NCBI GenBank assembly: GCA_020725925.1
Contig: DYTN01000006.1
Span: forward strand, 20,269 to 84,268
Length of the DNA stretch: 64,000 bases
Reading direction: 5' to 3'
Origin: Methanobacteriota archaeon
Lineage (GTDB): Archaea > Thermoplasmatota > Thermoplasmata > UBA10834
Shown: positions 1 through 64,000 of the stretch, one piece after another
Layout: every line of letters begins with the position of its first letter
Numbering within the stretch: position 1 is the stretch's first letter
Position numbers and translations under genes: made by a program
Notes under the pieces: model-generated
Databases searched by the model: none
Seen by the model: the letters and a program-made list of their open reading frames with translations, nothing else
What the model was told of the DNA's origin: nothing

Positions 1-1
1 A

Positions 2-2875
2 TCGTGGAATGCAGCGGCGGAGGATGTCTGGACCAAGGAAGGTCTTGCTCTGGACGTAGGATCCTCTCAGGAATGGGACAGCAATGAGGTTCACTCTCCG
101 TCGGTATTAAGGGAAGCAGACGGAACCTACAAGATGTGGTATGCTGGCAACGACGGTATTCGCGGCCACGCCGGTATAGGGTACGCGATTTCAACGGATG
201 GCATCACATGGCAGAAGCCCAGCCTGCGACTCATCTCATACGGAGGGAGCACCGACAACAACATGGTGATGACGGTTGGACTGCCAGGATCATGGGATGA
301 CCTGTCAGTTAGTATGCCATGTGTCCTGAAAGAAGGTGAGACGTACAAGATGTGGTTCACCGGGAACCGTGCTGACACGTGGATGATTGGGTACGCGGCC
401 TCCTCTGATGGAATCCACTGGGATGAATTTGCGGGGAATCCTATCATGGTACCTGGTGCGTATTCGTGGGAAAGCACGGACATCTACGGTCCGACTGTCG
501 TGAACGACGGTAGCGCATATCGAATGTGGTACACCGGTGTGGCTGGCTACGTCGACAAGATTGGATACGCCTACTCGAATGATGGTATCGTTTGGACCAA
601 GCATCCTGATGCGGTGATTCCGCCTAGCTCTAGCGGTTGGGATGCTGGAGAGACGTTCCTGCCGTTTGTACTGAAGACCTCGACGGGTTTCGAGATGTGG
701 TATTGCGGGATTTCTGGAATAGATGTCTGGGACAACAGAATGGGGTACGCAATCTCGGCGGATGGCGTCAACTGGGCCAAGAAGGGCATCGTCCTAGACC
801 ACGGTTCACCTGGTCAGGACGACGATGGAGCCCTCGCCTCGCCGTGTGTGCTCAGAGAAGCTGATGGTTCTCTGAAGATATGGTACGCAGGCTACCACAA
901 CTATCGCATTAGGATTCTATTCGCCTCTGGTGCGGAGGTTGCACAGCCGGGTTTCACCGAATCCTACGACGGCTACGCATCAGTAGATGATGCTACGTAT
1001 CGAGCAGTTTGGACGAGCTGGACACCACCTGTCGGATATGGACAGACCAGCTCGACCATTGTTGACGGTGCGTTGAGGTGCGAAATCACGAATTCCTGGA
1101 ATACAGCGACTGCGATCGGCTTCGATGCAACCCACGAAGTTGCCTCGGACTTCTCTTTGGAATTCGACGTGGCAGATTTCAACAGGGGTCCAGGAGGTCC
1201 CACTCTTGTCGAGATGGCGGGGATTGACTTCCGAAGCGATGGCCAGAATTGCTACCGCTTGATGATCCAGTATTCACAGGAACTGGACAGTTTCCGCGAC
1301 CTATTATGGAAGATTCCTGACAGACACTCCTGGCCGCAGCATCCTTCCATCCTTGCAAGCACGCCCTGGATATCCTCGTCGTGGCCGCAGTCACACCACT
1401 ATAAGATCGAATGCGTAGGGTTCTCGACAATGGTTTGGCGTGATCACTCATCTGTGCCGATAATGACTGCAACGGACTTCTCGCTGTTATCGGGGTACAT
1501 CGGTACGTATTTCGAATCTGGAAACGGAAATGACGGCCCCATCAACGCATGGACAGTGCTAGATAACATTCATCTCGAACGCCTTCCTATTCAATCGTGG
1601 GTGAAGGGCGGCCGGGCCGTCAATCCCGGAAGCGCTTACCCAGATTGGGACAGCCTCGGAGTTGCCGTCTGTTGCGTGATTCACGACGACGATGGCCTGT
1701 ACAAGATGTGGTACAACGCACATGATGGTGCTTTCGCAAACATCGGGTACGCCTACTCGATGGACGGTCTGAACTGGGAGAAGCCGAATCTTGGAATAGT
1801 CGAATACATGGGATCCACTGACAACAATATCGTCATCACGCACGGACCGAGCGGAAGCTGGAAGAACCTTGGTGCCATGGGGCCGTACGTGATCAAAGAC
1901 AACGGGTTGTACAGGATGTGGTATGTCGGTGATGGCGACCACACGCTTGCAATCGGCTACGCAACGTCCACGGATGGGATCCACTGGTCTGACTACCCGA
2001 GCAATCCGGTGCTGTCTCCAGGATCGTTCTGGTGGGAGAGCACGGATGTCTACGGTCCATGCGTTGTGAGAGATGGCAGCACTCTTAAGATGTGGTATAC
2101 CGGAGTTGAGGGCTACATCGACAAAATCGGGTACGCAACATCCTCGGATGGCGTCACTTGGGTCAAGAACGCGGAGCCCGTCCTGTCCCTCGGACCTGGA
2201 TGGGACGCGGGAGAGGTGTTCATTCCACGAGTACTTAAGCACGGTGGAGCGTTCGAGATGTATTACTCTGGAATCTCTGCAATCGACGTACCTGACAACA
2301 AGATAGGGCACGCGGTATCGCTAGATGGACTCACCTGGACCAAGAAGGGTATCTCGATATCCAACGGCGGGCCTGGAGACCTAGACGAGAGAGAGGCAAA
2401 CAGCGGCTGTGTCATCCTCGAGGCCGATGGTTCATTCAGGATGTGGTACACGGGCAAGGACGCGGCAGGCACGAACCGAGTCCTTTGGGCGTCACTACAG
2501 ATGCCTACAATAACAGCCCTGATTGATATCAAACCAGGAAGCTATCCGAACTCGATCAACATCGGCGATATCGGTGCGATTCCTGTTGCAATCTTGGGCA
2601 ACCCGGGCTTGGATGTAAGACAAATCGACCCATCCTCTGTGAACCTGCAGGGCTTGCACGTCAAGATCGTTGGGAAGAGCGGAAAGTATCTTGCCCACTA
2701 CGAAGACATCAACGGAGACGGGTTCACCGATCTCGTCGTTCAGATAGACGATACGGACGGTGTGTTCGTGGAGGGCCAGATGACGGCTGTCCTCAAGGCT
2801 GTCCTGAAGAACGGCCAGCTTGTCGAGGGATCGGATTCTGTCAGAGTCGTCCCGCCGAACAATCCGCCATCTTAG
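2..2875 (+). CDS. Large secreted/surface protein, 5'-truncated by the window: repeated five-bladed beta-propeller blades (GH32/GH43/GH130-like), a central beta-sandwich and a C-terminal 'IDIKPGSYPNSIN' domain
   Basis: The frame is open from base 2 (SWNAAAEDVWTKEG...YKMWY) into the 134..2875 ORF. The motif 'YKMWY.G...IGYA.S.DG..W.K' recurs many times in two internally duplicated blocks. The C-terminus has DIKPGS.PNSIN and EDINGDGFTDL. Confidence 0.75.
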   Translation, partial: SWNAAAEDVWTKEGLALDVGSSQEWDSNEVHSPSVLREADGTYKMWYAGNDGIRGHAGIGYAISTDGITWQKPSLRLISYGGSTDNNMVMTVGLPGSWDDLSVSMPCVLKEGETYKMWFTGNRADTWMIGYAASSDGIHWDEFAGNPIMVPGAYSWESTDIYGPTVVNDGSAYRMWYTGVAGYVDKIGYAYSNDGIVWTKHPDAVIPPSSSGWDAGETFLPFVLKTSTGFEMWYCGISGIDVWDNRMGYAISADGVNWAKKGIVLDHGSPGQDDDGALASPCVLREADGSLKIWYAGYHNYRIRILFASGAEVAQPGFTESYDGYASVDDATYRAVWTSWTPPVGYGQTSSTIVDGALRCEITNSWNTATAIGFDATHEVASDFSLEFDVADFNRGPGGPTLVEMAGIDFRSDGQNCYRLMIQYSQELDSFRDLLWKIPDRHSWPQHPSILASTPWISSSWPQSHHYKIECVGFSTMVWRDHSSVPIMTATDFSLLSGYIGTYFESGNGNDGPINAWTVLDNIHLERLPIQSWVKGGRAVNPGSAYPDWDSLGVAVCCVIHDDDGLYKMWYNAHDGAFANIGYAYSMDGLNWEKPNLGIVEYMGSTDNNIVITHGPSGSWKNLGAMGPYVIKDNGLYRMWYVGDGDHTLAIGYATSTDGIHWSDYPSNPVLSPGSFWWESTDVYGPCVVRDGSTLKMWYTGVEGYIDKIGYATSSDGVTWVKNAEPVLSLGPGWDAGEVFIPRVLKHGGAFEMYYSGISAIDVPDNKIGHAVSLDGLTWTKKGISISNGGPGDLDEREANSGCVILEADGSFRMWYTGKDAAGTNRVLWASLQMPTITALIDIKPGSYPNSINIGDIGAIPVAILGNPGLDVRQIDPSSVNLQGLHVKIVGKSGKYLAHYEDINGDGFTDLVVQIDDTDGVFVEGQMTAVLKAVLKNGQLVEGSDSVRVVPPNNPPS

Positions 2876-2892
2876 GCTGAAGTCAAGCTACT

Positions 2893-2914
2893 AAACCCCT
2901 TTCCGTGTTTCCTT
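2893..2914 (+). terminator. Putative pyrimidine-rich archaeal terminator
   Basis: aaacccctttccgtgtttcctt lies just after the stop at 2875. A similar aaaccctttcccttttc follows the 17709..21620 gene. Confidence 0.4.
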
Positions 2915-3276
2915 ACTACTCCGGCGGGAGTCTGGGTGAGAGACTTCTGCATCAATGTCAGGATGGAAACTTCATCGAGTCAATACGCAGAGTATTTTGC
3001 TCCCCTAAGAGCCACCGATGCAGACAGCGCTCGAATCTCTCAAGATCATGTGGACAGGCTTACTATGGAGCACGAAGATGCTAAATGGGGAATCCTGCGC
3101 TCCGTTCGTACCCCAGCTCGTCCCAAGCACATAGAACGAGGACAAATAGAGAGCGATCTCTTCCATCTGGTCACTCGGACGCCTCGTCCGCAGGCCAAAT
3201 CGAAGAGCCTGCAAGTCTGATGTATACCAGCACCGTCAGTGTTCAGACTTCCATTTGAATGCGACTTTACTCAATG

Positions 3277-3300
3277 GTTCACATGCAATGGGATGCAGAC
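3277..3300 (+). repeat. 24-bp site A (putative recombination site)
   Basis: GTTCACAT-GCAATGGG-ATGCAGAC; intergenic, 44 bp before ORF 3345. Confidence 0.75.
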
Positions 3301-3344
3301 TGCGATTCACTGCATGTAGCTGATAGGCTCGTATCGGTGTATGG

Positions 3345-3647
3345 ATGATTCCCACCACGGGGGATAATCTGAACTGTGAGGACGATGATCGTCTCAAGGC
3401 CAAGTTCCTCGGCTGGCTCAAGAGGAATGGTGGAGCGAAGCACCTGACGACATGCGAGAAGAAGCTCCGTCATCTTGGTCTGGACTTGAGCTCTGCCGTA
3501 GGTGACTGGGATAAGGACAAGGTTTCGATTGTTCACAGCAGAGGGGACAAGGTGGTGTGGCTTAGGGACGTCCGCTGGGCAGATGAGTATGCAACTGCCT
3601 ACGACGTTGAGGTTTCTCATCATAGTCAATATCAAAACAAAAGTTAG
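3345..3647 (+). CDS. Hypothetical 100-aa protein, paralog of 14612..14905
   Basis: Shares 'F..WLKRN...K.L..C..KL.H..L' and 'WADE.A..Y.V.V.HH.Q' with the second copy. Confidence 0.75.
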   Translation: MIPTTGDNLNCEDDDRLKAKFLGWLKRNGGAKHLTTCEKKLRHLGLDLSSAVGDWDKDKVSIVHSRGDKVVWLRDVRWADEYATAYDVEVSHHSQYQNKS

Positions 3648-3738
3648 GACAGACAAACATAAATATCTGTAAAGCCTACTATGCTCGTGGATATGAAAGG
3701 TGACCAATGTGCCGTCTCGTGAACAAGTCCCGAGGAGG

Positions 3739-4260
3739 ATGCCGAAGTTGTCCGACTCGCCATTTGGCGGTCTTTTCGGGGATACAGCCGAGATCAGAGT
3801 GCTCCAGGAGATTGTGGCCGATCCGTTTTCGGACTACACCCATCATGATCTCATGGAACTGACTGAACTCTCGGATCCGAGTGTGAGGAGGGGCTTGCAC
3901 GTGTTGCTAAACCAGGGGATAGTTACCAACGTCTCTAATGACCGCCGGAGTCCCCTGTATCGTCCAAATCGTGCTTCGAAGAAGTTGACCGCTCTGATGT
4001 TCCTCGCGTACGCCATTCTTGACGACGAAAACGGCGAGGACTCCATGGACATGGCCGTCAAGGGCTATTGCGAGCCCAGGGCTCCTTACATCGATTTCTT
4101 CGAGATGCCCACTGCCAAGAAGGAAGGCGTCAGGGACTTCGACGGGGCGAGGGTGTACTTGTCGCAGGAAATCACGAGGGATCTCCGCGGAGTACTTCGC
4201 GAGATACTGAAGAAAGGATGCAAGGAAGGCCGGCTCGATAGGATCACAGTCTCGCGCTAG
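3739..4260 (+). CDS. Winged-helix (ArsR-like) DNA-binding protein fused to a DUF3467-like C-terminus
   Basis: RBS gaggagg precedes ATG 3739 (the ORF track extends to GTG 3700). The N-part matches 14957..15466 (PFGGLFG...VLQE.VADP...DL.ELTEL..P.VR). The C-part matches 15470..15811 (YIDF.EMP..KK.G...G.RVY.S). Confidence 0.75.
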   Translation: MPKLSDSPFGGLFGDTAEIRVLQEIVADPFSDYTHHDLMELTELSDPSVRRGLHVLLNQGIVTNVSNDRRSPLYRPNRASKKLTALMFLAYAILDDENGEDSMDMAVKGYCEPRAPYIDFFEMPTAKKEGVRDFDGARVYLSQEITRDLRGVLREILKKGCKEGRLDRITVSR

Positions 4261-4295
4261 ATGCACTGTCCGTATCTGGTGCGCTGAAGCCTAGA

Positions 4296-4319
4296 GTCCA
4301 CATGCAGCGGCATCAGAGC
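4296..4319 (+). repeat. 24-bp site B
   Basis: GTCCACAT-GCAGCGGC-ATCAGAGC; intergenic between 4260 and 4432. Confidence 0.7.
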
Positions 4320-4431
4320 CCATTAGGAGGCAGGCAGCCAGGAGAAAGCATTATCAGGGATGCCAGTGCTATGACTCTCGAATATGTCCCCTGCTGTTCA
4401 TCGCTGATGGACGGCAGGCAATTATCCACGA

Positions 4432-5091
4432 CTAGCTCTTCTTGCGCGCACGAAGCTTCTTCTCAGTCATCTCCTCGAGCTCGATCTTGATTGGAGACAC
4501 GACACCCCTCTCTTCCTCCAGCTCCTGCAGCCTCACCGCGAGATAACCCTCAAGGATCACCTCGCCACTCTGCGCCTCACACTCCTCCAGAATAGTGCGC
4601 CACTCAAGGCCTCGTTCTGCCAGACGAGCCATATCGTTGAGGTCGCCCTCTCGTTCAGTCACGCTCTTGAACAGGAAGATGTCTTCTGCAGACACGAGGT
4701 AGACTTCGAGTTTCCCATGCCTTGAATGGAGCTTGGAACGCGCGGCCATGCGAGGAGTGACCTTGATCTTTCTGCAGACTGTCTCTAGAAAGATGTCGAC
4801 ACGCATGCCCTTCTTGTCTTCCATCATGATTGCTGTTCCAAGACGACAATAGACATTGTCCTTCGGCACTACCACTCGGAAATCCTCCGTCGACAGCGCC
4901 TTGACCACCGATTCAGCCTCGTTCGCTGTGAGCAGTACCAGATCGATATCCTTGGTTGCGATCTTGGCGTTGTACAGAATCATTGCGCAGCCGCCAATTA
5001 GGTACGCCCTGACGTCGTCTGCTAGGGCTTGCCCCATTTGATTCAGAGCTCGTTCTAGATCATCCTTGCTTGACAATGCCCTATTGTTCAT
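4432..5091 (-). CDS. DUF6036-like nucleotidyltransferase (AbiEii-like toxin fold)
   Basis: Motifs 'YLIGGCAMILY...ATKDIDLV' and 'LFKSVTEREGDLND'. Overlaps the upstream HTH gene by 4 bp. Confidence 0.7.
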   Translation of the reverse strand: MNNRALSSKDDLERALNQMGQALADDVRAYLIGGCAMILYNAKIATKDIDLVLLTANEAESVVKALSTEDFRVVVPKDNVYCRLGTAIMMEDKKGMRVDIFLETVCRKIKVTPRMAARSKLHSRHGKLEVYLVSAEDIFLFKSVTEREGDLNDMARLAERGLEWRTILEECEAQSGEVILEGYLAVRLQELEEERGVVSPIKIELEEMTEKKLRARKKS

Positions 5092-6044
5092 ATGACGCCG
5101 CTCCCCAACTTGCCCTTGAGCTCGTCCAACTTCGGGAATGTGGGCGGTCGACTCACATCTGGATCTCTGAAGTAGTTGCGAATCGTCTCGAGATCGTCCT
5201 GTAGACCATACCTTGAAGCGCCTCTCCGGAGCCGGGCAAAATCTCGGGATAGGTTATTCCTGAGCCAGAGCATCAGTATCGCGGTATTCTCTCTGGTGTC
5301 CCGAGGCCTTAGAAGCATCGACTGCAGTAACACTTCATCAATTGTCCTGCGCCATTTTCCGATTGGATGGTAGTAGTACCGCCACGCCACGAAAAGTTGA
5401 ACGCCGTACTGCTCGAAGGCGGAAAACGCAGTCAGTCTGAAGTCCTCGCTCTCCTCGGCGCACTTGGTCCTGATGATGAATTCGCGACCTCGCTGCCAGA
5501 TCACCGTTGCATCGGAGCAGAACTCCTTCGCCTCAATCTGATTGGAGTACTCGTCGAACTCCTGCACGAATTCCGCAATGGGCTGGAAGCGGTCCGATAT
5601 CTCATAGATCCCCCTGGTCCGAGCACGCACCACCCCCAGTTCGCTCAACTGCTTCAGGGTCGTGTGGAGCGTTCTCGCTGAGACACCTGTGGACTGCATG
5701 AGGCTGGCTCTTGAGGATTCGGGGTATGCCGCGAGAGCCGAGAGGACGTTAAGAGATGCCAGCGAGATGATTCCTTCCAGCTTCATATGGCTGAACTCAT
5801 CAAGCACCCTCCTCAATCGTGACGCGTGCTTCTGGCGGGACATCGAGATCGAGGTCGTCATTCCCCGCCTGTCGACGTCCACCAATCCCTTGATCTTCAG
5901 CGATTTGACCAAGCGGGAGAGCTCCTGCGGGGAGATGTCCAAATCCTGAGCGACGGTCTTGGTGGCTTGGCCTTTCTCCCTGATGCTTCTCAGGACGGAG
6001 ATTTCCAAGGGTGTCAAGCGGGAGATTGCGTGGTTCATATGCAA
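5088..6044 (-). CDS. Tandem winged-helix (MarR-like) protein, putative AbiEi-type antitoxin/regulator
   Basis: Two HTH-like segments ('KTVAQDLDISPQELSRLVKSLKIKGLV', 'ARTLHTTLKQLSELGVV'). Translationally coupled to the nucleotidyltransferase. Confidence 0.65.
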   Translation of the reverse strand: MHMNHAISRLTPLEISVLRSIREKGQATKTVAQDLDISPQELSRLVKSLKIKGLVDVDRRGMTTSISMSRQKHASRLRRVLDEFSHMKLEGIISLASLNVLSALAAYPESSRASLMQSTGVSARTLHTTLKQLSELGVVRARTRGIYEISDRFQPIAEFVQEFDEYSNQIEAKEFCSDATVIWQRGREFIIRTKCAEESEDFRLTAFSAFEQYGVQLFVAWRYYYHPIGKWRRTIDEVLLQSMLLRPRDTRENTAILMLWLRNNLSRDFARLRRGASRYGLQDDLETIRNYFRDPDVSRPPTFPKLDELKGKLGSGVI

Positions 6045-6048
6045 TAAT

Positions 6049-6074
6049 TGTTAATAACTTATAAGTATTTAACA
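6049..6074 (-). promoter_or_regulatory. 26-bp near-perfect palindrome centred on TTATAA (promoter/operator of the HTH-NTase operon)
   Basis: TGTTAATAACTTATAAGTATTTAACA matches its reverse complement at 22/26 positions and lies directly upstream of the 6044/6038 start. Confidence 0.6.
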
Positions 6075-6115
6075 TTTTTTGCACATTTAGCCAGAGGATG
6101 CTCGGAGCATATGAA

Positions 6116-6172
6116 GGTGTCCAGTGGGAGTTGACACCCTATATTAGCAAATCAAGGGGAATTGTTGACACC
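6116..6172. promoter_or_regulatory. Operator-like motif GGTGTC-N11-GACACC plus a third TTGACAC half-site
   Basis: 6116..6144 matches 14418..14446 at 25/29. An extra TTGACAC lies 34 bp downstream in both copies. Confidence 0.55.
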
Positions 6173-6183
6173 TAGGTGAGGTT

Positions 6184-6207
6184 GGCTGCTTGTAGCAGGA
6201 ATTATCA
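6184..6207 (+). repeat. Integrase-proximal variant site I1 (attI-like)
   Basis: GGCTGCTT-GTAGCAGG-AATTATCA; the spacer starts 46 bp before the S-R-D codons of integrase 1, the same offset as I2. Confidence 0.5.
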
Positions 6208-6234
6208 GGACAGATCGGGGGCCTCGCTCAGGCA

Positions 6235-7215
6235 GTGTCTCGCGACTCATGGGTCCGTTGTCAGCAAGCGTACTTCGATGCGATCAGGTCCTACTACGCG
6301 CCAAGGACACTCCATTCTATGGAGCGTGGGTTCAGGACGATTCACGGGGCCTTTCTGGAGCTTCAAAATCAGGGCAAGGTACGGACTAGCAATCCGCAGA
6401 AGCTCACCAAGGATGACATCGCCGCATTCATGGAATGGATGAGAACAAGGAGGACGAGGACCGGCCTCAGTCTCGCTCACTCCACCCAGGCCAACTACAT
6501 GGACTACCTGAACGGCTTCCTTAGGTTCGAGAGTAACGGCGTGATCGACCAGATGAGGAAGCTCCACTATGTACGATTCCCTCAGAAGGTGCAGGGCGAG
6601 GTGAAGGTCCTGACGGAATCGAGACTGGAGGAGCTCCGGTTCAAGCTGCGAACGATGCCGGGGTATGAGGGGGCCGTCGCCCGGTTCATGGTGGCAATGT
6701 ACGCATACTCCGGTCTGAGGAGATCGGAGCTGCGCTTGTCGAGGCTCGAGGATCTGCGCCTCGATACCTGGACCATCTTGGTGGCCCACCCAAAGGGCGA
6801 AAGCAGCTGGGCGGCAGCGGCTCCCGCTCAGATACTGCCGCCTGCCCGCGATACTGTGCGAGAATTCCTGCGCGAGCGAAGACGGTATCTCCGGGCCTCA
6901 GGGGTATCGTCCTGCGAGGCCCTCGTCCCGAAGATATCGAATGGGGTGGCCGGCTACTGGACTGACGGGATGTGGGGCAAGGTCAAGGCAGCAGCAGTGG
7001 AGTGGTCCGGGATCAGGTTCCGCATCCAGGCGCTCCGAGCGACCTTCGGACAGATGAGCATCGATTGGGGCTGTCGGCTCGATGCGGTGTCGAGGGCGCT
7101 TCGCCACAAGACAACTCGGACCACAGAACTATACTATGCGAGGATTCGTTCCGATCATGCCTTTCGCCTGCTTGAGGAAGCATACGAGGGTGCCCACCAG
7201 GGGAGCGCCAAGTAG
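6235..7215 (+). CDS. Tyrosine recombinase / site-specific integrase (copy 1)
   Basis: Catalytic motifs SGLRRSEL (R), HPKG (K), QALRATF (QxxR in place of HxxR), LRHK (H) and ELYY (Y). Confidence 0.9.
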   Translation: MSRDSWVRCQQAYFDAIRSYYAPRTLHSMERGFRTIHGAFLELQNQGKVRTSNPQKLTKDDIAAFMEWMRTRRTRTGLSLAHSTQANYMDYLNGFLRFESNGVIDQMRKLHYVRFPQKVQGEVKVLTESRLEELRFKLRTMPGYEGAVARFMVAMYAYSGLRRSELRLSRLEDLRLDTWTILVAHPKGESSWAAAAPAQILPPARDTVREFLRERRRYLRASGVSSCEALVPKISNGVAGYWTDGMWGKVKAAAVEWSGIRFRIQALRATFGQMSIDWGCRLDAVSRALRHKTTRTTELYYARIRSDHAFRLLEEAYEGAHQGSAK

Positions 7216-7299
7216 GGCCCCCAATCTGTATGCTTTTATTTCATACGCGCTAACTAAGGCATATTGGTTTATATAGTATGTATGCTTTAGACTCTATGA

Positions 7300-8196
7300 A
7301 TGAATGAAATCATACTTGACCGTCTGCGTGATACATTGCTCACGCGAACCTCTCTCGATCGTCTTCCGGAAGATGTCTGGAAGCGATCGAGCGCCCTGAA
7401 TACTTGGGGAACCAACGCCATCGAAGGCAACACCTTGACTTGGAAGGAAGTTGAGAGACTGCTGCTTGAGGGCAAGAACATTGGGAACAGACCCATCCGC
7501 GATGTTCTCGAGACGATTCAACACGAAAGCACTTACAGGGACCTTCTACAGCGCAGGAGTCAGCCAATCACTCTGGTGACAGTGCTCGAGCTTCACGAAT
7601 CGGTGTTCAAGCGAGTGAAGGCGGATGCAGGCCAGTGGAGACGAGTCAACGTACGAATCACAGGATCGACACTCGTTCCTCCTCGGATGGAGAAGGTGGT
7701 GCCGGAGATGGAGGCCCTTCTCAGGCAATATGATAATCGGGACTTGGAAGGTGCGGAGACCTTCGACTTGGGAGCCTGGTTTCATCACGGATTCGAGTCT
7801 GTTCATCCTTTCAGCGATGGCAATGGCAGAGTCGGCAGACTTCTTCTCAACCTCCATTTCCTCAGGCGCAATTGGCCTCCCATTCATGTCCTTCCTCCGG
7901 ATAGGGAGACCTACCTGTCTGCAATGGAGAAGGGAAATCAATCCGACCTGTCGGATTTGGTGTCCTTTCTCAAGGAGCTGATGGGTCGATCCCTCCTCGA
8001 CCTGCTGGACCAAGTGGGTACTGGGGATGACGAGCTTAGGCCATTGAAGAAGCTCGCGTCGAAGGGGCCATACTCGGCGCACTACCTCAGCCTCAGGGCT
8101 GGCCAAGGGGAGCTGCCGGCGATCAAAGTCTCAGGGGATTGGCGGACCAGCGTCCGTGCGTTGCGACTATATCGGGAATTCACGGGGCGGGATTAG
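7300..8196 (+). CDS. Fic family protein with a C-terminal HTH-like tail
   Basis: Canonical HPFSDGNGRVGR motif; N-terminal 'TNAIEGNTLT'; TATA box tttatata at 7268..7275. Confidence 0.9.
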   Translation: MNEIILDRLRDTLLTRTSLDRLPEDVWKRSSALNTWGTNAIEGNTLTWKEVERLLLEGKNIGNRPIRDVLETIQHESTYRDLLQRRSQPITLVTVLELHESVFKRVKADAGQWRRVNVRITGSTLVPPRMEKVVPEMEALLRQYDNRDLEGAETFDLGAWFHHGFESVHPFSDGNGRVGRLLLNLHFLRRNWPPIHVLPPDRETYLSAMEKGNQSDLSDLVSFLKELMGRSLLDLLDQVGTGDDELRPLKKLASKGPYSAHYLSLRAGQGELPAIKVSGDWRTSVRALRLYREFTGRD

Positions 8197-8205
8197 CGAA
8201 ACGTC

Positions 8206-8257
8206 CTACCCTCACATTTCCCAGAAATTGGCCGAAACAGCGAAATTGTGAGGGTAG
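8206..8257. terminator. Inverted repeat / hairpin after the fic gene
   Basis: Perfect 11-bp arms ctaccctcaca (8206..8216) and tgtgagggtag (8247..8257). Confidence 0.4.
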
Positions 8258-8310
8258 ACCTGCGCACGTGAAGCGGCGCCCCGCTCTTTCAGAAGATATC
8301 AGTCGAGACG

Positions 8311-8334
8311 GTTTGCATGTAGGGGAATTCGAAT
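8311..8334 (+). repeat. 24-bp site C
   Basis: GTTTGCAT-GTAGGGGA-ATTCGAAT; shares 15 identical bp (tgcatgtaggggaat) with site F. Confidence 0.75.
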
Positions 8335-8444
8335 CCGCAGCTATGGCTCTCTTCCGACGCAGCCGCTTGGAGCTGGCTCCTTTGTGATATAGATTATTCG
8401 TGTAAACTATTTATATGGGTAAATCATTCCATGCTCCCGAGACA

Positions 8445-9041
8445 ATGAACACGGATGCTCTAATCGCCGACAAGCTTCTCTCCGTTGCGCGGTTGTGGGG
8501 GGAAGCAAGTGACATGATCTATTCTGGAGTCCGTAAGGATGGCGACAGGGCCTGGTTTCACATGGCAGGCTACGAGGTGCTGAACCACATCGACAATGGC
8601 ATCACAACCACCAAGAAGCTTGCAGCCGAAGTGAACAGCACGATGGCCAACATCACGCACATGACCAAGGCCTTGGAGGAGAGTGGATGCATAAGGCGGG
8701 AGGTCAACAAGACGGACAAACGTGTGTGGAATTTCCACACGACTTCGAAGGGAAGAAACCTGCTTCGCGTCGTCCGGTTGCAACATGTCGCAGCCATTGG
8801 GCACTTCTGCTCACAATTCACCGAGGATCAGAAGATGTGCGTGTTGACCTTCCTCAGCGCCATCGAAACGCATTTGGTTCAGTTTGTCCGGATACCTGAG
8901 GGCGAGCGAATGAAGATGTTGCAGCAGCACCAGAGTCCTGAGCTGGCGGCTCATTTCAGCTCCATGCAAGCCTCAGGCAAGCGAAGCGCTTCCTCCAGAC
9001 GTAGACGGCTCGTGGGGAAACGGGGAGTTGACCGTGCTTGA
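8445..9041 (+). CDS. MarR family transcriptional regulator
   Basis: 'KKLAAEVNSTMANITHMTKALEESGCIRREVNKTDKRVW..HTTSKG'. The ORF-track start 8415 falls in a TATA-like tttatat about 30 bp before ATG 8445. Confidence 0.75.
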   Translation: MNTDALIADKLLSVARLWGEASDMIYSGVRKDGDRAWFHMAGYEVLNHIDNGITTTKKLAAEVNSTMANITHMTKALEESGCIRREVNKTDKRVWNFHTTSKGRNLLRVVRLQHVAAIGHFCSQFTEDQKMCVLTFLSAIETHLVQFVRIPEGERMKMLQQHQSPELAAHFSSMQASGKRSASSRRRRLVGKRGVDRA

Positions 9042-9964
9042 TCGAACTACAGAACTTGACCAAAACCTTCGGATCACTGAGAGCCGTCGACAACCTCAGC
9101 CTGAGCGTTCCGAAGGGTCAGACTGTTGGATTTCTGGGACCTAACGGCGCTGGCAAGACAACGACCATCAGAATCATGACCAATTCGATCAGTGCGACAA
9201 GCGGTAGCGTACTCCTTAACGGGATAGACGTGAGGGCCAACCCGAAGCAAGCCTTGGGCTCTGTGGGGATAGTCGTTGAGACTCCGGAATTCTATTCCTA
9301 TCTGACTTCCCTTGAGGTTCTGGCGTATCTTGGAAGCCTCAAGGGGTTGCAGCCGAATGAAATCAAGCGGCGGAGCCAAGAAGTCCTTCATCTGGTCAAG
9401 ATGGATGAATGGAAAGACACGCGCGTCGGTGGTTTCTCGAAGGGTATGAAGCAACGGCTCGCGATTGCCCAGGCCATGCTTCACGAACCTGAGATACTCA
9501 TTCTCGACGAGCCCACGACAGGCTTGGATCCGCGAGGCATGGTAGAGGTGAGGGAGGTCATTCGTCGGCTCAAGAGGGAAGGATACACGATCTTCATGAG
9601 CTCGCACTTGTTGCCGGAGGTCCAAGAGGTCTGCGACAGCGCCGCCCTGGTCAATCATGGAAAGCTTCTGGCCTACGATTCCATTGACAATCTCGGAAAG
9701 ATGGTGAAGAACACCAGGATCGAGGTCATGACCTTTTCCGACATCCCGCCGTCCATCCTTGACAGAATCAAGGAACTTCCGCAAGTACGCTCGGTCGACC
9801 TTGTGAACGCACGCTCGGTCATAGTCACCATCGAGGATTCGCCCAGTGCTCGTGCCGATCTCCTCGGTTCGATCCAGAATGCTGGCACCCCCGTCACTGG
9901 GTTTCAGCCTATCGATCTCCCACTAGAGACGATCTACATGGATTTGGTGAAAGAGTCGAGGTGA
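9038..9964 (+). CDS. ABC transporter ATP-binding protein (CcmA/multidrug type)
   Basis: Walker A GPNGAGKTT, signature FSKGMKQR, Walker B LILDEPT, H-loop SSH. Confidence 0.95.
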   Translation: MIELQNLTKTFGSLRAVDNLSLSVPKGQTVGFLGPNGAGKTTTIRIMTNSISATSGSVLLNGIDVRANPKQALGSVGIVVETPEFYSYLTSLEVLAYLGSLKGLQPNEIKRRSQEVLHLVKMDEWKDTRVGGFSKGMKQRLAIAQAMLHEPEILILDEPTTGLDPRGMVEVREVIRRLKREGYTIFMSSHLLPEVQEVCDSAALVNHGKLLAYDSIDNLGKMVKNTRIEVMTFSDIPPSILDRIKELPQVRSVDLVNARSVIVTIEDSPSARADLLGSIQNAGTPVTGFQPIDLPLETIYMDLVKESR

Positions 9965-9970
9965 TTGTAG

Positions 9971-10804
9971 ATGACAGAGGATGTAATGAGGAGACGCCAG
10001 TTACCGTCAGACCTCGTCCAGACACTGATTGTATGGAAGTACGAATCTCTGAAGTACCTCAGGTCATACAGGCTTGTCGGTTCAATCGTGATAGTTCTCG
10101 CCATCGTCGCCCTCGTCTACGTGGGTCCCATCCTGGCCGGGAACGGCTATGGCAGCGTAGATGCTGAGGCCTTCGCGTCGAACTTCGTCCAGTTCGCTAG
10201 CATGCTCATCGTAGTCTGTGCGACGTTCTTCGGAGCTGACGCAATTGTCGGCGAATTTCAGAACAGGACTGGTCACACAGTCCTTTCGAGCGCGGTGAAC
10301 CGGCGCACAGTCTATGCGGGAAAATTCAGCGCAAGCGCGATCATGGGCATATGTGTGGTGGCACTATTCTACGCAAGCATCGGCATCCTCTCGTGGTTGA
10401 CTATCGGCAATGTCGACGACGATTTCGCGATATCGTTTGCATATGCCCTGGAGCTACTCCTGGCTGCAACAGCGGTGGCCTACCTGATCAGCGCCATCTT
10501 GAAGAGCACGACTGGCGCATCCGTGCTCAACTTCTTCCTCTTGATTCTCGTCCTTCCGATAGTCGATATGATGGTGTCCTATGCTGGCATAAGGCCCGAA
10601 GGGTCGCTCACCTTCTCAGCAGGAGTCATAGGCAGCGTGTTGGCAGATCCGTATCCAGTAGACACCACGGTGACAATGCACGGGATCACGTCATCTCGAT
10701 TCTTTCCGGATCCGGCACTTGCCGCCATCGTCCTTCTTGCATATGGATTGGCCGCTCTGGCGATGGGGATTCTCCTATTCAGGAGGAGGCAATTGCAGGG
10801 CTAG
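9971..10804 (+). CDS. ABC-2 type transporter permease
   Basis: About six hydrophobic helices and an 'IVGEFQNRT' EAA-like motif, directly after the ATPase gene. Confidence 0.85.
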   Translation: MTEDVMRRRQLPSDLVQTLIVWKYESLKYLRSYRLVGSIVIVLAIVALVYVGPILAGNGYGSVDAEAFASNFVQFASMLIVVCATFFGADAIVGEFQNRTGHTVLSSAVNRRTVYAGKFSASAIMGICVVALFYASIGILSWLTIGNVDDDFAISFAYALELLLAATAVAYLISAILKSTTGASVLNFFLLILVLPIVDMMVSYAGIRPEGSLTFSAGVIGSVLADPYPVDTTVTMHGITSSRFFPDPALAAIVLLAYGLAALAMGILLFRRRQLQG

Positions 10805-10813
10805 TGGGAAATG

Positions 10814-10837
10814 CGTCGCATGTAATGGGATATTAAC
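10814..10837 (+). repeat. 24-bp site D
   Basis: CGTCGCAT-GTAATGGG-ATATTAAC, 10 bp after the permease stop. The spacer differs from site A by one base. Confidence 0.65.
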
Positions 10838-11212
10838 CGAGCATTTCGCCGAGCGGGGGGTTCGAGGCCGTGCAGCACGTAGCAGAAAAGCAAATGTACT
10901 GCTGAGGGAATGGTACGAATGTGTACAACGCCGCTGCGACGCGAGGAATTCGATCTCGAACTGGGAACTCAGGTCTTATATCGGGCGGAAGATACTCAAG
11001 GAATGCGAATAGCTGCCGGGCTAGGTGATGTAGGTGGCGTACCCGGAACCAATCCCTGTTCTCAAGTCGAAGGAAGCCAAGGAGTTCGAGAATAGATTGG
11101 ACTCATTCAAGCTCAGCGGCGCCCAGAAAGAGTTATATCGACAAGCAATTGAGAGATTCGGCTCCAGGTAGACGATCACCGGCGAACATGGGGGCCTGAG
11201 TCCATCGCGCGG

Positions 11213-11788
11213 TTGTTCGAGCATCCCAGCGAGATCGATACCTTCAGACTCAGGTTCGAACCATTCAAATCTGACTCCCTTCAGGTGAGATCCGTTGACT
11301 GTGGAAACAGGGCTCTCAACGATTTCCTTAGGTCTGAAGAAGTCGCCAACTACGAGCGGGAACTGCTTGGAAAGACGACTCTGGTCTTCTACGAAGGAGA
11401 TCTTGCAGGATACTACACAATGAGCAGCGGATCCCTCAGATCTGAGTACCTCAAGACTTGGAGGAGCTTCACGAAGGCCGGTGAAGTTCACCTGAACGCG
11501 ATACCCTGTTTGATTGTTGGTAGACTTGCCGTTGACGGGAGATGGCAGAACAAAGGGGTTGGAAGAACAGTCATGCAGAGAATCATGATTCACGCCCTTG
11601 ATTGCTCGAGACATGCGGAGATCCGTTTAGTTGTGGTTCAGGCGAAGAAGGAAGCCACTGATTTCTACAAGAAGCTCGGGTTTGATTTCGTCGCAGAGAC
11701 CAGTGAAGAAAGGAAGAGATTCAAAGCTAGAAACACGAGGACGATGTTCTTCGATATCCTCGAGCTCAGTTACCTGAGAACCATCTAG
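11213..11788 (+). CDS. GNAT family N-acetyltransferase (AtaT/TacT toxin-like)
   Basis: 'DCGNRALNDFL', 'GYYT', 'GRLAVDGRWQNKGVG', 'FYKKLGF'. Confidence 0.85.
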   Translation: MFEHPSEIDTFRLRFEPFKSDSLQVRSVDCGNRALNDFLRSEEVANYERELLGKTTLVFYEGDLAGYYTMSSGSLRSEYLKTWRSFTKAGEVHLNAIPCLIVGRLAVDGRWQNKGVGRTVMQRIMIHALDCSRHAEIRLVVVQAKKEATDFYKKLGFDFVAETSEERKRFKARNTRTMFFDILELSYLRTI

Positions 11789-12126
11789 ACTACATCAGAA
11801 TCACTCGAGACTGGGGTCGAAAGGTCCACGATCCTCTGAGCAGGCACATCAAGTTGAAACCAGCCGACCTCTCCAAGTGGCGAGCTGATCAGAAGAATCA
11901 GAGATATACAGTATGTTTTCGAGATCCAACCTTCGGTTGAAGATTGGCCTCATCGGAAAAGTGAATCCAATCTACTTAAAGAATGGCACGTGGCTGGCCA
12001 CAGTGGCAACTCCGCGTCCTTCTGATGCGTATTGTACTATGATGCAGCATTTTCACGTCAATGTCATGCATCATAATACAACATGCTCGGCAATGCCTAC
12101 CCACGTACTGCTGAGGCTTCCTGACT

Positions 12127-12150
12127 GTCCACATGCGGTGGGATTTGAAC
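12127..12150 (+). repeat. 24-bp site E
   Basis: GTCCACAT-GCGGTGGG-ATTTGAAC; the left arm is identical to site B. Confidence 0.75.
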
Positions 12151-12247
12151 TGACGCCCGTTCATCCCCGACGACCTGACATATCCAAGACTCGGCCGCGA
12201 GAGGCTACGAGCAGCAACAAAGTATAATACACTCGGCAGGAATCTCG

Positions 12248-12562
12248 ATGCGACAAGAGAACGAGGCCCTGAGGTCGAACATGACGGAAGCTTGTAGAAC
12301 GGCTCTGCCAAAGGGCATGTCCATCCGCCGAATTGCGGCTGAGATCGAACAGGCAGCGCAGAACAAACTCTGGGTTATGAACCACATGGCGGAACTCAGA
12401 GAGAAGTATCCTGACCAGTTCGTCGCATGCAGGGATGGGAAGATTGTTGCCAGTGCGAGTTCGAGTGAGGGGGTCTTCCGCAAACTCAAGAAAAAACGGG
12501 AGGACCTGTCTCTTATCGCCATCGAATTCGTGCCGAAGGACCGTGTGATTTGGCTCCTTTGA
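12248..12562 (+). CDS. DUF5678-domain protein
   Basis: 'WVMNHMAELREKYPDQFVACRDGKIVASA...IEFVP...WLL'; TATA-like gtataat about 25 bp upstream. Confidence 0.7.
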   Translation: MRQENEALRSNMTEACRTALPKGMSIRRIAAEIEQAAQNKLWVMNHMAELREKYPDQFVACRDGKIVASASSSEGVFRKLKKKREDLSLIAIEFVPKDRVIWLL

Positions 12563-13078
12563 TTGTTCATCCGGCGCGGTGGCGGTCTCTTGAGGAAATT
12601 CCCAGCTAGGATCTCCGATGATCCTGATCAAGCTGAGGCGTTCTTCTTCACGTGCTATGTTCTGGCTCATGACCATCTCAAGGGGGCTTTGGTGAACTTC
12701 TACCTCGACACAGGTTCCTCGGACGTGATCATGGGGGAGAACGATCTCAAGAAGATTGAGATGCCTCTTGCATCATTGCCACACGCGCCCGAGCCCATCG
12801 CTGGATGGGGCGGCACTACAGTCGCGTTCCTTATGACGAACGTCTGCCTGTACCTGACTGATAGTGAGGGGAAGACCGAGGCCTTTGAGGTTCCTGAGGT
12901 GATCTGTGGGAGGAACCCCAAGCATGACAAGACGAAGACAAAGGGGATGCAAAGAATCACTGAGACCCGAAGGATTCCAATTCCCAGCGTCATTGGAAGG
13001 AGGTTTCTCCGGGACACGGGATTGATTGCCCATGTCGACGTGAAGGGCAGAGACATCTGCCTGTTCTCCCCGGGCTAG
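12563..13078 (+). CDS. Clan AA (retropepsin-like) aspartyl protease family protein
   Basis: 'FYLDTGSS' catalytic-type motif and C-terminal 'SVIGRRFL'; abuts the DUF5678 gene. Confidence 0.7.
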   Translation: MFIRRGGGLLRKFPARISDDPDQAEAFFFTCYVLAHDHLKGALVNFYLDTGSSDVIMGENDLKKIEMPLASLPHAPEPIAGWGGTTVAFLMTNVCLYLTDSEGKTEAFEVPEVICGRNPKHDKTKTKGMQRITETRRIPIPSVIGRRFLRDTGLIAHVDVKGRDICLFSPG

Positions 13079-13133
13079 GACCCCTGTAGATCGGCAGAAT
13101 CACACAGAGATTTCCGCGCGCGCATCCGAGTGG

Positions 13134-13157
13134 GTGTGCATGTAGGGGAATGCAAAC
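13134..13157 (+). repeat. 24-bp site F
   Basis: GTGTGCAT-GTAGGGGA-ATGCAAAC; spacer identical to site C, right arm identical to site G. Confidence 0.8.
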
Positions 13158-13177
13158 CAGGTTCAGCTCATGGCACA

Positions 13178-14395
13178 TCAGACCTTATCCTCGAGCATGA
13201 ATCGCCACAATGGTAAGAGCTCAACGCCATCGACGCGCCCGCTCTGGTTCCTCGTGATGACGATCTTCCGCTTGGCCTTCAGGTCCTTCAGATGAGAGAC
13301 GTCATCCAGGTTCACCCGGTCGGAGTACTTGACCTCGTAGCACGAATCTGGAAGGACGAAATCCACCTCCCTTTCGCGGACGAGACCGTAGGCGGGGTTG
13401 TAACCGCGTTCTCGCAGCTTGTTGAACACGCAGTTCTCAACTAGGCATCCGATGTTGACTGTGGGGCTCAGGATGTGCACGATGCCTGTGTCGCTCAGGT
13501 AGGCCTTCCTCGGAGCTGCCATACTCTCGGCCACCTTCCCCTTCAGCCGGATTGTGTGGATCAGGTTCGCCTCCTCGAAAGCCGAGAGGTGCTCGCGCAC
13601 AGTCTCATGCGATATGCCGAGGATCCTTGCGATCCTTCTCGGCGACAGCTTAGAGCCGCAGCTCTGTGACACTATCAGCAGTAGCTCCCTGAGGACCCGC
13701 ATGTTCCTCACACCGCGGCGGGCACCGATGTCCTTGTACAGTATGGAGTCGATGAGGGTCGTCAAGTAGCCGGGGTCGCCCGTCTTCAGATACTCTGGAA
13801 GGCCCCCTGCGCGAACGAAATCCTCGATATGTCTGACCATCAGATGGGAATCGCTTGGCTTTGTCCTGATCTTCTTCATGACGAGGTACTCTGAGAAACT
13901 GAACGGGAAGACCTCAATGAATGTCTGCCTGCCCGTCAGGAACGAACCCTTCTCGACCATAAACAACGACGAAGAGCCGGTGGCGAAGACCTTGACGTGC
14001 CCAAGATCGTATGTCGTCTTGAGCTCCTGTTCGAAACCATCCCTGAGATGGACTTCGTCGATGATTGTTGTGAATCGATCGTTGTGTTTCAGACCATGGA
14101 GCCGCCTGTAGCTGTTCAGAACGTCCAGGATTGATTCTCTTACTAGCGAGGGGTGGTCCATGGAGAAGTAGAGGATTCTTCTCGGATCCTGCCCCCTCGA
14201 AATGAGTTCTTCGATGTATTGGCGGACCAGCGTGGTCTTTCCAACTCTGCGGAGACCGGTGACGAAGACAATCTCTTTGGTTCGCTCTCGTCGACTCAGC
14301 TGCTCGAGATATCGGGTTCTTCTGATTCCCTCAGCCCTGAATGGGGATTCCCACCACGGGTTGAAGATTGCCAGGACTTCTTCCACGAAGTGCAA
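13178..14395 (-). CDS. AAA+ ATPase with DUF4143 nuclease-like domain (COG1373)
   Basis: Walker A GLRRVGKTT, Walker B IIDEVH, 'ATGSSS', 'LTGR', and C-terminal 'EVDFV...YEVKY'. Confidence 0.85.
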   Translation of the reverse strand: MHFVEEVLAIFNPWWESPFRAEGIRRTRYLEQLSRRERTKEIVFVTGLRRVGKTTLVRQYIEELISRGQDPRRILYFSMDHPSLVRESILDVLNSYRRLHGLKHNDRFTTIIDEVHLRDGFEQELKTTYDLGHVKVFATGSSSLFMVEKGSFLTGRQTFIEVFPFSFSEYLVMKKIRTKPSDSHLMVRHIEDFVRAGGLPEYLKTGDPGYLTTLIDSILYKDIGARRGVRNMRVLRELLLIVSQSCGSKLSPRRIARILGISHETVREHLSAFEEANLIHTIRLKGKVAESMAAPRKAYLSDTGIVHILSPTVNIGCLVENCVFNKLRERGYNPAYGLVREREVDFVLPDSCYEVKYSDRVNLDDVSHLKDLKAKRKIVITRNQSGRVDGVELLPLWRFMLEDKV

Positions 14396-14417
14396 AGGAC
14401 ATCAAGGAGTATATATA

Positions 14418-14474
14418 GGTGTCCACTACAAGTTGACACCCTATATAAACAAACGATGCAAGACGCTTGACACA
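14418..14474. promoter_or_regulatory. Operator-like motif (second copy) between divergent TATA boxes
   Basis: ggtgtccactacaagttgacaccctatat, with TATA-like tatata on both flanks (about 14410..14417 and 14442..14449) and an extra ttgacac at 14467. Confidence 0.55.
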
Positions 14475-14501
14475 TCTGCCATGAAGAACTCTCTTGAGCA
14501 T

Positions 14502-14525
14502 GTCTGCATGCAGCGGAATGCAAAC
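14502..14525 (+). repeat. 24-bp site G
   Basis: GTCTGCAT-GCAGCGGA-ATGCAAAC; arms are 7/8 complementary and the spacer differs from site B by one base. Confidence 0.8.
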
Positions 14526-14611
14526 ATGTGACAATGCGGCCCTTGGAGTTGTGTCTAGTTTCACTGCACGTACTGGGAAAGACTAACCAGTCAAAGTCAG
14601 TCCTCTTAGTG

Positions 14612-14905
14612 ATGGAGTCCGATGGGCCCTCCGACACTTGTGAGAGGAAAGCGTTGTTCGTCGCCTGGCTCAAACGTAACAGCGCAGGCAAGACACTACG
14701 CGTCTGTAGGAGGAAACTCAAACATCCGGACCTGGCGGAGGATACCCTGACTTCATTTCCCAGCAAGATCTGCATTCAACGACAATACGGCGAGGAGTTT
14801 GTTCGTCTTGAGGACCGCAAATGGGCGGATGAACTCGCGAAGACCTATGAGGTGAAGGTGATGCATCATGCCCAGCGCATTGGGCTGAAAAAAGATTTAC
14901 TGTAA
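14612..14905 (+). CDS. Hypothetical protein, paralog of 3345..3647
   Basis: Homology to the first copy begins after ATG 14612 (the ORF track extends to GTG 14528). Confidence 0.75.
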   Translation: MESDGPSDTCERKALFVAWLKRNSAGKTLRVCRRKLKHPDLAEDTLTSFPSKICIQRQYGEEFVRLEDRKWADELAKTYEVKVMHHAQRIGLKKDLL

Positions 14906-14956
14906 CAAAAAAGATATATATGGTAGAATGCAGGTACGGATAGAACTAGCTCAGAT

Positions 14957-15466
14957 GTGCCCAACATGAGGAACGAAAAAGTACGCTCAATTCGCGACAC
15001 GGTTGACGTGGTCGACGCCCCTTTCGGGGGCCTGTTCGGGAGTATATCACAACAGAAGGTGCTCCAGGAGCTGGTCGCCGATCCGTATTCAACCTACACT
15101 CCAAGAGACCTCACAGAGCTGACAGAGCTCACAGAGCCGACTGTGCGAGAAGCGATTGCTGCTCTGCTCCAACTTGGGATTCTCAGGAACATATCTCGGC
15201 GCAGAATGCGGCCGGTGTATCAAGTGAATCTAGACTCGAAAAGAATGGTCGCGCTGATGTTTCTCAGTTATGCAACTCTGGACGATAGGTACGGCGAGGA
15301 CCATCTGAGCGACGCCGTCAAGTGCTACTACGAGACGGTTCAGTCTTCGTGTCTTGAGCTCGAACCAGGAGAAGTGACAAGCGTGATGGGGGATTCATAC
15401 TGGAGCATTGCCAAAGAGGCGCTTTCAAGCGAGAAGGGGTATGCAGCCGCAGCGGCGGGGGTGTAG
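14957..15466 (+). CDS. Winged-helix (ArsR-like) DNA-binding protein
   Basis: 'PFGGLFG...VLQELVADP...TPRDLTELTELTEPTVREAIAALLQLGIL'; paralog of 3739..4260; TATA gatatatat upstream. Confidence 0.75.
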   Translation: MPNMRNEKVRSIRDTVDVVDAPFGGLFGSISQQKVLQELVADPYSTYTPRDLTELTELTEPTVREAIAALLQLGILRNISRRRMRPVYQVNLDSKRMVALMFLSYATLDDRYGEDHLSDAVKCYYETVQSSCLELEPGEVTSVMGDSYWSIAKEALSSEKGYAAAAAGV

Positions 15467-15469
15467 AAG

Positions 15470-15811
15470 ATGGCAAAGAGACCGAAATCCGATCTGGAGC
15501 CGTCCCCTAGACCCGGGGACTCAAGGATTTCAATAGATCTAAGGAAGATCTACGAATTTGACGCCAAGGACATAGTGCCTGAGATCAGCACGATCAGGTA
15601 CTCCAACCTGGCTTACATCCAGGTCACGCCGCGGGACCTCTACATAGATTTCCTGGAAATGCCCGGCGTGAAGAAAGATGGCCGGATGGTCGTGAGCGGG
15701 GTGAGGGTCTACATGTCTCACGTAGCAGGTCAGAGGCTCTCCCAGACTCTAGGGCACACCATTTCGGAGGTCCTCGAGAAGGGCAAGATTGAGGAACTCA
15801 AGAAGAGATAG
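15470..15811 (+). CDS. DUF3467-like protein
   Basis: 'YSNLAYIQVTPRDLYIDF...VRVYMS...QRLSQTL' fits the DUF3467 pattern as recalled. In frame with the upstream wHTH gene (TAG AAG ATG). Confidence 0.6.
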   Translation: MAKRPKSDLEPSPRPGDSRISIDLRKIYEFDAKDIVPEISTIRYSNLAYIQVTPRDLYIDFLEMPGVKKDGRMVVSGVRVYMSHVAGQRLSQTLGHTISEVLEKGKIEELKKR

Positions 15812-15907
15812 AACCGTCGAGTGGGGCTCTGCAGTTCTTACCCTTGCATTTCGACAGAATCGAGACATGGAATGGATTTGCAGGGGTAATCTAGTGCCTC
15901 AGATTGC

Positions 15908-15931
15908 TGCTACATGTAACGCAAATCCTCA
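15908..15931 (+). repeat. Integrase-proximal variant site I2 (attI-like)
   Basis: TGCTACAT-GTAACGCA-AATCCTCA; same 46-bp offset as I1, and the right arm matches I1 at 6/8. Confidence 0.5.
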
Positions 15932-15946
15932 CTATGGAACTCAGCC

Positions 15947-16972
15947 ATGGACACGGTTGTGGGTCGCGATCCATGGGTTCCATGTCAACGGGCCTATCTT
16001 GAGGCGATCAGAAGCTACTACGCTCCGAAGACCCTCCAGACAATGGAGCGAGGCTTCAGGACTTTACATAGGGCCTTCCTCGAGCTTAGGAAGGATGGCA
16101 AGGTCAGCACAACGAATCCTCAGATGTTGACTAAGGACGACATCGCGGCCTTCATGGAATGGATGAGGACGAGGAAGACGAGGCATGGCATCAGCCTTAC
16201 ACATGCCACTCAAGCCAACTACATGGACTACCTCAACGGACTTATGAGGTTCGAGAACAACGGGGTGATCGACCAGATGAGAAAGCTGCACTATGTGCGC
16301 TTCCCTCAGAAGGTGTCTGCCGAAGTCAGAGTACTGCCAGAGTCTCGAGTCGAGGAGATCCGCTCAAAGCTTAAGACAATACCGGGGTACGAAGGCGCTG
16401 TGGCACGGTTCATGGTGGCGATGTACGCCTACTCAGGTCTCAGAAGATCTGAGCTTCGCCGAGCTAGGTTCGAGGACCTTAACATCGACACCTGGACGAT
16501 TATGGTTGCTCATCCCAAGGGCGAGAGCAACTGGGCCGTCGCCTCTCCCGCACGGATATTGCACCCTGCCCGTGAGACGGTCGTCGAGTTCCTGGCAGAA
16601 CGAAATCGGTATCTGGCTGATGCCGGCATCGAGTCATGCGAGGTATTGGTGCCTAAGATCATCGATGGCGTCGCAGGATATTGGACTGACGGGATGTGGG
16701 GGAAGATCAAGGCAAAGGCTGAGAAGTGGTCAGGAATCAGGTTCCGGATCCAGACTCTGCGGGCCACTTTCGGTCAGATGTGCATCGATTGGGGCGGCCG
16801 TCCCGATGCGGTCTCTAGGGCGCTCAGACACAAGACCACACGGACGACCGAACTCTACTACGCCAGGATACGGCCGGATCATGCTTTTCGTCTTCTCGAT
16901 CAGGCTTACGATTCTGCTCATAGCGAGAAGAGGTCCCCACAAAAGCCCCTCGGTTGGGAAGAAGCCAGCTAG
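15947..16972 (+). CDS. Tyrosine recombinase / site-specific integrase (copy 2)
   Basis: Same motifs as copy 1 (SGLRRSEL, HPKG, QTLRATF, LRHK, ELYY); roughly three-quarters identical to copy 1 by eye. Confidence 0.9.
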   Translation: MDTVVGRDPWVPCQRAYLEAIRSYYAPKTLQTMERGFRTLHRAFLELRKDGKVSTTNPQMLTKDDIAAFMEWMRTRKTRHGISLTHATQANYMDYLNGLMRFENNGVIDQMRKLHYVRFPQKVSAEVRVLPESRVEEIRSKLKTIPGYEGAVARFMVAMYAYSGLRRSELRRARFEDLNIDTWTIMVAHPKGESNWAVASPARILHPARETVVEFLAERNRYLADAGIESCEVLVPKIIDGVAGYWTDGMWGKIKAKAEKWSGIRFRIQTLRATFGQMCIDWGGRPDAVSRALRHKTTRTTELYYARIRPDHAFRLLDQAYDSAHSEKRSPQKPLGWEEAS

Positions 16973-16976
16973 TCCG

Positions 16977-16999
16977 GTGTGCAGGGACCTGATTTGAAC
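16977..16999 (+). repeat. Possible variant site H immediately after integrase 2
   Basis: GTGTGCAG-GGACCTG-ATTTGAAC: left arm 7/8 to site F, right arm identical to site E, but a 7-bp divergent spacer. Confidence 0.35.
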
Positions 17000-17708
17000 C
17001 TAGATAACCGGCGGAATCGCCCTCTACTCGTTTTCCCACTAATCCAACCACTGCCTGCCGCGGGATGGTTTCTCTACAGGCAAGGAGTGTGTTGTCAGTC
17101 CATAAGGCCTGGACAATCTGGCTACACTTCAATTGAGACTTGTCTGAGATGTTCAAAACAGGAGTAGCGCATTGCGTCTTCCGCGAGTTGATTCCCTGCC
17201 GTTATCATTTGCAGGTGAAACTCCTTCGCCGACAGAGAGCCGTCTTCCCTGCTATGATGGGGACAATGTCCTTCAGTCCAGTCGCCAATTCGCATTGACA
17301 CGGTCTCCTCAGTGCGTCTGAGGAAGTGCATCTAGGTCTCAGGACGCACGCAAAGCCGGAAAGCCACTGAAACCGCTCGACTTGCAGTCAAGCGTCTCGG
17401 ACAACGACTCAGACCAGCCATGCAGTCAGCGTGCCGCCGGGGTCTTAACACAACGCAAGGGTCTCTCTTGGGAAGCATAGGACTTCTGAAGGAGGATCGC
17501 TGGATTGGACGCAATGGAAGAGACCAAGACATAAGTATCTGGATGACGATACGATAGTTGGTCCGAAGAGCAACCTCGACTCGGGGGAGTTCTGAACGTG
17601 TGGGGAGGAATCGGCTCATTGCTGGAGACTCCGCCTCAATTCAATGAGGACTAATCTCGCCAGGCAGGCGTGCTTTTCTTTGCTGATATCAGGAAGTAAG
17701 CCGGAGAT

Positions 17709-20700
17709 GTGAAGCCCATGAATGGTCTAGGAGACACCCGTCGACAGGTAGTGTCAATTGTGTTTGTGAGTCTGCTGCTGTGCGTGTTCCAGTTTGTATC
17801 CATGCCAGCATCAGCACACAACATCGCTGTGACTTCAGCCGGAAAGTGGCAGGGATTCTTGCCAGTGACTCCTGATGGACAGTCAGGGTTTCATGACGCG
17901 CTAGTAGATCAAACGATAGGAACCACAGCGACCAAAACTGAGGTCGACGGCTCAGGATATCTGATTGGAACGGGAGGCGTCAGCTTCTCCGCCAACATAT
18001 GCAGGATTGAGGGCTCTGGTTCGTATACGACGGTCGAAGTGGATGTGGCCGCAAAAGCAGATTCGCGCCTAGGGATGTGGTATGCTGACCTGGGGCCGTA
18101 TTCAATTGGCAACAATGCCAAATTCGACTTCATTTCTGACAGCTCCTTAGAGGTCATATCCACAACAACCACTTTGGACGATTGTGGGTGGTGGTTGAAT
18201 GTTGTAGACAAGGATAACAATCCATGGCACATAGGCTACATGGGCGGATTCTACAACCATGTATGGGTTTGCACCAATGGATTTGTCGCTTTCGATGCTG
18301 CGGCTTCGAATGACGTCGGCGCATGGGTATCGGGCACCCCAGCGCCGATTGGCAGTCCTGAACTCCCGAATTCACTTGTTGCACCTCTATGGAGGAACTT
18401 ATACATGGACAAGGACAGCAAGATTGTCTATGGGCCGGGGTCATTCACCAAGATGATAAATGCCGGGTGCTTCATAATTGGCTGGATCAACATGCGGGAC
18501 TGGACTGATCCCCAAGTGAGATTGTCATTTGCGGTGTACTTCTATCACAGCTCTGCATTGGACGATTACTACTCGCAACACGACGACATTGAGTTCGTCT
18601 ACAAATCCTATACGGCCCTGGACGGGACAGTAATTGGGATTGAAGATGAAGCCGGAGGAATGGGGGACTACATCCTTCCCACTAATGTGAGCAAGGGCAA
18701 GTACTTCCAGATATACGCTGCGTTTGGAGGCTGGTACAGAATTAAGGAGATTGAGATTGGCTGCTTCAAGTTCGTCAGCGATGCGACTTCCTCAGCGAGT
18801 TTCGGTTCTACCGGGTCGGGGTGGACCTTTGGCGGAATGAATATCGGGGAATATATCTACAACAACCCTGACAATGATGGGGTCTTTGACACCCTTGACT
18901 CGATTCAAGATGGTCTTGACTGGTTCTCGGCGGGCACGACCGTTGTCGAACTGATGGTAGGGTGCCAGCTAGTTCCGGGATGGGGTCAGGGTCTTATCGC
19001 CGGCTATTTCATCGCACACAGCATCATCGATCTACTGCATACTCAAACTCCATCTAACAGCGAGCAGGGAATTGACCCGATGGAGCCAGATACTATGTCG
19101 GGAACGATGACCTCCCCGTGCAAGGATGATCTGGTTGGCGATGTTCCGGTAGATCCATACAAGCAGGTCTATCCATGGACTGCGAGTCTCGTAAGCCGCA
19201 TCAGGTGGAGTATCTTGGACACCTCGGTGGACCACACAATCGGACTGTACGCGAAGGTCACTTTCGTGGATCGGTCTGGGAAAACGTACCCCTTGAGCAC
19301 CCCCATGGATGTTGTGTCTTGTCCAACTCTAACTCTTTTCGGCACTGAGACAACGAAGAACGGCAATGGCCTCACCTCTGGTGAGATTCCTTGGGCTGCC
19401 CGAACCTCTCCAGACATGAAGAGATACAACTTCTACCCGTACAACTATGGCGGGGCGGTCGCCTGCTCACTCAGCACAGACGGCACAACGGAGTCCGGCT
19501 ACGATGTCATGGGGTGGAGCCGTTTGGCAGACTACCCGGCCCTGGACTACACGACCGGCGCAGATGGCTGGGTCAGAATCGAAGGCGATTTCATGCAGAT
19601 TGACAGCCTCCCACCTCACCTCGTATCGTCCGAGAGGATGGTCAACATCTACGTTATGTATTCTCCTCCATCGGATGTTTCCTATAGCGGGGAGCTCGAG
19701 GTCATCGCGCGAACGGCCAGGATTCTCGATGCTGATGATTCTGTCGGGAGCTGGGTGCACGCGTCTGTTGACATTGGTCCATTCGACCCGAATAGACACA
19801 TCAAAGTCGGGGTTGGAAGGCCGGCCTCCTCGGATACGAGCGAGGGTGTCGGAGTAGATTGGGTGAACGTCCAGGTAACACCAATTCCTGCTCCTCCGTC
19901 ACCAAACCAGAAGCCTACGGCGTACATCAACTCGGTGGCGCCTAATCCCGCATCCTATGGGACAGTTGTGACCCTCGACGGTTGGGGGTCGGATCCTGAC
20001 GGGTCGGTTGTCGCCTTCCATTGGTGGAGCAGCATTGACGGAGACTTGTATCTCGGCCCACAGAACGTCTATCAAACCTCTGATCTCTCCGTCGGAGATC
20101 ACATCATAAAGTACTGGGTCCAGGACGATGATGGCGCTTGGTCTGACGAATGGGTCCTCAGTGTTTCCTCAGTCAAAATCACCCAGGGCGATGCGCCGAC
20201 GAAGCCTGGAGCCCCACAATGGCCTTCTGCAAGTGAGCGAGACGGTGACTTCACATTGAGCTGGGACCCTGCTATCGACGATGGCCCAACGCCTCTTGAC
20301 CATTACGTGCTTCAGGAGATGGTCATCGGTGGGGGCTGGGTTACACTCAGTGATAATATTCCGAAGAACCCTCCCCAGTATTCTCCGGGCTACAGATCTC
20401 CTGGCACATACTATTACCAAGTCAAAGGCGTCGATACTGGAGGCTTGTCGGGACCGTGGTCGGATCTTAGTGACCCATGCACAGTTCCGTGGGATATGTC
20501 CGTGATGAGATCGGACGGTGCCGAGAATTCTCCCGCAATAGCGGCCGATCTGTCCGGAAACTACCATGTTGCCTGGGCCCAGCTGGTTGGTGGCAAGAAC
20601 GTGATCTGCTACGCTCTGCTGGACCCGAATTGGAATATCTTGTCTGGTCCGACTCAGCTCACTACGACTGCCTATGACTCAATCGAGCCCGTGATTGCTT

Positions 20701-21620
20701 TCTCTCCCTCCAAAGGCGTGAAGGTGGTCTGGTCGGACAACTCTGCGACGAACTACCAAATCCGCAGCGTTGTGATGGAACCGGGCGCCGTCATAGTGAA
20801 TGAGTGGCGAGTGAAGGGTTACAATTGCAGGGAACCGGATATTGCCGTTGATTCGGACGGGGGCTTCCATATTGTGTTCAAGGATTCCAAAGTCGCCAGC
20901 GACAAGAGACATGTGACGGAAGAGATACGCTGGATAGGCCCGGGTCAGTACGACAGGGAGACTCTATATTCCTACTACTTCGACTATGTCACAGGAGCCT
21001 CCCGAAATCATCTGGAATCGCCTAAGGTTGCGGTCGGCACGGGCAATATTGTTCATGTTGCATTCGCTAGGCAGTTTCCAGTCGTCGCTAGCCCTGCCGA
21101 GGTGGTGTACACGCGGATATCAGGAGGAGTCTGGCCAGAACCATGGGCGATAGCATCGATGATAGATGCACCATGGGACGTCTCGATAGACGCAGACTGG
21201 AGCAGCAACTACGTATGTGTCGTGTACGAGAATTGGGCAGGTGCATCCTATATGGACATACAGTTCACGATTAGTCCTGATGGGGGAATCACCTGGCCTG
21301 GAGCGCCTTCCCATTCTGGCACATTGGCTGGAAGCCGCCAGAAGTACGAGTCCGGACCCGATGCTAGCTTCAGCGCGGACGGCAAGGTCTATGTAGTCTG
21401 GAATAGCGACTATGGTACTGAGGGTCACGAAGTGTATTACGCGGTAAGCACAGATCACGGACTTACTTGGAGCTTGCGAACGCAAGTGAGCCAGGGATCT
21501 GGGGATTCGTTGTTCCCGAGGATTTGCATCTCAGCGTTGGGTGAAGTTGGAGTTGTGTGGCAAGATGCCCGCAACAACAGCGATTGGGACATCTACTTCA
21601 CCGCCAAGTTCTTCAGTTAG
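17709..21620 (+). CDS. Large secreted multidomain protein (signal peptide, nidogen-like region, PKD, FN3, C-terminal BNR/propeller region)
   Basis: Hydrophobic signal ending PASA; PKD-like 'TVVTLDGWGSDPDGSVVAFHWWSSIDG'; FN3-like 'FTLSWDPA...HYVLQE...GTYYYQVKGVD'; 'S.DGG.TW' and 'S.DHGLTW' BNR boxes. Likely start is ATG 17718. Confidence 0.75.
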   Translation: MKPMNGLGDTRRQVVSIVFVSLLLCVFQFVSMPASAHNIAVTSAGKWQGFLPVTPDGQSGFHDALVDQTIGTTATKTEVDGSGYLIGTGGVSFSANICRIEGSGSYTTVEVDVAAKADSRLGMWYADLGPYSIGNNAKFDFISDSSLEVISTTTTLDDCGWWLNVVDKDNNPWHIGYMGGFYNHVWVCTNGFVAFDAAASNDVGAWVSGTPAPIGSPELPNSLVAPLWRNLYMDKDSKIVYGPGSFTKMINAGCFIIGWINMRDWTDPQVRLSFAVYFYHSSALDDYYSQHDDIEFVYKSYTALDGTVIGIEDEAGGMGDYILPTNVSKGKYFQIYAAFGGWYRIKEIEIGCFKFVSDATSSASFGSTGSGWTFGGMNIGEYIYNNPDNDGVFDTLDSIQDGLDWFSAGTTVVELMVGCQLVPGWGQGLIAGYFIAHSIIDLLHTQTPSNSEQGIDPMEPDTMSGTMTSPCKDDLVGDVPVDPYKQVYPWTASLVSRIRWSILDTSVDHTIGLYAKVTFVDRSGKTYPLSTPMDVVSCPTLTLFGTETTKNGNGLTSGEIPWAARTSPDMKRYNFYPYNYGGAVACSLSTDGTTESGYDVMGWSRLADYPALDYTTGADGWVRIEGDFMQIDSLPPHLVSSERMVNIYVMYSPPSDVSYSGELEVIARTARILDADDSVGSWVHASVDIGPFDPNRHIKVGVGRPASSDTSEGVGVDWVNVQVTPIPAPPSPNQKPTAYINSVAPNPASYGTVVTLDGWGSDPDGSVVAFHWWSSIDGDLYLGPQNVYQTSDLSVGDHIIKYWVQDDDGAWSDEWVLSVSSVKITQGDAPTKPGAPQWPSASERDGDFTLSWDPAIDDGPTPLDHYVLQEMVIGGGWVTLSDNIPKNPPQYSPGYRSPGTYYYQVKGVDTGGLSGPWSDLSDPCTVPWDMSVMRSDGAENSPAIAADLSGNYHVAWAQLVGGKNVICYALLDPNWNILSGPTQLTTTAYDSIEPVIAFSPSKGVKVVWSDNSATNYQIRSVVMEPGAVIVNEWRVKGYNCREPDIAVDSDGGFHIVFKDSKVASDKRHVTEEIRWIGPGQYDRETLYSYYFDYVTGASRNHLESPKVAVGTGNIVHVAFARQFPVVASPAEVVYTRISGGVWPEPWAIASMIDAPWDVSIDADWSSNYVCVVYENWAGASYMDIQFTISPDGGITWPGAPSHSGTLAGSRQKYESGPDASFSADGKVYVVWNSDYGTEGHEVYYAVSTDHGLTWSLRTQVSQGSGDSLFPRICISALGEVGVVWQDARNNSDWDIYFTAKFFS

Positions 21621-21647
21621 GACGGCCGAAAGCAAGTTGAACGATAG

Positions 21648-21664
21648 AAACCCTTTCCCTTTTC
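21648..21664 (+). terminator. Putative pyrimidine-rich terminator
   Basis: aaaccctttcccttttc about 28 bp after the stop. Confidence 0.4.
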
Positions 21665-22069
21665 TAGTAATCCTGCTCGCTTGTCCTTTGTTTCCTTCAT
21701 CTTCTAGGCGAAGATCTGTCCCCTGAGATGCTTAGCTGGCAACGTGACCTCGAGATCAATCATGAGCCGAGAGCTAGACATGAACCCAATACTAGCCATG
21801 TCTTCAGGCATGTAGGTTCTTGCGCCCAACCGCACTCACTTCAACCAAATGACGGAGTCCTCTGTCCGTAGGTAGACGGAGTCTCCCCCCTCATTTTGCA
21901 TCGGCAAGTAAAGCATCCATTTTTGGTTGCCGGAAGACTCCGGGCCAATATCCGGGCCCAGACTCAACATCCGCCTCTTGCACGAAGTGCTTGTCTTCGA
22001 ACCCAAGAAGATTCATCTGTTAGTCTGCGATTCGGAGATCTAGCGCATGGTCAACTTCGGTGGCGTCAA

Positions 22070-22564
22070 ATGATTGATTTGCTGAAACTGGCGACTAAGC
22101 TGGAAGAGATGCGGTGCCGCCCTGCTGTCCTTTCTGGTCAGTGGGAGGGCCAGGGCTTCGACATAGTCGCAGGCAGCAACAAGAACGCGGTTCTGGTCAA
22201 GGTACTGAAGACGTTCGATGATCGCTCAGCAAAGGAAATCGAAAAGGTCTACACAGACCTCTGTGCGAAGTCCTCAGGCTGGCTCCTTGGAAGGAGATTT
22301 GAATTGGTCATCTTGGCCGAGACCGTCAATACTGACATTCAGCCGTACTTTGACTGGAGCGAGAGGCTCAGCAAGATAGCAGCTAGAGCGCGACTCTATG
22401 ACATGAAGAGTGGCGGTGGAAGGGTCTCCGTAGTCGACCTCGAGAACAAGGAAATCCTACCGCGAATGAAATGGTTTCCTGAGGACCGCAGCAACATCGG
22501 TCAGCAATTCCAGGAGCTTCATCTGAATTCAAGATGGGGTAGAGCTATAGTGGAGTGCTGGTAG
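22070..22564 (+). CDS. Hypothetical protein, possibly PD-(D/E)XK-like fold
   Basis: ATG 22070 within the 21896..22564 ORF. 'GFDIVAGSNKNAVLVKV' resembles the nuclease-fold core. Confidence 0.45.
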   Translation: MIDLLKLATKLEEMRCRPAVLSGQWEGQGFDIVAGSNKNAVLVKVLKTFDDRSAKEIEKVYTDLCAKSSGWLLGRRFELVILAETVNTDIQPYFDWSERLSKIAARARLYDMKSGGGRVSVVDLENKEILPRMKWFPEDRSNIGQQFQELHLNSRWGRAIVECW

Positions 22565-22631
22565 AAACCCGAAACGATTGCATCTCGCAACATCCCATGT
22601 GGCGAGCCTTCATCGGGTAGTCCGCCAAGAT

Positions 22632-22922
22632 TCACTCTCCATCCTGACGGTGCACGCCGTTCTTCTTGTGGAGCTTCTTCTCAGCTAGAGTCTCAAGCGT
22701 AGCCTTGATCGGAGACACTATGCCCTTCGCTTCATCAAGTTCCTGAAGCCTGATGGCTAGAAACGCCCCCAGGATGACGTCCCGGCTCTGATGCACGCAC
22801 TCACTCAGAATCACATCCCAATCAAGACTCCGTTCCGCGAGCAGAGCCATATCGTCAAGGTCTCCCGCTCTCTCGGTTACGCTCTTGAAGAGGAACGTGT
22901 CTTCCGGGGAGACGAGGTTGAT
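22632..22922 (-). pseudogene. C-terminal remnant of a DUF6036-like nucleotidyltransferase
   Basis: 'LVSPEDTFLFKSVTERAGDLDDMALLAERSLDW..IL.EC...LAIRLQEL.E..G.VSPIK' aligns to the C-terminal half of 4432..5091. The N-terminal catalytic half is absent. Confidence 0.75.
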
Positions 22923-22956
22923 CCTGGGTCTCCCAACCCCAGCGGTCTCGGTATTC

Positions 22957-24315
22957 TCAAACCGAAAGAAGGAGCCACCACAGGGGAAACATACCAATCG
23001 CCACACCCCCGACCTCCATGCTCCCCTGCTTGTCCTTCGTGACCATAAAGGCCTTGTCGCAGTCGTGGACCTCGCAGAACCTGACGAGGCCCTTTGCGTC
23101 CGACTTGTAGATGCTGCTCTGGTACTTCACCTCGATAGGGACCGGACGCGCTCTCGACGGGAGGACGATGTCCACCTCGTTCCCCTGAGAATCCCTCCAG
23201 AAATAGACCGGTGAAGTCCTGGACAGGTGGTTGTACACCGAGGTCTCCGCAAGTCTGCCTATCTCCTGAGTCCCGGTGGATTCGTCTAGGCCGAGGAGTG
23301 AGGTGATGAGTCCGTTGTCAGTCAGATATGCCCTCTTCGACGACCGTGCCTGCTTCACCATGCTCTTCGTGAAGTTGTAGCAGGTCGACATGAGCATCGC
23401 ACGTTCCAGGATGGACAGGTACTTCGAGGCCGTCTGCGCCTTCATGCCGATGTCGGGCGCGATGTTGGAGATCTCGAACCTCTGTGAGCTCATAGAGGCC
23501 AGTATCTTGAGGAGGTGCATCATACTAGCCGGGTTGGCGACGTTCTCCGTCTCAGGAAGATCATGGTACACGACGCGCTCCAAGACCGACTGCCGGATGT
23601 ACCTGTGCACTTTCGAGATTGGGCGCATGCCCACAGTCTCTGGATAACCCCCTCTTATCAGATACTCGTTTAGCGCATCGGAGACCTGCTCCTTGATGAG
23701 CATGAATGATGAAGGAATACCGGATCTCGACCAGATCAGGGGCAAGCGTGGTGCGTCAACGCCTCTGAACCTGAGGTACTCGCGGAAGGATAGCGTCGGG
23801 ACAGTGATGTCGAATGCCCTGCCTGCCAGGCTCTCGCCCATGCCCTTCTTCACACCGAGCGACGAGGAACCCGATGCGAAGATCTTCGCGTTCGGCTGGG
23901 CCTCATAGATGCGCTTGAGTAATGTGGGCCAGTCACGGACGAACTGGACCTCATCGAGGAATAGGAAGGCTCTGGCTTGTTTCGACGGTTTGGCTGGCAA
24001 CACATTGGTGAGGAAGTAGGAAACGACATCGTCGAGCACCGTATGTTCTCTGGAAAGCACCTCATCGAAGGAGAAGTAGAGGATGTTCCTGCGATTGGTA
24101 CCCTTGTCGAGTCGCTCCTGCATCGTCAGGATCATCGCGGTAGTCTTCCCCGATCTCCTTGGACCCGTGATCAGAAGAATCTGACGGTCCGCTAGGTATT
24201 TCGCAATCTCCTCTGTTGCATCTCTCGAATGGATCTTGTCCACGTGTTCGAGGAGACTCTCACCCCTCCATTGAGGGTTTGAGGCCTTCATCTGTCTGAT
24301 GATTTCTTCATTCAC
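22957..24315 (-). CDS. AAA+ ATPase with DUF4143 domain (COG1373)
   Basis: GPRRSGKTT, FLDEVQ, SGSSS, SLAGR, C-terminal 'EVDIVL...PIEVKY'; TATA attataaa about 25 bp upstream. Confidence 0.85.
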   Translation of the reverse strand: MNEEIIRQMKASNPQWRGESLLEHVDKIHSRDATEEIAKYLADRQILLITGPRRSGKTTAMILTMQERLDKGTNRRNILYFSFDEVLSREHTVLDDVVSYFLTNVLPAKPSKQARAFLFLDEVQFVRDWPTLLKRIYEAQPNAKIFASGSSSLGVKKGMGESLAGRAFDITVPTLSFREYLRFRGVDAPRLPLIWSRSGIPSSFMLIKEQVSDALNEYLIRGGYPETVGMRPISKVHRYIRQSVLERVVYHDLPETENVANPASMMHLLKILASMSSQRFEISNIAPDIGMKAQTASKYLSILERAMLMSTCYNFTKSMVKQARSSKRAYLTDNGLITSLLGLDESTGTQEIGRLAETSVYNHLSRTSPVYFWRDSQGNEVDIVLPSRARPVPIEVKYQSSIYKSDAKGLVRFCEVHDCDKAFMVTKDKQGSMEVGGVAIGMFPLWWLLLSV

Positions 24316-24557
24316 GCCCAGTCAATGTAATTTTGAGTTTATAATGATTTCCAGTAAGCCTAAAATTCGTGTGCGTGCTGCCCTTGGGGCCCCCCGGAGT
24401 CATTCTTTCCGACCCCGCCGCTCGTTCCGTTGTGCTTCGGTGTAAGGAGTTTGTGCGATAGTTGATAATTGATATTTGAATGACTTATCACAATTTGCAC
24501 AAATCATTGCGACGGTGACATGAAGAAGCGTTGGTCCTTGCTTCTCGCCGGCGAGTA

Positions 24558-24692
24558 TAGCTCCCTGCATTAATTGCCAGTAGATTCTGTGCCAATAACT
24601 GGGCGTCAATTTGTCCCTAACATTCGTGAATTCTTTAGGTGGGGGGTTTAATTGCCAGCAGATTCTCGGCAGATATCCGGGTCCTCGCACAT
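24558..24692 (+). repeat. RepB family: copies R1 (24558..24587) and R2 (24636..24692)
   Basis: taattgccagtagattct and taattgccagcagattct are 78 bp apart. R2 continues as gcagatatccgggtcctcgcacat. Confidence 0.65.
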
Positions 24693-24780
24693 TCTGCTCG
24701 AATAACCAAACTCAATTCCAGCGCAGACAGGTGAACCGCACGTCCTGAACGCCCATATGGTAGTCTCAGCAGTCCCCGTT

Positions 24781-25863
24781 TCAATGAGCGTGCCTGTGGT
24801 GGATATCGGGCCAATGAGGGTGATCGTGGGCTTCAGTCGGATGAGTATGCTCGTGGACATGAGGTTCCCTGACCGGACCTGGATGACAGTGGTCGTGGGA
24901 GAAGTCCCCATGAGCGTGTAGGTGCACGTGCGTCAACTCCTCGTGCTGATGTACGTGCGAGTGCCTCTCGTAAAGCATTGCCACAACACCACCCACCATC
25001 AGGACGGCCGCAGGCGCCACGACCCATCCGAGCGACTCGTCCAAGAGCGCCACGGAAACCGCTGCTCCCATGAATGGGCCCAAGCTGAAGAACGCTCCAG
25101 TCCTGGAAGCTCCAAGGCCTTGAAGTGCCAGTACAAAGAGGACCAAGCTGGCTCCGTAGCTCAGGGAACCCAGAACCAGAGCCCAGATGATATCGCTGCT
25201 CATCCTCACGTCCCATCCCAGGGCAAGGGCAAGTGCTATCGATGTGCAGCCCGCAACAAGCCCCTTGATCTGCGCAATCTGGATTGGGTCCTTTCCGCAG
25301 ATGTTCCTTGTGAAGTTGTTGTCCAGTCCCCAGCCTATTGCGGCTACGACAAGAAGCAGAGACCCAGTCACAGCAAACACATCCTCCTCGGGATTCCAGC
25401 TCAGGAGGACCCCTGCTGCAGTCATGCAAAGGATTGCCAAGACAATCCTCCGACCCAGACGCTCCTTGAAGAGCATCGTCGCGATTATCGCGGTTGCGAT
25501 ACCTTCAAGGTTGAGTAGAAGTGAAGCTGAGAAACCGGAGATCATTGTCAGGCCGGTCATGAGGCAGATTGGGGCCACGATTCCACCTGCGACTGTTGCC
25601 CCAACCAACCATGGTGCGTCATTTCGCCCCAAACGGCCCTTCAGGATTTCGCGTTGATCCGAAGTGGTTCGACGCAGGATGTCGTAGAGAGATAGCCCGG
25701 CCATGGCTCCAAAGTACAGAAGCCCGGCCAATGCGACAGGCGGAAGGTCTCCCAACAGCATCTTGGCGAACGGGGTGCCCATGCCGAACAGTACTGCGGA
25801 CGCAGCAGCGAACACTAACGGCAGTCTGTTGGCGCCTGCGGAATTCTGCAGTTGGATTCTCAC
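24781..25863 (-). CDS. EamA/DMT family transporter with His-rich C-terminal tail
   Basis: About 10 TM segments, followed by 'HSHVHQHEELTHVHLHAH...HDHPHWPDIHHRHAH'. Confidence 0.85.
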   Translation of the reverse strand: MRIQLQNSAGANRLPLVFAAASAVLFGMGTPFAKMLLGDLPPVALAGLLYFGAMAGLSLYDILRRTTSDQREILKGRLGRNDAPWLVGATVAGGIVAPICLMTGLTMISGFSASLLLNLEGIATAIIATMLFKERLGRRIVLAILCMTAAGVLLSWNPEEDVFAVTGSLLLVVAAIGWGLDNNFTRNICGKDPIQIAQIKGLVAGCTSIALALALGWDVRMSSDIIWALVLGSLSYGASLVLFVLALQGLGASRTGAFFSLGPFMGAAVSVALLDESLGWVVAPAAVLMVGGVVAMLYERHSHVHQHEELTHVHLHAHGDFSHDHCHPGPVREPHVHEHTHPTEAHDHPHWPDIHHRHAH

Positions 25864-25929
25864 CTCGGATTTGAAATCGGCTATATCGTCACGCGCTATT
25901 TAGATTCTCCAGCCAACTCAAGGGCAGAC

Positions 25930-26562
25930 ATGGAGAAACTTCATATTCGAGCATCACATAGTGAAGGAACTGGAATGGAAAGGCTGGTCCGTCTGCGGAA
26001 GAGCCTTCGCGGATCGAGCGTGGGCCCTTCTCTCAGGCGGTTCTTCGTCAACACACTATTCGACTCTACATTCATGCTTCTGGGAGTGATCATCGGCTCT
26101 GCGTTCTCGGACAATCCAGACATCGAGGTCGTGGTGGGTACGATGATCACTACCAGCCTCGCACTAGGGATATCGACGGGCGTCAGCGTTTATGAAGCCG
26201 AGAACCTGGAGAGAGGCATACGCATTTCTCAGATTGAGAAAGCGATGATAAGGAACCTCGACGAGACAGTCATCGCGGAGTCGGCCAGAAAAGCGGCCCT
26301 CGTGGTTTCCCTCGCGAACTTCGCGACGCCGCTCGTTTCGTGTGCTGTCACTATTCTGCCCTTCGTGCTGGCACTTCAGGGTGTGCTACAGCTCAGGACC
26401 GCGGCGTGGATTGCGATCGGGTTCGCACTCGCCATACTATTCACTGCGGGAGTAATCCTCGGACGTCTTGGGAACAAGAACCCGTGGCTCAAGGGATTGA
26501 GGATGCTGGGCTTCGGTGTCCTGGCCTTCGTCATCGGATATCTGATCGAAGTGCTCATCTGA
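25930..26562 (+). CDS. VIT1/CCC1 family transporter (archaeal TIGR00267-like)
   Basis: 'RRFFVNTLFD..FMLLGVIIG', 'ALGISTGVSVYEAE..E', 'LGRL..KNPW..GLRM'. The ORF track extends to TTG 25852. Confidence 0.8.
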   Translation: MEKLHIRASHSEGTGMERLVRLRKSLRGSSVGPSLRRFFVNTLFDSTFMLLGVIIGSAFSDNPDIEVVVGTMITTSLALGISTGVSVYEAENLERGIRISQIEKAMIRNLDETVIAESARKAALVVSLANFATPLVSCAVTILPFVLALQGVLQLRTAAWIAIGFALAILFTAGVILGRLGNKNPWLKGLRMLGFGVLAFVIGYLIEVLI

Positions 26563-26919
26563 GCTCCAGCCGACCATCTCATTAGCCGCTGCAGGGGACT
26601 CCTATTCCCTGCCCTCCGAGACAGTGGCCCCAGGGTGACCGCATATCCTCCGCCAATCTCCAGAACATCTCCCCTGGCCTTCTTGAGATCGGCTGACAGG
26701 TCAAGGCTCATGGAGACCATATGGTTGGCGCCTTTGCCAGAGGTCGTAGTGTTGCTCCTGACATGCGGAAGGAAAGGCAGCCTCGTTTCTTGCCGGTGAG
26801 AAAAGCGATGTCGGCACCCAGTCGTTTCCTGCCTGCAAGCATAGCATCAAGCTTTGATTGCCGGTGGATTCCGGGCCAATATTCCCAGGTCTTCTGTCCC
26901 CCATTTCCTAGCAGGATCA

Positions 26920-26970
26920 TAGGTGGGAGCATTGACTGCCAGTAGATTCCAGACACACATCCGGGTTCTC
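26920..26970 (+). repeat. RepB family copy R3
   Basis: 39/51 identical to 24636..24686. Confidence 0.65.
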
Positions 26971-26975
26971 TCGCC

Positions 26976-27779
26976 TCAGTGGGCCCCGCTACAAGTCAAA
27001 GCCGCTGCGATTGTGGACGCTATGACCTCGACCCATCTGATGGTTGCCACATCTGGCAGCTTCATTGTCCTGGTCCCGGAGATCTCTATCCAGCCGACGA
27101 GCTCATTGCCAGGACCGTAGATTCCAACATCGATGTAGTCTCCCTCCAGACTATCTGTGGGGTCTGTGCGCTTCATCGTCAGAAGCACCGGGCGATTGAA
27201 GGCATCCCTCTCCACTCCATCCGCAGGAAGGTTATCCTCAGCCAGGTATATTCTTGTGTACCTGCTGATCGTGACACCGTGATATTCCACGTCTTCGAAG
27301 AACTGCTCTCTCTTGTAGGCTATCTTCTTGTGTGCTTCTACAGCGTCGGGCCGAAAGCCAACCATCGCCTTGTACCTGTACAGCCCGTCCTTCGGGTCCC
27401 TGAGGCCGATCGCCACGTTGTCTATTCCGAACTGCCGCCAGATGAAGTTGACTGCTTCGTTGAGCATCTTGTCGATGTCCATTTGCGGATCCTGGAAGTG
27501 GGAGAGGAGAGCCTGAACACCTTCAAGGGTCTTCTGAGAGTGATCTCTCACGCCGTGAGAGTATTCGAACTTGATCTTGTCGGGTATCGTCCTATGGTCG
27601 ACCGTCGGTCGTACTGCGGGCTTCCTAGATATGCCCCGCTCCCTCTCAGCGGCTCCAACCCGCCGTGTGGAGTCTCTTTCTGGGGAGGCATTTCGGCGCA
27701 ATTGGTGGAGTGATTTCCCGCATAAGCAGCAAAGGCTTGCCTGTTCAGGGTTTTCGGTTCCACAACTGGGGCATCTCAC
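26976..27779 (-). CDS. Zinc-ribbon plus GAF-like domain protein
   Basis: N-terminal CPSCGTENPEQASLCCLCG; GAF-like 'NEAVNFIWRQFGIDNVAIGLRD...YRY.AMVG'; RBS ggagg. Confidence 0.65.
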   Translation of the reverse strand: MRCPSCGTENPEQASLCCLCGKSLHQLRRNASPERDSTRRVGAAERERGISRKPAVRPTVDHRTIPDKIKFEYSHGVRDHSQKTLEGVQALLSHFQDPQMDIDKMLNEAVNFIWRQFGIDNVAIGLRDPKDGLYRYKAMVGFRPDAVEAHKKIAYKREQFFEDVEYHGVTISRYTRIYLAEDNLPADGVERDAFNRPVLLTMKRTDPTDSLEGDYIDVGIYGPGNELVGWIEISGTRTMKLPDVATIRWVEVIASTIAAALTCSGAH

Positions 27780-28015
27780 AGGGGGTCCTCCAGCATGCGC
27801 AATCGCGCTTTCTCGTCCTAGTTAAGTCTCCTAGACAGCTATAAACATCTTTCCCCTTGAGCCCCTATGGTCATGCAGCGATTGGCGGGGGGCTCTTTGC
27901 TGGCAGTGAATTCGGGAATTGCCTTTCAGGCATCGAGTGCAATCTACCGGCGGATCGGCGACATTGTCCGAGCCATCGAACATCCTCCGTTGGCCAAATC
28001 GATGTTCAAACCATG

Positions 28016-28219
28016 CTAGGGAACATGTGCGTGTTTGAGTTTCTCGCTTGCCGGTTCTCCGCCTACTCCCCAGTCCTCCTTCGGCACCTCATGGATGACA
28101 ACTTCGACTGCTTCCGCGGGCACGCCTATGTCAACGAAGACTCTAGTCATGCCTGCTATCACCCTTTTCTTGGCTTCGTTTGAAAATCCCTTCCAAACAT
28201 ACACCTGCACAATTGGCAT
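28016..28219 (-). CDS. 4-oxalocrotonate tautomerase family protein
   Basis: M-P-I-V start (catalytic Pro1) and 'VEVVIHEVPKEDWGVGG'. Confidence 0.9.
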   Translation of the reverse strand: MPIVQVYVWKGFSNEAKKRVIAGMTRVFVDIGVPAEAVEVVIHEVPKEDWGVGGEPASEKLKHAHVP

Positions 28220-28297
28220 GCGATGTCTCACCACTTAGGTACGTGTCAGGCTTGGTATTTAATGGGTCGATTTGATGTCGGAACCAACGGGGCTCTC

Positions 28298-28337
28298 CAT
28301 TCTTCCCGGGAAAAGGCCATACGGAAGAGAGGGACAT
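28298..28337 (+). repeat. RepB family block-4 copy (degenerate)
   Basis: cattcttcccgggaaaaggccatacggaagagagggacat. Confidence 0.5.
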
Positions 28338-28365
28338 CTGTATCTTGTAGTGCGAAGTGACTGCC

Positions 28366-29340
28366 ATGGAACCGAAAACCAAAATTGCCCTAGCTGCGGG
28401 TGCATTTATCATCACTGTGATCGTGATTGTCGCGGCAATACAGATTGGCAGCCGTTCCAAGAGAGAGAATGTGCCTCATGAAGGGGCATGGGGCATCTAC
28501 TCACTGGTCATCGACTCTGAGAGGGTCAGCCTGATATACAGTTCCGAGAACATGCTCCGAGACCTGTCTCTCAACGGAGCCGGAGACAAACTAGCGTTCA
28601 GCGAGAGAATTGATGGCACAAGCGATTCCTCTGAAGAGATATGCTGCGTCAATGTGGATGGCACTGGGTTCAATAGGCTCACAAACAACAGCGTCCTTGA
28701 TACGTATCCTGCGTGGTCATCGGATGAATCAATTCTCTACTTCCTGTCATGGCGGAACACGTCCCTAGACATATACAAAATGAGTCCCAGTGGGAGCGGC
28801 CAGGTCATGTTCTACGATTCCGGTTTCCATGACGCGGATGTCAATAGCGTGGGTGACAAGCTCGTCTTCACCAGACAGAGCCAGATCTGGAGCATCCACG
28901 ATGACGCATCCGGAGAGGCCAAGATCACGGACCCTCCAAGAGCAGGCGAGTGGGGAAACGCGAACCTTCCTTTTGGGGACTATGACCCTAGGTTGAGCCC
29001 AGATGGAAGCAGGATAGTGTTCGAGAGATTGGTCGATGATGCCAGTGTCCACGGCAACTACGACCTCTATATCGTAGACGCGGACGGCACTGATGAGCGC
29101 GCCCTCACCGCAAACGGGTACTCCCAGGGTCTTGCAGGCTGGTCGCATTCAGGTGACAGAATAGCCTACATAGTTGCCGCGATCAATGACACTGGAGTCT
29201 ATCACATCTACATGATGGACTCCGACGGGACGGACAACAGGGACGCGACTCCGGGTTATTTCCCAGACGGTTTCCTGTGTCAATCCGTTGTGTTCTCGCA
29301 AGATGACTCGAGATTGTTCTTCATAGGTCAGTGGTGGTGA
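28366..29340 (+). CDS. Membrane-anchored TolB-like (PD40) beta-propeller protein
   Basis: N-terminal TM; repeats 'YPAWSSD', 'PRLSPDGSRIVFE', 'DLYIVDADGTDERALT'. Confidence 0.8.
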   Translation: MEPKTKIALAAGAFIITVIVIVAAIQIGSRSKRENVPHEGAWGIYSLVIDSERVSLIYSSENMLRDLSLNGAGDKLAFSERIDGTSDSSEEICCVNVDGTGFNRLTNNSVLDTYPAWSSDESILYFLSWRNTSLDIYKMSPSGSGQVMFYDSGFHDADVNSVGDKLVFTRQSQIWSIHDDASGEAKITDPPRAGEWGNANLPFGDYDPRLSPDGSRIVFERLVDDASVHGNYDLYIVDADGTDERALTANGYSQGLAGWSHSGDRIAYIVAAINDTGVYHIYMMDSDGTDNRDATPGYFPDGFLCQSVVFSQDDSRLFFIGQWW

Positions 29341-29348
29341 AGCAGGGG

Positions 29349-29437
29349 CATTCCTCTCGGAAAAGACCATAGGAATGGAAAGGCACAAGATGTTCAAACC
29401 ATAGCCCGAGAAAAGACTATAGGAGAGGAAGGGCGAT
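29349..29437 (+). repeat. RepB family: two tandem copies (29349..29384 and 29390..29437)
   Basis: cggaaaagaccataggaatggaaaggc and atgttcaaacca...cgagaaaagactataggagaggaagggcgat (38/48 identical to 31374..31421). Confidence 0.7.
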
Positions 29438-29492
29438 TCAAGACCCAGGTGTGGTGGTGCTATTGAAGTCGGTTGTCTTGGGATACGCGGCT

Positions 29493-30497
29493 ATGGCGAA
29501 GGGACAGGAACTCAAGCAGTTCGATTACGAGCCGCCGAAACTGAACGGTCATGACGTTCGAGTTGCCATTACCCATTGCGGTCTCTGCTACACTGACATC
29601 CACGCGATCGACGACTACTTCGGCATCACCAACTTCCCGTTTGTGCCCGGCCATGAGATCGTTGGTCAAGTGTCTGAAATTGGCTCTGAAGTCACTGGGC
29701 TAAGGAAGGGCGATCGTGTCGGCATCGGGTGGCAGGGTCGTTCATGCATGGAGTGCGAGTGGTGCTTGAAGGGGGAGGAACAACTATGCAAAGACATCGC
29801 CAAAGCGGCAGCGTGGTCTCCTTACGGCGGCTTCTCGTCCTCGATCACGGTGGACAGCCGTTTTGCGTATTCGTTGCCCGCCTCCATGCCCTCCGAGTTC
29901 GCTGCGGTGCTCCTCTGTGCGGGAATCACTGTCTACTCTCCGCTTAGATCGACGGAAACTGGACACAGGCGAAAGGTCGGCATAGTCGGTGTGGGCGGTC
30001 TGGGCCATCTCGCAATTCAGTTCGCACATGCCCTCGACTGTGAGGTCACGGCCATTTCGTCGTCGCCGGACAAGGAGGAACAAGCCCTGGCTCTTGGCGC
30101 GGACCACTTTGTTATGGCCGAGGACAAAGGTACTCTTCGTAACATGAATCTGAGCCTCGACATGCTTCTATACACCGGCCACAGTGCAATCGACTGGACA
30201 CGGTTGTTGAACACGCTTAGGAACAATGGCAAGCTCGTCATGGTTGGGTTCTCCACCGTCCCTGTGACATTCGAGCCGCTAGAGTTGGTGGTTCATCAGA
30301 TGTCGATCACAGGATCTCTGCTTGGCAGCCGGATGGTGATGCGTGAGATGCTCGCGTTCGCGCAAGAGCGAGGCATCAAGCCACAGATCGAGTTCATGCC
30401 AATGTCGCAAGTGAACGAGGCGATTCGTAGGGTGAAGGAAGGGAGGGCGCGTTACCGAATCGTTCTCGTAAATGATTCAGCGCGCCTTCGAACCTGA
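29493..30497 (+). CDS. Zn-dependent NAD(P) alcohol dehydrogenase (cinnamyl-ADH/YahK-like)
   Basis: CGLCYTD, GHE, structural-Zn C..C..C...C, LLCAG.TVY, G.GGLG. The ORF track starts at 29451. Confidence 0.9.
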   Translation: MAKGQELKQFDYEPPKLNGHDVRVAITHCGLCYTDIHAIDDYFGITNFPFVPGHEIVGQVSEIGSEVTGLRKGDRVGIGWQGRSCMECEWCLKGEEQLCKDIAKAAAWSPYGGFSSSITVDSRFAYSLPASMPSEFAAVLLCAGITVYSPLRSTETGHRRKVGIVGVGGLGHLAIQFAHALDCEVTAISSSPDKEEQALALGADHFVMAEDKGTLRNMNLSLDMLLYTGHSAIDWTRLLNTLRNNGKLVMVGFSTVPVTFEPLELVVHQMSITGSLLGSRMVMREMLAFAQERGIKPQIEFMPMSQVNEAIRRVKEGRARYRIVLVNDSARLRT

Positions 30498-30506
30498 GCG
30501 GACGAA

Positions 30507-30573
30507 GGGTCCTCACGCATTAGGAATTGTATGTATCTCAGTTCGGAAAAGACCGTAGGGATGGAAAGGCGAT
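30507..30573 (+). repeat. RepB family copy between convergent genes
   Basis: gggtcctcacgcat ... cggaaaagaccgtagggatggaaaggcgat. Confidence 0.7.
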
Positions 30574-30619
30574 CTGAAAGAAAGACTGCTAAAGGGTTTT
30601 TGGAGCTCGGATTCCTGGT

Positions 30620-31243
30620 TCATGCCGGCCAAACCATGGGCTCAAATGTGTCTGAAATGTCGACCCAAAATACTCCACCATAGATGTTCTGCCAATGTGG
30701 GCTGAAATCGACGATAACGCAGAACGTCGACGAAAGGCTGGACGGGTTCCCAATTGTATCAGCGTCAACATACCAGGCGAAGGTCGCACCCGTGATAGAC
30801 ATCTCGGGCGGATCTAGGTCGATTGGAGCGGGGTCATATCGGCTAAGGAGCGGTACGAACCCGTTGCCATACCATGCTACGGCGACCATATAGTCGCGGC
30901 TTCCGTCCAGATTGGTGTCAAGGAAGTGCACCCACCCCATTCCATTCGTCCCAGGCGTCAAAGCTACCTCGGTCAACAAGTCTTCGCAATACATTGTCAT
31001 GGTCAGCACAAAGTCACCCTTCTGCTTCGAGACCGAAACTTCCTTGATGTCCAGGTAATCCGCCTGCCCAATCGGGGAGTTATCTGGCCAAGGCACGTTG
31101 AAATCGTTATACAAGTATAGCTTGCTCAAGTCGTATCGGTCATCTTTCACCGTGACTGTGTTGGTCGTCTTCCCAGCCAGGACGGGCTGGGCCAACATGA
31201 GTACTGCCACGACTATACTAAATGCTACTGCTACTGCTCTCAT
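30620..31243 (-). CDS. Hypothetical secreted protein
   Basis: Signal peptide MRAVAVAFSIVVAVLMLAQPVLA; RBS ggaggtga; pyrimidine-rich tract after the stop. Confidence 0.65.
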   Translation of the reverse strand: MRAVAVAFSIVVAVLMLAQPVLAGKTTNTVTVKDDRYDLSKLYLYNDFNVPWPDNSPIGQADYLDIKEVSVSKQKGDFVLTMTMYCEDLLTEVALTPGTNGMGWVHFLDTNLDGSRDYMVAVAWYGNGFVPLLSRYDPAPIDLDPPEMSITGATFAWYVDADTIGNPSSLSSTFCVIVDFSPHWQNIYGGVFWVDISDTFEPMVWPA

Positions 31244-31338
31244 CTACATTTCACCTCCCCCTCGAACCACGGTCAAGGCTGTGTCCCGAATCGACTGACG
31301 TTGTATTAACTGCTTGTCTACGGAAGGTGGAAAGGGAA

Positions 31339-31421
31339 GGGCCCTCGCGCATCTTGATTCAAATCAAGGATTCATGTTCAAACCAAGACGCGAGAAAAGA
31401 CCATAGGGATGGAGAGGCGAT
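31339..31421 (+). repeat. RepB family copy (83 bp; weaker similarity from 31303)
   Basis: Same length and conserved ends as 32239..32321; internal stem CTCGCG-CA-TCTTG / CAAGA-CGCGAG. Confidence 0.7.
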
Positions 31422-31442
31422 ATGTGGGAAGGAGGTATTGGG

Positions 31443-31814
31443 ATGAAAGGAAAAGGCCAAATCAAGCGGATACCGCACCTTACCCTCGGCGTGTCCGATC
31501 TGAAGAGGTCCGTGTCCTTCTACCAGGACGTGCTTGACCTTAAGAAAGTCGGGGAATGGCCGGGCTATGCAGTCTTCGACATTGCTGGAGTGGAGATCGG
31601 TCTGGAGCCGAGATCGAAACCAGAAATCTGCTTGCTCGTTGACGATGTAGACAGGGCTTACGAAAGTCTCAAAGCAAAAGGAGCAAAGTTCGCTTCCAAG
31701 CCAAAGGATCAGGCTTGGGGCGGTCGAACAGCTGCCTTTGCCGACCCCGATGGAAACAAGTTCGTCATCGAATCGTTCCGATGCAAGGTCTGCGGAAGAA
31801 GCTGCAAGAGTTAA
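31443..31814 (+). CDS. VOC / glyoxalase-bleomycin resistance family protein
   Basis: 'HLTLGVSDLKRSVSFYQDVL', 'WGGRTAAFADPDGNKFVI'; RBS ggaggt. Confidence 0.9.
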   Translation: MKGKGQIKRIPHLTLGVSDLKRSVSFYQDVLDLKKVGEWPGYAVFDIAGVEIGLEPRSKPEICLLVDDVDRAYESLKAKGAKFASKPKDQAWGGRTAAFADPDGNKFVIESFRCKVCGRSCKS

Positions 31815-32204
31815 CGCGAGCTTCTGGAGCAGCACTTGCAGAAACACAAGTGACATCGGATGTCAATCGGATCATCGCTGATTTCGCCGGCAATCTCAGC
31901 GAGGTGTGGGCCGGGGCATCTATTGAGATCAAGCTCGTGCTAACCTTCGTATCCGCCAGAAAGTTCCATCAGAGACATCCAGAAGAAAGAGCCTGGCTCG
32001 GTGCAGCTATCATCTGACTGGAAAGGAGCTGGACGCTTGTGTCCGCACAAGGCTCTCTGCACTGATTGACTCACACCTAGTTCGCGGGACATACATCCCA
32101 AGGCATTTCAAAAGAGACAATAAGAAAGGGCACTCTGCATTTTCTGCTGGCAGGAGAACGGGGGACGAGACCCCCCCAATTTGCACCAGCAAGTAAAGCA
32201 TCCC

Positions 32205-32321
32205 GCTTCAACTACTGGTAGATTCCGTGCAGAAATCTGGGTCCTCGCGCATGTTGACTCCGTGTCGCGAGTTGATGCTCAGACTATGACCTAGAAAAGA
32301 CCATGAGCAAGGAAGGGCGAT
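32205..32321 (+). repeat. RepB family, longest copy (all four blocks)
   Basis: gcttcaactactggtagattc...gcagaaatctgggtcctcgcgcat...atgctcagacta...gaaaagaccatgagcaaggaagggcgat; 32215..32252 matches 24655..24692 at 29/38. Confidence 0.7.
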
Positions 32322-32349
32322 GACGTGTTCGGAGAATTGGTGAGAGTTC

Positions 32350-33132
32350 GTGCCCAGGCTGCCTCCTGTCGTTCTTGGTGATTCAGGCCTGAGAGTGTCC
32401 AAACTGGGCTTCGGCACTGTCGAATTTGGCGTCAAATCAAACAACATCACCCCAGAAGAGGGAAGTAGCATACTAATTGGCTCACACAGGCTGGGTGTCA
32501 ACTACTGGGACACGTCCGATGACTACGGCAGTCACCCTCATGTTGCAGGGGCACTAAGACGTCTGCCGAGGGAGGAAGTCGTGTTGTCCACGAAGACGGG
32601 GGCAAGAACCTCAAGAGAAGCCACAAGGAGTCTGAAGGCCTCCCTGAAAGAACTTGGTACCGACTATGTGGACATCTTCTTTCTACACTACGTCAAATCA
32701 GACTGGATTGATGGCTGTCGTCGCGTCCTGAAGGAGCTGGGCAGCGCGAAGAAGGCTGGGACCGTGAAGGCGCTTGGTTTATCCACTCATAGTGTTGTGG
32801 TCGCGGAAGAAGCCCACAGAATCAGGGAATTGGATGTACTGATGACCATCTATTGCAGGGGAAGCCAGGCAATGGTCAGAAGATATCCTAGACACATTCC
32901 CCTGGTAGATGGTTCCATCGAAGAGATGCTGCAGGCCATCGAGCTAGCGCATGATGCTGGAAAAGGTGTTGTTGCCATGAAGGTCCTGGGAACTGGGGCA
33001 CCGCCACTTATCAGAGGGTATCGATCGTCCATAAGGTCAGTTGCCCGGATTGCATCCATCGACTCGATGGTAATAGGAATGAGGAACATGGACGAGGTAA
33101 GGAAGAACGTCAGGGCATTCGTATCCCGCTAG
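32350..33132 (+). CDS. Aldo/keto reductase family protein
   Basis: 'SGLRVSKLGFGT', 'GVNYWDTSDDYG', 'LSTK', 'LGTDYVDIFFLH', 'GLSTH'. Confidence 0.9.
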   Translation: MPRLPPVVLGDSGLRVSKLGFGTVEFGVKSNNITPEEGSSILIGSHRLGVNYWDTSDDYGSHPHVAGALRRLPREEVVLSTKTGARTSREATRSLKASLKELGTDYVDIFFLHYVKSDWIDGCRRVLKELGSAKKAGTVKALGLSTHSVVVAEEAHRIRELDVLMTIYCRGSQAMVRRYPRHIPLVDGSIEEMLQAIELAHDAGKGVVAMKVLGTGAPPLIRGYRSSIRSVARIASIDSMVIGMRNMDEVRKNVRAFVSR

Positions 33133-33195
33133 TTCTGACCATCTCAGCACGTTATGATGAGCCATCCGTCCCTGATCGCCTCATGCGGTGAGCAC

Positions 33196-33465
33196 ATGCA
33201 CCCACTGCTTGCGGGAGCCATGGCCATCGGAGTATCCCTGGTCACTATTGGTCTCGGGATGGCGCTCGTCAGTCATTCGGAGATGGAAGGAATGATTCAA
33301 TCCGGGGCGACCGATCTAGACGAGCAGCTCGAATCCTTGAACGACAGGAGCATGGCCGGCGTCTATCTAGCGTCCATTGGCGCGGGCGTGACGGTCTTCG
33401 CCCTCTTGATCGATGAGAATCGAAGGAAAAAGGAGCGGGAAAAGAAAAGAGGTTTCTTGTACTAG
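33196..33465 (+). CDS. Small two-TM hypothetical membrane protein
   Basis: Two hydrophobic helices and a basic C-terminus; the ORF track starts at 33154. Confidence 0.5.
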   Translation: MHPLLAGAMAIGVSLVTIGLGMALVSHSEMEGMIQSGATDLDEQLESLNDRSMAGVYLASIGAGVTVFALLIDENRRKKEREKKRGFLY

Positions 33466-33535
33466 ACTCAAAAAGGGTCGCAGAGTACGCATCCCCGTCT
33501 GATTGCGGGAATTGAGCTGCCCAATGCTGAGCTCC

Positions 33536-34472
33536 TCATCTCTTCTTCTGTGGTCCCTTGAGCCATCCTCCCACACCGAGTTCCTTCACCCTGACTTCGA
33601 TGGGCTCGGGCTCGCAGGTCTTGTACTTGCCAGACTCGTCAAGGTACATGATTCTCGGGTTCAAAGAGAAGTGCCCATGATTTGACGACTTCAGACGAAG
33701 CGTGATGTCCTCGGTCTTCAACGCATCGAGTCTCTTCCCCTTCATGTTGAGATGGTCGTTCTCAATCCTGTATGATCCAGGCTCCGAAAGCAGCTCAAAC
33801 CCCTCAGGCACAGCCCTCTCGATCTTGATGATCTGAGCAGGAGCTCCTCCGGCATTGACCATCTCCACATCGAGTCTCATCTCCTCTCCAACGTTCATCT
33901 CCTTCGGCTTCATGATGAGCGTTGCCTGGATCGAGGCGTGCCGGAATTCCTCCACCCCGTTCGCCGTCTCCTGAGTCGCCGCTGGGACCGCGAAGGCCAT
34001 GGTGCTCGATACTGCGTCCGGCGCGTGGAGGATCTCCATGAGGGAAACCGCCAGAGCTCTGTACTGAATCACCTTCTGCTGTAGTTTCGAGACCTTCTCA
34101 TTCTTCTTGGGATAGCCCGCCTTCACGTACGCCGCTGCAGAAGCATCAAGGACCTTCTCCGTCATTGCGTACAGTCTCGCCTTCTTCTTTGGCTGCCTTG
34201 TCCATCAAGACATATGCATCGAACAACAGCTTGGAGGCGTTTGCGTACTCGGCGTCTTTCTCAAGACCTGCATTGAGGTACGACTTCGCGGCGCTCTCGA
34301 GGTTCCCGGTGGCGAGTCCGTGCAAGGCAGTATCCCCCGATTCCGCAAACTTGGTCAAAAGAGGCTTGATTCCCGCCTCCGAAAAGGCCTTGTGGATGGA
34401 AAAGCACCTGCTTTCTTCCGATAAGTAGGCGGCGCTCCGATAGTGCTTGTTTCCTGCCAGTAGGCATAGCAC
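33536..34472 (-). pseudogene. Frameshifted remnant of a helical-repeat protein with a C-terminal Ig-like domain
   Basis: ORF 34146..34472 (…DAYVLMDKAAKEE) continues in another frame as ARLYAMTEKVLDA… (33536..34165) across an aaagaagaagg tract. There is no credible N-terminus. Confidence 0.5.
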
Positions 34473-34670
34473 CCAGGTTCACCTGCCGGGAGATCCCGGG
34501 CCGTGATCACAGCCCGAGAAAGGCGATGGAAGAAGGCAGAGGAGGAATTGAGTCCCGCTCGTGAAAAAGGCCTGGAGGGATGGAACGGTGGTTTGGACAT
34601 GCGCTGGTCCTGAAGTTCTGTCGCTCATCACGAAGCTAATTGCGGTATTGAGCACAGAGTAGTTGGGAAA

Positions 34671-34699
34671 CGGAAAAGGCAAAGAGGGTGGAAAGCGAT
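34671..34699 (+). repeat. RepB family block-4 copy (degenerate)
   Basis: cggaaaaggcaaagagggtggaaagcgat. Confidence 0.4.
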
Positions 34700-34963
34700 G
34701 CGGCAATCCGTGAGTGGTCTTTCTCCGTATGGAGGAAGGAATGGTGATTCATTCTGCTGTCTCACCATCGATTGAGCTAGGAGCCCGCGTTCTCCTAGCT
34801 TCGTCGACTGCGGAGCAATGCGCGTAGGATGGTCGCAGGACGTCCTGCGAAATTCGCATCTATCTGCGTGCTGCTTCGCACGTTGGCAGAACAAGGAGGA
34901 GTTGATAGGCGGGGTGGCGAGGTGCGCATCGGCGGAGAATCAAGAATAGGTCAAAACACGACA

Positions 34964-37090
34964 ATGATCATCATCATTCTAGTAGTCCTGCTTGTCCTGT
35001 GCCTTCCGAGAAGTTCATTCCCCGCTTCTGCAACACTCGAACGCGAATGGACAGGACCAGTGCCGGTTCCGATGGGTGCGCCGAATGGCCAGGACTACGT
35101 CCGCTGTCCTAGTATCGCGGTCGACGGCAACGGCAATGCGGTTGCTGTCTGGCAGCAAGGCTTGTCAGAACTCAGCACATTGGCAAACCGATTCACGAAG
35201 GGATCCGGCTGGGGTAATCCGGTCGTGCTGGACGATGCCGCGGCGACTTCCTGGCCAGATGTCGCGTGTGACCAGTTCGGCAATGCCATAGCAGTGTGGG
35301 AACACAGAGACAGTCTGGATATCGGCACCCCAACGGTCGTTCAGGCGAGCCGCTACTGGGATGGCTGGGGTTGGGGACCAAGTTCGACCATATCGCAGGG
35401 AAATGGAAATGCGAGCGAGCCACGCATCGCGGTTGATGCCATGGGCAATGCCATCGTCATTTGGAGGTTCTCGATTGGATTCAACAGTAGTATTTGGTCA
35501 AATAGGTACATGGTCGGTGCCGGATGGATGGACCCCCAGAAGGCTTCCACAGGCGGCGGGAACTGGGGAGGACATGAAGTCGCTGTTGACATGACAGGCG
35601 ATGCAATCGCCGTGTGGACCGGGGGCGCAGGCATAATGGCAAACCGATACTCGAACTCCTCATGGGGAATCCCGGTTGTCATCGGAAATGGTATCTATCC
35701 GAAGATAGCAGGCAACGCTGCTGGTGACGCGGTCGCTGCCTGGGCGGGAGTCCTCAACGGGACAGGGGGCCTCATATCATGCCGGTTCTCGCCGGATGTC
35801 GGCTGGGGCGCGGCCGTTGCCATCGGAGAATACGCGCAACTGTTACCATATGAGGAGGGCCCGAGCGTTGCCATGAGCTCGAGTGGAGAGGCGGTCATTG
35901 CCTGGGATCAATGGGTCGGGGAGGGCCCACCCGCTTCCCAGGCAGTGGTGAGTCGCTCATTCGTAGACACAGCCTGGAGCATTCCCGAGCCGGTCGGGAC
36001 ACCTGTTGAGTATTGGCCTTCTTGTCCTGTTGTTGCGATAGACTCGCTTGGCAACGCCATTGTCGTCTGGCCCAATATCAACAACTCCACGCTTTGGGGC
36101 CGCAGCTACACTGTTGGCCAAGGCTGGGGAACTCCAGTTCTGGTTTCGGGCGACCGGAATTGCTCGCTCGCGCCGATAATCGCGATGGATGCAATGGGCA
36201 ATGCCATGGTCCTTTGGCTGGAATCCGAGGGCAACAGCTCGATTATTTGGACATGCAGCTATGCCGGAGTCGAACCCCAACCCGACATGATTGTCATAGA
36301 GCCCGACCTCTCTGACATTTCCCGTGATATCTCCATGCTGAGATGGGCCGTCGTCGCCAACTCTGCCCTCGCCTTCGCATTAGCTTCGGTCCTCATCCTA
36401 GTGCTTCTCAGGCGTCGGAATGGAAGTCGCGGCAGCCCCATAGGACTCCACGGTGACTCACGCTCGAGGGGACCGGACAGTACTTCGGGCCAAGTGATGC
36501 ATCTCCAATTGCCTGCGGACAACAACAGCACTCCCGCAAACGGACTCAACCAGGAAAGGCGTTGGCCTTCGAGGGCCATTTCGGGCCCGCTTCGACTCAC
36601 AGCCAAAGAGAGGATACTGCTCCATCTCCTGCACTTCGCTCGGTATGCGGACTCGCTGGAGGTCCCGCCCGAACTGACGCAGGAACGCATCGCAGAAGCT
36701 GCAGGAATCGAGAGGCGCCATTTCACGCAATACGTTCACCCCCTCGAAGAAGACGAGCTAGTTCGAGAGCGGACGAGCCGCGTGAGAGGTGTGGTCCAGA
36801 AGCGGCGCGTCTATGTCCTCACTGAAGAAGGAGTGCGCAGGACTCTCGGGGTCCGTGACCGGGTCCGGTCAGCGATGGTCCGTGTGCGGGACGCCTCAGC
36901 AGTCCGGGAGGTCACCGTTGCAGAGGCGCTCATCGAAGCGCGCGGGTCGATGTCAGTCCTGGACATCATTCGCGAGTCGATCGAGACGGGAATCGTCGAT
37001 CTAACACGCTCGGCGTCCTCGGGACGGGAAGCTGGTCCAATGACAGTGGGTTCGGAGGAAGGGGTGCTGCAATTAGAGGAAAACAGATGA
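34964..37090 (+). CDS. Membrane protein: extracellular beta-propeller repeats, TM helix, cytoplasmic winged-helix domain
   Basis: Signal-like start MIIIILVVLLVLC; about 8 repeats of 'P.IA.D..GNA..VW'; TM 'WAVVANSALAFALASVLILVLL'; wHTH 'KERILLHL...LTQERIAEAAGIERRHFTQYVHPLEEDELV...RRVYVLTEEG'. Confidence 0.75.
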   Translation: MIIIILVVLLVLCLPRSSFPASATLEREWTGPVPVPMGAPNGQDYVRCPSIAVDGNGNAVAVWQQGLSELSTLANRFTKGSGWGNPVVLDDAAATSWPDVACDQFGNAIAVWEHRDSLDIGTPTVVQASRYWDGWGWGPSSTISQGNGNASEPRIAVDAMGNAIVIWRFSIGFNSSIWSNRYMVGAGWMDPQKASTGGGNWGGHEVAVDMTGDAIAVWTGGAGIMANRYSNSSWGIPVVIGNGIYPKIAGNAAGDAVAAWAGVLNGTGGLISCRFSPDVGWGAAVAIGEYAQLLPYEEGPSVAMSSSGEAVIAWDQWVGEGPPASQAVVSRSFVDTAWSIPEPVGTPVEYWPSCPVVAIDSLGNAIVVWPNINNSTLWGRSYTVGQGWGTPVLVSGDRNCSLAPIIAMDAMGNAMVLWLESEGNSSIIWTCSYAGVEPQPDMIVIEPDLSDISRDISMLRWAVVANSALAFALASVLILVLLRRRNGSRGSPIGLHGDSRSRGPDSTSGQVMHLQLPADNNSTPANGLNQERRWPSRAISGPLRLTAKERILLHLLHFARYADSLEVPPELTQERIAEAAGIERRHFTQYVHPLEEDELVRERTSRVRGVVQKRRVYVLTEEGVRRTLGVRDRVRSAMVRVRDASAVREVTVAEALIEARGSMSVLDIIRESIETGIVDLTRSASSGREAGPMTVGSEEGVLQLEENR

Positions 37091-37166
37091 TAGATGCCCC
37101 CCACTTGTATTGGCTCTGGCGAGCGAATACGTCACCTCGTGTGTGGTTCGAGTGCGAGGTGAGGCA

Positions 37167-38645
37167 ATGAAGAGAGCCAGAGTCCTGGCTGCAGTCGCGG
37201 TGACTGCCGGGGTGGTTCTTGCTACAGGACTTGGTTCCATACTGGCATTTCTGGACGGCGAAGTCGGTGGAGGTCCGGTATCCCGCATCTTCCTGGGTCA
37301 GATTTCATCCGTGAGGTGGTCCCTGACCGACGACTCCTGGCCCGCCTCGCGCAGCTACCACGCGATGGCCTATGACGCTAGCAGCGACTGCATCGTCCTC
37401 TTTGGCGGCTGGGCGGGAGGCTCTACCAACGAGACTTGGACTTTCGACCTCAACGCGAACAGGTGGGCCAAAATGAATCCAGCCGCGGCGCCGTCCGCGC
37501 GGGATTGCGCCGCCATGGCATACGACGCGCAGTCAAGACGGGTGATTCTCTTTGGCGGTATTTCTGGCACACCCAACGGGGAGACTTGGTCCTACGATTC
37601 AGGCACGAACACATGGACCAATAGGGCGCCGACCACCGCTCCTCCCGCTCGGCTCGGAGGGCGGATGGTCTACGATGCGCAATTCGATAGAATCATCCTC
37701 TTCGGCGGTCACAACGGCGCGCTCTACGGGGACACGTGGGCGTACGACTACGAATCGAACACGTGGACCGCGAGGTCGCCGGCCAGCTCCCCAAGTCCTC
37801 GTGCCTGGCATATAATGGCGTACGACGCCGAATCCAACCGGACCGTGCTGTACGGCGGGGATCCGGGCACTGGGCAGAGCTCTTCTGACGATCTCGGCGA
37901 TACCTGGACTTATGACTATGCGAACGACACCTGGACGAACATGAATCCAGCCCAAGGACCAGCGCGGAAGGCGTTCGCCAGCGCGGCCTACGATTCGGAG
38001 TCAGACCGCGTCGTGCTGTTCGGGGGCGGCGTAGAACCGGGGGAGACATGCGCGTACGATCTGAATGCAAACGCTTGGACGGTGTACAATGTCACCCCCC
38101 GACCCTCCGACAGAGCCACTCACGCCATGGCCTACGATTCAGAGTCGGACCACATCGTGCTCTTCAGCGGGAGCTGGCCGGTGGGTATCGTTTCGAGCCC
38201 GACGATCCAACACAACAATGAGACCTGGTCGTACGACTTCAACGCGAACGATTGGACCCTGCTCAGTCCTCTTCCCGATACTACTAGCCCCACTATTGCC
38301 CTGACGTTTCCAGCTGAGGGCACGGTCCTCAAGTCGACTTCCGTCACCGTCTCGGGCACTGCATCGGACAATGTTGCTGTGGAACGGGTGGAGCTGAGCA
38401 AAGACGGCACGAACTGGGTTTTGGCGGACGGAACTACCTCATGGTCGGGTACCTTGACATTGCAGAAGGGGTCCAACACAATCTACGCCAGGGCCATGGA
38501 CATCTCTGGCAACAACGCGTCGACGAGCATTTCGGTCTCGGTCTCCATCCCGTCCAACCTCACAGCACTCATCGTCGTCGCGGGCGCAGGCACTATTCTT
38601 GGGGCGGCAGTCTTGTTTCTCGTGCTGAGACGTCGGAGGAAGTGA
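37167..38645 (+). CDS. Kelch-repeat surface protein with Ig-like domain and C-terminal membrane anchor
   Basis: Six 'R..HAMAYD.....LFGG.....ETW.YD...N.W' repeats; 'VTVSGTASDNVAVERVE' Ig-like domain; TM followed by RRRRK. Confidence 0.85.
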   Translation: MKRARVLAAVAVTAGVVLATGLGSILAFLDGEVGGGPVSRIFLGQISSVRWSLTDDSWPASRSYHAMAYDASSDCIVLFGGWAGGSTNETWTFDLNANRWAKMNPAAAPSARDCAAMAYDAQSRRVILFGGISGTPNGETWSYDSGTNTWTNRAPTTAPPARLGGRMVYDAQFDRIILFGGHNGALYGDTWAYDYESNTWTARSPASSPSPRAWHIMAYDAESNRTVLYGGDPGTGQSSSDDLGDTWTYDYANDTWTNMNPAQGPARKAFASAAYDSESDRVVLFGGGVEPGETCAYDLNANAWTVYNVTPRPSDRATHAMAYDSESDHIVLFSGSWPVGIVSSPTIQHNNETWSYDFNANDWTLLSPLPDTTSPTIALTFPAEGTVLKSTSVTVSGTASDNVAVERVELSKDGTNWVLADGTTSWSGTLTLQKGSNTIYARAMDISGNNASTSISVSVSIPSNLTALIVVAGAGTILGAAVLFLVLRRRRK

Positions 38646-38931
38646 TCATCTGACTTCGCGGGCGGTTCTGCCAACCCCTTCCTCATTTGACTGCAGAACT
38701 GGCCTTGGCTCTGTCGTGCACTCCAATTCCAGACCATGGTCCGGGCCCTCGCACATGCTCATTGCCTCAGGTGGGCAACCTTCTCTGGTCGAGCGATTCT
38801 GACGAATCCCATTCCATCTCGTTGCCTTGACTGCCTCCGTGTCTGGCCGTCCACCAAGGGCGCTTTCGTTGCCATTCTCGAAATCCTTAATGGCGCGCGG
38901 TGTGATACGCAATCACGGAGGATTGGCTGGA

Positions 38932-39819
38932 ATGACCGAACCACCGCAGTCTCAGACTCGTGACGAACCTCTTTTGCCCTGGTACGTTGTCGGCGTGACC
39001 GCCTTGATCAGCGGGGCGGCTCTGATGGCGATATCCCTGCTCGGGCCTCTCTGGCTTGAGTCGATTCAATATCGGACCTCGCAGTCAGGGATCTGGCAGA
39101 CAACAGGCGGGGACCTTGTGAACCTCGTCCTGATGGTCCCGTTGCTGCTGGTCGGGGGAACCCTCCACCTGCTCAGACGGATCGGTTCGAAGTACCTCCT
39201 GATACTCACGCCTGTGACGCTCATGTATGTCGGGCTGAGCCTTGGTCTCGGGCAGGAATGGGGCAACCCCGAGTACACTGGGAACGTCGAGGACTACTCG
39301 TGGCTCTACCTGATAGTCATCATAGGTGGGCTCATCCTGCTCGTCTCCACTCTGTCTTTGTTCAGTTCCAGGGACGCTCCCGAGTTCAAGCCGAGGGGGC
39401 TCAAGATCTATGTCGCAGTGATGGCCCTCTTCCTGATGGCGTTCGCGGCCATGTGGCTGTCCGAGCTCGCTGAGGTCATATCCACCGGCGAAACGGCCAG
39501 CGGCGCCTACGAGGAAACCCCCGTTCTCTGGTGGACTGTGAGGTATCTCGACCTGGGGCTGACCATCCCGCTCGGCTTCCTGGCGCTGTATCTGCTGCTG
39601 ACCAAGCCGAGCAGATGTTACGCGATGGTCCTCCTGTTCTTCGGGTTCTTCGTTACCCTGGGAACGGGCGTTCTCACCATGGGTGTAATAATGGTCATCA
39701 ACGACGATCCGACGGTGCAGGCGGGCGCGCTACCCATATTCGGGACCCTCGCGGCACTCTCGTGGGTCGGCCTCCTGTACCTTGTGAAGGACAAGCTCTC
39801 GCGGTTCTTCGCAAGGTGA
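38932..39819 (+). CDS. Multi-pass hypothetical membrane protein
   Basis: About 8-9 hydrophobic segments; RBS ggagga before ATG 38932 (the ORF track starts at 38827). Confidence 0.7.
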   Translation: MTEPPQSQTRDEPLLPWYVVGVTALISGAALMAISLLGPLWLESIQYRTSQSGIWQTTGGDLVNLVLMVPLLLVGGTLHLLRRIGSKYLLILTPVTLMYVGLSLGLGQEWGNPEYTGNVEDYSWLYLIVIIGGLILLVSTLSLFSSRDAPEFKPRGLKIYVAVMALFLMAFAAMWLSELAEVISTGETASGAYEETPVLWWTVRYLDLGLTIPLGFLALYLLLTKPSRCYAMVLLFFGFFVTLGTGVLTMGVIMVINDDPTVQAGALPIFGTLAALSWVGLLYLVKDKLSRFFAR

Positions 39820-39914
39820 TGTCAGGACTGGGAGAGTTCTCGCATTTAGCTTCGTATTCGTGGACATCGATTCTCAATGATGAGCCAATGCTTCAATCGA
39901 CTACCAAGCCCAGC

Positions 39915-41588
39915 TCAATCGCGGCCGGGCAGTCCCATATCCTGTCGAACCTCTCTTTCGAGCAGGTAGAAAGGGAGGTTCCCGTTCTCTGCGACCAGGT
40001 CATGGAACCGCTTCTCAGAGAAGTCACTGCCCTGCTCGGCCGCGAGGGCCCTCTTGAGCTGCATCACCAGGTGCCTCCCAAGGAGGTAGCAGATGCCATA
40101 TCCCGGATTGCGAGTGAACCCCTTCACATCGGCCTCGGCGGAAGCCCAAGGCCTTCCCACCTCCCTCGCTGTCATCTCGATCATGTCCTCCAGCGTGGCG
40201 TCCTCGCAGGAGAGCTTCACCTCGCTGATCGTCCTGCACGCCATTAAGATCCGGTAGTCGAGCAGGCCCAGCAGGTGGTGGTCCGAGGCCATGAACCCAT
40301 GGTCCACCATCAGCTGCTCGCAATAGGTCGCCCACCCCTCCTGTGACTCGTACGGGGGAGAGAGCGTCTCGGGCGAGTACATGATATGCGGCAGCTGGTG
40401 CACCCAGGGCTTCCGGTTCGACATCGTGCCCTGATGATGGTGCCCGGGGTAGGCCTCGTGGACGGCGAGAGTGTCTATGCCTGCGTAGTTGTGCCAGCTT
40501 CCGAGGTCTTCCTGGCCTTGCCCGCCGGAGACCAGGAACACCGTGTCCTGGGATTCCTCGAAGACCGCGGGAAGGTAGGTCGATGCTATGGGCGTGCTCC
40601 CGGCGAGGAAGTCCGGCGTCTCCATGACGAGGACCCTCGGTCCGTCAAGGACTGTCGCGAGGTCCTGCTCGATCACGAAGCTCCTCGCCCGTTCGACCGC
40701 AGCCTTCGTCCTCTCGACGACCTCGGCCACACTCTGAGGGCACTCGTCCTCCACAAACCTTCGCGCCTCGTCGACGGTCCCTCCGTTCGATATCCTCTCT
40801 GCCACGGACTCTCTCATTGTCTTGAACTCATCAAGCTGGGCGTACGCGAGGTCGAGGAGCCCTTGGGGAGTGTAGGATATTCCCCGTATCCTCAGCATCT
40901 TCTCGAAATTCACTTTGCCCATCGCGAAGCCCTCTTGCGAGGAATCGAGCATCTTCATCAGCCATTCCTCGTGTGCCGGGAGGCTTTCCCTCAGCCCGGA
41001 AACGCTCTTGGCCATGTCCGATCCCAAGTCGGAGTCCGGATTCGCACGCGCGAGCTTCTCTGCAGTGTCGAGAAATGCAGGGAATGCCTTGCACATCTCA
41101 ATCGCCGCCTCAGTCCAGATCCTGACGGTCCTCGCCCCCTTGAAGCGGTCCCGGAACTGCTCGAGGTATCGTGGCATCTCGCCTATGCGCGCCGCGATCG
41201 ATTCCAGGCGGACGTGCATGGGAGCATAGTCCCTGACGATCATCATGAGCATCGCAGTTCCAGGGTTTCCCAGCGCCTCCGGCCTCATCTTCCATAGTGA
41301 GTAGTCCTCGACGGCGAATCTGTATGTGCCAAGGGTGTAGTGCAACACCTGCAAGGATACCTGCTGATCACGCGAGAGCTCCGCCCTCGATGCGAACGCA
41401 TCCGCTCCCCGGACCCATTCCGTCAGGAGGTCCAGGTTGCCCTTGATCTTCTGGAACCCTCCGTGCGGGAGCAGCTTATCATATGGATCGTGCATCCCCC
41501 AGATGGTCGCGCAGTCGGGGTTGATTGAGAACAGTCTCCGGAGCTTCCCCTCGTTGAGCTCCTCGAAATCCGAGGCCCCTGTGGTCAC
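39915..41588 (-). CDS. DUF885 family protein (zincin-like)
   Basis: 'HEAYPGHHHQ', 'EGWATYCE', 'PGYGICYLLG', 'FSEKRFHDLV..NG.LP'. Confidence 0.85.
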   Translation of the reverse strand: MTTGASDFEELNEGKLRRLFSINPDCATIWGMHDPYDKLLPHGGFQKIKGNLDLLTEWVRGADAFASRAELSRDQQVSLQVLHYTLGTYRFAVEDYSLWKMRPEALGNPGTAMLMMIVRDYAPMHVRLESIAARIGEMPRYLEQFRDRFKGARTVRIWTEAAIEMCKAFPAFLDTAEKLARANPDSDLGSDMAKSVSGLRESLPAHEEWLMKMLDSSQEGFAMGKVNFEKMLRIRGISYTPQGLLDLAYAQLDEFKTMRESVAERISNGGTVDEARRFVEDECPQSVAEVVERTKAAVERARSFVIEQDLATVLDGPRVLVMETPDFLAGSTPIASTYLPAVFEESQDTVFLVSGGQGQEDLGSWHNYAGIDTLAVHEAYPGHHHQGTMSNRKPWVHQLPHIMYSPETLSPPYESQEGWATYCEQLMVDHGFMASDHHLLGLLDYRILMACRTISEVKLSCEDATLEDMIEMTAREVGRPWASAEADVKGFTRNPGYGICYLLGRHLVMQLKRALAAEQGSDFSEKRFHDLVAENGNLPFYLLEREVRQDMGLPGRD

Positions 41589-41691
41589 GGGGTAACCGAT
41601 GCCTACGAGACTACAAATCCTTTGCCCGCCTTGGGGGCCGCCTCAGTCGTGCACGCTCACAGCCACGACGCATAGATGAAGAATCGTGGGA

Positions 41692-41922
41692 CTACTTCTG
41701 GCCCTCGTCGAAACGGGCGTTGACAAGGCTGCAACCTCTGAAATCATCTCGGCTGCTCGCGCACATCTTGGCGAAGTCTCCTTTAGAGAACCTCACACAT
41801 CCCCAGCACTGACTGAACAGCCTGCGCTCCCTCTCTGCCCTGATCTCGCTGCAGAGCTTCATCGCGGTCTCCCTTGGAACTGGAGCGCCTTCACACGTAC
41901 TTTTCTGCGTCATATCTTTCAA
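41692..41922 (-). CDS. Small Cys-rich hypothetical protein
   Basis: 76 aa filling an intergenic gap; six Cys including CWGC; co-oriented with its neighbours. Confidence 0.5.
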   Translation of the reverse strand: MKDMTQKSTCEGAPVPRETAMKLCSEIRAERERRLFSQCWGCVRFSKGDFAKMCASSRDDFRGCSLVNARFDEGQK

Positions 41923-42010
41923 GAACCTACCGCTAAAGCGCTTTTCTCAGCCCACAATGCTGCCGCGGGGATTCGCAGCAATCCAGGGCCCGGCATCGCG
42001 CTCCCGTCTC

Positions 42011-42373
42011 CTATCCAGCCCTCGCGCCGTTCGGCACGGGTCGCTCAGGCACGGCCAGCACCGGGGTGATGCCATCGGCATAGCCTATGTCGAAGAGCAT
42101 GCCCTCGGAGACATGTCCCATCATCTTCCTTGGCTCGACGTTCAGCACGAACAGCGCCTGCATGCCCTCTATCTCCATGGGGTCCTTCCGTTCCCTCTTC
42201 ATTCCGACGACGATGCTCCTCTTGTGACTCCCGAAGTCGACCGTGAGCTTGACCAGCTTGTCCGACCCCTCGATCCCCTCGACTCGCTCGATCGTCCCGA
42301 CTCGGATGTCGATCTGGTCCATCAGCTTCGCTGGCACCGTCGGCTTGACCGGCGCGACCGTGATTCCGGCCAT
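42011..42373 (-). CDS. tRNA-binding OB-fold protein (CsaA/Trbp111/MetG C-terminal-like)
   Basis: 'IDIRVGTIERVE...SDKLVKLTVDFG..KRSIVVG', 'N.EPRKMMG..SEGML'; RBS ggagga. Confidence 0.85.
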   Translation of the reverse strand: MAGITVAPVKPTVPAKLMDQIDIRVGTIERVEGIEGSDKLVKLTVDFGSHKRSIVVGMKRERKDPMEIEGMQALFVLNVEPRKMMGHVSEGMLFDIGYADGITPVLAVPERPVPNGARAG

Positions 42374-42523
42374 CACATCCTCCTGGGGAGATACTGTTCT
42401 GACGGATAATGAACTGTTGACAGTCGTGTCCAACCATTGCAAGTGGAAGCCATCGGCAAGATGCTTATACCGTATATGCCAATCCCTGGCAAGCTCTGGC
42501 AACAGAGACAGGAGGACGAAGGG

Positions 42524-43600
42524 ATGGGCAGGAAGAGCGCTATCGTGATCATTGTCGTTGTGATTGTCGTTGTTCTTCTGATGCTAGCTGTGGTTTCGAG
42601 CATGTTGGAGGACGAGATCGTGACGCCCCCGAGGAGCGAGGCGATCCCTGCGGACGCTGTGAAGGGGACGCCCGCGACTGACATCTTCAAACCCGTCCTG
42701 CACTCGGACGAATGGGAGGACCCAGTCCCGATGCCAGGCCCGATCAACACTGCAGGTGCAGAGGACTCGCCGTTCATCACGCCCGACGGAAACACGTTCT
42801 ACTTCTTCTTCACACCAGACGTGCGTGTCCCGCCCGAGAAGCAGCTCCTGGACAGGGTCACGGGCATCTGGTGGAGCCACAAGGTCAACGGCACCTGGAC
42901 GGAGCCAGAGAGGATCATCCTGCACGATGACGTGTCCCTGGACGGCGCTGAGTTCGTCCAGGGTGACACGATGTGGTTCGGCTCTGTCAGAGCGGGCAAC
43001 TACGGCGAGATAGACGTCTACACTGCCAAGCTCGACGGCGGCGATTGGCGCGATGTTGAGAATGCAGGGGAACAGCTCAATGTCGACTACGACATCGGAG
43101 AGTTCCACATCGCCTCTGATGGCGTTACCATGTACTTCCACACGGGCAATGTGGCCTCGGGTGAGGAAATGGACATTTGGTCGACCACGAAGACCGTAGA
43201 CGGCTGGAGCCAGCCCGTGTTGGTCCCCGGGCTCAGCACCAGCTCGATGGAGGGGTATCCGTTCGTGACGGAGGACGGGAACGAAATGTGGATTACAGGG
43301 ATCAGCAAGCTCGGATACACGGGCCCTGCGTTGTTCAGGAGCCTTAAGAGCGGCAGCAGCTGGACAACCCCAGTGGAGATCGTCTCCAACTTCGCAGGCG
43401 AGTGCACGATGGACGCCGAGGGCAACCTTTACTTCGTCCACCACTACTACAGCTCGAACATGACCATGATCGAGGCGGACATCTATGTCGCATATCACAA
43501 GGGCTTCCGATTCATCGAATCATCCCATCATGCGGGTGAGAGTCCTCTGAATGCCTTCCCGGCCGCGGTCATCGCCCCTGCGTCACGGGCGTGGTCGTGA
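42524..43600 (+). CDS. Membrane-anchored PD40/WD40-like beta-propeller protein
   Basis: N-terminal TM; 'INTAGAEDSPFITPDGNTFYF', 'YPFVTEDGNEMW'. Confidence 0.75.
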   Translation: MGRKSAIVIIVVVIVVVLLMLAVVSSMLEDEIVTPPRSEAIPADAVKGTPATDIFKPVLHSDEWEDPVPMPGPINTAGAEDSPFITPDGNTFYFFFTPDVRVPPEKQLLDRVTGIWWSHKVNGTWTEPERIILHDDVSLDGAEFVQGDTMWFGSVRAGNYGEIDVYTAKLDGGDWRDVENAGEQLNVDYDIGEFHIASDGVTMYFHTGNVASGEEMDIWSTTKTVDGWSQPVLVPGLSTSSMEGYPFVTEDGNEMWITGISKLGYTGPALFRSLKSGSSWTTPVEIVSNFAGECTMDAEGNLYFVHHYYSSNMTMIEADIYVAYHKGFRFIESSHHAGESPLNAFPAAVIAPASRAWS

Positions 43601-43608
43601 TTGCGCGT

Positions 43609-45099
43609 TCACGAAGAGAGCCTGAACGGTCTACCCTCGTGGTCGCACAGCAGCTGGACCAGCTCCCTGCCTGATGCGAGCGATGTCGGCACGGACCCTC
43701 CGGGTGTGACCCACTGGCCGGCCATGTAGAAGTTGGAGAGCCCTGGCAGTGTCCTCGGAATCGTCCTCGTGATGTTGTCAGAGGAGATGAGCCACCCCAT
43801 GTATGCCCCTCTCCAATTCAGCGTGTATCTCCACATGGTGTACGGTGTCGCGACGTCCGTGAGCTCTACCTTGGTCGAGATTCCAGGATACAGCCTCTCG
43901 AGCCGTGTCAGGACGCTCTTCGCAGCCGCCTCCTTCGCCTCCTGGTACTTCGCGGGTGCATTGCGGAGACCGTCCCAGTAGTCCCATTCCGTCTCGAGCA
44001 TCGCCTGCACCACCGTCCTGCCCGGCGGCGCGAACCCGACGCTGTAGTTGAACAGCCTGACGCTGAAGCCCTTTGACTCCTCGTCGCCCACCTTCAGTGG
44101 CTCGTCCAAGAGGACCAGCTGGAGAGGTGGCACGTCCGGGAATGCCATGTTCACGCCGAGGCTGACCACGATGGTAGGCCTGCAGAGCTGCCAGGTCGTG
44201 TAGCGGTCTCTTGTCTTCTTGTCTGTGAAGCGTCCGTCCAACATCTGGAAAATCGTGGAGTGCCCATCCGCGGCTGACACGACGATCTCCGCCCTGTGTT
44301 CCTCGCCGTCGGCCAATCGCACACCGACGGCACAGCCATCCTCGACGAGGATCTTGTCCACGGTCGCCTCATAGGTGATCTCTCCCCCGAGCGCCTTGAA
44401 GCGCCTTTCCATGGGCTCGACGAACGCCTGGCAGCCTCCTTCGATCACGCCCATCTCCTTGTTCGCAACGAGTGCCAGAATCATGAGCACGAACCAGGCA
44501 GGCACCTCTGGGAGGAACAGGTTCTCCACGACCTTTCTCAGTGCGGGGTCGTTGATCTCATACGGGTTCTCTCCGATCGGCCTCGCATATGCTCCGCCGA
44601 AGAACCTCAGGATCTTCCGCATCCTCCAGAACATCCTGATCCTGTCGATGAGTGTGCTGAGCTCATGCGGCTTGTCTGCCAGCATATCGCCTGAGTCGTA
44701 TCCACGCTGCATTCTCCTGACGTCGGCAACGAACCTGTCCGCGAAAGCGGATTCCGAAGGCGCGAACTCCTTCAGGTCACGCAGGAGTCTGTCCAGGTCC
44801 GAGGTGAAGTCGATCCTCCTGCCGGACTTCTCGTCCCACACTCTTACATAGGTGTCGAGGTCCAGGAACCTGTTCGACTGGGCGATGCCGAGCTCTTCGT
44901 ACAATGAGTACAACTTGGAGCCTGGCCTGTGCCCCATGAGGAAGTGGATCCCACCGTCAATGAGGTATCCGTCCCTTCGCCAGGCTGCGGCTACGCCCCC
45001 TGCTTGGGAATGGTGCTCGAGTATGTGGCACCGGTATCCGTTCAATTGGGCGTATATGCCGGTCGAGAGCCCTGCGAGACCAGCACCTATGATAATCAT
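43609..45099 (-). CDS. Phytoene dehydrogenase-like FAD-dependent oxidoreductase (COG1233)
   Basis: IIIGAGLAGL Rossmann motif, 'D.ATP.T..RYT....G', 'NFYMAGQWV.PGG'. Confidence 0.85.
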   Translation of the reverse strand: MIIIGAGLAGLSTGIYAQLNGYRCHILEHHSQAGGVAAAWRRDGYLIDGGIHFLMGHRPGSKLYSLYEELGIAQSNRFLDLDTYVRVWDEKSGRRIDFTSDLDRLLRDLKEFAPSESAFADRFVADVRRMQRGYDSGDMLADKPHELSTLIDRIRMFWRMRKILRFFGGAYARPIGENPYEINDPALRKVVENLFLPEVPAWFVLMILALVANKEMGVIEGGCQAFVEPMERRFKALGGEITYEATVDKILVEDGCAVGVRLADGEEHRAEIVVSAADGHSTIFQMLDGRFTDKKTRDRYTTWQLCRPTIVVSLGVNMAFPDVPPLQLVLLDEPLKVGDEESKGFSVRLFNYSVGFAPPGRTVVQAMLETEWDYWDGLRNAPAKYQEAKEAAAKSVLTRLERLYPGISTKVELTDVATPYTMWRYTLNWRGAYMGWLISSDNITRTIPRTLPGLSNFYMAGQWVTPGGSVPTSLASGRELVQLLCDHEGRPFRLSS

Positions 45100-45288
45100 G
45101 GACTTCTCTGGCAGATCCTGACCTCCTGAGGCCCGCGCCCAACGTCTGAATCCCTGTTGCGGGTCATTATTGCTTTGCTGTCGCTTCAGGTCTGTCGACA
45201 GGTCCGGCACCACAAGGTACATCTACTCTTCAGGACTCTCGGGCTCGTTGCAGCCAGGACCGAGCTGCGGGTCTAGGGGGAATGGTTT

Positions 45289-47550
45289 GTGAGGACGGAA
45301 AGGATACGATTTGCGGCACTGCTCGTGGCCGTGTTGACTGTGATAGCATCCGCGGGCTACTGGGGTCTTGCGGGATTTGGCTCCGAATCGAGCCATGGCC
45401 CGACGGGGCTCGCTGCTCCTTTGACCGGGAGTGTTTCGGCTATCGTGAATCCTGACAAGTTCGTGATGGCGGGGCTCGGAGAGCCGGACTATCTGGACCC
45501 GGCGGTCGACTATGAATACTCTGGTTGGCAAGTCATACAGAACGTCTACGAGACCCTGGTGTGGTACAACGGGTCCGACACTTCCGAGCTTGTGCCGCTG
45601 CTGGCGGATGAGGTGCCTACTCTCGCGAACGGCCTGATCTCGCCGGACGGCCTCGAGTACAGCTTCACCATCAAGAGCGGGATCGACTTCCATGATGGCA
45701 CCCCATTGACGGCGGACGATGTCGTCTATTCGATCCAGAGGGTGCTGAGGATCCACGATCCAAGCTCGATGAGCTGGGCGCTGGAGCAGGTCATGTCAGA
45801 CTATATCCAATACTACGTCGGCGCCACTGTCTCGGAGTACCTCGACTCCTCGTACAACGCGACCTGGGTCAGGGCGGTCCTCGAGCCCCTCGGATATGAC
45901 CACATCATAACCGAGGACGACGTCCAGGTCGTCGCCGAGGCGGCTGTGGAGAAGACCTCGCAGTGGGGCGTGCTGATGAGGCTGACCCACCCATATGCTG
46001 GGTTCCTCCAGGTCCTCGCCAGCCCCGTGGGCAGCATAGTCAGCCAGGACTATGTCGAGGCGCACGGAGGCATCGTCAACGCGGAGCACAACTATTGGAT
46101 GGATGTGCACACATGCGGCACAGGCCCATATCAGCTCGTGGATTGGTCCATCGGATATGGGATCAACCTCACGAGGTTCTCAGGCTACCACGGCAGCCTG
46201 CCCGCCGTGACCGATGTCCAGATCCTGAATGTCGGGGACGGCCTCCAGAGGATATCGATGTTGCAGGCAGGAGATGCGGATTTCGCGTACATACCGCGCA
46301 ATAACGAGTCGGATTTCTCGGGACCTAACTACACGATCCACAAGGGCAGTCCAGCCTTCGAATTGGGGTTCGCCGGCTTCAACTTCAACATAAATGAGGC
46401 GGCCGCTGCGGCGTACGGAAGCGACCTGCCCTGGGACTTCTTCCAGGACAAGAAGGTGAGGCAAGCATTTGCCCGCCTATACAACGCGACGCAGTTCATC
46501 GAGGATGCTATGGGTGGCAACGCCATCCAGCCGAATGGCCCCATCCCAAAGGACATGTGGGGGTACAACTCGAGCATTCCCGCCTATGCATACGATCTCG
46601 CGCAATCCGAGTCGCTCTTCCGGGAAGCCATCAACCCAGCCTCGGGCAACTCATGGTGGGACGACGGGTTCACAATTGCCCTGATATACAACGAAGGGAA
46701 CGGATACCGCGAGAACTTCAGCCTCATCCTGGAATCCTGTCTGGAGGGCCTCAACCCCAACTTCCACGCTACCGTAAACGCGCTCGATTGGCCTACCTAT
46801 CTGGCCCTACTGATAACCTACCCCTGCCCATTCGCGTTGTTCTGGCTCGGCTGGGCGCCCGACTATGCTGACCCTGACGACTACGTGGTGCCGTTCCTCG
46901 ACAGCTACTCAGGATACTTCCCGAACAGAATGAGCTACTCCAATGCAACCATCGATGCGCTCATATGGGCCGCTGCGGGCGAGACGGATCCTGTGGTGAG
47001 GTACGACCTCTACTCGCAGATATCCCTGTTGTGTTGGGATGACTGTCCGTACATCTGGATGTACCAGACCTGCAACTTCCACATCGAGCGGTCATGGGTG
47101 CAGGGGTACTACTTCAACCCGATGTACGGCGGCCTGTACTATGCCGCCATGTGGAAGGAGGAGCTGAACACACAGCCGACGGCGTTCTTCACAGTGTCGC
47201 CTCTCGTGGGCGATGTCTTCACGATCTACACCTTCGACGCATCGGGATGCTCCGATGCCGAGGACGTTGTTGACCTCCTCGAGGTCCGATGGGACTGGGA
47301 GAACGACAGCGTGTGGGACACCAGCTGGTCGACCGTCAAGGTGATAGACCATCAGTTCACCACTGCTGGCATCTATACGATCAAGCTCGAGGTCCGGGAC
47401 ACCGGCGCGCTCAACGATACGATGGAGATGGAGCTCGAGGTGGTTGAGCTGATCCCGGAGTTCTCGGGGCTGCTCGTGCCAGTTCTCACGATGGCCGCGT
47501 TGGTCCTGCTGATCCGCTGGCGGAGGCGTCGGGAGCCTGCTCACTGCTAG
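45289..47550 (+). CDS. Family 5 ABC substrate-binding protein (DppA/OppA-like) with PKD domain and PEF-CTERM anchor
   Basis: 'LDPAVDYE...NVYETLV', 'FHDGTPLTADDVVYSI', 'GTGPY', 'W..DY.DPD'; PKD 'FDASG.SD...RWDWENDSVWD'; C-terminal IPEF, TM and RRRR. Confidence 0.85.
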   Translation: MRTERIRFAALLVAVLTVIASAGYWGLAGFGSESSHGPTGLAAPLTGSVSAIVNPDKFVMAGLGEPDYLDPAVDYEYSGWQVIQNVYETLVWYNGSDTSELVPLLADEVPTLANGLISPDGLEYSFTIKSGIDFHDGTPLTADDVVYSIQRVLRIHDPSSMSWALEQVMSDYIQYYVGATVSEYLDSSYNATWVRAVLEPLGYDHIITEDDVQVVAEAAVEKTSQWGVLMRLTHPYAGFLQVLASPVGSIVSQDYVEAHGGIVNAEHNYWMDVHTCGTGPYQLVDWSIGYGINLTRFSGYHGSLPAVTDVQILNVGDGLQRISMLQAGDADFAYIPRNNESDFSGPNYTIHKGSPAFELGFAGFNFNINEAAAAAYGSDLPWDFFQDKKVRQAFARLYNATQFIEDAMGGNAIQPNGPIPKDMWGYNSSIPAYAYDLAQSESLFREAINPASGNSWWDDGFTIALIYNEGNGYRENFSLILESCLEGLNPNFHATVNALDWPTYLALLITYPCPFALFWLGWAPDYADPDDYVVPFLDSYSGYFPNRMSYSNATIDALIWAAAGETDPVVRYDLYSQISLLCWDDCPYIWMYQTCNFHIERSWVQGYYFNPMYGGLYYAAMWKEELNTQPTAFFTVSPLVGDVFTIYTFDASGCSDAEDVVDLLEVRWDWENDSVWDTSWSTVKVIDHQFTTAGIYTIKLEVRDTGALNDTMEMELEVVELIPEFSGLLVPVLTMAALVLLIRWRRRREPAHC

Positions 47551-47616
47551 CACGGCTCGTCAGCGAGGCGTGTAGCCGCGAACGCTTAATGTACGGAAGT
47601 GTACGTCTAGCGCTCG

Positions 47617-48741
47617 ATGTTCCCTGAGAGAGTCTCCTCGCTCAAGGTCTCTGGCATACGCAAGCTGTTCGAGGCCGCGCCTCCAGGGTCGATCAACCTG
47701 GGCCTGGGCGAGCCGGACCTACAGCCCCCGCCCGAGATGATCAAGGGGTTCGTCGACGCGCTGGAGAAAGGGTACAACAAGTACGGACCTAGCGCGGGGA
47801 TAATGGAGCTCAGGGAGGCCATCGCTGCGTACTTGAGGCGTTACAGGCGGGATGTGACCTTCGAGAACGTGATCGTCACCGCGGGTGCGACCGAGGGCAT
47901 GAGGATCGCCTGCGAGACGATCCTGGGCGAGGGCGACGAAGCGCTCGTGCCCAACCCGGGGTTCATCATCTACGGTCCAGACGTGAGGCTCGCAGGTGGG
48001 AAGGCGAAGGAGTACTCCCTCCGCGCGGAGAACCGCTACCTGCCGGACATCGAGGAGATCAAGTCCCTCATCACTCCGAGGACGAAGGCGATACTGGTGA
48101 ACAGCCCGTCGAACCCCACGGGCGCTGTGTTCCCGAGGGAGACGGTCAAAGCCCTGAGCGATATCGCGAAGGATCACAGGCTCTACATCCTCTCGGATGA
48201 GGTGTACGACAGCTTCGTCTACGAGGGCGAGCACCTGTCGTTCGCGAGGTTCCACAACGACACCATCATAGTCCAGTCGTTCTCCAAATCGTTGGCTGCG
48301 ACAGGGTGGAGGATCGGGTACGTGGCCACATCGAAGGAGATCGTCCAGCAGCTCTCCAAGGTGCAGTACTACACCCTCGCGTGCCCACCCACGGCGACGC
48401 AGTACGGCGTGCTCGAGGGGCTCAAGGTCATTGACAGGTTCCAGGAGGAGATGATTGCTGAGTTCAGGAAGCGGCGGGAGGTCGCCATGAGGAAGATCTC
48501 CGAGATCCCGAGCTTCGCGAACGCGCCCGTCAACGGAGCCTTCTACATGTTCCCGAAGTACGCCCAGAAGATGCCGTCGGAGAAGCTCGCGCTCAAGATA
48601 CTCGACATGGGCGTGATATGCGCGCCCGGGTCCGCATTCGGGTCCTCGGGCGAGGGACACATCAGGTTCTCGTACGCCAACTCGCAGGCGAACATCGCAA
48701 ACGGCTTGGACATCGTGAAGGCGTTCATGGCCAGGCTCTGA
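47617..48741 (+). CDS. PLP-dependent aminotransferase class I/II (aspartate aminotransferase-like)
   Basis: 'NSPSNPTG', 'SDEVY', 'SFSKSLAATGWRIG'. Confidence 0.95.
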   Translation: MFPERVSSLKVSGIRKLFEAAPPGSINLGLGEPDLQPPPEMIKGFVDALEKGYNKYGPSAGIMELREAIAAYLRRYRRDVTFENVIVTAGATEGMRIACETILGEGDEALVPNPGFIIYGPDVRLAGGKAKEYSLRAENRYLPDIEEIKSLITPRTKAILVNSPSNPTGAVFPRETVKALSDIAKDHRLYILSDEVYDSFVYEGEHLSFARFHNDTIIVQSFSKSLAATGWRIGYVATSKEIVQQLSKVQYYTLACPPTATQYGVLEGLKVIDRFQEEMIAEFRKRREVAMRKISEIPSFANAPVNGAFYMFPKYAQKMPSEKLALKILDMGVICAPGSAFGSSGEGHIRFSYANSQANIANGLDIVKAFMARL

Positions 48742-48789
48742 ATGGCGCCGACCAGCAGATTTATATTCGGTGCCATATCTTAAGGGACT

Positions 48790-50373
48790 ATGCCCGAGGG
48801 GGCAGCGCGGGGAGCGGGCGGGAACCACCGGCTGATGAGCCCCAAGGCGGCCTTCTCCGTGGCGAACAACGTCCTTGGGGCGGTCCTCGGGACGGCCGCG
48901 CTGGTTTTCATCGCGAAGAACATGGGCCCCGAGGTAATGGGCGTTCTTGGGTATACGATCGCCGCGATCGGCATCCTGAGCTTCCTGTCAGACTTCGGCG
49001 TGGGCTCGGTGCACGCGAACCACATCCGGAGCGGGGAGGACCTGGGCAAGTGCGTCGGCGCATATGCGATCATCAGGATCGTCCTCCTCGCGATATTCGC
49101 GATAGTCACATTCGCGCTGATCGAGCTCTGGAAGCATGGGTATCTGGGCGGGGCGATGCCGAACAGCTTCATCGTGATCGATTCGCTCCAGGTGTTCCTG
49201 GTCTACTACATCCTGCTGGGCATCAGCCAGATCGCGACCCACACCTTCGACGCTGTCGAGGAGGTCGCGAAGTCGCAAGTGCCAGCTCTTCTGGACGTGG
49301 TCGTCAGGGTGTCGTTCATCATCTATGTCTCGTTGTCCTCGCTGAGGACCGACCCGGAGGCTCCTGCGCTGCTGGCCACAGCGTACGCAGCGGGGATCAT
49401 CTCCTCGACCATCCTCGCTGCGATGCTCCTCAGGAACATCAGCATCAGCAGGCCGGACAGGGACATCCTGGTCAAGTACGTCACGTCCCTTGCACCTGTC
49501 TTCGTCATCTCCATGATCATCATCCTGGACCTCTACCTCGACAAGGTCCTTGTGGGATACTTCTGGGGGCCGTACGAGGTGGGGGTGTACTTCGGCGCGC
49601 AGAAGATGGCCATCTTCGTGGGGGTGTTCTCTCTGTCCGTGGCGACCATGATCCTGCCCTCTGTCACGACATACTTCACAAGAAAGGATGTCGCCGCGAG
49701 CTGGGATGTGGTCAACCAGGCCGAGCGGTATGTCTCGCTCATCGTGGTCCCCACGGCAGCGTTCTACCTCCTGTACGGAACAGACATCCTCAGGGTGTTC
49801 CTGACACCTGAGTTCGCCGAGTCTGTGCAGACCATGGATGTGCTCGTCATAGGCAGCACCATGGTCGCCCTCGTCCTGCCCCTGCGCTCGGCCATCGCGG
49901 GGGTCGGGAAGCACTCGACCCTGTTCTTCGTCGGCCTGGGAGGGCTCGCGCTCCAGCTGGCCATGCTCCTCGTCCTGGTCCCCGACGAGTTCCTGGGGGT
50001 CGAGATGCTCGGCATGAAGGGCCTTGGCGCGGCCTCTGCCCTGCTCGTCTCGTCGATATACTACTTCTTCGTCCTGAGGTACATGGCGTGGAAGACATCG
50101 AGGATAGTCCCGAGCTCGAGGTCGTTCAGGCATCTCGTGTCTGCTGGGTTCATGGTGGGCGTCCTGTATGTGATCGACTGGATGCTCATCCCGACGGTCG
50201 ACTGGCTCGCGCTCGTCCTGCTGGCTGTAGTCGCGACGGTGACATACGCCATCACTGCATATCTGATAGGCGAGCTCGACAGGGCCGACTACAGGTACTT
50301 TAGGTCGCTGCTGCATCCGCAGGACACATTCCAGTATGTCGTGAACGAGCTCCTAGGAAAGCGAGGGCACTGA
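48790..50373 (+). CDS. Oligosaccharide flippase (Wzx/RfbX, MOP superfamily)
   Basis: About 14 TM; 'KNMGPEVMGVLGY', 'DKVLVGYFWGPYEVGVYFGA'. Confidence 0.8.
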   Translation: MPEGAARGAGGNHRLMSPKAAFSVANNVLGAVLGTAALVFIAKNMGPEVMGVLGYTIAAIGILSFLSDFGVGSVHANHIRSGEDLGKCVGAYAIIRIVLLAIFAIVTFALIELWKHGYLGGAMPNSFIVIDSLQVFLVYYILLGISQIATHTFDAVEEVAKSQVPALLDVVVRVSFIIYVSLSSLRTDPEAPALLATAYAAGIISSTILAAMLLRNISISRPDRDILVKYVTSLAPVFVISMIIILDLYLDKVLVGYFWGPYEVGVYFGAQKMAIFVGVFSLSVATMILPSVTTYFTRKDVAASWDVVNQAERYVSLIVVPTAAFYLLYGTDILRVFLTPEFAESVQTMDVLVIGSTMVALVLPLRSAIAGVGKHSTLFFVGLGGLALQLAMLLVLVPDEFLGVEMLGMKGLGAASALLVSSIYYFFVLRYMAWKTSRIVPSSRSFRHLVSAGFMVGVLYVIDWMLIPTVDWLALVLLAVVATVTYAITAYLIGELDRADYRYFRSLLHPQDTFQYVVNELLGKRGH

Positions 50374-50422
50374 TCCCCGATTCGCTTATAGCGCGAGAGC
50401 GGGATTAGGACCACGCATACAC

Positions 50423-51685
50423 ATGCCGGATGATTTGCTGGTTCTTCGCGCATCGGAGCTCGTCACTCTGAAGGGCCCCAGGAGGGCGAGGGCGAAGGGC
50501 GAGATGTCCGAATTCTCCATCCTCAGGGACGGAGCCGTGGCCATCGCCGGGGGCGTGATCGTGGATGTCGGGAGGACGGAATCCATCCTGAGGGACCACG
50601 ACGCGACGGGCGTCGAGAGGATCGACGCCTCGGACAAGGTCGTGATGCCGGGGTTCGTCGACCCTCACACACACCTGGTCTACGCGGGCTCGCGCGAGTT
50701 CGAGCTGGAGCTCAAGGCGAAGGGCAAGACCTACCTCGAGATACTCCAGGAGGGCGGGGGCATACTCAGGACCGTCCAGGACACCCGGGCAGCAAGCAAG
50801 GAGGAGCTGTTCAGGCAGTCGGCGAGAAGGCTCGAGTCGATGATCGCCCACGGCACCACGACCGCGGAGGCCAAGTCCGGGTACGGGCTGGACAAAGCGG
50901 TCGAGCTCAGGATGCTCGAGACGATCAAGAAGCTGGGCGACGACTACCCAGCAGACCTGGTCCCCACCTACATGGGAGCTCATGCGGTGCCGCAGGAATA
51001 CGCGGGCAGAGCAGACGACTACCTGGACTTCGTGGTCTCGGACGTGATGCCCGAGGTCGCCCGGTGGAAGTTGGCGGAGTTCTGCGACGTCTTCTGCGAG
51101 AAAGGCGTGTTCGGGTATGAGCAGTCGAGGAAGGTCCTGCTCGCAGCGAAGGCCCTGGGCATGAAGCTCAAGGTCCACGCGGACGAGCTGCGCCCCTCTG
51201 GGGGGGCGGAGCTCGCGGCCGAGGTCGGAGCCATTTCCGCGGACCATCTCGCGAAGCCGTCCGATGACGGTATAATGGCGATGGCCAGGAAGGACGTGAT
51301 AGGCGTGCTGCTCCCGGGGACGCCGTACTCCTCGATGTCGAAGGACTATGCCGACGGCCGGAGGCTCATAGACCTCGGCGTTGCCATCGCGCTGGGCACG
51401 GACCTCAATCCGAACTGCTGGAACGAGTCGATGCAGTTCACGATAAGCCTGGCGTGCCACAAGATGCGCATGACCCCCGCGGAGGCCATCACCGCCTCCA
51501 CCATCAACGCGGCCGCGGCCCTGGGCATGGAGAAGAAGGTCGGGACGATCGAGGCCGGCAAGCGCGCAGACATCGTGATCCTGGACATACCGACGCACGC
51601 GCAGCTGCCGTACAAGTTCGGGACCAACCTGTGCTCCAGCGTGCTCAAGGACGGCGAGGTGGTCTGGGAGAGGCAGCCGTTCTAG
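50423..51685 (+). CDS. hutI: Imidazolonepropionase
   Basis: 'PGFVDPHTHLV', 'GGGILRTV..TR', 'HGTTT.EAKSGYGL', 'DVFCE', 'HADE', 'SADHL', 'TD.NP'. Confidence 0.92.
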   Translation: MPDDLLVLRASELVTLKGPRRARAKGEMSEFSILRDGAVAIAGGVIVDVGRTESILRDHDATGVERIDASDKVVMPGFVDPHTHLVYAGSREFELELKAKGKTYLEILQEGGGILRTVQDTRAASKEELFRQSARRLESMIAHGTTTAEAKSGYGLDKAVELRMLETIKKLGDDYPADLVPTYMGAHAVPQEYAGRADDYLDFVVSDVMPEVARWKLAEFCDVFCEKGVFGYEQSRKVLLAAKALGMKLKVHADELRPSGGAELAAEVGAISADHLAKPSDDGIMAMARKDVIGVLLPGTPYSSMSKDYADGRRLIDLGVAIALGTDLNPNCWNESMQFTISLACHKMRMTPAEAITASTINAAAALGMEKKVGTIEAGKRADIVILDIPTHAQLPYKFGTNLCSSVLKDGEVVWERQPF

Positions 51686-51784
51686 ACCACGAGCGGCTTA
51701 CATATATATGCGCGCAATCTCATGCTCGCGGAAAGGCCGGTTCGCCCAAGACCCGGCCTTGCTGGCGCACTCGGCAGTGGTCCC

Positions 51785-52825
51785 ATGGTCTCGGTCTGCA
51801 TGCTCACGGAGCTCGAGAGGTACAGGACCATCATCCCGTTCAAGAACCCCGGCGGCATGGGGACGAACGTGCCGATGGTCGCCAAGGAGCTGGAGCGCAT
51901 CGGGTGCCGGGTGCTCCTGAACGAGCCGAAGGGAGAGTACGACGTCCTGCACGTCCACAGCCCCCTGCCGGATTCCTTCATGTGGGCCCTCAGGCGGCGC
52001 AGGACGGGGAAGCCCCTCGTCGTCCATGGCAGACATCTGCCCGAGCTGATCAAGGGCGGCTTCAGGGGCGGCGCATGGGCATACCCGTTCGTTCGCGCGT
52101 ACTCCGTCAAGTTCTACAACCTTGGGACCGTGGTCGTCGGGGCGACGCCGTACGTCGTCAAGACGCTGGCCAAGGACGGCGTCAGGGGACCCTTCAAGGT
52201 CATCCCCAACGGCATCAACAGGGAGGTCTTCGTCAAAAACGAGGCGGAGGGGGCCAAGTTCAGGGAGCGCCTGGGCCTCTCGAAGACGGACAAGCTGGTG
52301 CTCTCGGTCGGTCTGCGGATACCGAGGAAGGGCGTGGACACCTTCGTCAACATGGCCTCCAAGCTGGCAGACAGGAAGGACGTGAAGTTCGTCTGGGTGG
52401 GGGCCTCGGAGGTCCTGCTGGAGGACGTGCTCGACCATATGTCCCCAGGAAACGTGCTGTTCCCAGGGCACGTGCCGTTCAGCGAGATTGTGGGCGTGTA
52501 CTCTGCAGCGGACGTGTTCGTGTTCCCGACCCTGGCGGAGAGCTACGGGAACGTGATGTTCGAGGCCGCGAGCTGCGGCTGCCCGCTCCTCATCAGGGAC
52601 ATCCCCGTGTACGAGGAGTGGGTCTACGAGGGCGAGCACTGCCTCAAGGCCAGGACCGACGACGAGTTCGCCCAGAAGCTCAGGATGATGCTCGACGACT
52701 CCTCGCTGCGGTCAAGGCTCGTCGAAGGCGCGAGGCTGCTGGCGGGCGAGCACGACATCAAGAAGACCGCCGTCATGCTCAAGGAGCTCTACGAGTCGCT
52801 CACATCCGGGAGGCATGGCGCGTGA
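51785..52825 (+). CDS. Glycosyltransferase family 4
   Basis: 'IPNGIN', 'KGVDTF', 'DVFVFPTLAESYGNVMFEAASCGCP'. The ORF track starts at 51722. Confidence 0.88.
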   Translation: MVSVCMLTELERYRTIIPFKNPGGMGTNVPMVAKELERIGCRVLLNEPKGEYDVLHVHSPLPDSFMWALRRRRTGKPLVVHGRHLPELIKGGFRGGAWAYPFVRAYSVKFYNLGTVVVGATPYVVKTLAKDGVRGPFKVIPNGINREVFVKNEAEGAKFRERLGLSKTDKLVLSVGLRIPRKGVDTFVNMASKLADRKDVKFVWVGASEVLLEDVLDHMSPGNVLFPGHVPFSEIVGVYSAADVFVFPTLAESYGNVMFEAASCGCPLLIRDIPVYEEWVYEGEHCLKARTDDEFAQKLRMMLDDSSLRSRLVEGARLLAGEHDIKKTAVMLKELYESLTSGRHGA

Positions 52826-53424
52826 TCGGGATAGGCCAGGACATCATCAGCCTGTTCGACGACCTGGGCGATGTCGGCATGCTGATGGCCATCGCCGTCA
52901 TCATTTGGATCGACGGCACGGCCTTCCCCACGCTTCCCGAGGCGTGGATGGTGTTCATCTTCGGGACCAACCCCGGCTCGTTCGCCTGGGGCGCGACGGT
53001 CGTCGTCGTGGCGAGCGTCGCCAGCCTGGCCGGCAACTTCACGCTGTACGCCCTCGTCAAGAAGGCCAAGCTGCCCGGGAGGATCCAGGAGGCGATGCGA
53101 GCTTACACCAACTGGCTCATCCTGAAGGACGAGCGGCTCTTGATACTGAACAGGTTCGCCCCGCTGATACCCTACACGGGCGCGTTCATCGCGGTGTGCA
53201 ACTGGAACGTGAGGAAGTGCGCTGTCTACATATTCGCCAGTGCGCTCGCGAAGTTCTCTGCCTACACCCTCATATTCTGGTTCAGCTTCGACAACCTGCG
53301 CGCAGAGGTCGCTCCGTGGGTGTCGCTTGCGGTGGTGGCCGTCGTGATCGGCGCCAGTGTTGCAGCCTCGCTCGCATACAAGAAGCGGCAGAAGGTCGGG
53401 GGTGAGCCGCAACGATCTCCGTGA
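52822..53424 (+). CDS. DedA/VTT-like membrane protein
   Basis: GTGA overlap with the GT4 stop; this is the C-terminal third of ORF 51454..53424. 'LNRFAPLIPY...A..NW', hydrophobic throughout. Confidence 0.65.
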   Translation: MIGIGQDIISLFDDLGDVGMLMAIAVIIWIDGTAFPTLPEAWMVFIFGTNPGSFAWGATVVVVASVASLAGNFTLYALVKKAKLPGRIQEAMRAYTNWLILKDERLLILNRFAPLIPYTGAFIAVCNWNVRKCAVYIFASALAKFSAYTLIFWFSFDNLRAEVAPWVSLAVVAVVIGASVAASLAYKKRQKVGGEPQRSP

Positions 53425-54515
53425 TCGTCCCGACATACAACGAGAAGGACAACCTCGACGAGCTCGTCCAGCGCATCAACTCCTCGTGCTCGAAAGCGGG
53501 CATCGAGTGCGAGATCGTCATAGTGGACGACAACAGCCCCGACGGCACGGGCGCGAAGGCAGAGGAGCTGGCCAAGAGCGCGAGGATGAAGGTGCTCCAC
53601 AGGGAGGGGAAGCTGGGGCTCTCCTCGGCGGTCCTCGAGGGCTTCAAGGTCGCCTCGGGGTCCGTCCTGGTGGTCATGGACGCCGACCTGAGCCACCCGC
53701 CGGAGAAGATCCCCGAGATGGTCTCGAAGATCGAGTCGGGCGAGGCCGAGCTCGTCGTCGGCAGCAGGTACATCAAGGGCGGCAGCGTCGAGAACTGGCC
53801 GTTGCGCAGGAAGGCGGTCTCAAAGGGCGCGACCTTCTTGGCTCGCTGGCTGACGAAGGTCAAGGACCCGATGTCCGGGTTCTTCGCCCTGAGCAGGTCC
53901 GTCATCGACGGCGTAGCTCTGAACCCCGTGGGCTACAAGATCGGCCTCGAGATCCTCGTGAAGGGCAAGTACGAGAAGGCTGCGGAGGTGCCCATACACT
54001 TCGCCGACAGGAAGGCGGGGAAGAGCAAGCTGGGCGGCACGGAGATGCTGAGGTACATCGACCATGTCAGCATGCTCTACGAGCACAAGCACCTCTGGCT
54101 GGGGAAGTACCTCAAGTTCGCCTTCATCGGAGGCATAGGCGCGCTCATCAACCTGGCGGTGCTCTGGGTGTCACACGAGGTCTTCTTCGTCCACTACCTG
54201 TGGGCCGCCGTGCTCGCGTTCGTGGTCGCGGACACGAACAACTACATCTGGAACAGGCTTTGGACATTCAAGTCCAAGGGCAAGATACACTTCCAGTACC
54301 CGCAGTTCCTCCTGGTCAGCGTGGACGGCCTGATGCTCAACCTCATCCTCCTCTGGGCGCTCGTGGAGGAGGTCTTCCCGGGGCTGGGCGTGCGGATGGA
54401 CAAGGCCTCTGTCATGCTCATTGTCGCGCAGGTCCTGGCCATATTCACCGTCAGCCTGTTCAACTTCTTCGCGAACTCCATATGGACCTTCGGCGGGGAC
54501 ATGCGAAAGGCGTGA
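53421..54515 (+). CDS. GT2 polyprenol-phosphate mannosyltransferase-like protein with GtrA domain
   Basis: 'VPTYNE', 'VDDNSPDGT', 'VMDADLSHPP', 'DPMSGFF', 'GYKIGLEIL'; C-terminal GtrA-like helices. Confidence 0.88.
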   Translation: MIVPTYNEKDNLDELVQRINSSCSKAGIECEIVIVDDNSPDGTGAKAEELAKSARMKVLHREGKLGLSSAVLEGFKVASGSVLVVMDADLSHPPEKIPEMVSKIESGEAELVVGSRYIKGGSVENWPLRRKAVSKGATFLARWLTKVKDPMSGFFALSRSVIDGVALNPVGYKIGLEILVKGKYEKAAEVPIHFADRKAGKSKLGGTEMLRYIDHVSMLYEHKHLWLGKYLKFAFIGGIGALINLAVLWVSHEVFFVHYLWAAVLAFVVADTNNYIWNRLWTFKSKGKIHFQYPQFLLVSVDGLMLNLILLWALVEEVFPGLGVRMDKASVMLIVAQVLAIFTVSLFNFFANSIWTFGGDMRKA

Positions 54516-54523
54516 GCCTGGGC

Positions 54524-56005
54524 TCATTCCCGCCAGTAGAAGCTGATGGGCCCGATCCCCTCCTGGAAGAGGTCCAGGACGGCGGAATCGTCCCCCGCGA
54601 TGAAGCTCCCGACCGCCTGGTGGAACCCCCTTGACTCGAGGGCCGCCTGCAGCCCGGCCATGTCGCTCAGCTTGTAGCACACGACCACGACCTTCACCTC
54701 GTACGCGTCTATCGCATCCTCGACGTCCTGGAGCGTGAGCTCTGGGTCCACCCTGTACGCCACGTTCACGACCTCCGGCGGCGTGGGCCTCTCCGCGATG
54801 GCCGCGATCAGGGGATCACCCGTGATGACGAACTCCCCCGGGTCCGAGCGCTGCTCGACCATGTCCGCGAGCCTCTGTTGGATCGGCTCGCCCTGCGCCC
54901 CGAGCCCGTATGCTGCGAGGCCGGCAGAAGCGAGCAGCGAGGCGAGGAAGAGGGCCGAGAACGCCTTCCCGGCGGTGCTGACTTTTCCGAATGAAATGAT
55001 AGGCCGCCTGGTTCCAGCAAGACCTTTTTCGAGAGATATGACCCTGACGGCAAGTACGCCCGCGAGCACCGCCAGGAACGGGCTTAGGAGGACCATGTGG
55101 TGAAAGAAGACCAAAGGCTGCAGTATCATGAAGGCCAGTATGACCAGCGAGGTCGACAGGAGGTACCTCACCTCCCTCCCCATGCCCCACATCGTGCGTG
55201 CATATGCGAGCGGGAGCGCGTACACTGGCAGGAGCCCGAAGTACGCCAGCACGGAGAGCTTCATCTCGGCGTCGAACGCCCTGTGGCCCTGGTCGAGCAG
55301 CATGCCCTGGATCATGTCCGATGGGCCGAGGGCGATGAGCAGCCTGAGCATGGGCAGCGAGGCGGCCACGAGCAGAAGTGCTATGTCCAGCAGCCTTGCC
55401 CTGCGCTCCTTCCGCCCCCACGCATCGACGATGAGGAACACCAGCATCCCGACGAGCGCGAGGCCCCCGAACAGCTTCGTGACAAGGGCCAGTCCAACCA
55501 GCAGGCCCGAGCAGAACAACATCAGCCTGCTCCCCCTCCTCAAGTACAGGACGAAGAACGGGATGGAGATGGCCGTCATGGAGCCGGCCAGGGCGTCGAG
55601 CGAGAACAGCCGCGACTCCCTCAGGAATGCGAAGTCGACCGCCAGCAGGAGCCCGGTCGCGAGCATCGCCCTCTGGCCCGAGATCGACCTCGCAGCGAGC
55701 ATGCACGCAGCTATCGCCACGAGTGAGAACATAGCGCTCATCGACCTCAGGGCGAGCACGTCGCCGTCGAAGAGCGCGCCCATGTAGAACGCGAGTGGAG
55801 CCTGGTCGCAGGGCAGGTCGGAGTACAGCTCGTGCCCAAGGCCAACCATGTATGAGCGCTCGAGCATGATGCCCTCGTCGATGCCGTCGTTCGAGAAGCT
55901 CCAGCCTATGTTGATGAACCTGAGGGCGGCCGCCAGGGCCAGGATGAGCAAGGCGATCGTGAGCACCTTGCGGCGTTCGAGAACCGCATCTGAAGGCTGT
56001 GCCAA
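54524..56005 (-). CDS. GT-C fold glycosyltransferase (PMT/ArnT-like, family 39/83)
   Basis: 'DEGI', 'LYSDL..DQ.PL', 'K..G', many TM segments; adjacent to the Pol-P-sugar synthase. Confidence 0.75.
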   Translation of the reverse strand: MAQPSDAVLERRKVLTIALLILALAAALRFINIGWSFSNDGIDEGIMLERSYMVGLGHELYSDLPCDQAPLAFYMGALFDGDVLALRSMSAMFSLVAIAACMLAARSISGQRAMLATGLLLAVDFAFLRESRLFSLDALAGSMTAISIPFFVLYLRRGSRLMLFCSGLLVGLALVTKLFGGLALVGMLVFLIVDAWGRKERRARLLDIALLLVAASLPMLRLLIALGPSDMIQGMLLDQGHRAFDAEMKLSVLAYFGLLPVYALPLAYARTMWGMGREVRYLLSTSLVILAFMILQPLVFFHHMVLLSPFLAVLAGVLAVRVISLEKGLAGTRRPIISFGKVSTAGKAFSALFLASLLASAGLAAYGLGAQGEPIQQRLADMVEQRSDPGEFVITGDPLIAAIAERPTPPEVVNVAYRVDPELTLQDVEDAIDAYEVKVVVVCYKLSDMAGLQAALESRGFHQAVGSFIAGDDSAVLDLFQEGIGPISFYWRE

Positions 56006-56065
56006 TGGATCCCCCCGTCCTCGGACTGGGAAGGCGCTGGGCCCTATTGAACCTGACTGGTCTCG

Positions 56066-57253
56066 TCAGAGGAACTGCTGGAACTCCCTGACCAGCTCGG
56101 GGTACTTGGTCTCGATCGCCTTCAGTATCGCGTAAGTGGACATCTTCTCGACCCCGACCTCGTTCAGGGTCGTGATGATCTTGTTGAACATGTCGTCCGA
56201 GAGCGTCACGAGCTTCTCCTTGGCCATCCAGTTCCTGTACAGGTGGTCCTCCAGGAGGTCCCTCCAGCCCTTCTCGTACCTCTGGAGCGACCTCTCGCTG
56301 AAGTCCCTCTCCTTGGTCGCCTTCGCCAGGACCTCGCCCGCGACCTTGCCCGCCCTGCAGCTGTTGGATATGCCCCCGCCTGTGATGGGGTCTATCATCC
56401 GCGCGGAGTCCCCGACCAGGAGGACGCCGTTCCCGATGGTCTTGTCTATCGGGGCGCATATTGAGACCGCCCCGCTTACCAGCTCGAGGGGCTTGCCCTT
56501 CCTCAGCCTCGGGTCGTTCGCGATGAACTTGTCCAGGTACCTCTTCACGTCTGCGGGGTTCTTCAGCTTCGCGAGCTGCATGCCTATGCCAACGTTGGCC
56601 GTGTCCTCGTTCTTCGGGAACACCCAGATATATCCTCCGGGGGCCGCAGACCCGAGGACGAACTCGCAGTAGTCCGGGTTGTGGCTGATGTTCGTGAGCC
56701 TGTACTGGAAGCAGCTCGTGATGTCCCTGGGCGCGAGGTTGGTGTCTATTCCCGCCCACCTGCCGACCTGCGACTCGAACCCGTCGGCGCCCACGACGCA
56801 TCCCGCCCTGATGTCCCTCTCCTCGCCGAATGACCTGACCCTGACGCCAGCGACCTTGTCCTTCTCCTTGAGCAGCTTGACCGCCGCGGTCTTCAGCACG
56901 AGGTCCGCGCCCGCCTTCACGGCGTCCCTTGCCAGGAGCTTGTCGAAGAACACCCTGTCGAGCACGATGCCCACCTCGTTCCCGGCCATCTTCTCGGACA
57001 GATAGAAGGCAGAGCCGTTCGGCGAGACGATCCTTGCGCCTTTGACCTGCCACGCGACGCTCTTGTCGTCCAGCTTGATGCCCACGGGCTCGAGCCAGCC
57101 CCTGGAGATCCCCTCCCCGCATCTGACGGGGGAGCCGATCTCCTGCCTCTTCTCGACCATGAGCACGCTCGCGCCGTTCCTAGCAGCCCACTTGGCCGTC
57201 ATCGAGCCCGCAGGTCCAGCGCCGACGACGACGATGTCGTAGTGTGACTGCAT
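56066..57253 (-). CDS. ggr: Digeranylgeranylglycerophospholipid (geranylgeranyl) reductase
   Basis: 'VVGAGPAGS', 'EKRQEIGSPVRCGEG', 'APGGYIWVFPK', 'LVGDSAR..DP.TGGGI'. Confidence 0.9.
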   Translation of the reverse strand: MQSHYDIVVVGAGPAGSMTAKWAARNGASVLMVEKRQEIGSPVRCGEGISRGWLEPVGIKLDDKSVAWQVKGARIVSPNGSAFYLSEKMAGNEVGIVLDRVFFDKLLARDAVKAGADLVLKTAAVKLLKEKDKVAGVRVRSFGEERDIRAGCVVGADGFESQVGRWAGIDTNLAPRDITSCFQYRLTNISHNPDYCEFVLGSAAPGGYIWVFPKNEDTANVGIGMQLAKLKNPADVKRYLDKFIANDPRLRKGKPLELVSGAVSICAPIDKTIGNGVLLVGDSARMIDPITGGGISNSCRAGKVAGEVLAKATKERDFSERSLQRYEKGWRDLLEDHLYRNWMAKEKLVTLSDDMFNKIITTLNEVGVEKMSTYAILKAIETKYPELVREFQQFL

Positions 57254-57448
57254 CTACTTCCCCCCGACAAGCTTGACTGCACCGACGGGGCACACCTTGA
57301 TGCACCTCTTGCAGAGGTTGCAGTCGTCGTTGAACTCGAGCACGACCTCGTTCAGGTAGATGGCGTTCACGGGGCACGAGCCCACGCAAGCGCCGCAGTG
57401 CATGCACCTGGTTATGTCGACTTCCAGCTCGTCCAGCTCCTTGGGCAT
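57254..57448 (-). CDS. 2[4Fe-4S] ferredoxin
   Basis: CMHCGACVGSCP and CNLCKRCIKVCP. Confidence 0.9.
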   Translation of the reverse strand: MPKELDELEVDITRCMHCGACVGSCPVNAIYLNEVVLEFNDDCNLCKRCIKVCPVGAVKLVGGK

Positions 57449-57458
57449 GGGGATCAAC

Positions 57459-59012
57459 TCACGTGTACTCTTCCCCGTGCCTCTTCCGCCACTCGGCCAG
57501 GGGAACGGAGAACCTCTTCTCCACCTCGGTCCTGTACACAGGGCCGGAGTTGTATGCGCAGAAGGGTATGATCTTGCCGTCGGGAGTCGTGTAGTGTATC
57601 ATGCACCTCTTGACCCGCTCGACGTCGTAGTTGTATGAGTCCATGAAGTGCATCGCGCCCACGTACATCATCTGCCAGCTGAACTTGGCGAGCTCGGACT
57701 TCGTCTCCTCCGACAGCACTCCCCTCAAGGCCTTGAGGAACTGCACGGAGCTCATGCCGTCCGGGAGCTCGTCCTTCTTCAGGTACTTCCTGAGCAGGCT
57801 GAACGCCTTGACCTTCGAGAAGGCCTTGATCTTCTTGCTCCCGGCCTTCCGGGCCAGCTCGTACAGCTCGTCGAAGAGAGGCTCCACATCGACGAACCTG
57901 GTGATGGGTATGACGTTGTCTGGGCCCCTCACGAACATGTATGTGGCCATGCCGCAGTGGGCGTGAGTCGTCAGGGTCACCTTCGAGTCCCCGTAGAGCG
58001 CCATCCATAGCTCCGAGATGGGCGCGACCGCGGGCACGGGGTACCAGTCCGAGGCCTTGATCATCCCCTTCGACTGCCTCTCGATGTCCTTGGCCAGGTC
58101 GGGTATCGTGTACCTGCCCTTTGCCAGGTCCTCGTTGCTGATCCTCCCGGTGAACGCGACGGGCTGGAAGTTGACGCCCCTGATGACGTCCATGTTCTCG
58201 AGGGCGTACCGGAGTATGGGCCAGACCTGGTCGTCGTTCACGCCCTTGACGACCGTAGGGACAAGGACGATGGACGAGTGGTGCTCCACCTTGCGGAAGT
58301 TGTCCACCACCTTCTGCTTCACGTCCAAGAGGTCGCGCCCTCTGGCCCGGACATAGATGTCCTTCCTGAAGCCGTCGAACTGAAGGTAGACCGTGTTCAG
58401 GCCAGCGTCGCTCGCCTTCTGGCAGAAGTCCAGGCTCTCGGCGAACTTGATGCCGTTCGTGGCGACCTGTATCTGCGCGAACCCCAGCTCCTTCGCGGCC
58501 TTGATGACGTCCAGGAACCTGGGGTATATCGTGGGCTCACCACCGGAGAACTGCACCGCCGGGCACGGCACGGGCCTCTCGTCCCTCAGGACCTTGAGCA
58601 TCTTCACGACCGTGTCGAAATCCGGCTCGAACACGTAGCCTGCTGCATTGGCGTTCGCGAAGCAGATGGGGCAGCGGAGGTTGCAGCGGTTCGTGAGATC
58701 GACGTTGGCGAGCCCAGTGTGGCTGAGGTGCAGGTCGCAGAGCCCGCAGTCGAACGGGCATTGCTTGGCCTTGGGGATCGCGGGGTTCGTGACCCCGACG
58801 CCGTCCTTGGCCCACCTCTCCGCCTTGAGGTACAGCTCGGTGTCGGACCAGACGACGTCCTTGAACTTGCCGTGCTTCGGGCACGACTTCTCCATGACGA
58901 CCTTGCCGTTGTCGTCCCTTATCGTCGCCTGGATGATCGTGAGGCACTCGGGGCAGAGGCTCTCAGTCGTCTTGGGCAGTCCTGCCGGTACGGCGCTCTT
59001 CTTCGTGAGCAT
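57459..59012 (-). CDS. tes: Radical SAM tetraether lipid synthase (Tes / GDGT-MAS family)
   Basis: N-terminal SLCPEC...CPKHG, CPFDCGLC..H, DLTNRCNL.CPICFANA, QFSGGEPT, and C-terminal MHFMD.YNYD.ERVKRC.IHY..PDG.IIPFCAYN. Confidence 0.85.
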   Translation of the reverse strand: MLTKKSAVPAGLPKTTESLCPECLTIIQATIRDDNGKVVMEKSCPKHGKFKDVVWSDTELYLKAERWAKDGVGVTNPAIPKAKQCPFDCGLCDLHLSHTGLANVDLTNRCNLRCPICFANANAAGYVFEPDFDTVVKMLKVLRDERPVPCPAVQFSGGEPTIYPRFLDVIKAAKELGFAQIQVATNGIKFAESLDFCQKASDAGLNTVYLQFDGFRKDIYVRARGRDLLDVKQKVVDNFRKVEHHSSIVLVPTVVKGVNDDQVWPILRYALENMDVIRGVNFQPVAFTGRISNEDLAKGRYTIPDLAKDIERQSKGMIKASDWYPVPAVAPISELWMALYGDSKVTLTTHAHCGMATYMFVRGPDNVIPITRFVDVEPLFDELYELARKAGSKKIKAFSKVKAFSLLRKYLKKDELPDGMSSVQFLKALRGVLSEETKSELAKFSWQMMYVGAMHFMDSYNYDVERVKRCMIHYTTPDGKIIPFCAYNSGPVYRTEVEKRFSVPLAEWRKRHGEEYT

Positions 59013-59079
59013 CGAATCGCATCCCGGAGGTCAATTCGGAGGGAATCATTTAAACCTTATGTAGCTCATTCGGCTACAA

Positions 59080-59826
59080 ATGGATGCGAAGAAGCTAGTG
59101 CAGAGCCTCGGCGGGGACATCGATGCGCTCAGCAGGGAGTACGCTGCCATATCTGGGACTCTCTCCAGGCTGGGCTTCTCCGAGTACGAGGCCCGCGCGT
59201 ACATCGCCCTCGTGGCTCTCGGTTCAGCTTCTGCCAACCTTGTAGCTGAGATAGCACAGATTCCGCGGACTTCTGCATACAAGGTGATGGCGAGCCTCGA
59301 GAGGAACGGCGCCGTGCGCATGCTCGAGGGGAAACCCAGAGCATATGCTCCCGTCGAGCCCACTGACCTGTCCAAGAGGTTCGTGGGAGAGATAGAGGAC
59401 GCCTTCAAGAAGATCTCCTCCGTGCGCGACATGCTCTCGCAGCGCGGCGTCCCCCAGCTCGTCTACACCGTCATGGGCAGGGACCGCGTGCTGGAGAAGA
59501 TCGGCGAGATGCTCGACAAGGCGGAGCACACCTTCACCATCTCCTCTCCCTCGCTGGTCGAGATGAGGCAGCGCCTGGGCAAGCGGTTCGCGAACGCGCT
59601 CAGCAGGGGCGTGACCCTCACCGTCATCACCAGCCCTTTCGTGAAGGCGCCCGGGGGAGCGACGGTCGTCAGGAGGAAGGGGCTCATAGCGACGGACGTC
59701 ATCAGCGACGGCAAGACGGCCCTCATCGCCGCCCCGGACCTGTCGGCGTGCGGCTACACGGACAACGAAGCCCTCTCGAAGCACCTGGAGGACTTCCTGA
59801 CCATCATGGGCCGCGCCGCCGAGTAG
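59080..59826 (+). CDS. TrmB family transcriptional regulator
   Basis: 'LGFSEYEARAYIALV...AEIAQIPRTSAYKV..SL...G.V....GKP..YAPV.P'. Confidence 0.88.
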   Translation: MDAKKLVQSLGGDIDALSREYAAISGTLSRLGFSEYEARAYIALVALGSASANLVAEIAQIPRTSAYKVMASLERNGAVRMLEGKPRAYAPVEPTDLSKRFVGEIEDAFKKISSVRDMLSQRGVPQLVYTVMGRDRVLEKIGEMLDKAEHTFTISSPSLVEMRQRLGKRFANALSRGVTLTVITSPFVKAPGGATVVRRKGLIATDVISDGKTALIAAPDLSACGYTDNEALSKHLEDFLTIMGRAAE

Positions 59827-61111
59827 GCCATCGGTTTGCGCCCACATTCTTCGATTCCGCCTTGATGACCGTCCGTATCAGGAACGGCGCGTAGAGGGTA
59901 GTCACCATCGACACCAGGACTATGACCGAGTAGGTCGCCTGGCCGATCGTGCCCATGTTGAGGCCGATCATGGCCACCACGATGCCCACCTCTCCCCTCG
60001 GGACCATCCCCGCGCCCACGATCAGGGCTGTCCTCTCGCCCCTGGTCCACGCGCCGAGGGAACAGCCGACGAGCTTGCCCAGGATCGCCACGATGGTGAT
60101 GACTATCGCGAACGGGAGCACGGAGGAGAAGTTGGCGAAGTCAACCCTCGCGCCCATCACGACGAAGAAGAACGGCACCAGGAGCACGTTCAGGGGCTCG
60201 AACTTCTGCTCGAGCTCGTATGTGTCCTTCGTGTCCGAGAAGATGAGGCCCGCGAAGAACGCCCCGATGATCGCGGCCAGCCCGACGAAGGATGCCATCG
60301 CGCTCAGGCCAAACACGACTATCAGGATGATGACGAACGGCGCCTGCCTCTGCTTCAGCTTGTCGAACCAGCTGTCCCTCTTGAACGCCCGGGTCGTGTA
60401 GTGGATGGCCCACTCGCCGTTCGTTGTGCGGTCGAACCTGACCTCCCGCTTGCCGGTGGCGTACTTGACAACCCTCGTGCCGATGATCGTCACTATGGCC
60501 ACGAAGCACAGCGCCTCCGCTATCACGATGGCCACGTTGAGCATCGTCAGCTCGCCCACGGCCATGCCGCTCACGAGCGTGAGGACTATCATGCCGAGGA
60601 TGTCGTCCACCACGGCCGCGCCGAGGATGATCTTGGCCTCAGTGGAGTGGATCATGCCCATGTCCTCGAGCACCCTGGCTGTTATCCCGACGCTCGTCGC
60701 CACCAGCGCTGTCCCGATGAACATCGCCTCGATAGAGGACGCGAACAGGAGCACGGAAACGTAGTATCCGAGCACGAATGGCACCAGGACTCCCAGGAGC
60801 GCCACAGAGCTGGCCACGAGCCCGACCTTCTTGAGCTCGGAGAGCTTCGTCTCCATGCCGACCGAGAACAGCAGGAAGGTCGCCCCGAGCTGTGCCAGCA
60901 CATCGAAGAACTTGTGCTCCTCTGTGATCAGGCTCAGGAGTGTCGGCCCGAGCAGTATCCCCGCGATGAGCTCGCCCGTCACCGCCGGGAGCCTCATCCG
61001 CTCCATGAGCTCGCCCCCGAGCTTCGCGGCGAGGAACGCGACGAAGATCAGAAGCAAAGTCTCCTCAGTGTCCAACGCATCCCATCCGGGTAGTTGAATC
61101 ACGTCATCCAT
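59804..61111 (-). CDS. Cation:proton antiporter (CPA2, KefB/NapA-like)
   Basis: True start ATG 61111 (MDDVIQ...). 'LPAVTGELIAGILLGP', 'ATSVGIT', 'AAVVDD', 'PRGEVG'. Confidence 0.9.
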   Translation of the reverse strand: MDDVIQLPGWDALDTEETLLLIFVAFLAAKLGGELMERMRLPAVTGELIAGILLGPTLLSLITEEHKFFDVLAQLGATFLLFSVGMETKLSELKKVGLVASSVALLGVLVPFVLGYYVSVLLFASSIEAMFIGTALVATSVGITARVLEDMGMIHSTEAKIILGAAVVDDILGMIVLTLVSGMAVGELTMLNVAIVIAEALCFVAIVTIIGTRVVKYATGKREVRFDRTTNGEWAIHYTTRAFKRDSWFDKLKQRQAPFVIILIVVFGLSAMASFVGLAAIIGAFFAGLIFSDTKDTYELEQKFEPLNVLLVPFFFVVMGARVDFANFSSVLPFAIVITIVAILGKLVGCSLGAWTRGERTALIVGAGMVPRGEVGIVVAMIGLNMGTIGQATYSVIVLVSMVTTLYAPFLIRTVIKAESKNVGANRWPTRRRGP

Positions 61112-61286
61112 ATTTAATTGTGAGTCGGAGGCGTTCGGCCGCCCAGGCGGGCCGCCGCCCAGGCGGGCCGACGTATATTGCATGTAGCAGAGGCCCTTTA
61201 CACGCCCGCAGGCCGTCCCACTCATGGGATGGTCCATGGGAAACCGGACGGGTTCGACGGGACGCAGAGGCTCCAGAACAAGGCGC

Positions 61287-64000
61287 ATGAGCCGCGACAC
61301 GGCGGGGCAGGTCTCCTTCGCCGTCATAGCGGTCGCGCTCCTGACGGCGACCGCCGTCACGGGCGCGTACATCGCCAAGGCAGAGCTGGACAAGGCGAAG
61401 GCGGAGAAGAGGGAGAGGCTGCTCAGTGCCATGGAGCAGACCATCGACGAGGTCGTGCAGGAGCTGGGCGTATGCGCGGCTGGAAGGGCCCAGGACCTCG
61501 TGACCTCGTGGGAGGAATACCCCGTGAACGAGTCGAGGATCTCTGACGCGTTCTCCGCCAGGATGGAGGAGTACCTGAACTCGTCCTTCCCGCGCACTGA
61601 GGGCGACTTCTCCGTCCGTGTGACCAACTGGACAGGAGGGCTCTTCTATGTCGAGCGAAAGACGGTCGACCTGATGCCCTCCGAGAACGGGTCGGTGAAG
61701 GAGCTCAGGTCGGACGAGTCGGAGATGGAGTACTCCGAGCTCCCAGCGCCTTCTGAGGAGCAGCTGGGTGAGCAAACCGTGAACCCCTACTATGTGGCCG
61801 TGGGCAACTTCTCGGTGGAGGTTTCCGCGAAGTCCCTGTCGGTCTCCAGGCTGACATCCTTCCAGAAGCCAATCATATCCGCGCTGCCGTTCCTCGAGTC
61901 GAAGCTCAGGGCGTTCGAGCAGGCGTCGGAGGGTGAGCTGTCGGACCTCGGAAGGCTCGTGGGGTACATGCTCAGCACCCTGTGCGAGCTGCGCGTGCTC
62001 GAAGGGTATGGTCAGCCCATGTACTCCGGGAAGAACACCTCGGCGATCCTCACCGAACAGGACGTCTACCGGGCAGTGGCTGTGGGGCTGCTGCTCGAGC
62101 AGGCGCGGCTGTTCCGCGAGGTCGATGAGTCGTTTGCGTCCGAGGTGGCCGACGCCTGCGGGGGAGGATACCCCGGCACGACGGCGCTCATGAGCCCAAG
62201 GGCGCGCGCCCTGGACCCCTCGGAGCTCTTCCTGTGGTACCTGGGGAAGACCAGCGTGGACATCGACCCTCAGATGATGGTCGCGCAGACCCTTTTCGGG
62301 GTCTCGGACCAGTTCACCATCAAGATCATGGACTACATGGGCTGGTTGGGTGCACTTGACTCGGCGAAGGCGGTCGCTGATGCTCTCGGGGGAGCACTCG
62401 ATTCTCTCATGGAGTACCTCACGGGCATCGACAAGGCCAAGGCGGCGGTCACTTCCTGGATCTCCAAGAGCCTGCATGCAGCGGGCGCTTCGCCAACGAT
62501 ATGCTCCGAGCTGTTCTCCTCCGACGAGGATCTCGCCGTCCCTGTGCCTGAGAAGCAGTACTTCGTCGAGGACGCCGCGGGCAACCTCTATCCCGTCTGG
62601 GTCGGGAACATCACGGCATGCGTGAACGTTCCGCAATACGACCTCCTGCAGTCGGACGGCTGGGGCGACTTCTACACCGACTACAAGGAATGCCAGTCGT
62701 CGTTCCGCACGCTCCTGGAGGACGGTCTCGCGCGGTTCGCCTTCGACATCGCGAGCATATCGCGGCTCGAACTCGGCTCCACAAGCATAGATCCGTCCGA
62801 TGGGGCGGACCTGTTCGCCGCGCTCGCCTTCGGCTCGGGGCAGGTAGACCTGGTGCTCGACCCAGCGGCCCTCGCCGAGGCCTCGAAGAAGCTGCCGATG
62901 TTCAGCGCGCAGCACGAGCTCGCCACGCGGTTCTCGGAGTTCGTGACGGCGAGGGGTGCCGACCTGTTCGAGCGCGAGATCGTGCTGGAGGGCGTGTACA
63001 CGGACCTCACCGCCACAGTGCTGGGTTCGGCGCGCTACGCGTACATCCCAGACCTTGTCGTGCCCGTTTCCGAGCAGCTCGCAGACATCGTGTGGCACGA
63101 CATCCAGGCAGATGCCGAGTGGGGCGTGGGGGAGACGGCCGTCTCGGTGTTCGACGCGATCTGCTCCCTGGACCTGGAGAGGCTCCGGAGCGTGATCGAG
63201 CTCTCGGTCGTGCGGGCAGATGACGGCTTCGCCGGGCCCATGGTTGACTCGCTCGCGACCTTGTTCGTCGAGGGGCTGGACGGGTTCCCGGGGATGGAGA
63301 GGGCGATCGAGAGCGTCCTGAGCGCCTTCTCCAAGGAGGTCCTCGGCCAGAAGCGGATATCCTCGTACCGCCAGGCCGTCCATGTGGACCTCGACAGGCC
63401 CTTCGAGTTCTGGGAGGGCGACAGGTCGTCGGCGGAGGCGAGCGGGGCCGTCCTCAGCGAAGACCTGTCCGTGGATGTGTCCAGCGGCCTCCCAGTGATG
63501 CAGGCCGTGCCATACGATGAAGCGCTCGGGTACGCGTCCCTGGAGGCGCTGTTCCCGACGGACAACATGCTGGTCCAGGTCAAGCGCCCCTGGGACTACG
63601 ACCGTTCCAGGAGCGAGTACCCGAACCTGCACATGACCTCGCTCTCTACCTGGACCGCTGCTCCTTACACGACCCAGTGGACCGTGTCCGCGCTCGGGCT
63701 GATCGAGCTCGGGCTCGAGAGCAGCAACTCCGCATTCCAGTCGCTGCTCGCGGACCACGATGTCAGCTCGCGCAGGAGCGTCAAGGTCTCCTTGGAGCTG
63801 CCCGTGACCGTGCACTCGTCCTGGCCTCTCCAAGGGGTCGAGTACAACCCCTCGAACACCATGATCGGGGACGCGGTCGCTGCCGCGAAGAAGTTCTGCG
63901 AGCTCGTGTGGGACAAGCTCGAGCCTGTGTTCGGCTGGGTCAAGGACGGGCTCGAGCGCATATACAAGCTCGTCGAGCGCGCGTTCGACGTGCTCGCCAG
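61287..64000 (+). CDS. Very large hypothetical protein with class III (pilin-like) signal peptide, 3'-truncated
   Basis: Absent from the ORF track because it has no stop in the window. Starts MSRDTAG/QVSFAVIAVALL. The frame reads open at both ends (checked by eye), and the long antisense ORF 61104..63833 is its mirror. Confidence 0.7.
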   Translation, partial: MSRDTAGQVSFAVIAVALLTATAVTGAYIAKAELDKAKAEKRERLLSAMEQTIDEVVQELGVCAAGRAQDLVTSWEEYPVNESRISDAFSARMEEYLNSSFPRTEGDFSVRVTNWTGGLFYVERKTVDLMPSENGSVKELRSDESEMEYSELPAPSEEQLGEQTVNPYYVAVGNFSVEVSAKSLSVSRLTSFQKPIISALPFLESKLRAFEQASEGELSDLGRLVGYMLSTLCELRVLEGYGQPMYSGKNTSAILTEQDVYRAVAVGLLLEQARLFREVDESFASEVADACGGGYPGTTALMSPRARALDPSELFLWYLGKTSVDIDPQMMVAQTLFGVSDQFTIKIMDYMGWLGALDSAKAVADALGGALDSLMEYLTGIDKAKAAVTSWISKSLHAAGASPTICSELFSSDEDLAVPVPEKQYFVEDAAGNLYPVWVGNITACVNVPQYDLLQSDGWGDFYTDYKECQSSFRTLLEDGLARFAFDIASISRLELGSTSIDPSDGADLFAALAFGSGQVDLVLDPAALAEASKKLPMFSAQHELATRFSEFVTARGADLFEREIVLEGVYTDLTATVLGSARYAYIPDLVVPVSEQLADIVWHDIQADAEWGVGETAVSVFDAICSLDLERLRSVIELSVVRADDGFAGPMVDSLATLFVEGLDGFPGMERAIESVLSAFSKEVLGQKRISSYRQAVHVDLDRPFEFWEGDRSSAEASGAVLSEDLSVDVSSGLPVMQAVPYDEALGYASLEALFPTDNMLVQVKRPWDYDRSRSEYPNLHMTSLSTWTAAPYTTQWTVSALGLIELGLESSNSAFQSLLADHDVSSRRSVKVSLELPVTVHSSWPLQGVEYNPSNTMIGDAVAAAKKFCELVWDKLEPVFGWVKDGLERIYKLVERAFDVLA

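Follow-up and report, generated by a model that had tools for sequence, protein, structure and literature searches.

Co-oriented repeats with a tRNA-Leu(CAA)-like core as probable att sites bounding small gene modules in a Thermoplasmata archaeon

The 64,000-nucleotide stretch of contig DYTN01000006.1 analysed here, from an uncultured Thermoplasmata archaeon and referred to as the window, carries a family of co-oriented repeats, RepB, that separates small gene modules. At least 12 copies lie between positions 21886 and 38757, all on the + strand, with direct reading, repeat search (families D3, D4, D8, D9, D12, and D14), and an nhmmer profile each recovering the family on this strand only. The profile, seeded with one window copy (32166–32322) and two copies from other genomes, matched 41 of 46 scanned Thermoplasmata loci and none of ~80 bacterial loci fetched with the same 18-mer, and the 28-mer of block 4 has two matches at ≤3 mismatches in the window compared with none in 100 shuffles. 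The repeats are real, and both longer and more widespread than the initial annotation had it. Eight of the ten copies listed there are solid, with those at 28298 (E = 0.07) and 34671 (no profile match) being weak, degenerate look-alikes of block 4, and the copies at 21886, 26814, 34450, and 38725 had been overlooked, as had a module upstream of the four blocks described, termed block 0 (CATTTyCTaCCGGCAAGTAAAGCATCC).

The array lies in a stretch of lower G+C content (52–55% for windows at 1–34 kb, versus 57–65% beyond), which also holds Fic, TA-like, and ABC-transporter cargo and two tyrosine integrases (Pfam Phage_integrase), Int1 (6235–7215) and its 78% identical paralogue Int2 (15947–16972, + strand, outside RepB). 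Directly after Int2 lies a 3′-end fragment of tRNA-Leu(CAG) (GGTTCAAATCAGGTCCCTGCACA; 16978–17000, − strand), recognised by comparison with the intact genes of L133 and L137, and homologues of Int1 and Int2 abut tRNA-Leu(CAG) in L133 and L138/L139, with the tRNA ~5 kb away in L137. We take the fragment to be the att site of another element family, probably the one initially annotated as RepA. The array had been described as having no local recombinase; two integrases are in fact present, however their family targets tRNA-Leu(CAG) and not the RepB site.

A RepB copy comprises a left arm (blocks 0 and 1), a core of ~24 nt (block 2), and a right arm (blocks 3 and 4). The first copy (21886–21968; nhmmer E = 1e-16; D3/D4/D9; anchored alignment) consists of blocks 0 and 1 and the left part of the core (ATATCCGGGCCC), followed by unrelated sequence (AGACTCAAC). 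Module 1 (21969–24532) holds an ORF of no known family (21896–22564, +), a DUF6036-like NTase fragment (22632–23006, −), and an AAA_14/DUF4143 ATPase (22957–24315, −), with gene families here and below assigned by Pfam. Copy 2 (24533–24697; nhmmer 24546–24604, E = 7e-8, and 24647–24697, E = 1e-7) is a composite of block 0, block 1a, a 78-nt duplication, block 1b, and the core ATCCGGGTCCTCGCACAT (24674–24691, one mismatch), and is followed by module 2 (24781–26562), with an EamA transporter (24781–25863, −) and a VIT1-family protein (25852–26562, +). Copy 3 (26814–26976; nhmmer 26814–26882, E = 7e-10, and 26899–26974, E = 2.5e-4; anchored alignment) is also composite, with a decayed core (ATCCGGGTTCTCTCGCCT). 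The two copies previously noted as having identical spans are these composites, with block 1 duplicated at a distance of 78 nt in each (24569/24647 and 26853/26931; D9), and the same composite architecture is seen in the anchored alignment of another genome, L024.

Module 3 (26976–28234, −) encodes a 267-residue protein (26976–27779) and a 4-oxalocrotonate tautomerase (28016–28234). The first had been called GAF, which was not confirmed, the protein showing only a weak DUF7577 match at its N-terminus; the EamA, VIT1, tautomerase (4-OT), TolB-like (PD40), Zn-dependent alcohol dehydrogenase (ADH), glyoxalase/VOC, and aldo-keto reductase (AKR) calls all hold. A degenerate remnant of block 4 (28300–28340; nhmmer E = 0.07 only; D8 at 70%) lies upstream of the PD40 gene (28357–29340), which is followed by right-arm pieces lacking a core (29354–29438), namely block 4 (29354–29384, E = 0.01) and then blocks 3 and 4 (29390–29438, E = 3e-9; D12, D14). 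The ADH module (29410–30505, +; gene 29451–30497) is separated from a module encoding a secreted protein of 207 residues (30620–31243, −; family not recognised, homologues at 59–77% identity) by a copy made up of the right core part (GGGTCCTCACGCAT) and block 4 (30507–30573; E = 5e-5). This copy lies between convergent genes, as first reported.

The next copy (31339–31422; E = 1e-13) retains the core (GGGCCCTCGCGCAT), block 3, and block 4, with a decayed block 1 just upstream (~31290–31338), and precedes the glyoxalase/VOC-family module (31422–31814, +). The full copy at 32166–32322, with block 0, block 1, the core ATCTGGGTCCTCGCGCAT (32234–32251), block 3, and block 4, was found by direct reading, repeat search, nhmmer (as part of the seed), and anchored alignment. 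The module that follows (32350–34472) comprises the AKR gene (32350–33132, +), an ORF of 103 residues (33154–33465, +), and two adjacent − strand ORFs (33536–34165 and 34146–34472) from the ORF list that may be one frameshifted gene. Blocks 0 and 1 recur at 34450–34515 without a core (E = 1e-5; D4, D8), followed by weak block-4-like pieces at 34566–34595 and ~34673–34699, and the last module (34829–38645, +) encodes a repeat protein of 753 residues (34829–37090) and a Kelch/Big_7 protein (37110–38645). The terminal copy (38680–38757; nhmmer 38725–38763, E = 1e-3) joins a left arm to the best-preserved core of the window (GTCCGGGCCCTCGCACAT, 38740–38757), lacks blocks 3 and 4, lies in a zone of rising G+C content, and is a putative outer attR. 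With sizes of 0.8–4 kb and one to three genes each, on either strand, the modules carry no integrase of their own.

In related Thermoplasmata MAGs, the tRNA-Leu(CAA) gene has at its 3′ end a sequence identical to the invariant centre of RepB (ATCCGGGCCCTCGCACAT-TTTAAT, block 2), with the gene called by ARAGORN in ten loci. An anchored alignment of the tRNA loci with ~45 repeat copies shows ATCCGGGCCCTCGCACAT and TTTAAT to be common to all, with similarity decaying on both sides, and the core, which runs from the T-loop to the discriminator end of the tRNA and into a T-rich trailer, is derived from the tRNA-Leu(CAA) 3′ end. The left arm carries two motifs of the TACCGGYAAG / TGCCAGTAG type, and a full copy thus arranged looks like an attP-type junction. 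The repeats have TCAATAT as their T-loop, against TTCAAAT in the tRNA, so that any position given for the strand crossover would be conjectural. Block 4 also forms arrays by itself in L009 and follows tRNA-Ala in L007 and a tRNA-like 3′ fragment in L001, and may therefore have a role of its own.

RepB also forms co-oriented arrays in related assemblies (~27 compared, at the species level), with up to 7 copies per locus, never on both strands of one locus. At least three of these arrays (in L040, L057, and L144) begin at an intact tRNA-Leu(CAA) on the same strand. The identity of L040 to L095 (93%) and to L144 (92.6%) extends until 6 nt beyond the tRNA end, after which the sequences are unrelated, and synteny is lost at the same point, the tRNA 3′ end, between L065 and L089 and between L084 and L121. 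Mis-joins across such repeats are possible in short-read MAGs, however the same arrays are present in long-read and closed assemblies (OY970070.1, CP070736.1, and MFD bins). Neither an intact tRNA-Leu(CAA) nor a XerA-like integrase of the kind described below was found within the 64-kb window, and the array is therefore either detached from its presumed anchor or anchored elsewhere on the 103.8-kb contig.

The same modules recur in different surroundings, always bounded by repeats or the tRNA. The ATPase segment of the window (22966–24364) has 73–76% DNA identity to modules in L057 and L084, where they directly follow the tRNA, and in L048 and L086, where repeat copies enclose them. On the right side of the core, the tRNA-adjacent sequence of L084 and the repeat-adjacent sequence of L048 are ~94% identical. 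The Fic, ADH, and secreted-protein modules behave likewise, with differing neighbours. The ADH module is 88.7% identical to positions 4119–5213 of L105 (MAG PFL9), with homology reaching as far as the repeat on either side and no further. For the secreted-protein module, homology to L128, L131, and L132 spans 30543/30570–31270, stopping at block 4 at one end and ~70 nt short of the next core at the other. Relatives do not share the gene order seen between the repeats, consistent with the cassette-type array proposed initially, which is the closest of the three options then offered in that the repeats bound discrete modules with changing neighbours, and which fails with respect to its attC-like sites.

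These observations bear on the proposal that RepB is a small non-autonomous mobile element, MITE-like or BOX/BIME-like, that has picked up the 3′ end of a tRNA and enters intergenic sites in one orientation only, with the genes between copies being ordinary neighbours. The BOX elements of pneumococcus and the BIME/REP elements of enterobacteria are scattered over the whole genome, fold into strong hairpins, and have no tRNA origin. RepB resembles them in being intergenic, with sub-blocks in a fixed order and present or absent in each copy, and differs in being clustered, co-oriented, unstructured, and bounding variable gene content. The modular and often partial copies, the spread of block 4 alone in L009, and the association of the same cargo with different left-arm subtypes, as for the ATPase module in L057, L086, and L048, would suit such an element. 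However, the element ends showed neither terminal inverted repeats nor target-site duplications, no copy was found present or absent between otherwise collinear genes, and homology between genomes ends at the copies. Furthermore, the arrays begin at the tRNA gene itself, and the same right flank after the true tRNA of L084 and after a repeat copy in L048 is what site-specific recombination, and not insertion, would be expected to leave; we consider a mobile element of this kind improbable.

RepB copies are instead likely to be att sites for integrative elements directed at the tRNA-Leu(CAA) 3′ end, and a candidate enzyme is encoded beside this gene in relatives. In L141 and L142 a protein with Phage_integrase and SAM domains (NCBIfam XerA_Arch, 162–170 bits) lies ~590 nt downstream of tRNA-Leu(CAA), with relatives at the same distance from tRNA-Leu(TAA) and tRNA-Ser(TGA), and the flank of these integrase-bearing elements shares a TACCGGTAA-type motif with blocks 0 and 1. 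The XerA-like integrase, which we infer to be the acting enzyme, is absent from L040 (the 93% identical relative) and truncated in L144, where three repeat copies follow. This tyrosine integrase would recombine a site carried by the element with either the tRNA gene or a copy already in place, further rounds of integration would stack modules head to tail, and each internal boundary would become the left arm of the left module, the core, and the right arm of the right module, leaving all copies pointing the same way as the tRNA. The best reading of RepB is as attP-like junctions from serial site-specific integration, in a tRNA-anchored island of cassette scale with no integrase of its own in the window. 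The window array, whose copies are partly decayed, might still be active.

As the modules lack an integrase, their movement must rely on one acting in trans or on homologous recombination across the 100–150-bp repeats. The cis-mobilizable elements (CIMEs) of Streptococcus, of which there are usually one or two per site, are ICE-derived. They share with RepB the integrase-less, att-flanked segments, tandem site-specific accretion, and mobilisation in trans, whereas RepB forms long arrays of tiny modules in an archaeon. Simple recombination at the core alone does not explain all of the shuffling, with different left-arm subtypes beside the same module and some modules inverted relative to the repeats (an HTH gene in L103 and an HTH–secreted-protein pair in L100). 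Such mixed arms and occasional inversions fit varying recombination points, as expected if the repeats mark old integrations only and the modules are now shuffled by loop-out and re-insertion or unequal crossing-over between direct repeats, with no dedicated integrase. RadA-type recombination could operate on repeats of this length and similarity, and most array-bearing 8-kb blocks are without an integrase. Nevertheless, the arms and core are strongly conserved across the ~27 assemblies, which suggests selection for a protein-recognised site, and an integrase family sharing an arm motif with the repeats is found at the tRNA end of some arrays. Shuffling by homologous recombination alone is therefore unlikely.

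The initial annotation also offered a structured RNA leader, and RepB could more broadly be an expression signal, whether a shared promoter or 5′ leader (block 4, where GGAGG is SD-like), a leader resembling a riboswitch, or a small RNA whose transcription starts from TAAAG/TATAG, the TATA-like sequence of block 0. The PD40, ADH, VOC, AKR, and 753-residue protein genes of the window each have block 4 10–60 nt upstream, block 4 contains GGGGAGGAAAGG, and the TATA-like box of block 0 precedes the tRNA-like part by ~25 nt. However, of 54 block-4 copies, 23 are followed by a co-oriented gene and 23 by a convergent one, RepB has no Rfam match at E values up to 10, and RNAalifold returns 4 pairs at −4 kcal/mol without covariation, making a role in expression highly improbable.

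Chromosomal superintegrons contain near-identical attC (VCR) repeats, and a classical integron cassette array (CALIN) with attC sites would account for short single-gene units between co-oriented repeats of 60–160 bp. As in integron arrays, RepB units are single-gene, integrase-less, and separated by co-oriented conserved repeats, and they recur in other orders elsewhere, with a recombinase at the array head (here L144) or absent. The RepB site is nonetheless of a double-strand type, with no end-to-end imperfect palindrome of R″/L″–L′/R′ architecture, no RYYYAAC/GTTRRRY cores, and a single-stranded fold no better than shuffles (z = −1.7). It is centred on a tRNA 3′ end, with a tRNA gene in place of attI as the anchor, genes lie in random orientation, and the four integrases tested score 20–64 bits against the integron-integrase model (cut-off 265), with no IntI. 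Archaeal integrons have been reported (PMC9668308), however that paper nowhere uses "Thermoplasmat" in its main text, and the likelihood of RepB being a classical integron array is negligible.

The type of island is known from tDNA islands and tycheposon-like accretion, and the single-gene, integron-like form is unusual. Islander-type tDNA islands, formed by tyrosine integrases, likewise arise by integration at a tRNA gene 3′ end, retain the displaced 3′ fragment as a direct repeat marking the island ends, break synteny exactly at the tRNA end, and may occur in tandem at one tRNA (PMC4383910). RepB units are smaller (1–3 genes, ~0.8–4 kb) and mostly without an integrase, a dozen copies occupy 17 kb in an array unattached to an intact tRNA in the window, and the long arms, ~60 nt to either side of the core, have been conserved in many species. 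The tycheposons and tRNA-anchored islands of Prochlorococcus (10.1101/2020.12.28.424599) also involve cargo-carrying elements integrating at few tRNA genes, with newcomers pushing older elements deeper into islands strewn with partial tRNAs and degraded integrases, and with integrases clustering by target tRNA. In contrast to tycheposons, RepB belongs to another domain of life and another integrase lineage (XerA-like), with no replication module seen, and its modules are much smaller, each with an almost complete attP-like site.

The four blocks from which the RepB repeats of the window had been described as built are all present on the + strand, as established by direct reading of the region, repeat finding, and pattern searches. 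They are accompanied by an additional upstream module absent from the initial annotation, block 0 (consensus CATTTyCTaCCGGCAAGTAAAGCATCC), with copies at 21886, 24533, 26817, 32171, and 34449 (+). An nhmmer profile, seeded with two full-length copies belonging to other genomes and with the one full copy in the window (32165-32330), locates copies at 21886, 24546, 24647, 26814, 26899, 29354, 29390, 30507, 31339, 32166, 34450, and 38725; every one is on the + strand, and E-values range from 1e-16 to 1e-2. On the basis of these copies the array spans 21886-38757, not 24558-34699 as originally delimited, with the copies formerly listed at 28298 and 34671 being weak look-alikes of block 4 and the remainder recovered by the profile. 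The EamA, VIT1, tautomerase, PD40, Zn-ADH, glyoxalase, and AKR gene calls made from the sequence agree with Pfam, with the exception of the “GAF” assignment.

Comparison with related genomes, whose fetched loci carry the handles L001, L040, and so on, reveals the core of the repeats to be derived from tRNA-Leu(CAA). Nine Thermoplasmata MAG loci were matched by a degenerate block-4 pattern, and ~37 more by the block-2 pattern ATCYGGGYCCTCGCRCAT, along with ~80 chance matches in bacteria. The bacterial loci provide a built-in negative control for the RepB profile, which hits none of them, as against 41 of 46 scanned archaeal loci. Each locus holds up to seven copies, on one strand only within every locus. 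Nine of these “copies” are genuine tRNA-Leu(CAA) genes, confirmed by ARAGORN with the addition of a tenth, and in ten loci the core and trailer have exactly the sequence at the 3' end of the tRNA-Leu(CAA) called by ARAGORN. With all copies anchored on the core, tRNA genes and repeats have in common ATCCGGGCCCTCGCACAT followed by TTTAAT, a span that starts in the T-loop, takes in the 3' acceptor strand and the discriminator, and ends with the T-rich trailer. Left of the core lies a repeat-specific arm of at least 3-4 subtypes, each kept across species and all containing TTTAAyCACCGGTAGATTCCGGGTCAAT; to its right, block 3 (TTTAAT-N10-14-ATTWATGTTCAAAC) is usual in both tRNA loci and repeats, with block 4 present in some. 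From this core-anchored alignment, blocks 1-2 are the tRNA-derived att core with its left arm, and blocks 3-4 are the right arm.

Within the window, the 18-nt core departs from the tRNA-Leu(CAA) 3' end by 1-5 mismatches. Several copies are partial or decayed, and no tRNA-Leu(CAA), whole or as a 5' half, lies within the 64 kb; the array is therefore likely to be old and, as it stands, separated from its tRNA anchor. No match to the core was found in viral contigs, and a metagenome scan for a tRNA-Leu variant with the GGGTCC core of the window gave one match, which was unrelated. The copy at 38680-38757 retains the left arm and the best preserved core, lacks blocks 3-4, and is located where the G+C content climbs (52-55% over 1-34 kb, 57-60% over 34-40 kb, and 60-65% to the right of that). 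The left portion of the window resembles a composite island built from mobile elements, and we read this copy as the outer attR of such an island occupying the left ~39 kb. No relatives of the 753-aa flanking protein were found among the genome contigs searched.

Several observations indicate that the repeats are recombination junctions at the edges of mobile modules. The tRNA gene marks the point at which related genomes diverge. Gene order 5' of the tRNA (an M24 peptidase and its neighbours) is kept in a dozen genomes, with L040 and L095 aligning at 93% identity over 3.2 kb until 6 nt past the tRNA; homology of L040 with L144 (92-93% identity across these comparisons) ends at the same position, and further pairs break there too. 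Downstream of the intact tRNA, L040, L057, and L144 carry two or three same-strand repeat copies 1.3-2.4 kb apart, with direct-orientation copies likewise following an intact tRNA on the JAHIRF contig (L095 and L034). Two repeat copies flank the ATPase module of the window (AAA_14/DUF4143, 22966-24364) in L048 and L086; in L057 and L084 the module comes directly behind the tRNA. Over roughly 100 nt right of the core, L084, where a tRNA precedes, and L048, where a repeat arm precedes, are about 94% identical, which matches the prediction of attB x attP recombination.

Other modules are similarly bounded, with a Fic module flanked by copies in L016, L049, and L061 (88-95% identity), and the ADH module of the window (29410-30505) 88.7% identical to L105 from MAG PFL9, where homology stops at the repeats and the adjoining genes differ. 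The secreted-protein module recurs among different neighbours in L128, L131, and L132, its homology limited by block 4 on one side and about 70 nt before the next core on the other. As modules recur in varied contexts, inter-repeat gene order is not conserved among relatives; conserved order had been named in the initial annotation as evidence against its reading, and this objection does not arise. The cargo comprises transporters, peptidases, NosD/PKD surface proteins, Fic proteins, a nucleotidyltransferase, TBP paralogues, and oxidoreductases, and is typical of the flexible genome. Homologous recombination between RepB copies may well add to module shuffling, with the same cargo found with different arm subtypes and a few modules inverted. 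Paralogues of TBP (TATA-binding protein) recur near arrays in L086, L014, L039, L053, and L100, with 83-94% DNA identity between genomes, and are unusual cargo for a flexible island.

Readings of the repeats as regulatory or RNA elements fare less well than that of tRNA-derived att sites. A promoter or leader function for block 4 was attractive in the window but was rejected: across 54 block-4 copies, orientation relative to the next gene is random, with 23 co-oriented and 23 convergent cases, and core copies lacking block 4 give 16 and 26 respectively. A preliminary orientation test counting any ORF of >=60 aa was uninformative, as random positions already score 59%. The structured ncRNA leader raised in the initial annotation has no counterpart in Rfam 15: no model reaches its gathering score in the window, and relaxing the search of 21500-39000 to E values of up to 10 yields a sole match, by chance and outside the repeats. 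RNAalifold applied to 27 copies returns four pairs and no covariation (covariation term -0.22 kcal/mol), and neither it nor Rfam supports a C/D-box sRNA, a split-tRNA half, or a riboswitch, ideas which had arisen from reading the sequence. The MITE family also suggested at first would call for terminal inverted repeats, which RepB lacks, and no filled/empty pair was found among about 50 loci. An SSV-type arrangement, with the att site inside the integrase gene, was rejected upon finding, by reading, stop codons in the inspected frames of the element.

The window contains two tyrosine integrases recognized by Pfam, Int1 (6235-7215) and Int2 (15947-16972), both on the + strand and 78% identical to each other. 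They were rejected as the RepB enzyme, as their family adjoins tRNA-Leu(CAG) and no RepB copy lies near the homologues in L133 and L137-L140. A profile of this family does bring up a remote relative in L029 and L095, located downstream of tRNA-Leu(CAA); by Pfam and NCBIfam it is a XerA-like tyrosine recombinase, with a score below the XerA cut-off. The tRNA-adjacent XerA-like integrases score 162-170 bits against an equivalog cut-off of 220 for archaeal XerA, and their identity as this chromosome dimer resolvase was dismissed on account of these scores and of the absence or truncation of the gene at this position in 92-93%-identical relatives. In L141, L142, and L144 the gene is co-oriented and ~590 nt downstream of tRNA-Leu(CAA), with the same spacing seen for XerA-like relatives at tRNA-Leu(TAA) (L143) and tRNA-Ser(TGA) (L146). 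It is missing from L040, a 93%-identical relative, and in L144 it is truncated, with three RepB copies behind it; L141 and L144 are 92% identical as far as the middle of the integrase gene and unrelated beyond. Neither the window nor the remaining array-bearing blocks that were scanned contain a XerA-like integrase. The flank between tRNA and XerA-like integrase carries TACCGGTAAC, TGCCAGTAA, or TACCAGTAA, and the same motif appears twice in the RepB left arm, making it a plausible candidate for an arm-type binding site.

That Thermoplasmata have a working, tRNA-anchored integron-like gene-capture system, in which a XerA-like integrase captures, stacks, and reshuffles integrase-less single-gene cassettes, is a tentative proposal that we hold to be possible rather than probable. 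The capture enzyme would be the XerA-like integrase encoded immediately downstream of tRNA-Leu(CAA), with sister integrases acting likewise at tRNA-Leu(TAA) and tRNA-Ser(TGA). Every cassette would bear an attP-like site, conserved and about 150 bp long, with TACCGGYAAG arm motifs and the tRNA-derived core, and the array in the window would be an orphan, CALIN-like cassette array. An integron in the strict sense was rejected, there being no attC features and no IntI. Contrary to the attC-like structured sites envisaged initially, RepB has no end-to-end inverted repeat; a full copy folds as ssDNA at -21.7 kcal/mol compared with -16.4±3.2 for shuffles (z = -1.7), and the candidate GTTCAAA breaks, by reading, the attC GTTRRRY rule. 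Four integrases tested against the IntI model TIGR02249 score 20-64 bits (cut-off 265), and the main text of the archaeal-integron paper (PMC9668308) does not contain the term “Thermoplasmat”.

The mechanism proposed for RepB is the same as that of tDNA islands (PMC4383910), whose att sites likewise duplicate the 3' portion of a tRNA gene and which likewise keep synteny 5' of the tRNA and break at its 3' end. The RepB picture also agrees with the tycheposon islands of Prochlorococcus (10.1101/2020.12.28.424599), where serial integration leaves partial tRNAs. RepB is unusual for its cassette scale of one to three genes without an integrase, for the near-complete attP-like site of about 150 bp retained at every boundary, and for arms conserved over about 27 species-level Thermoplasmata assemblies. 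In scale, retained sites, and conserved arms it comes near a chromosomal integron array in functional terms, but every test of integron membership was negative.

If this reading holds, a widespread group of uncultured Thermoplasmata of soil, peat, and groundwater assembles part of its flexible genome from tiny exchangeable modules joined at tRNA-derived sites, whose cargo includes transporters, oxidoreductases, Fic proteins, AAA ATPases, and TBP paralogues; ordinary tRNA-targeting integrase chemistry would here arrive at the scale and the logic of integron cassettes. The core and arms would offer a sequence signature by which islands of this type, and their limits, can be recognized in archaeal MAGs. 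The reading would also explain the fragmentation of these regions in short-read assemblies and supply a candidate integrase/att pair as a possible genetic tool for archaea. For annotation, it cautions against taking these tRNA fragments for genes, or the repeats for promoters or ncRNAs.

Int1 and Int2 instead belong to a second element family, as their homologues reside at tRNA-Leu(CAG) and a 3' fragment of that tRNA (16978-17000, -) lies immediately behind Int2; this family is probably the att system of RepA, the other repeat family described in the initial annotation. L133 and L138/L139 have the integrase gene tail-to-tail with tRNA-Leu(CAG), in L137 about 5 kb separate the gene from the tRNA downstream of it, and in L140 a 3' fragment of this tRNA immediately follows the integrase. 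The family is very abundant: a protein search returns 126 clusters at E <=1e-10, of which many share 75-90% identity with the query. Among the first ~80 clusters listed most are 72-92% identical and most are on short contigs, a pattern that fits a highly successful, assembly-breaking mobile element in environmental Thermoplasmatota.

Together with a paralogous small ORF upstream of each (3700-4260, with a weak HTH_5 match, and 14957-15466, with no Pfam match), the window integrases lie within the stretch of about 3.7 to 17 kb. A repeated motif, TGCATGTAGGGGAATKCRAAYC or CACATGCGGTGGGATTTGAAC, occurs at about 8310-8340, 12130-12155, 13135-13160, and 14503-14528, and is similar to the reverse complement of the tRNA-Leu(CAG) 3' end (TGTGCAGGGAGCCGGATTTGAA); by this resemblance, these sites may be decayed att copies of integrase-bearing elements. 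Upstream of the integrase modules, the segments 6104-6151 and 14406-14453 are 81% identical and contain an inverted repeat, GGTGTCCA-N-GTTGACACC, beside a TATA-like box, and may represent an element operator or promoter.

Block 4 is also found, together with a block-3-like spacer, after a tRNA-Ala(CGC) gene in MAG PFL9 (L007, 1286-1420); in L001 (about 7128-7200) it comes behind a tRNA-like 3' fragment that terminates in CCA, and the right arm is therefore common to elements targeting other tRNAs. In L009, also from MAG PFL9, seven co-oriented block-4-only copies (TTGAGCCTCGGAAAAGMCCATAGGGGAGGAAAGGCGAT) are spaced about 0.3-1.1 kb apart over 640-4700 without a tRNA-derived core, an array for which the att model does not account. 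Elsewhere in the window, neighbouring same-strand ORFs of 209 aa (33536-34165) and 108 aa (34146-34472) overlap by 20 nt (33536-34472, -) and may be a single frameshifted gene. The DUF6036 nucleotidyltransferase gene at 4432-5091 (-) has a partial paralogue, 70% identical, at 22632-23006 (-), within the first RepB module and beside its AAA_14/DUF4143 ATPase, of which a second paralogue lies at 13178-14395.
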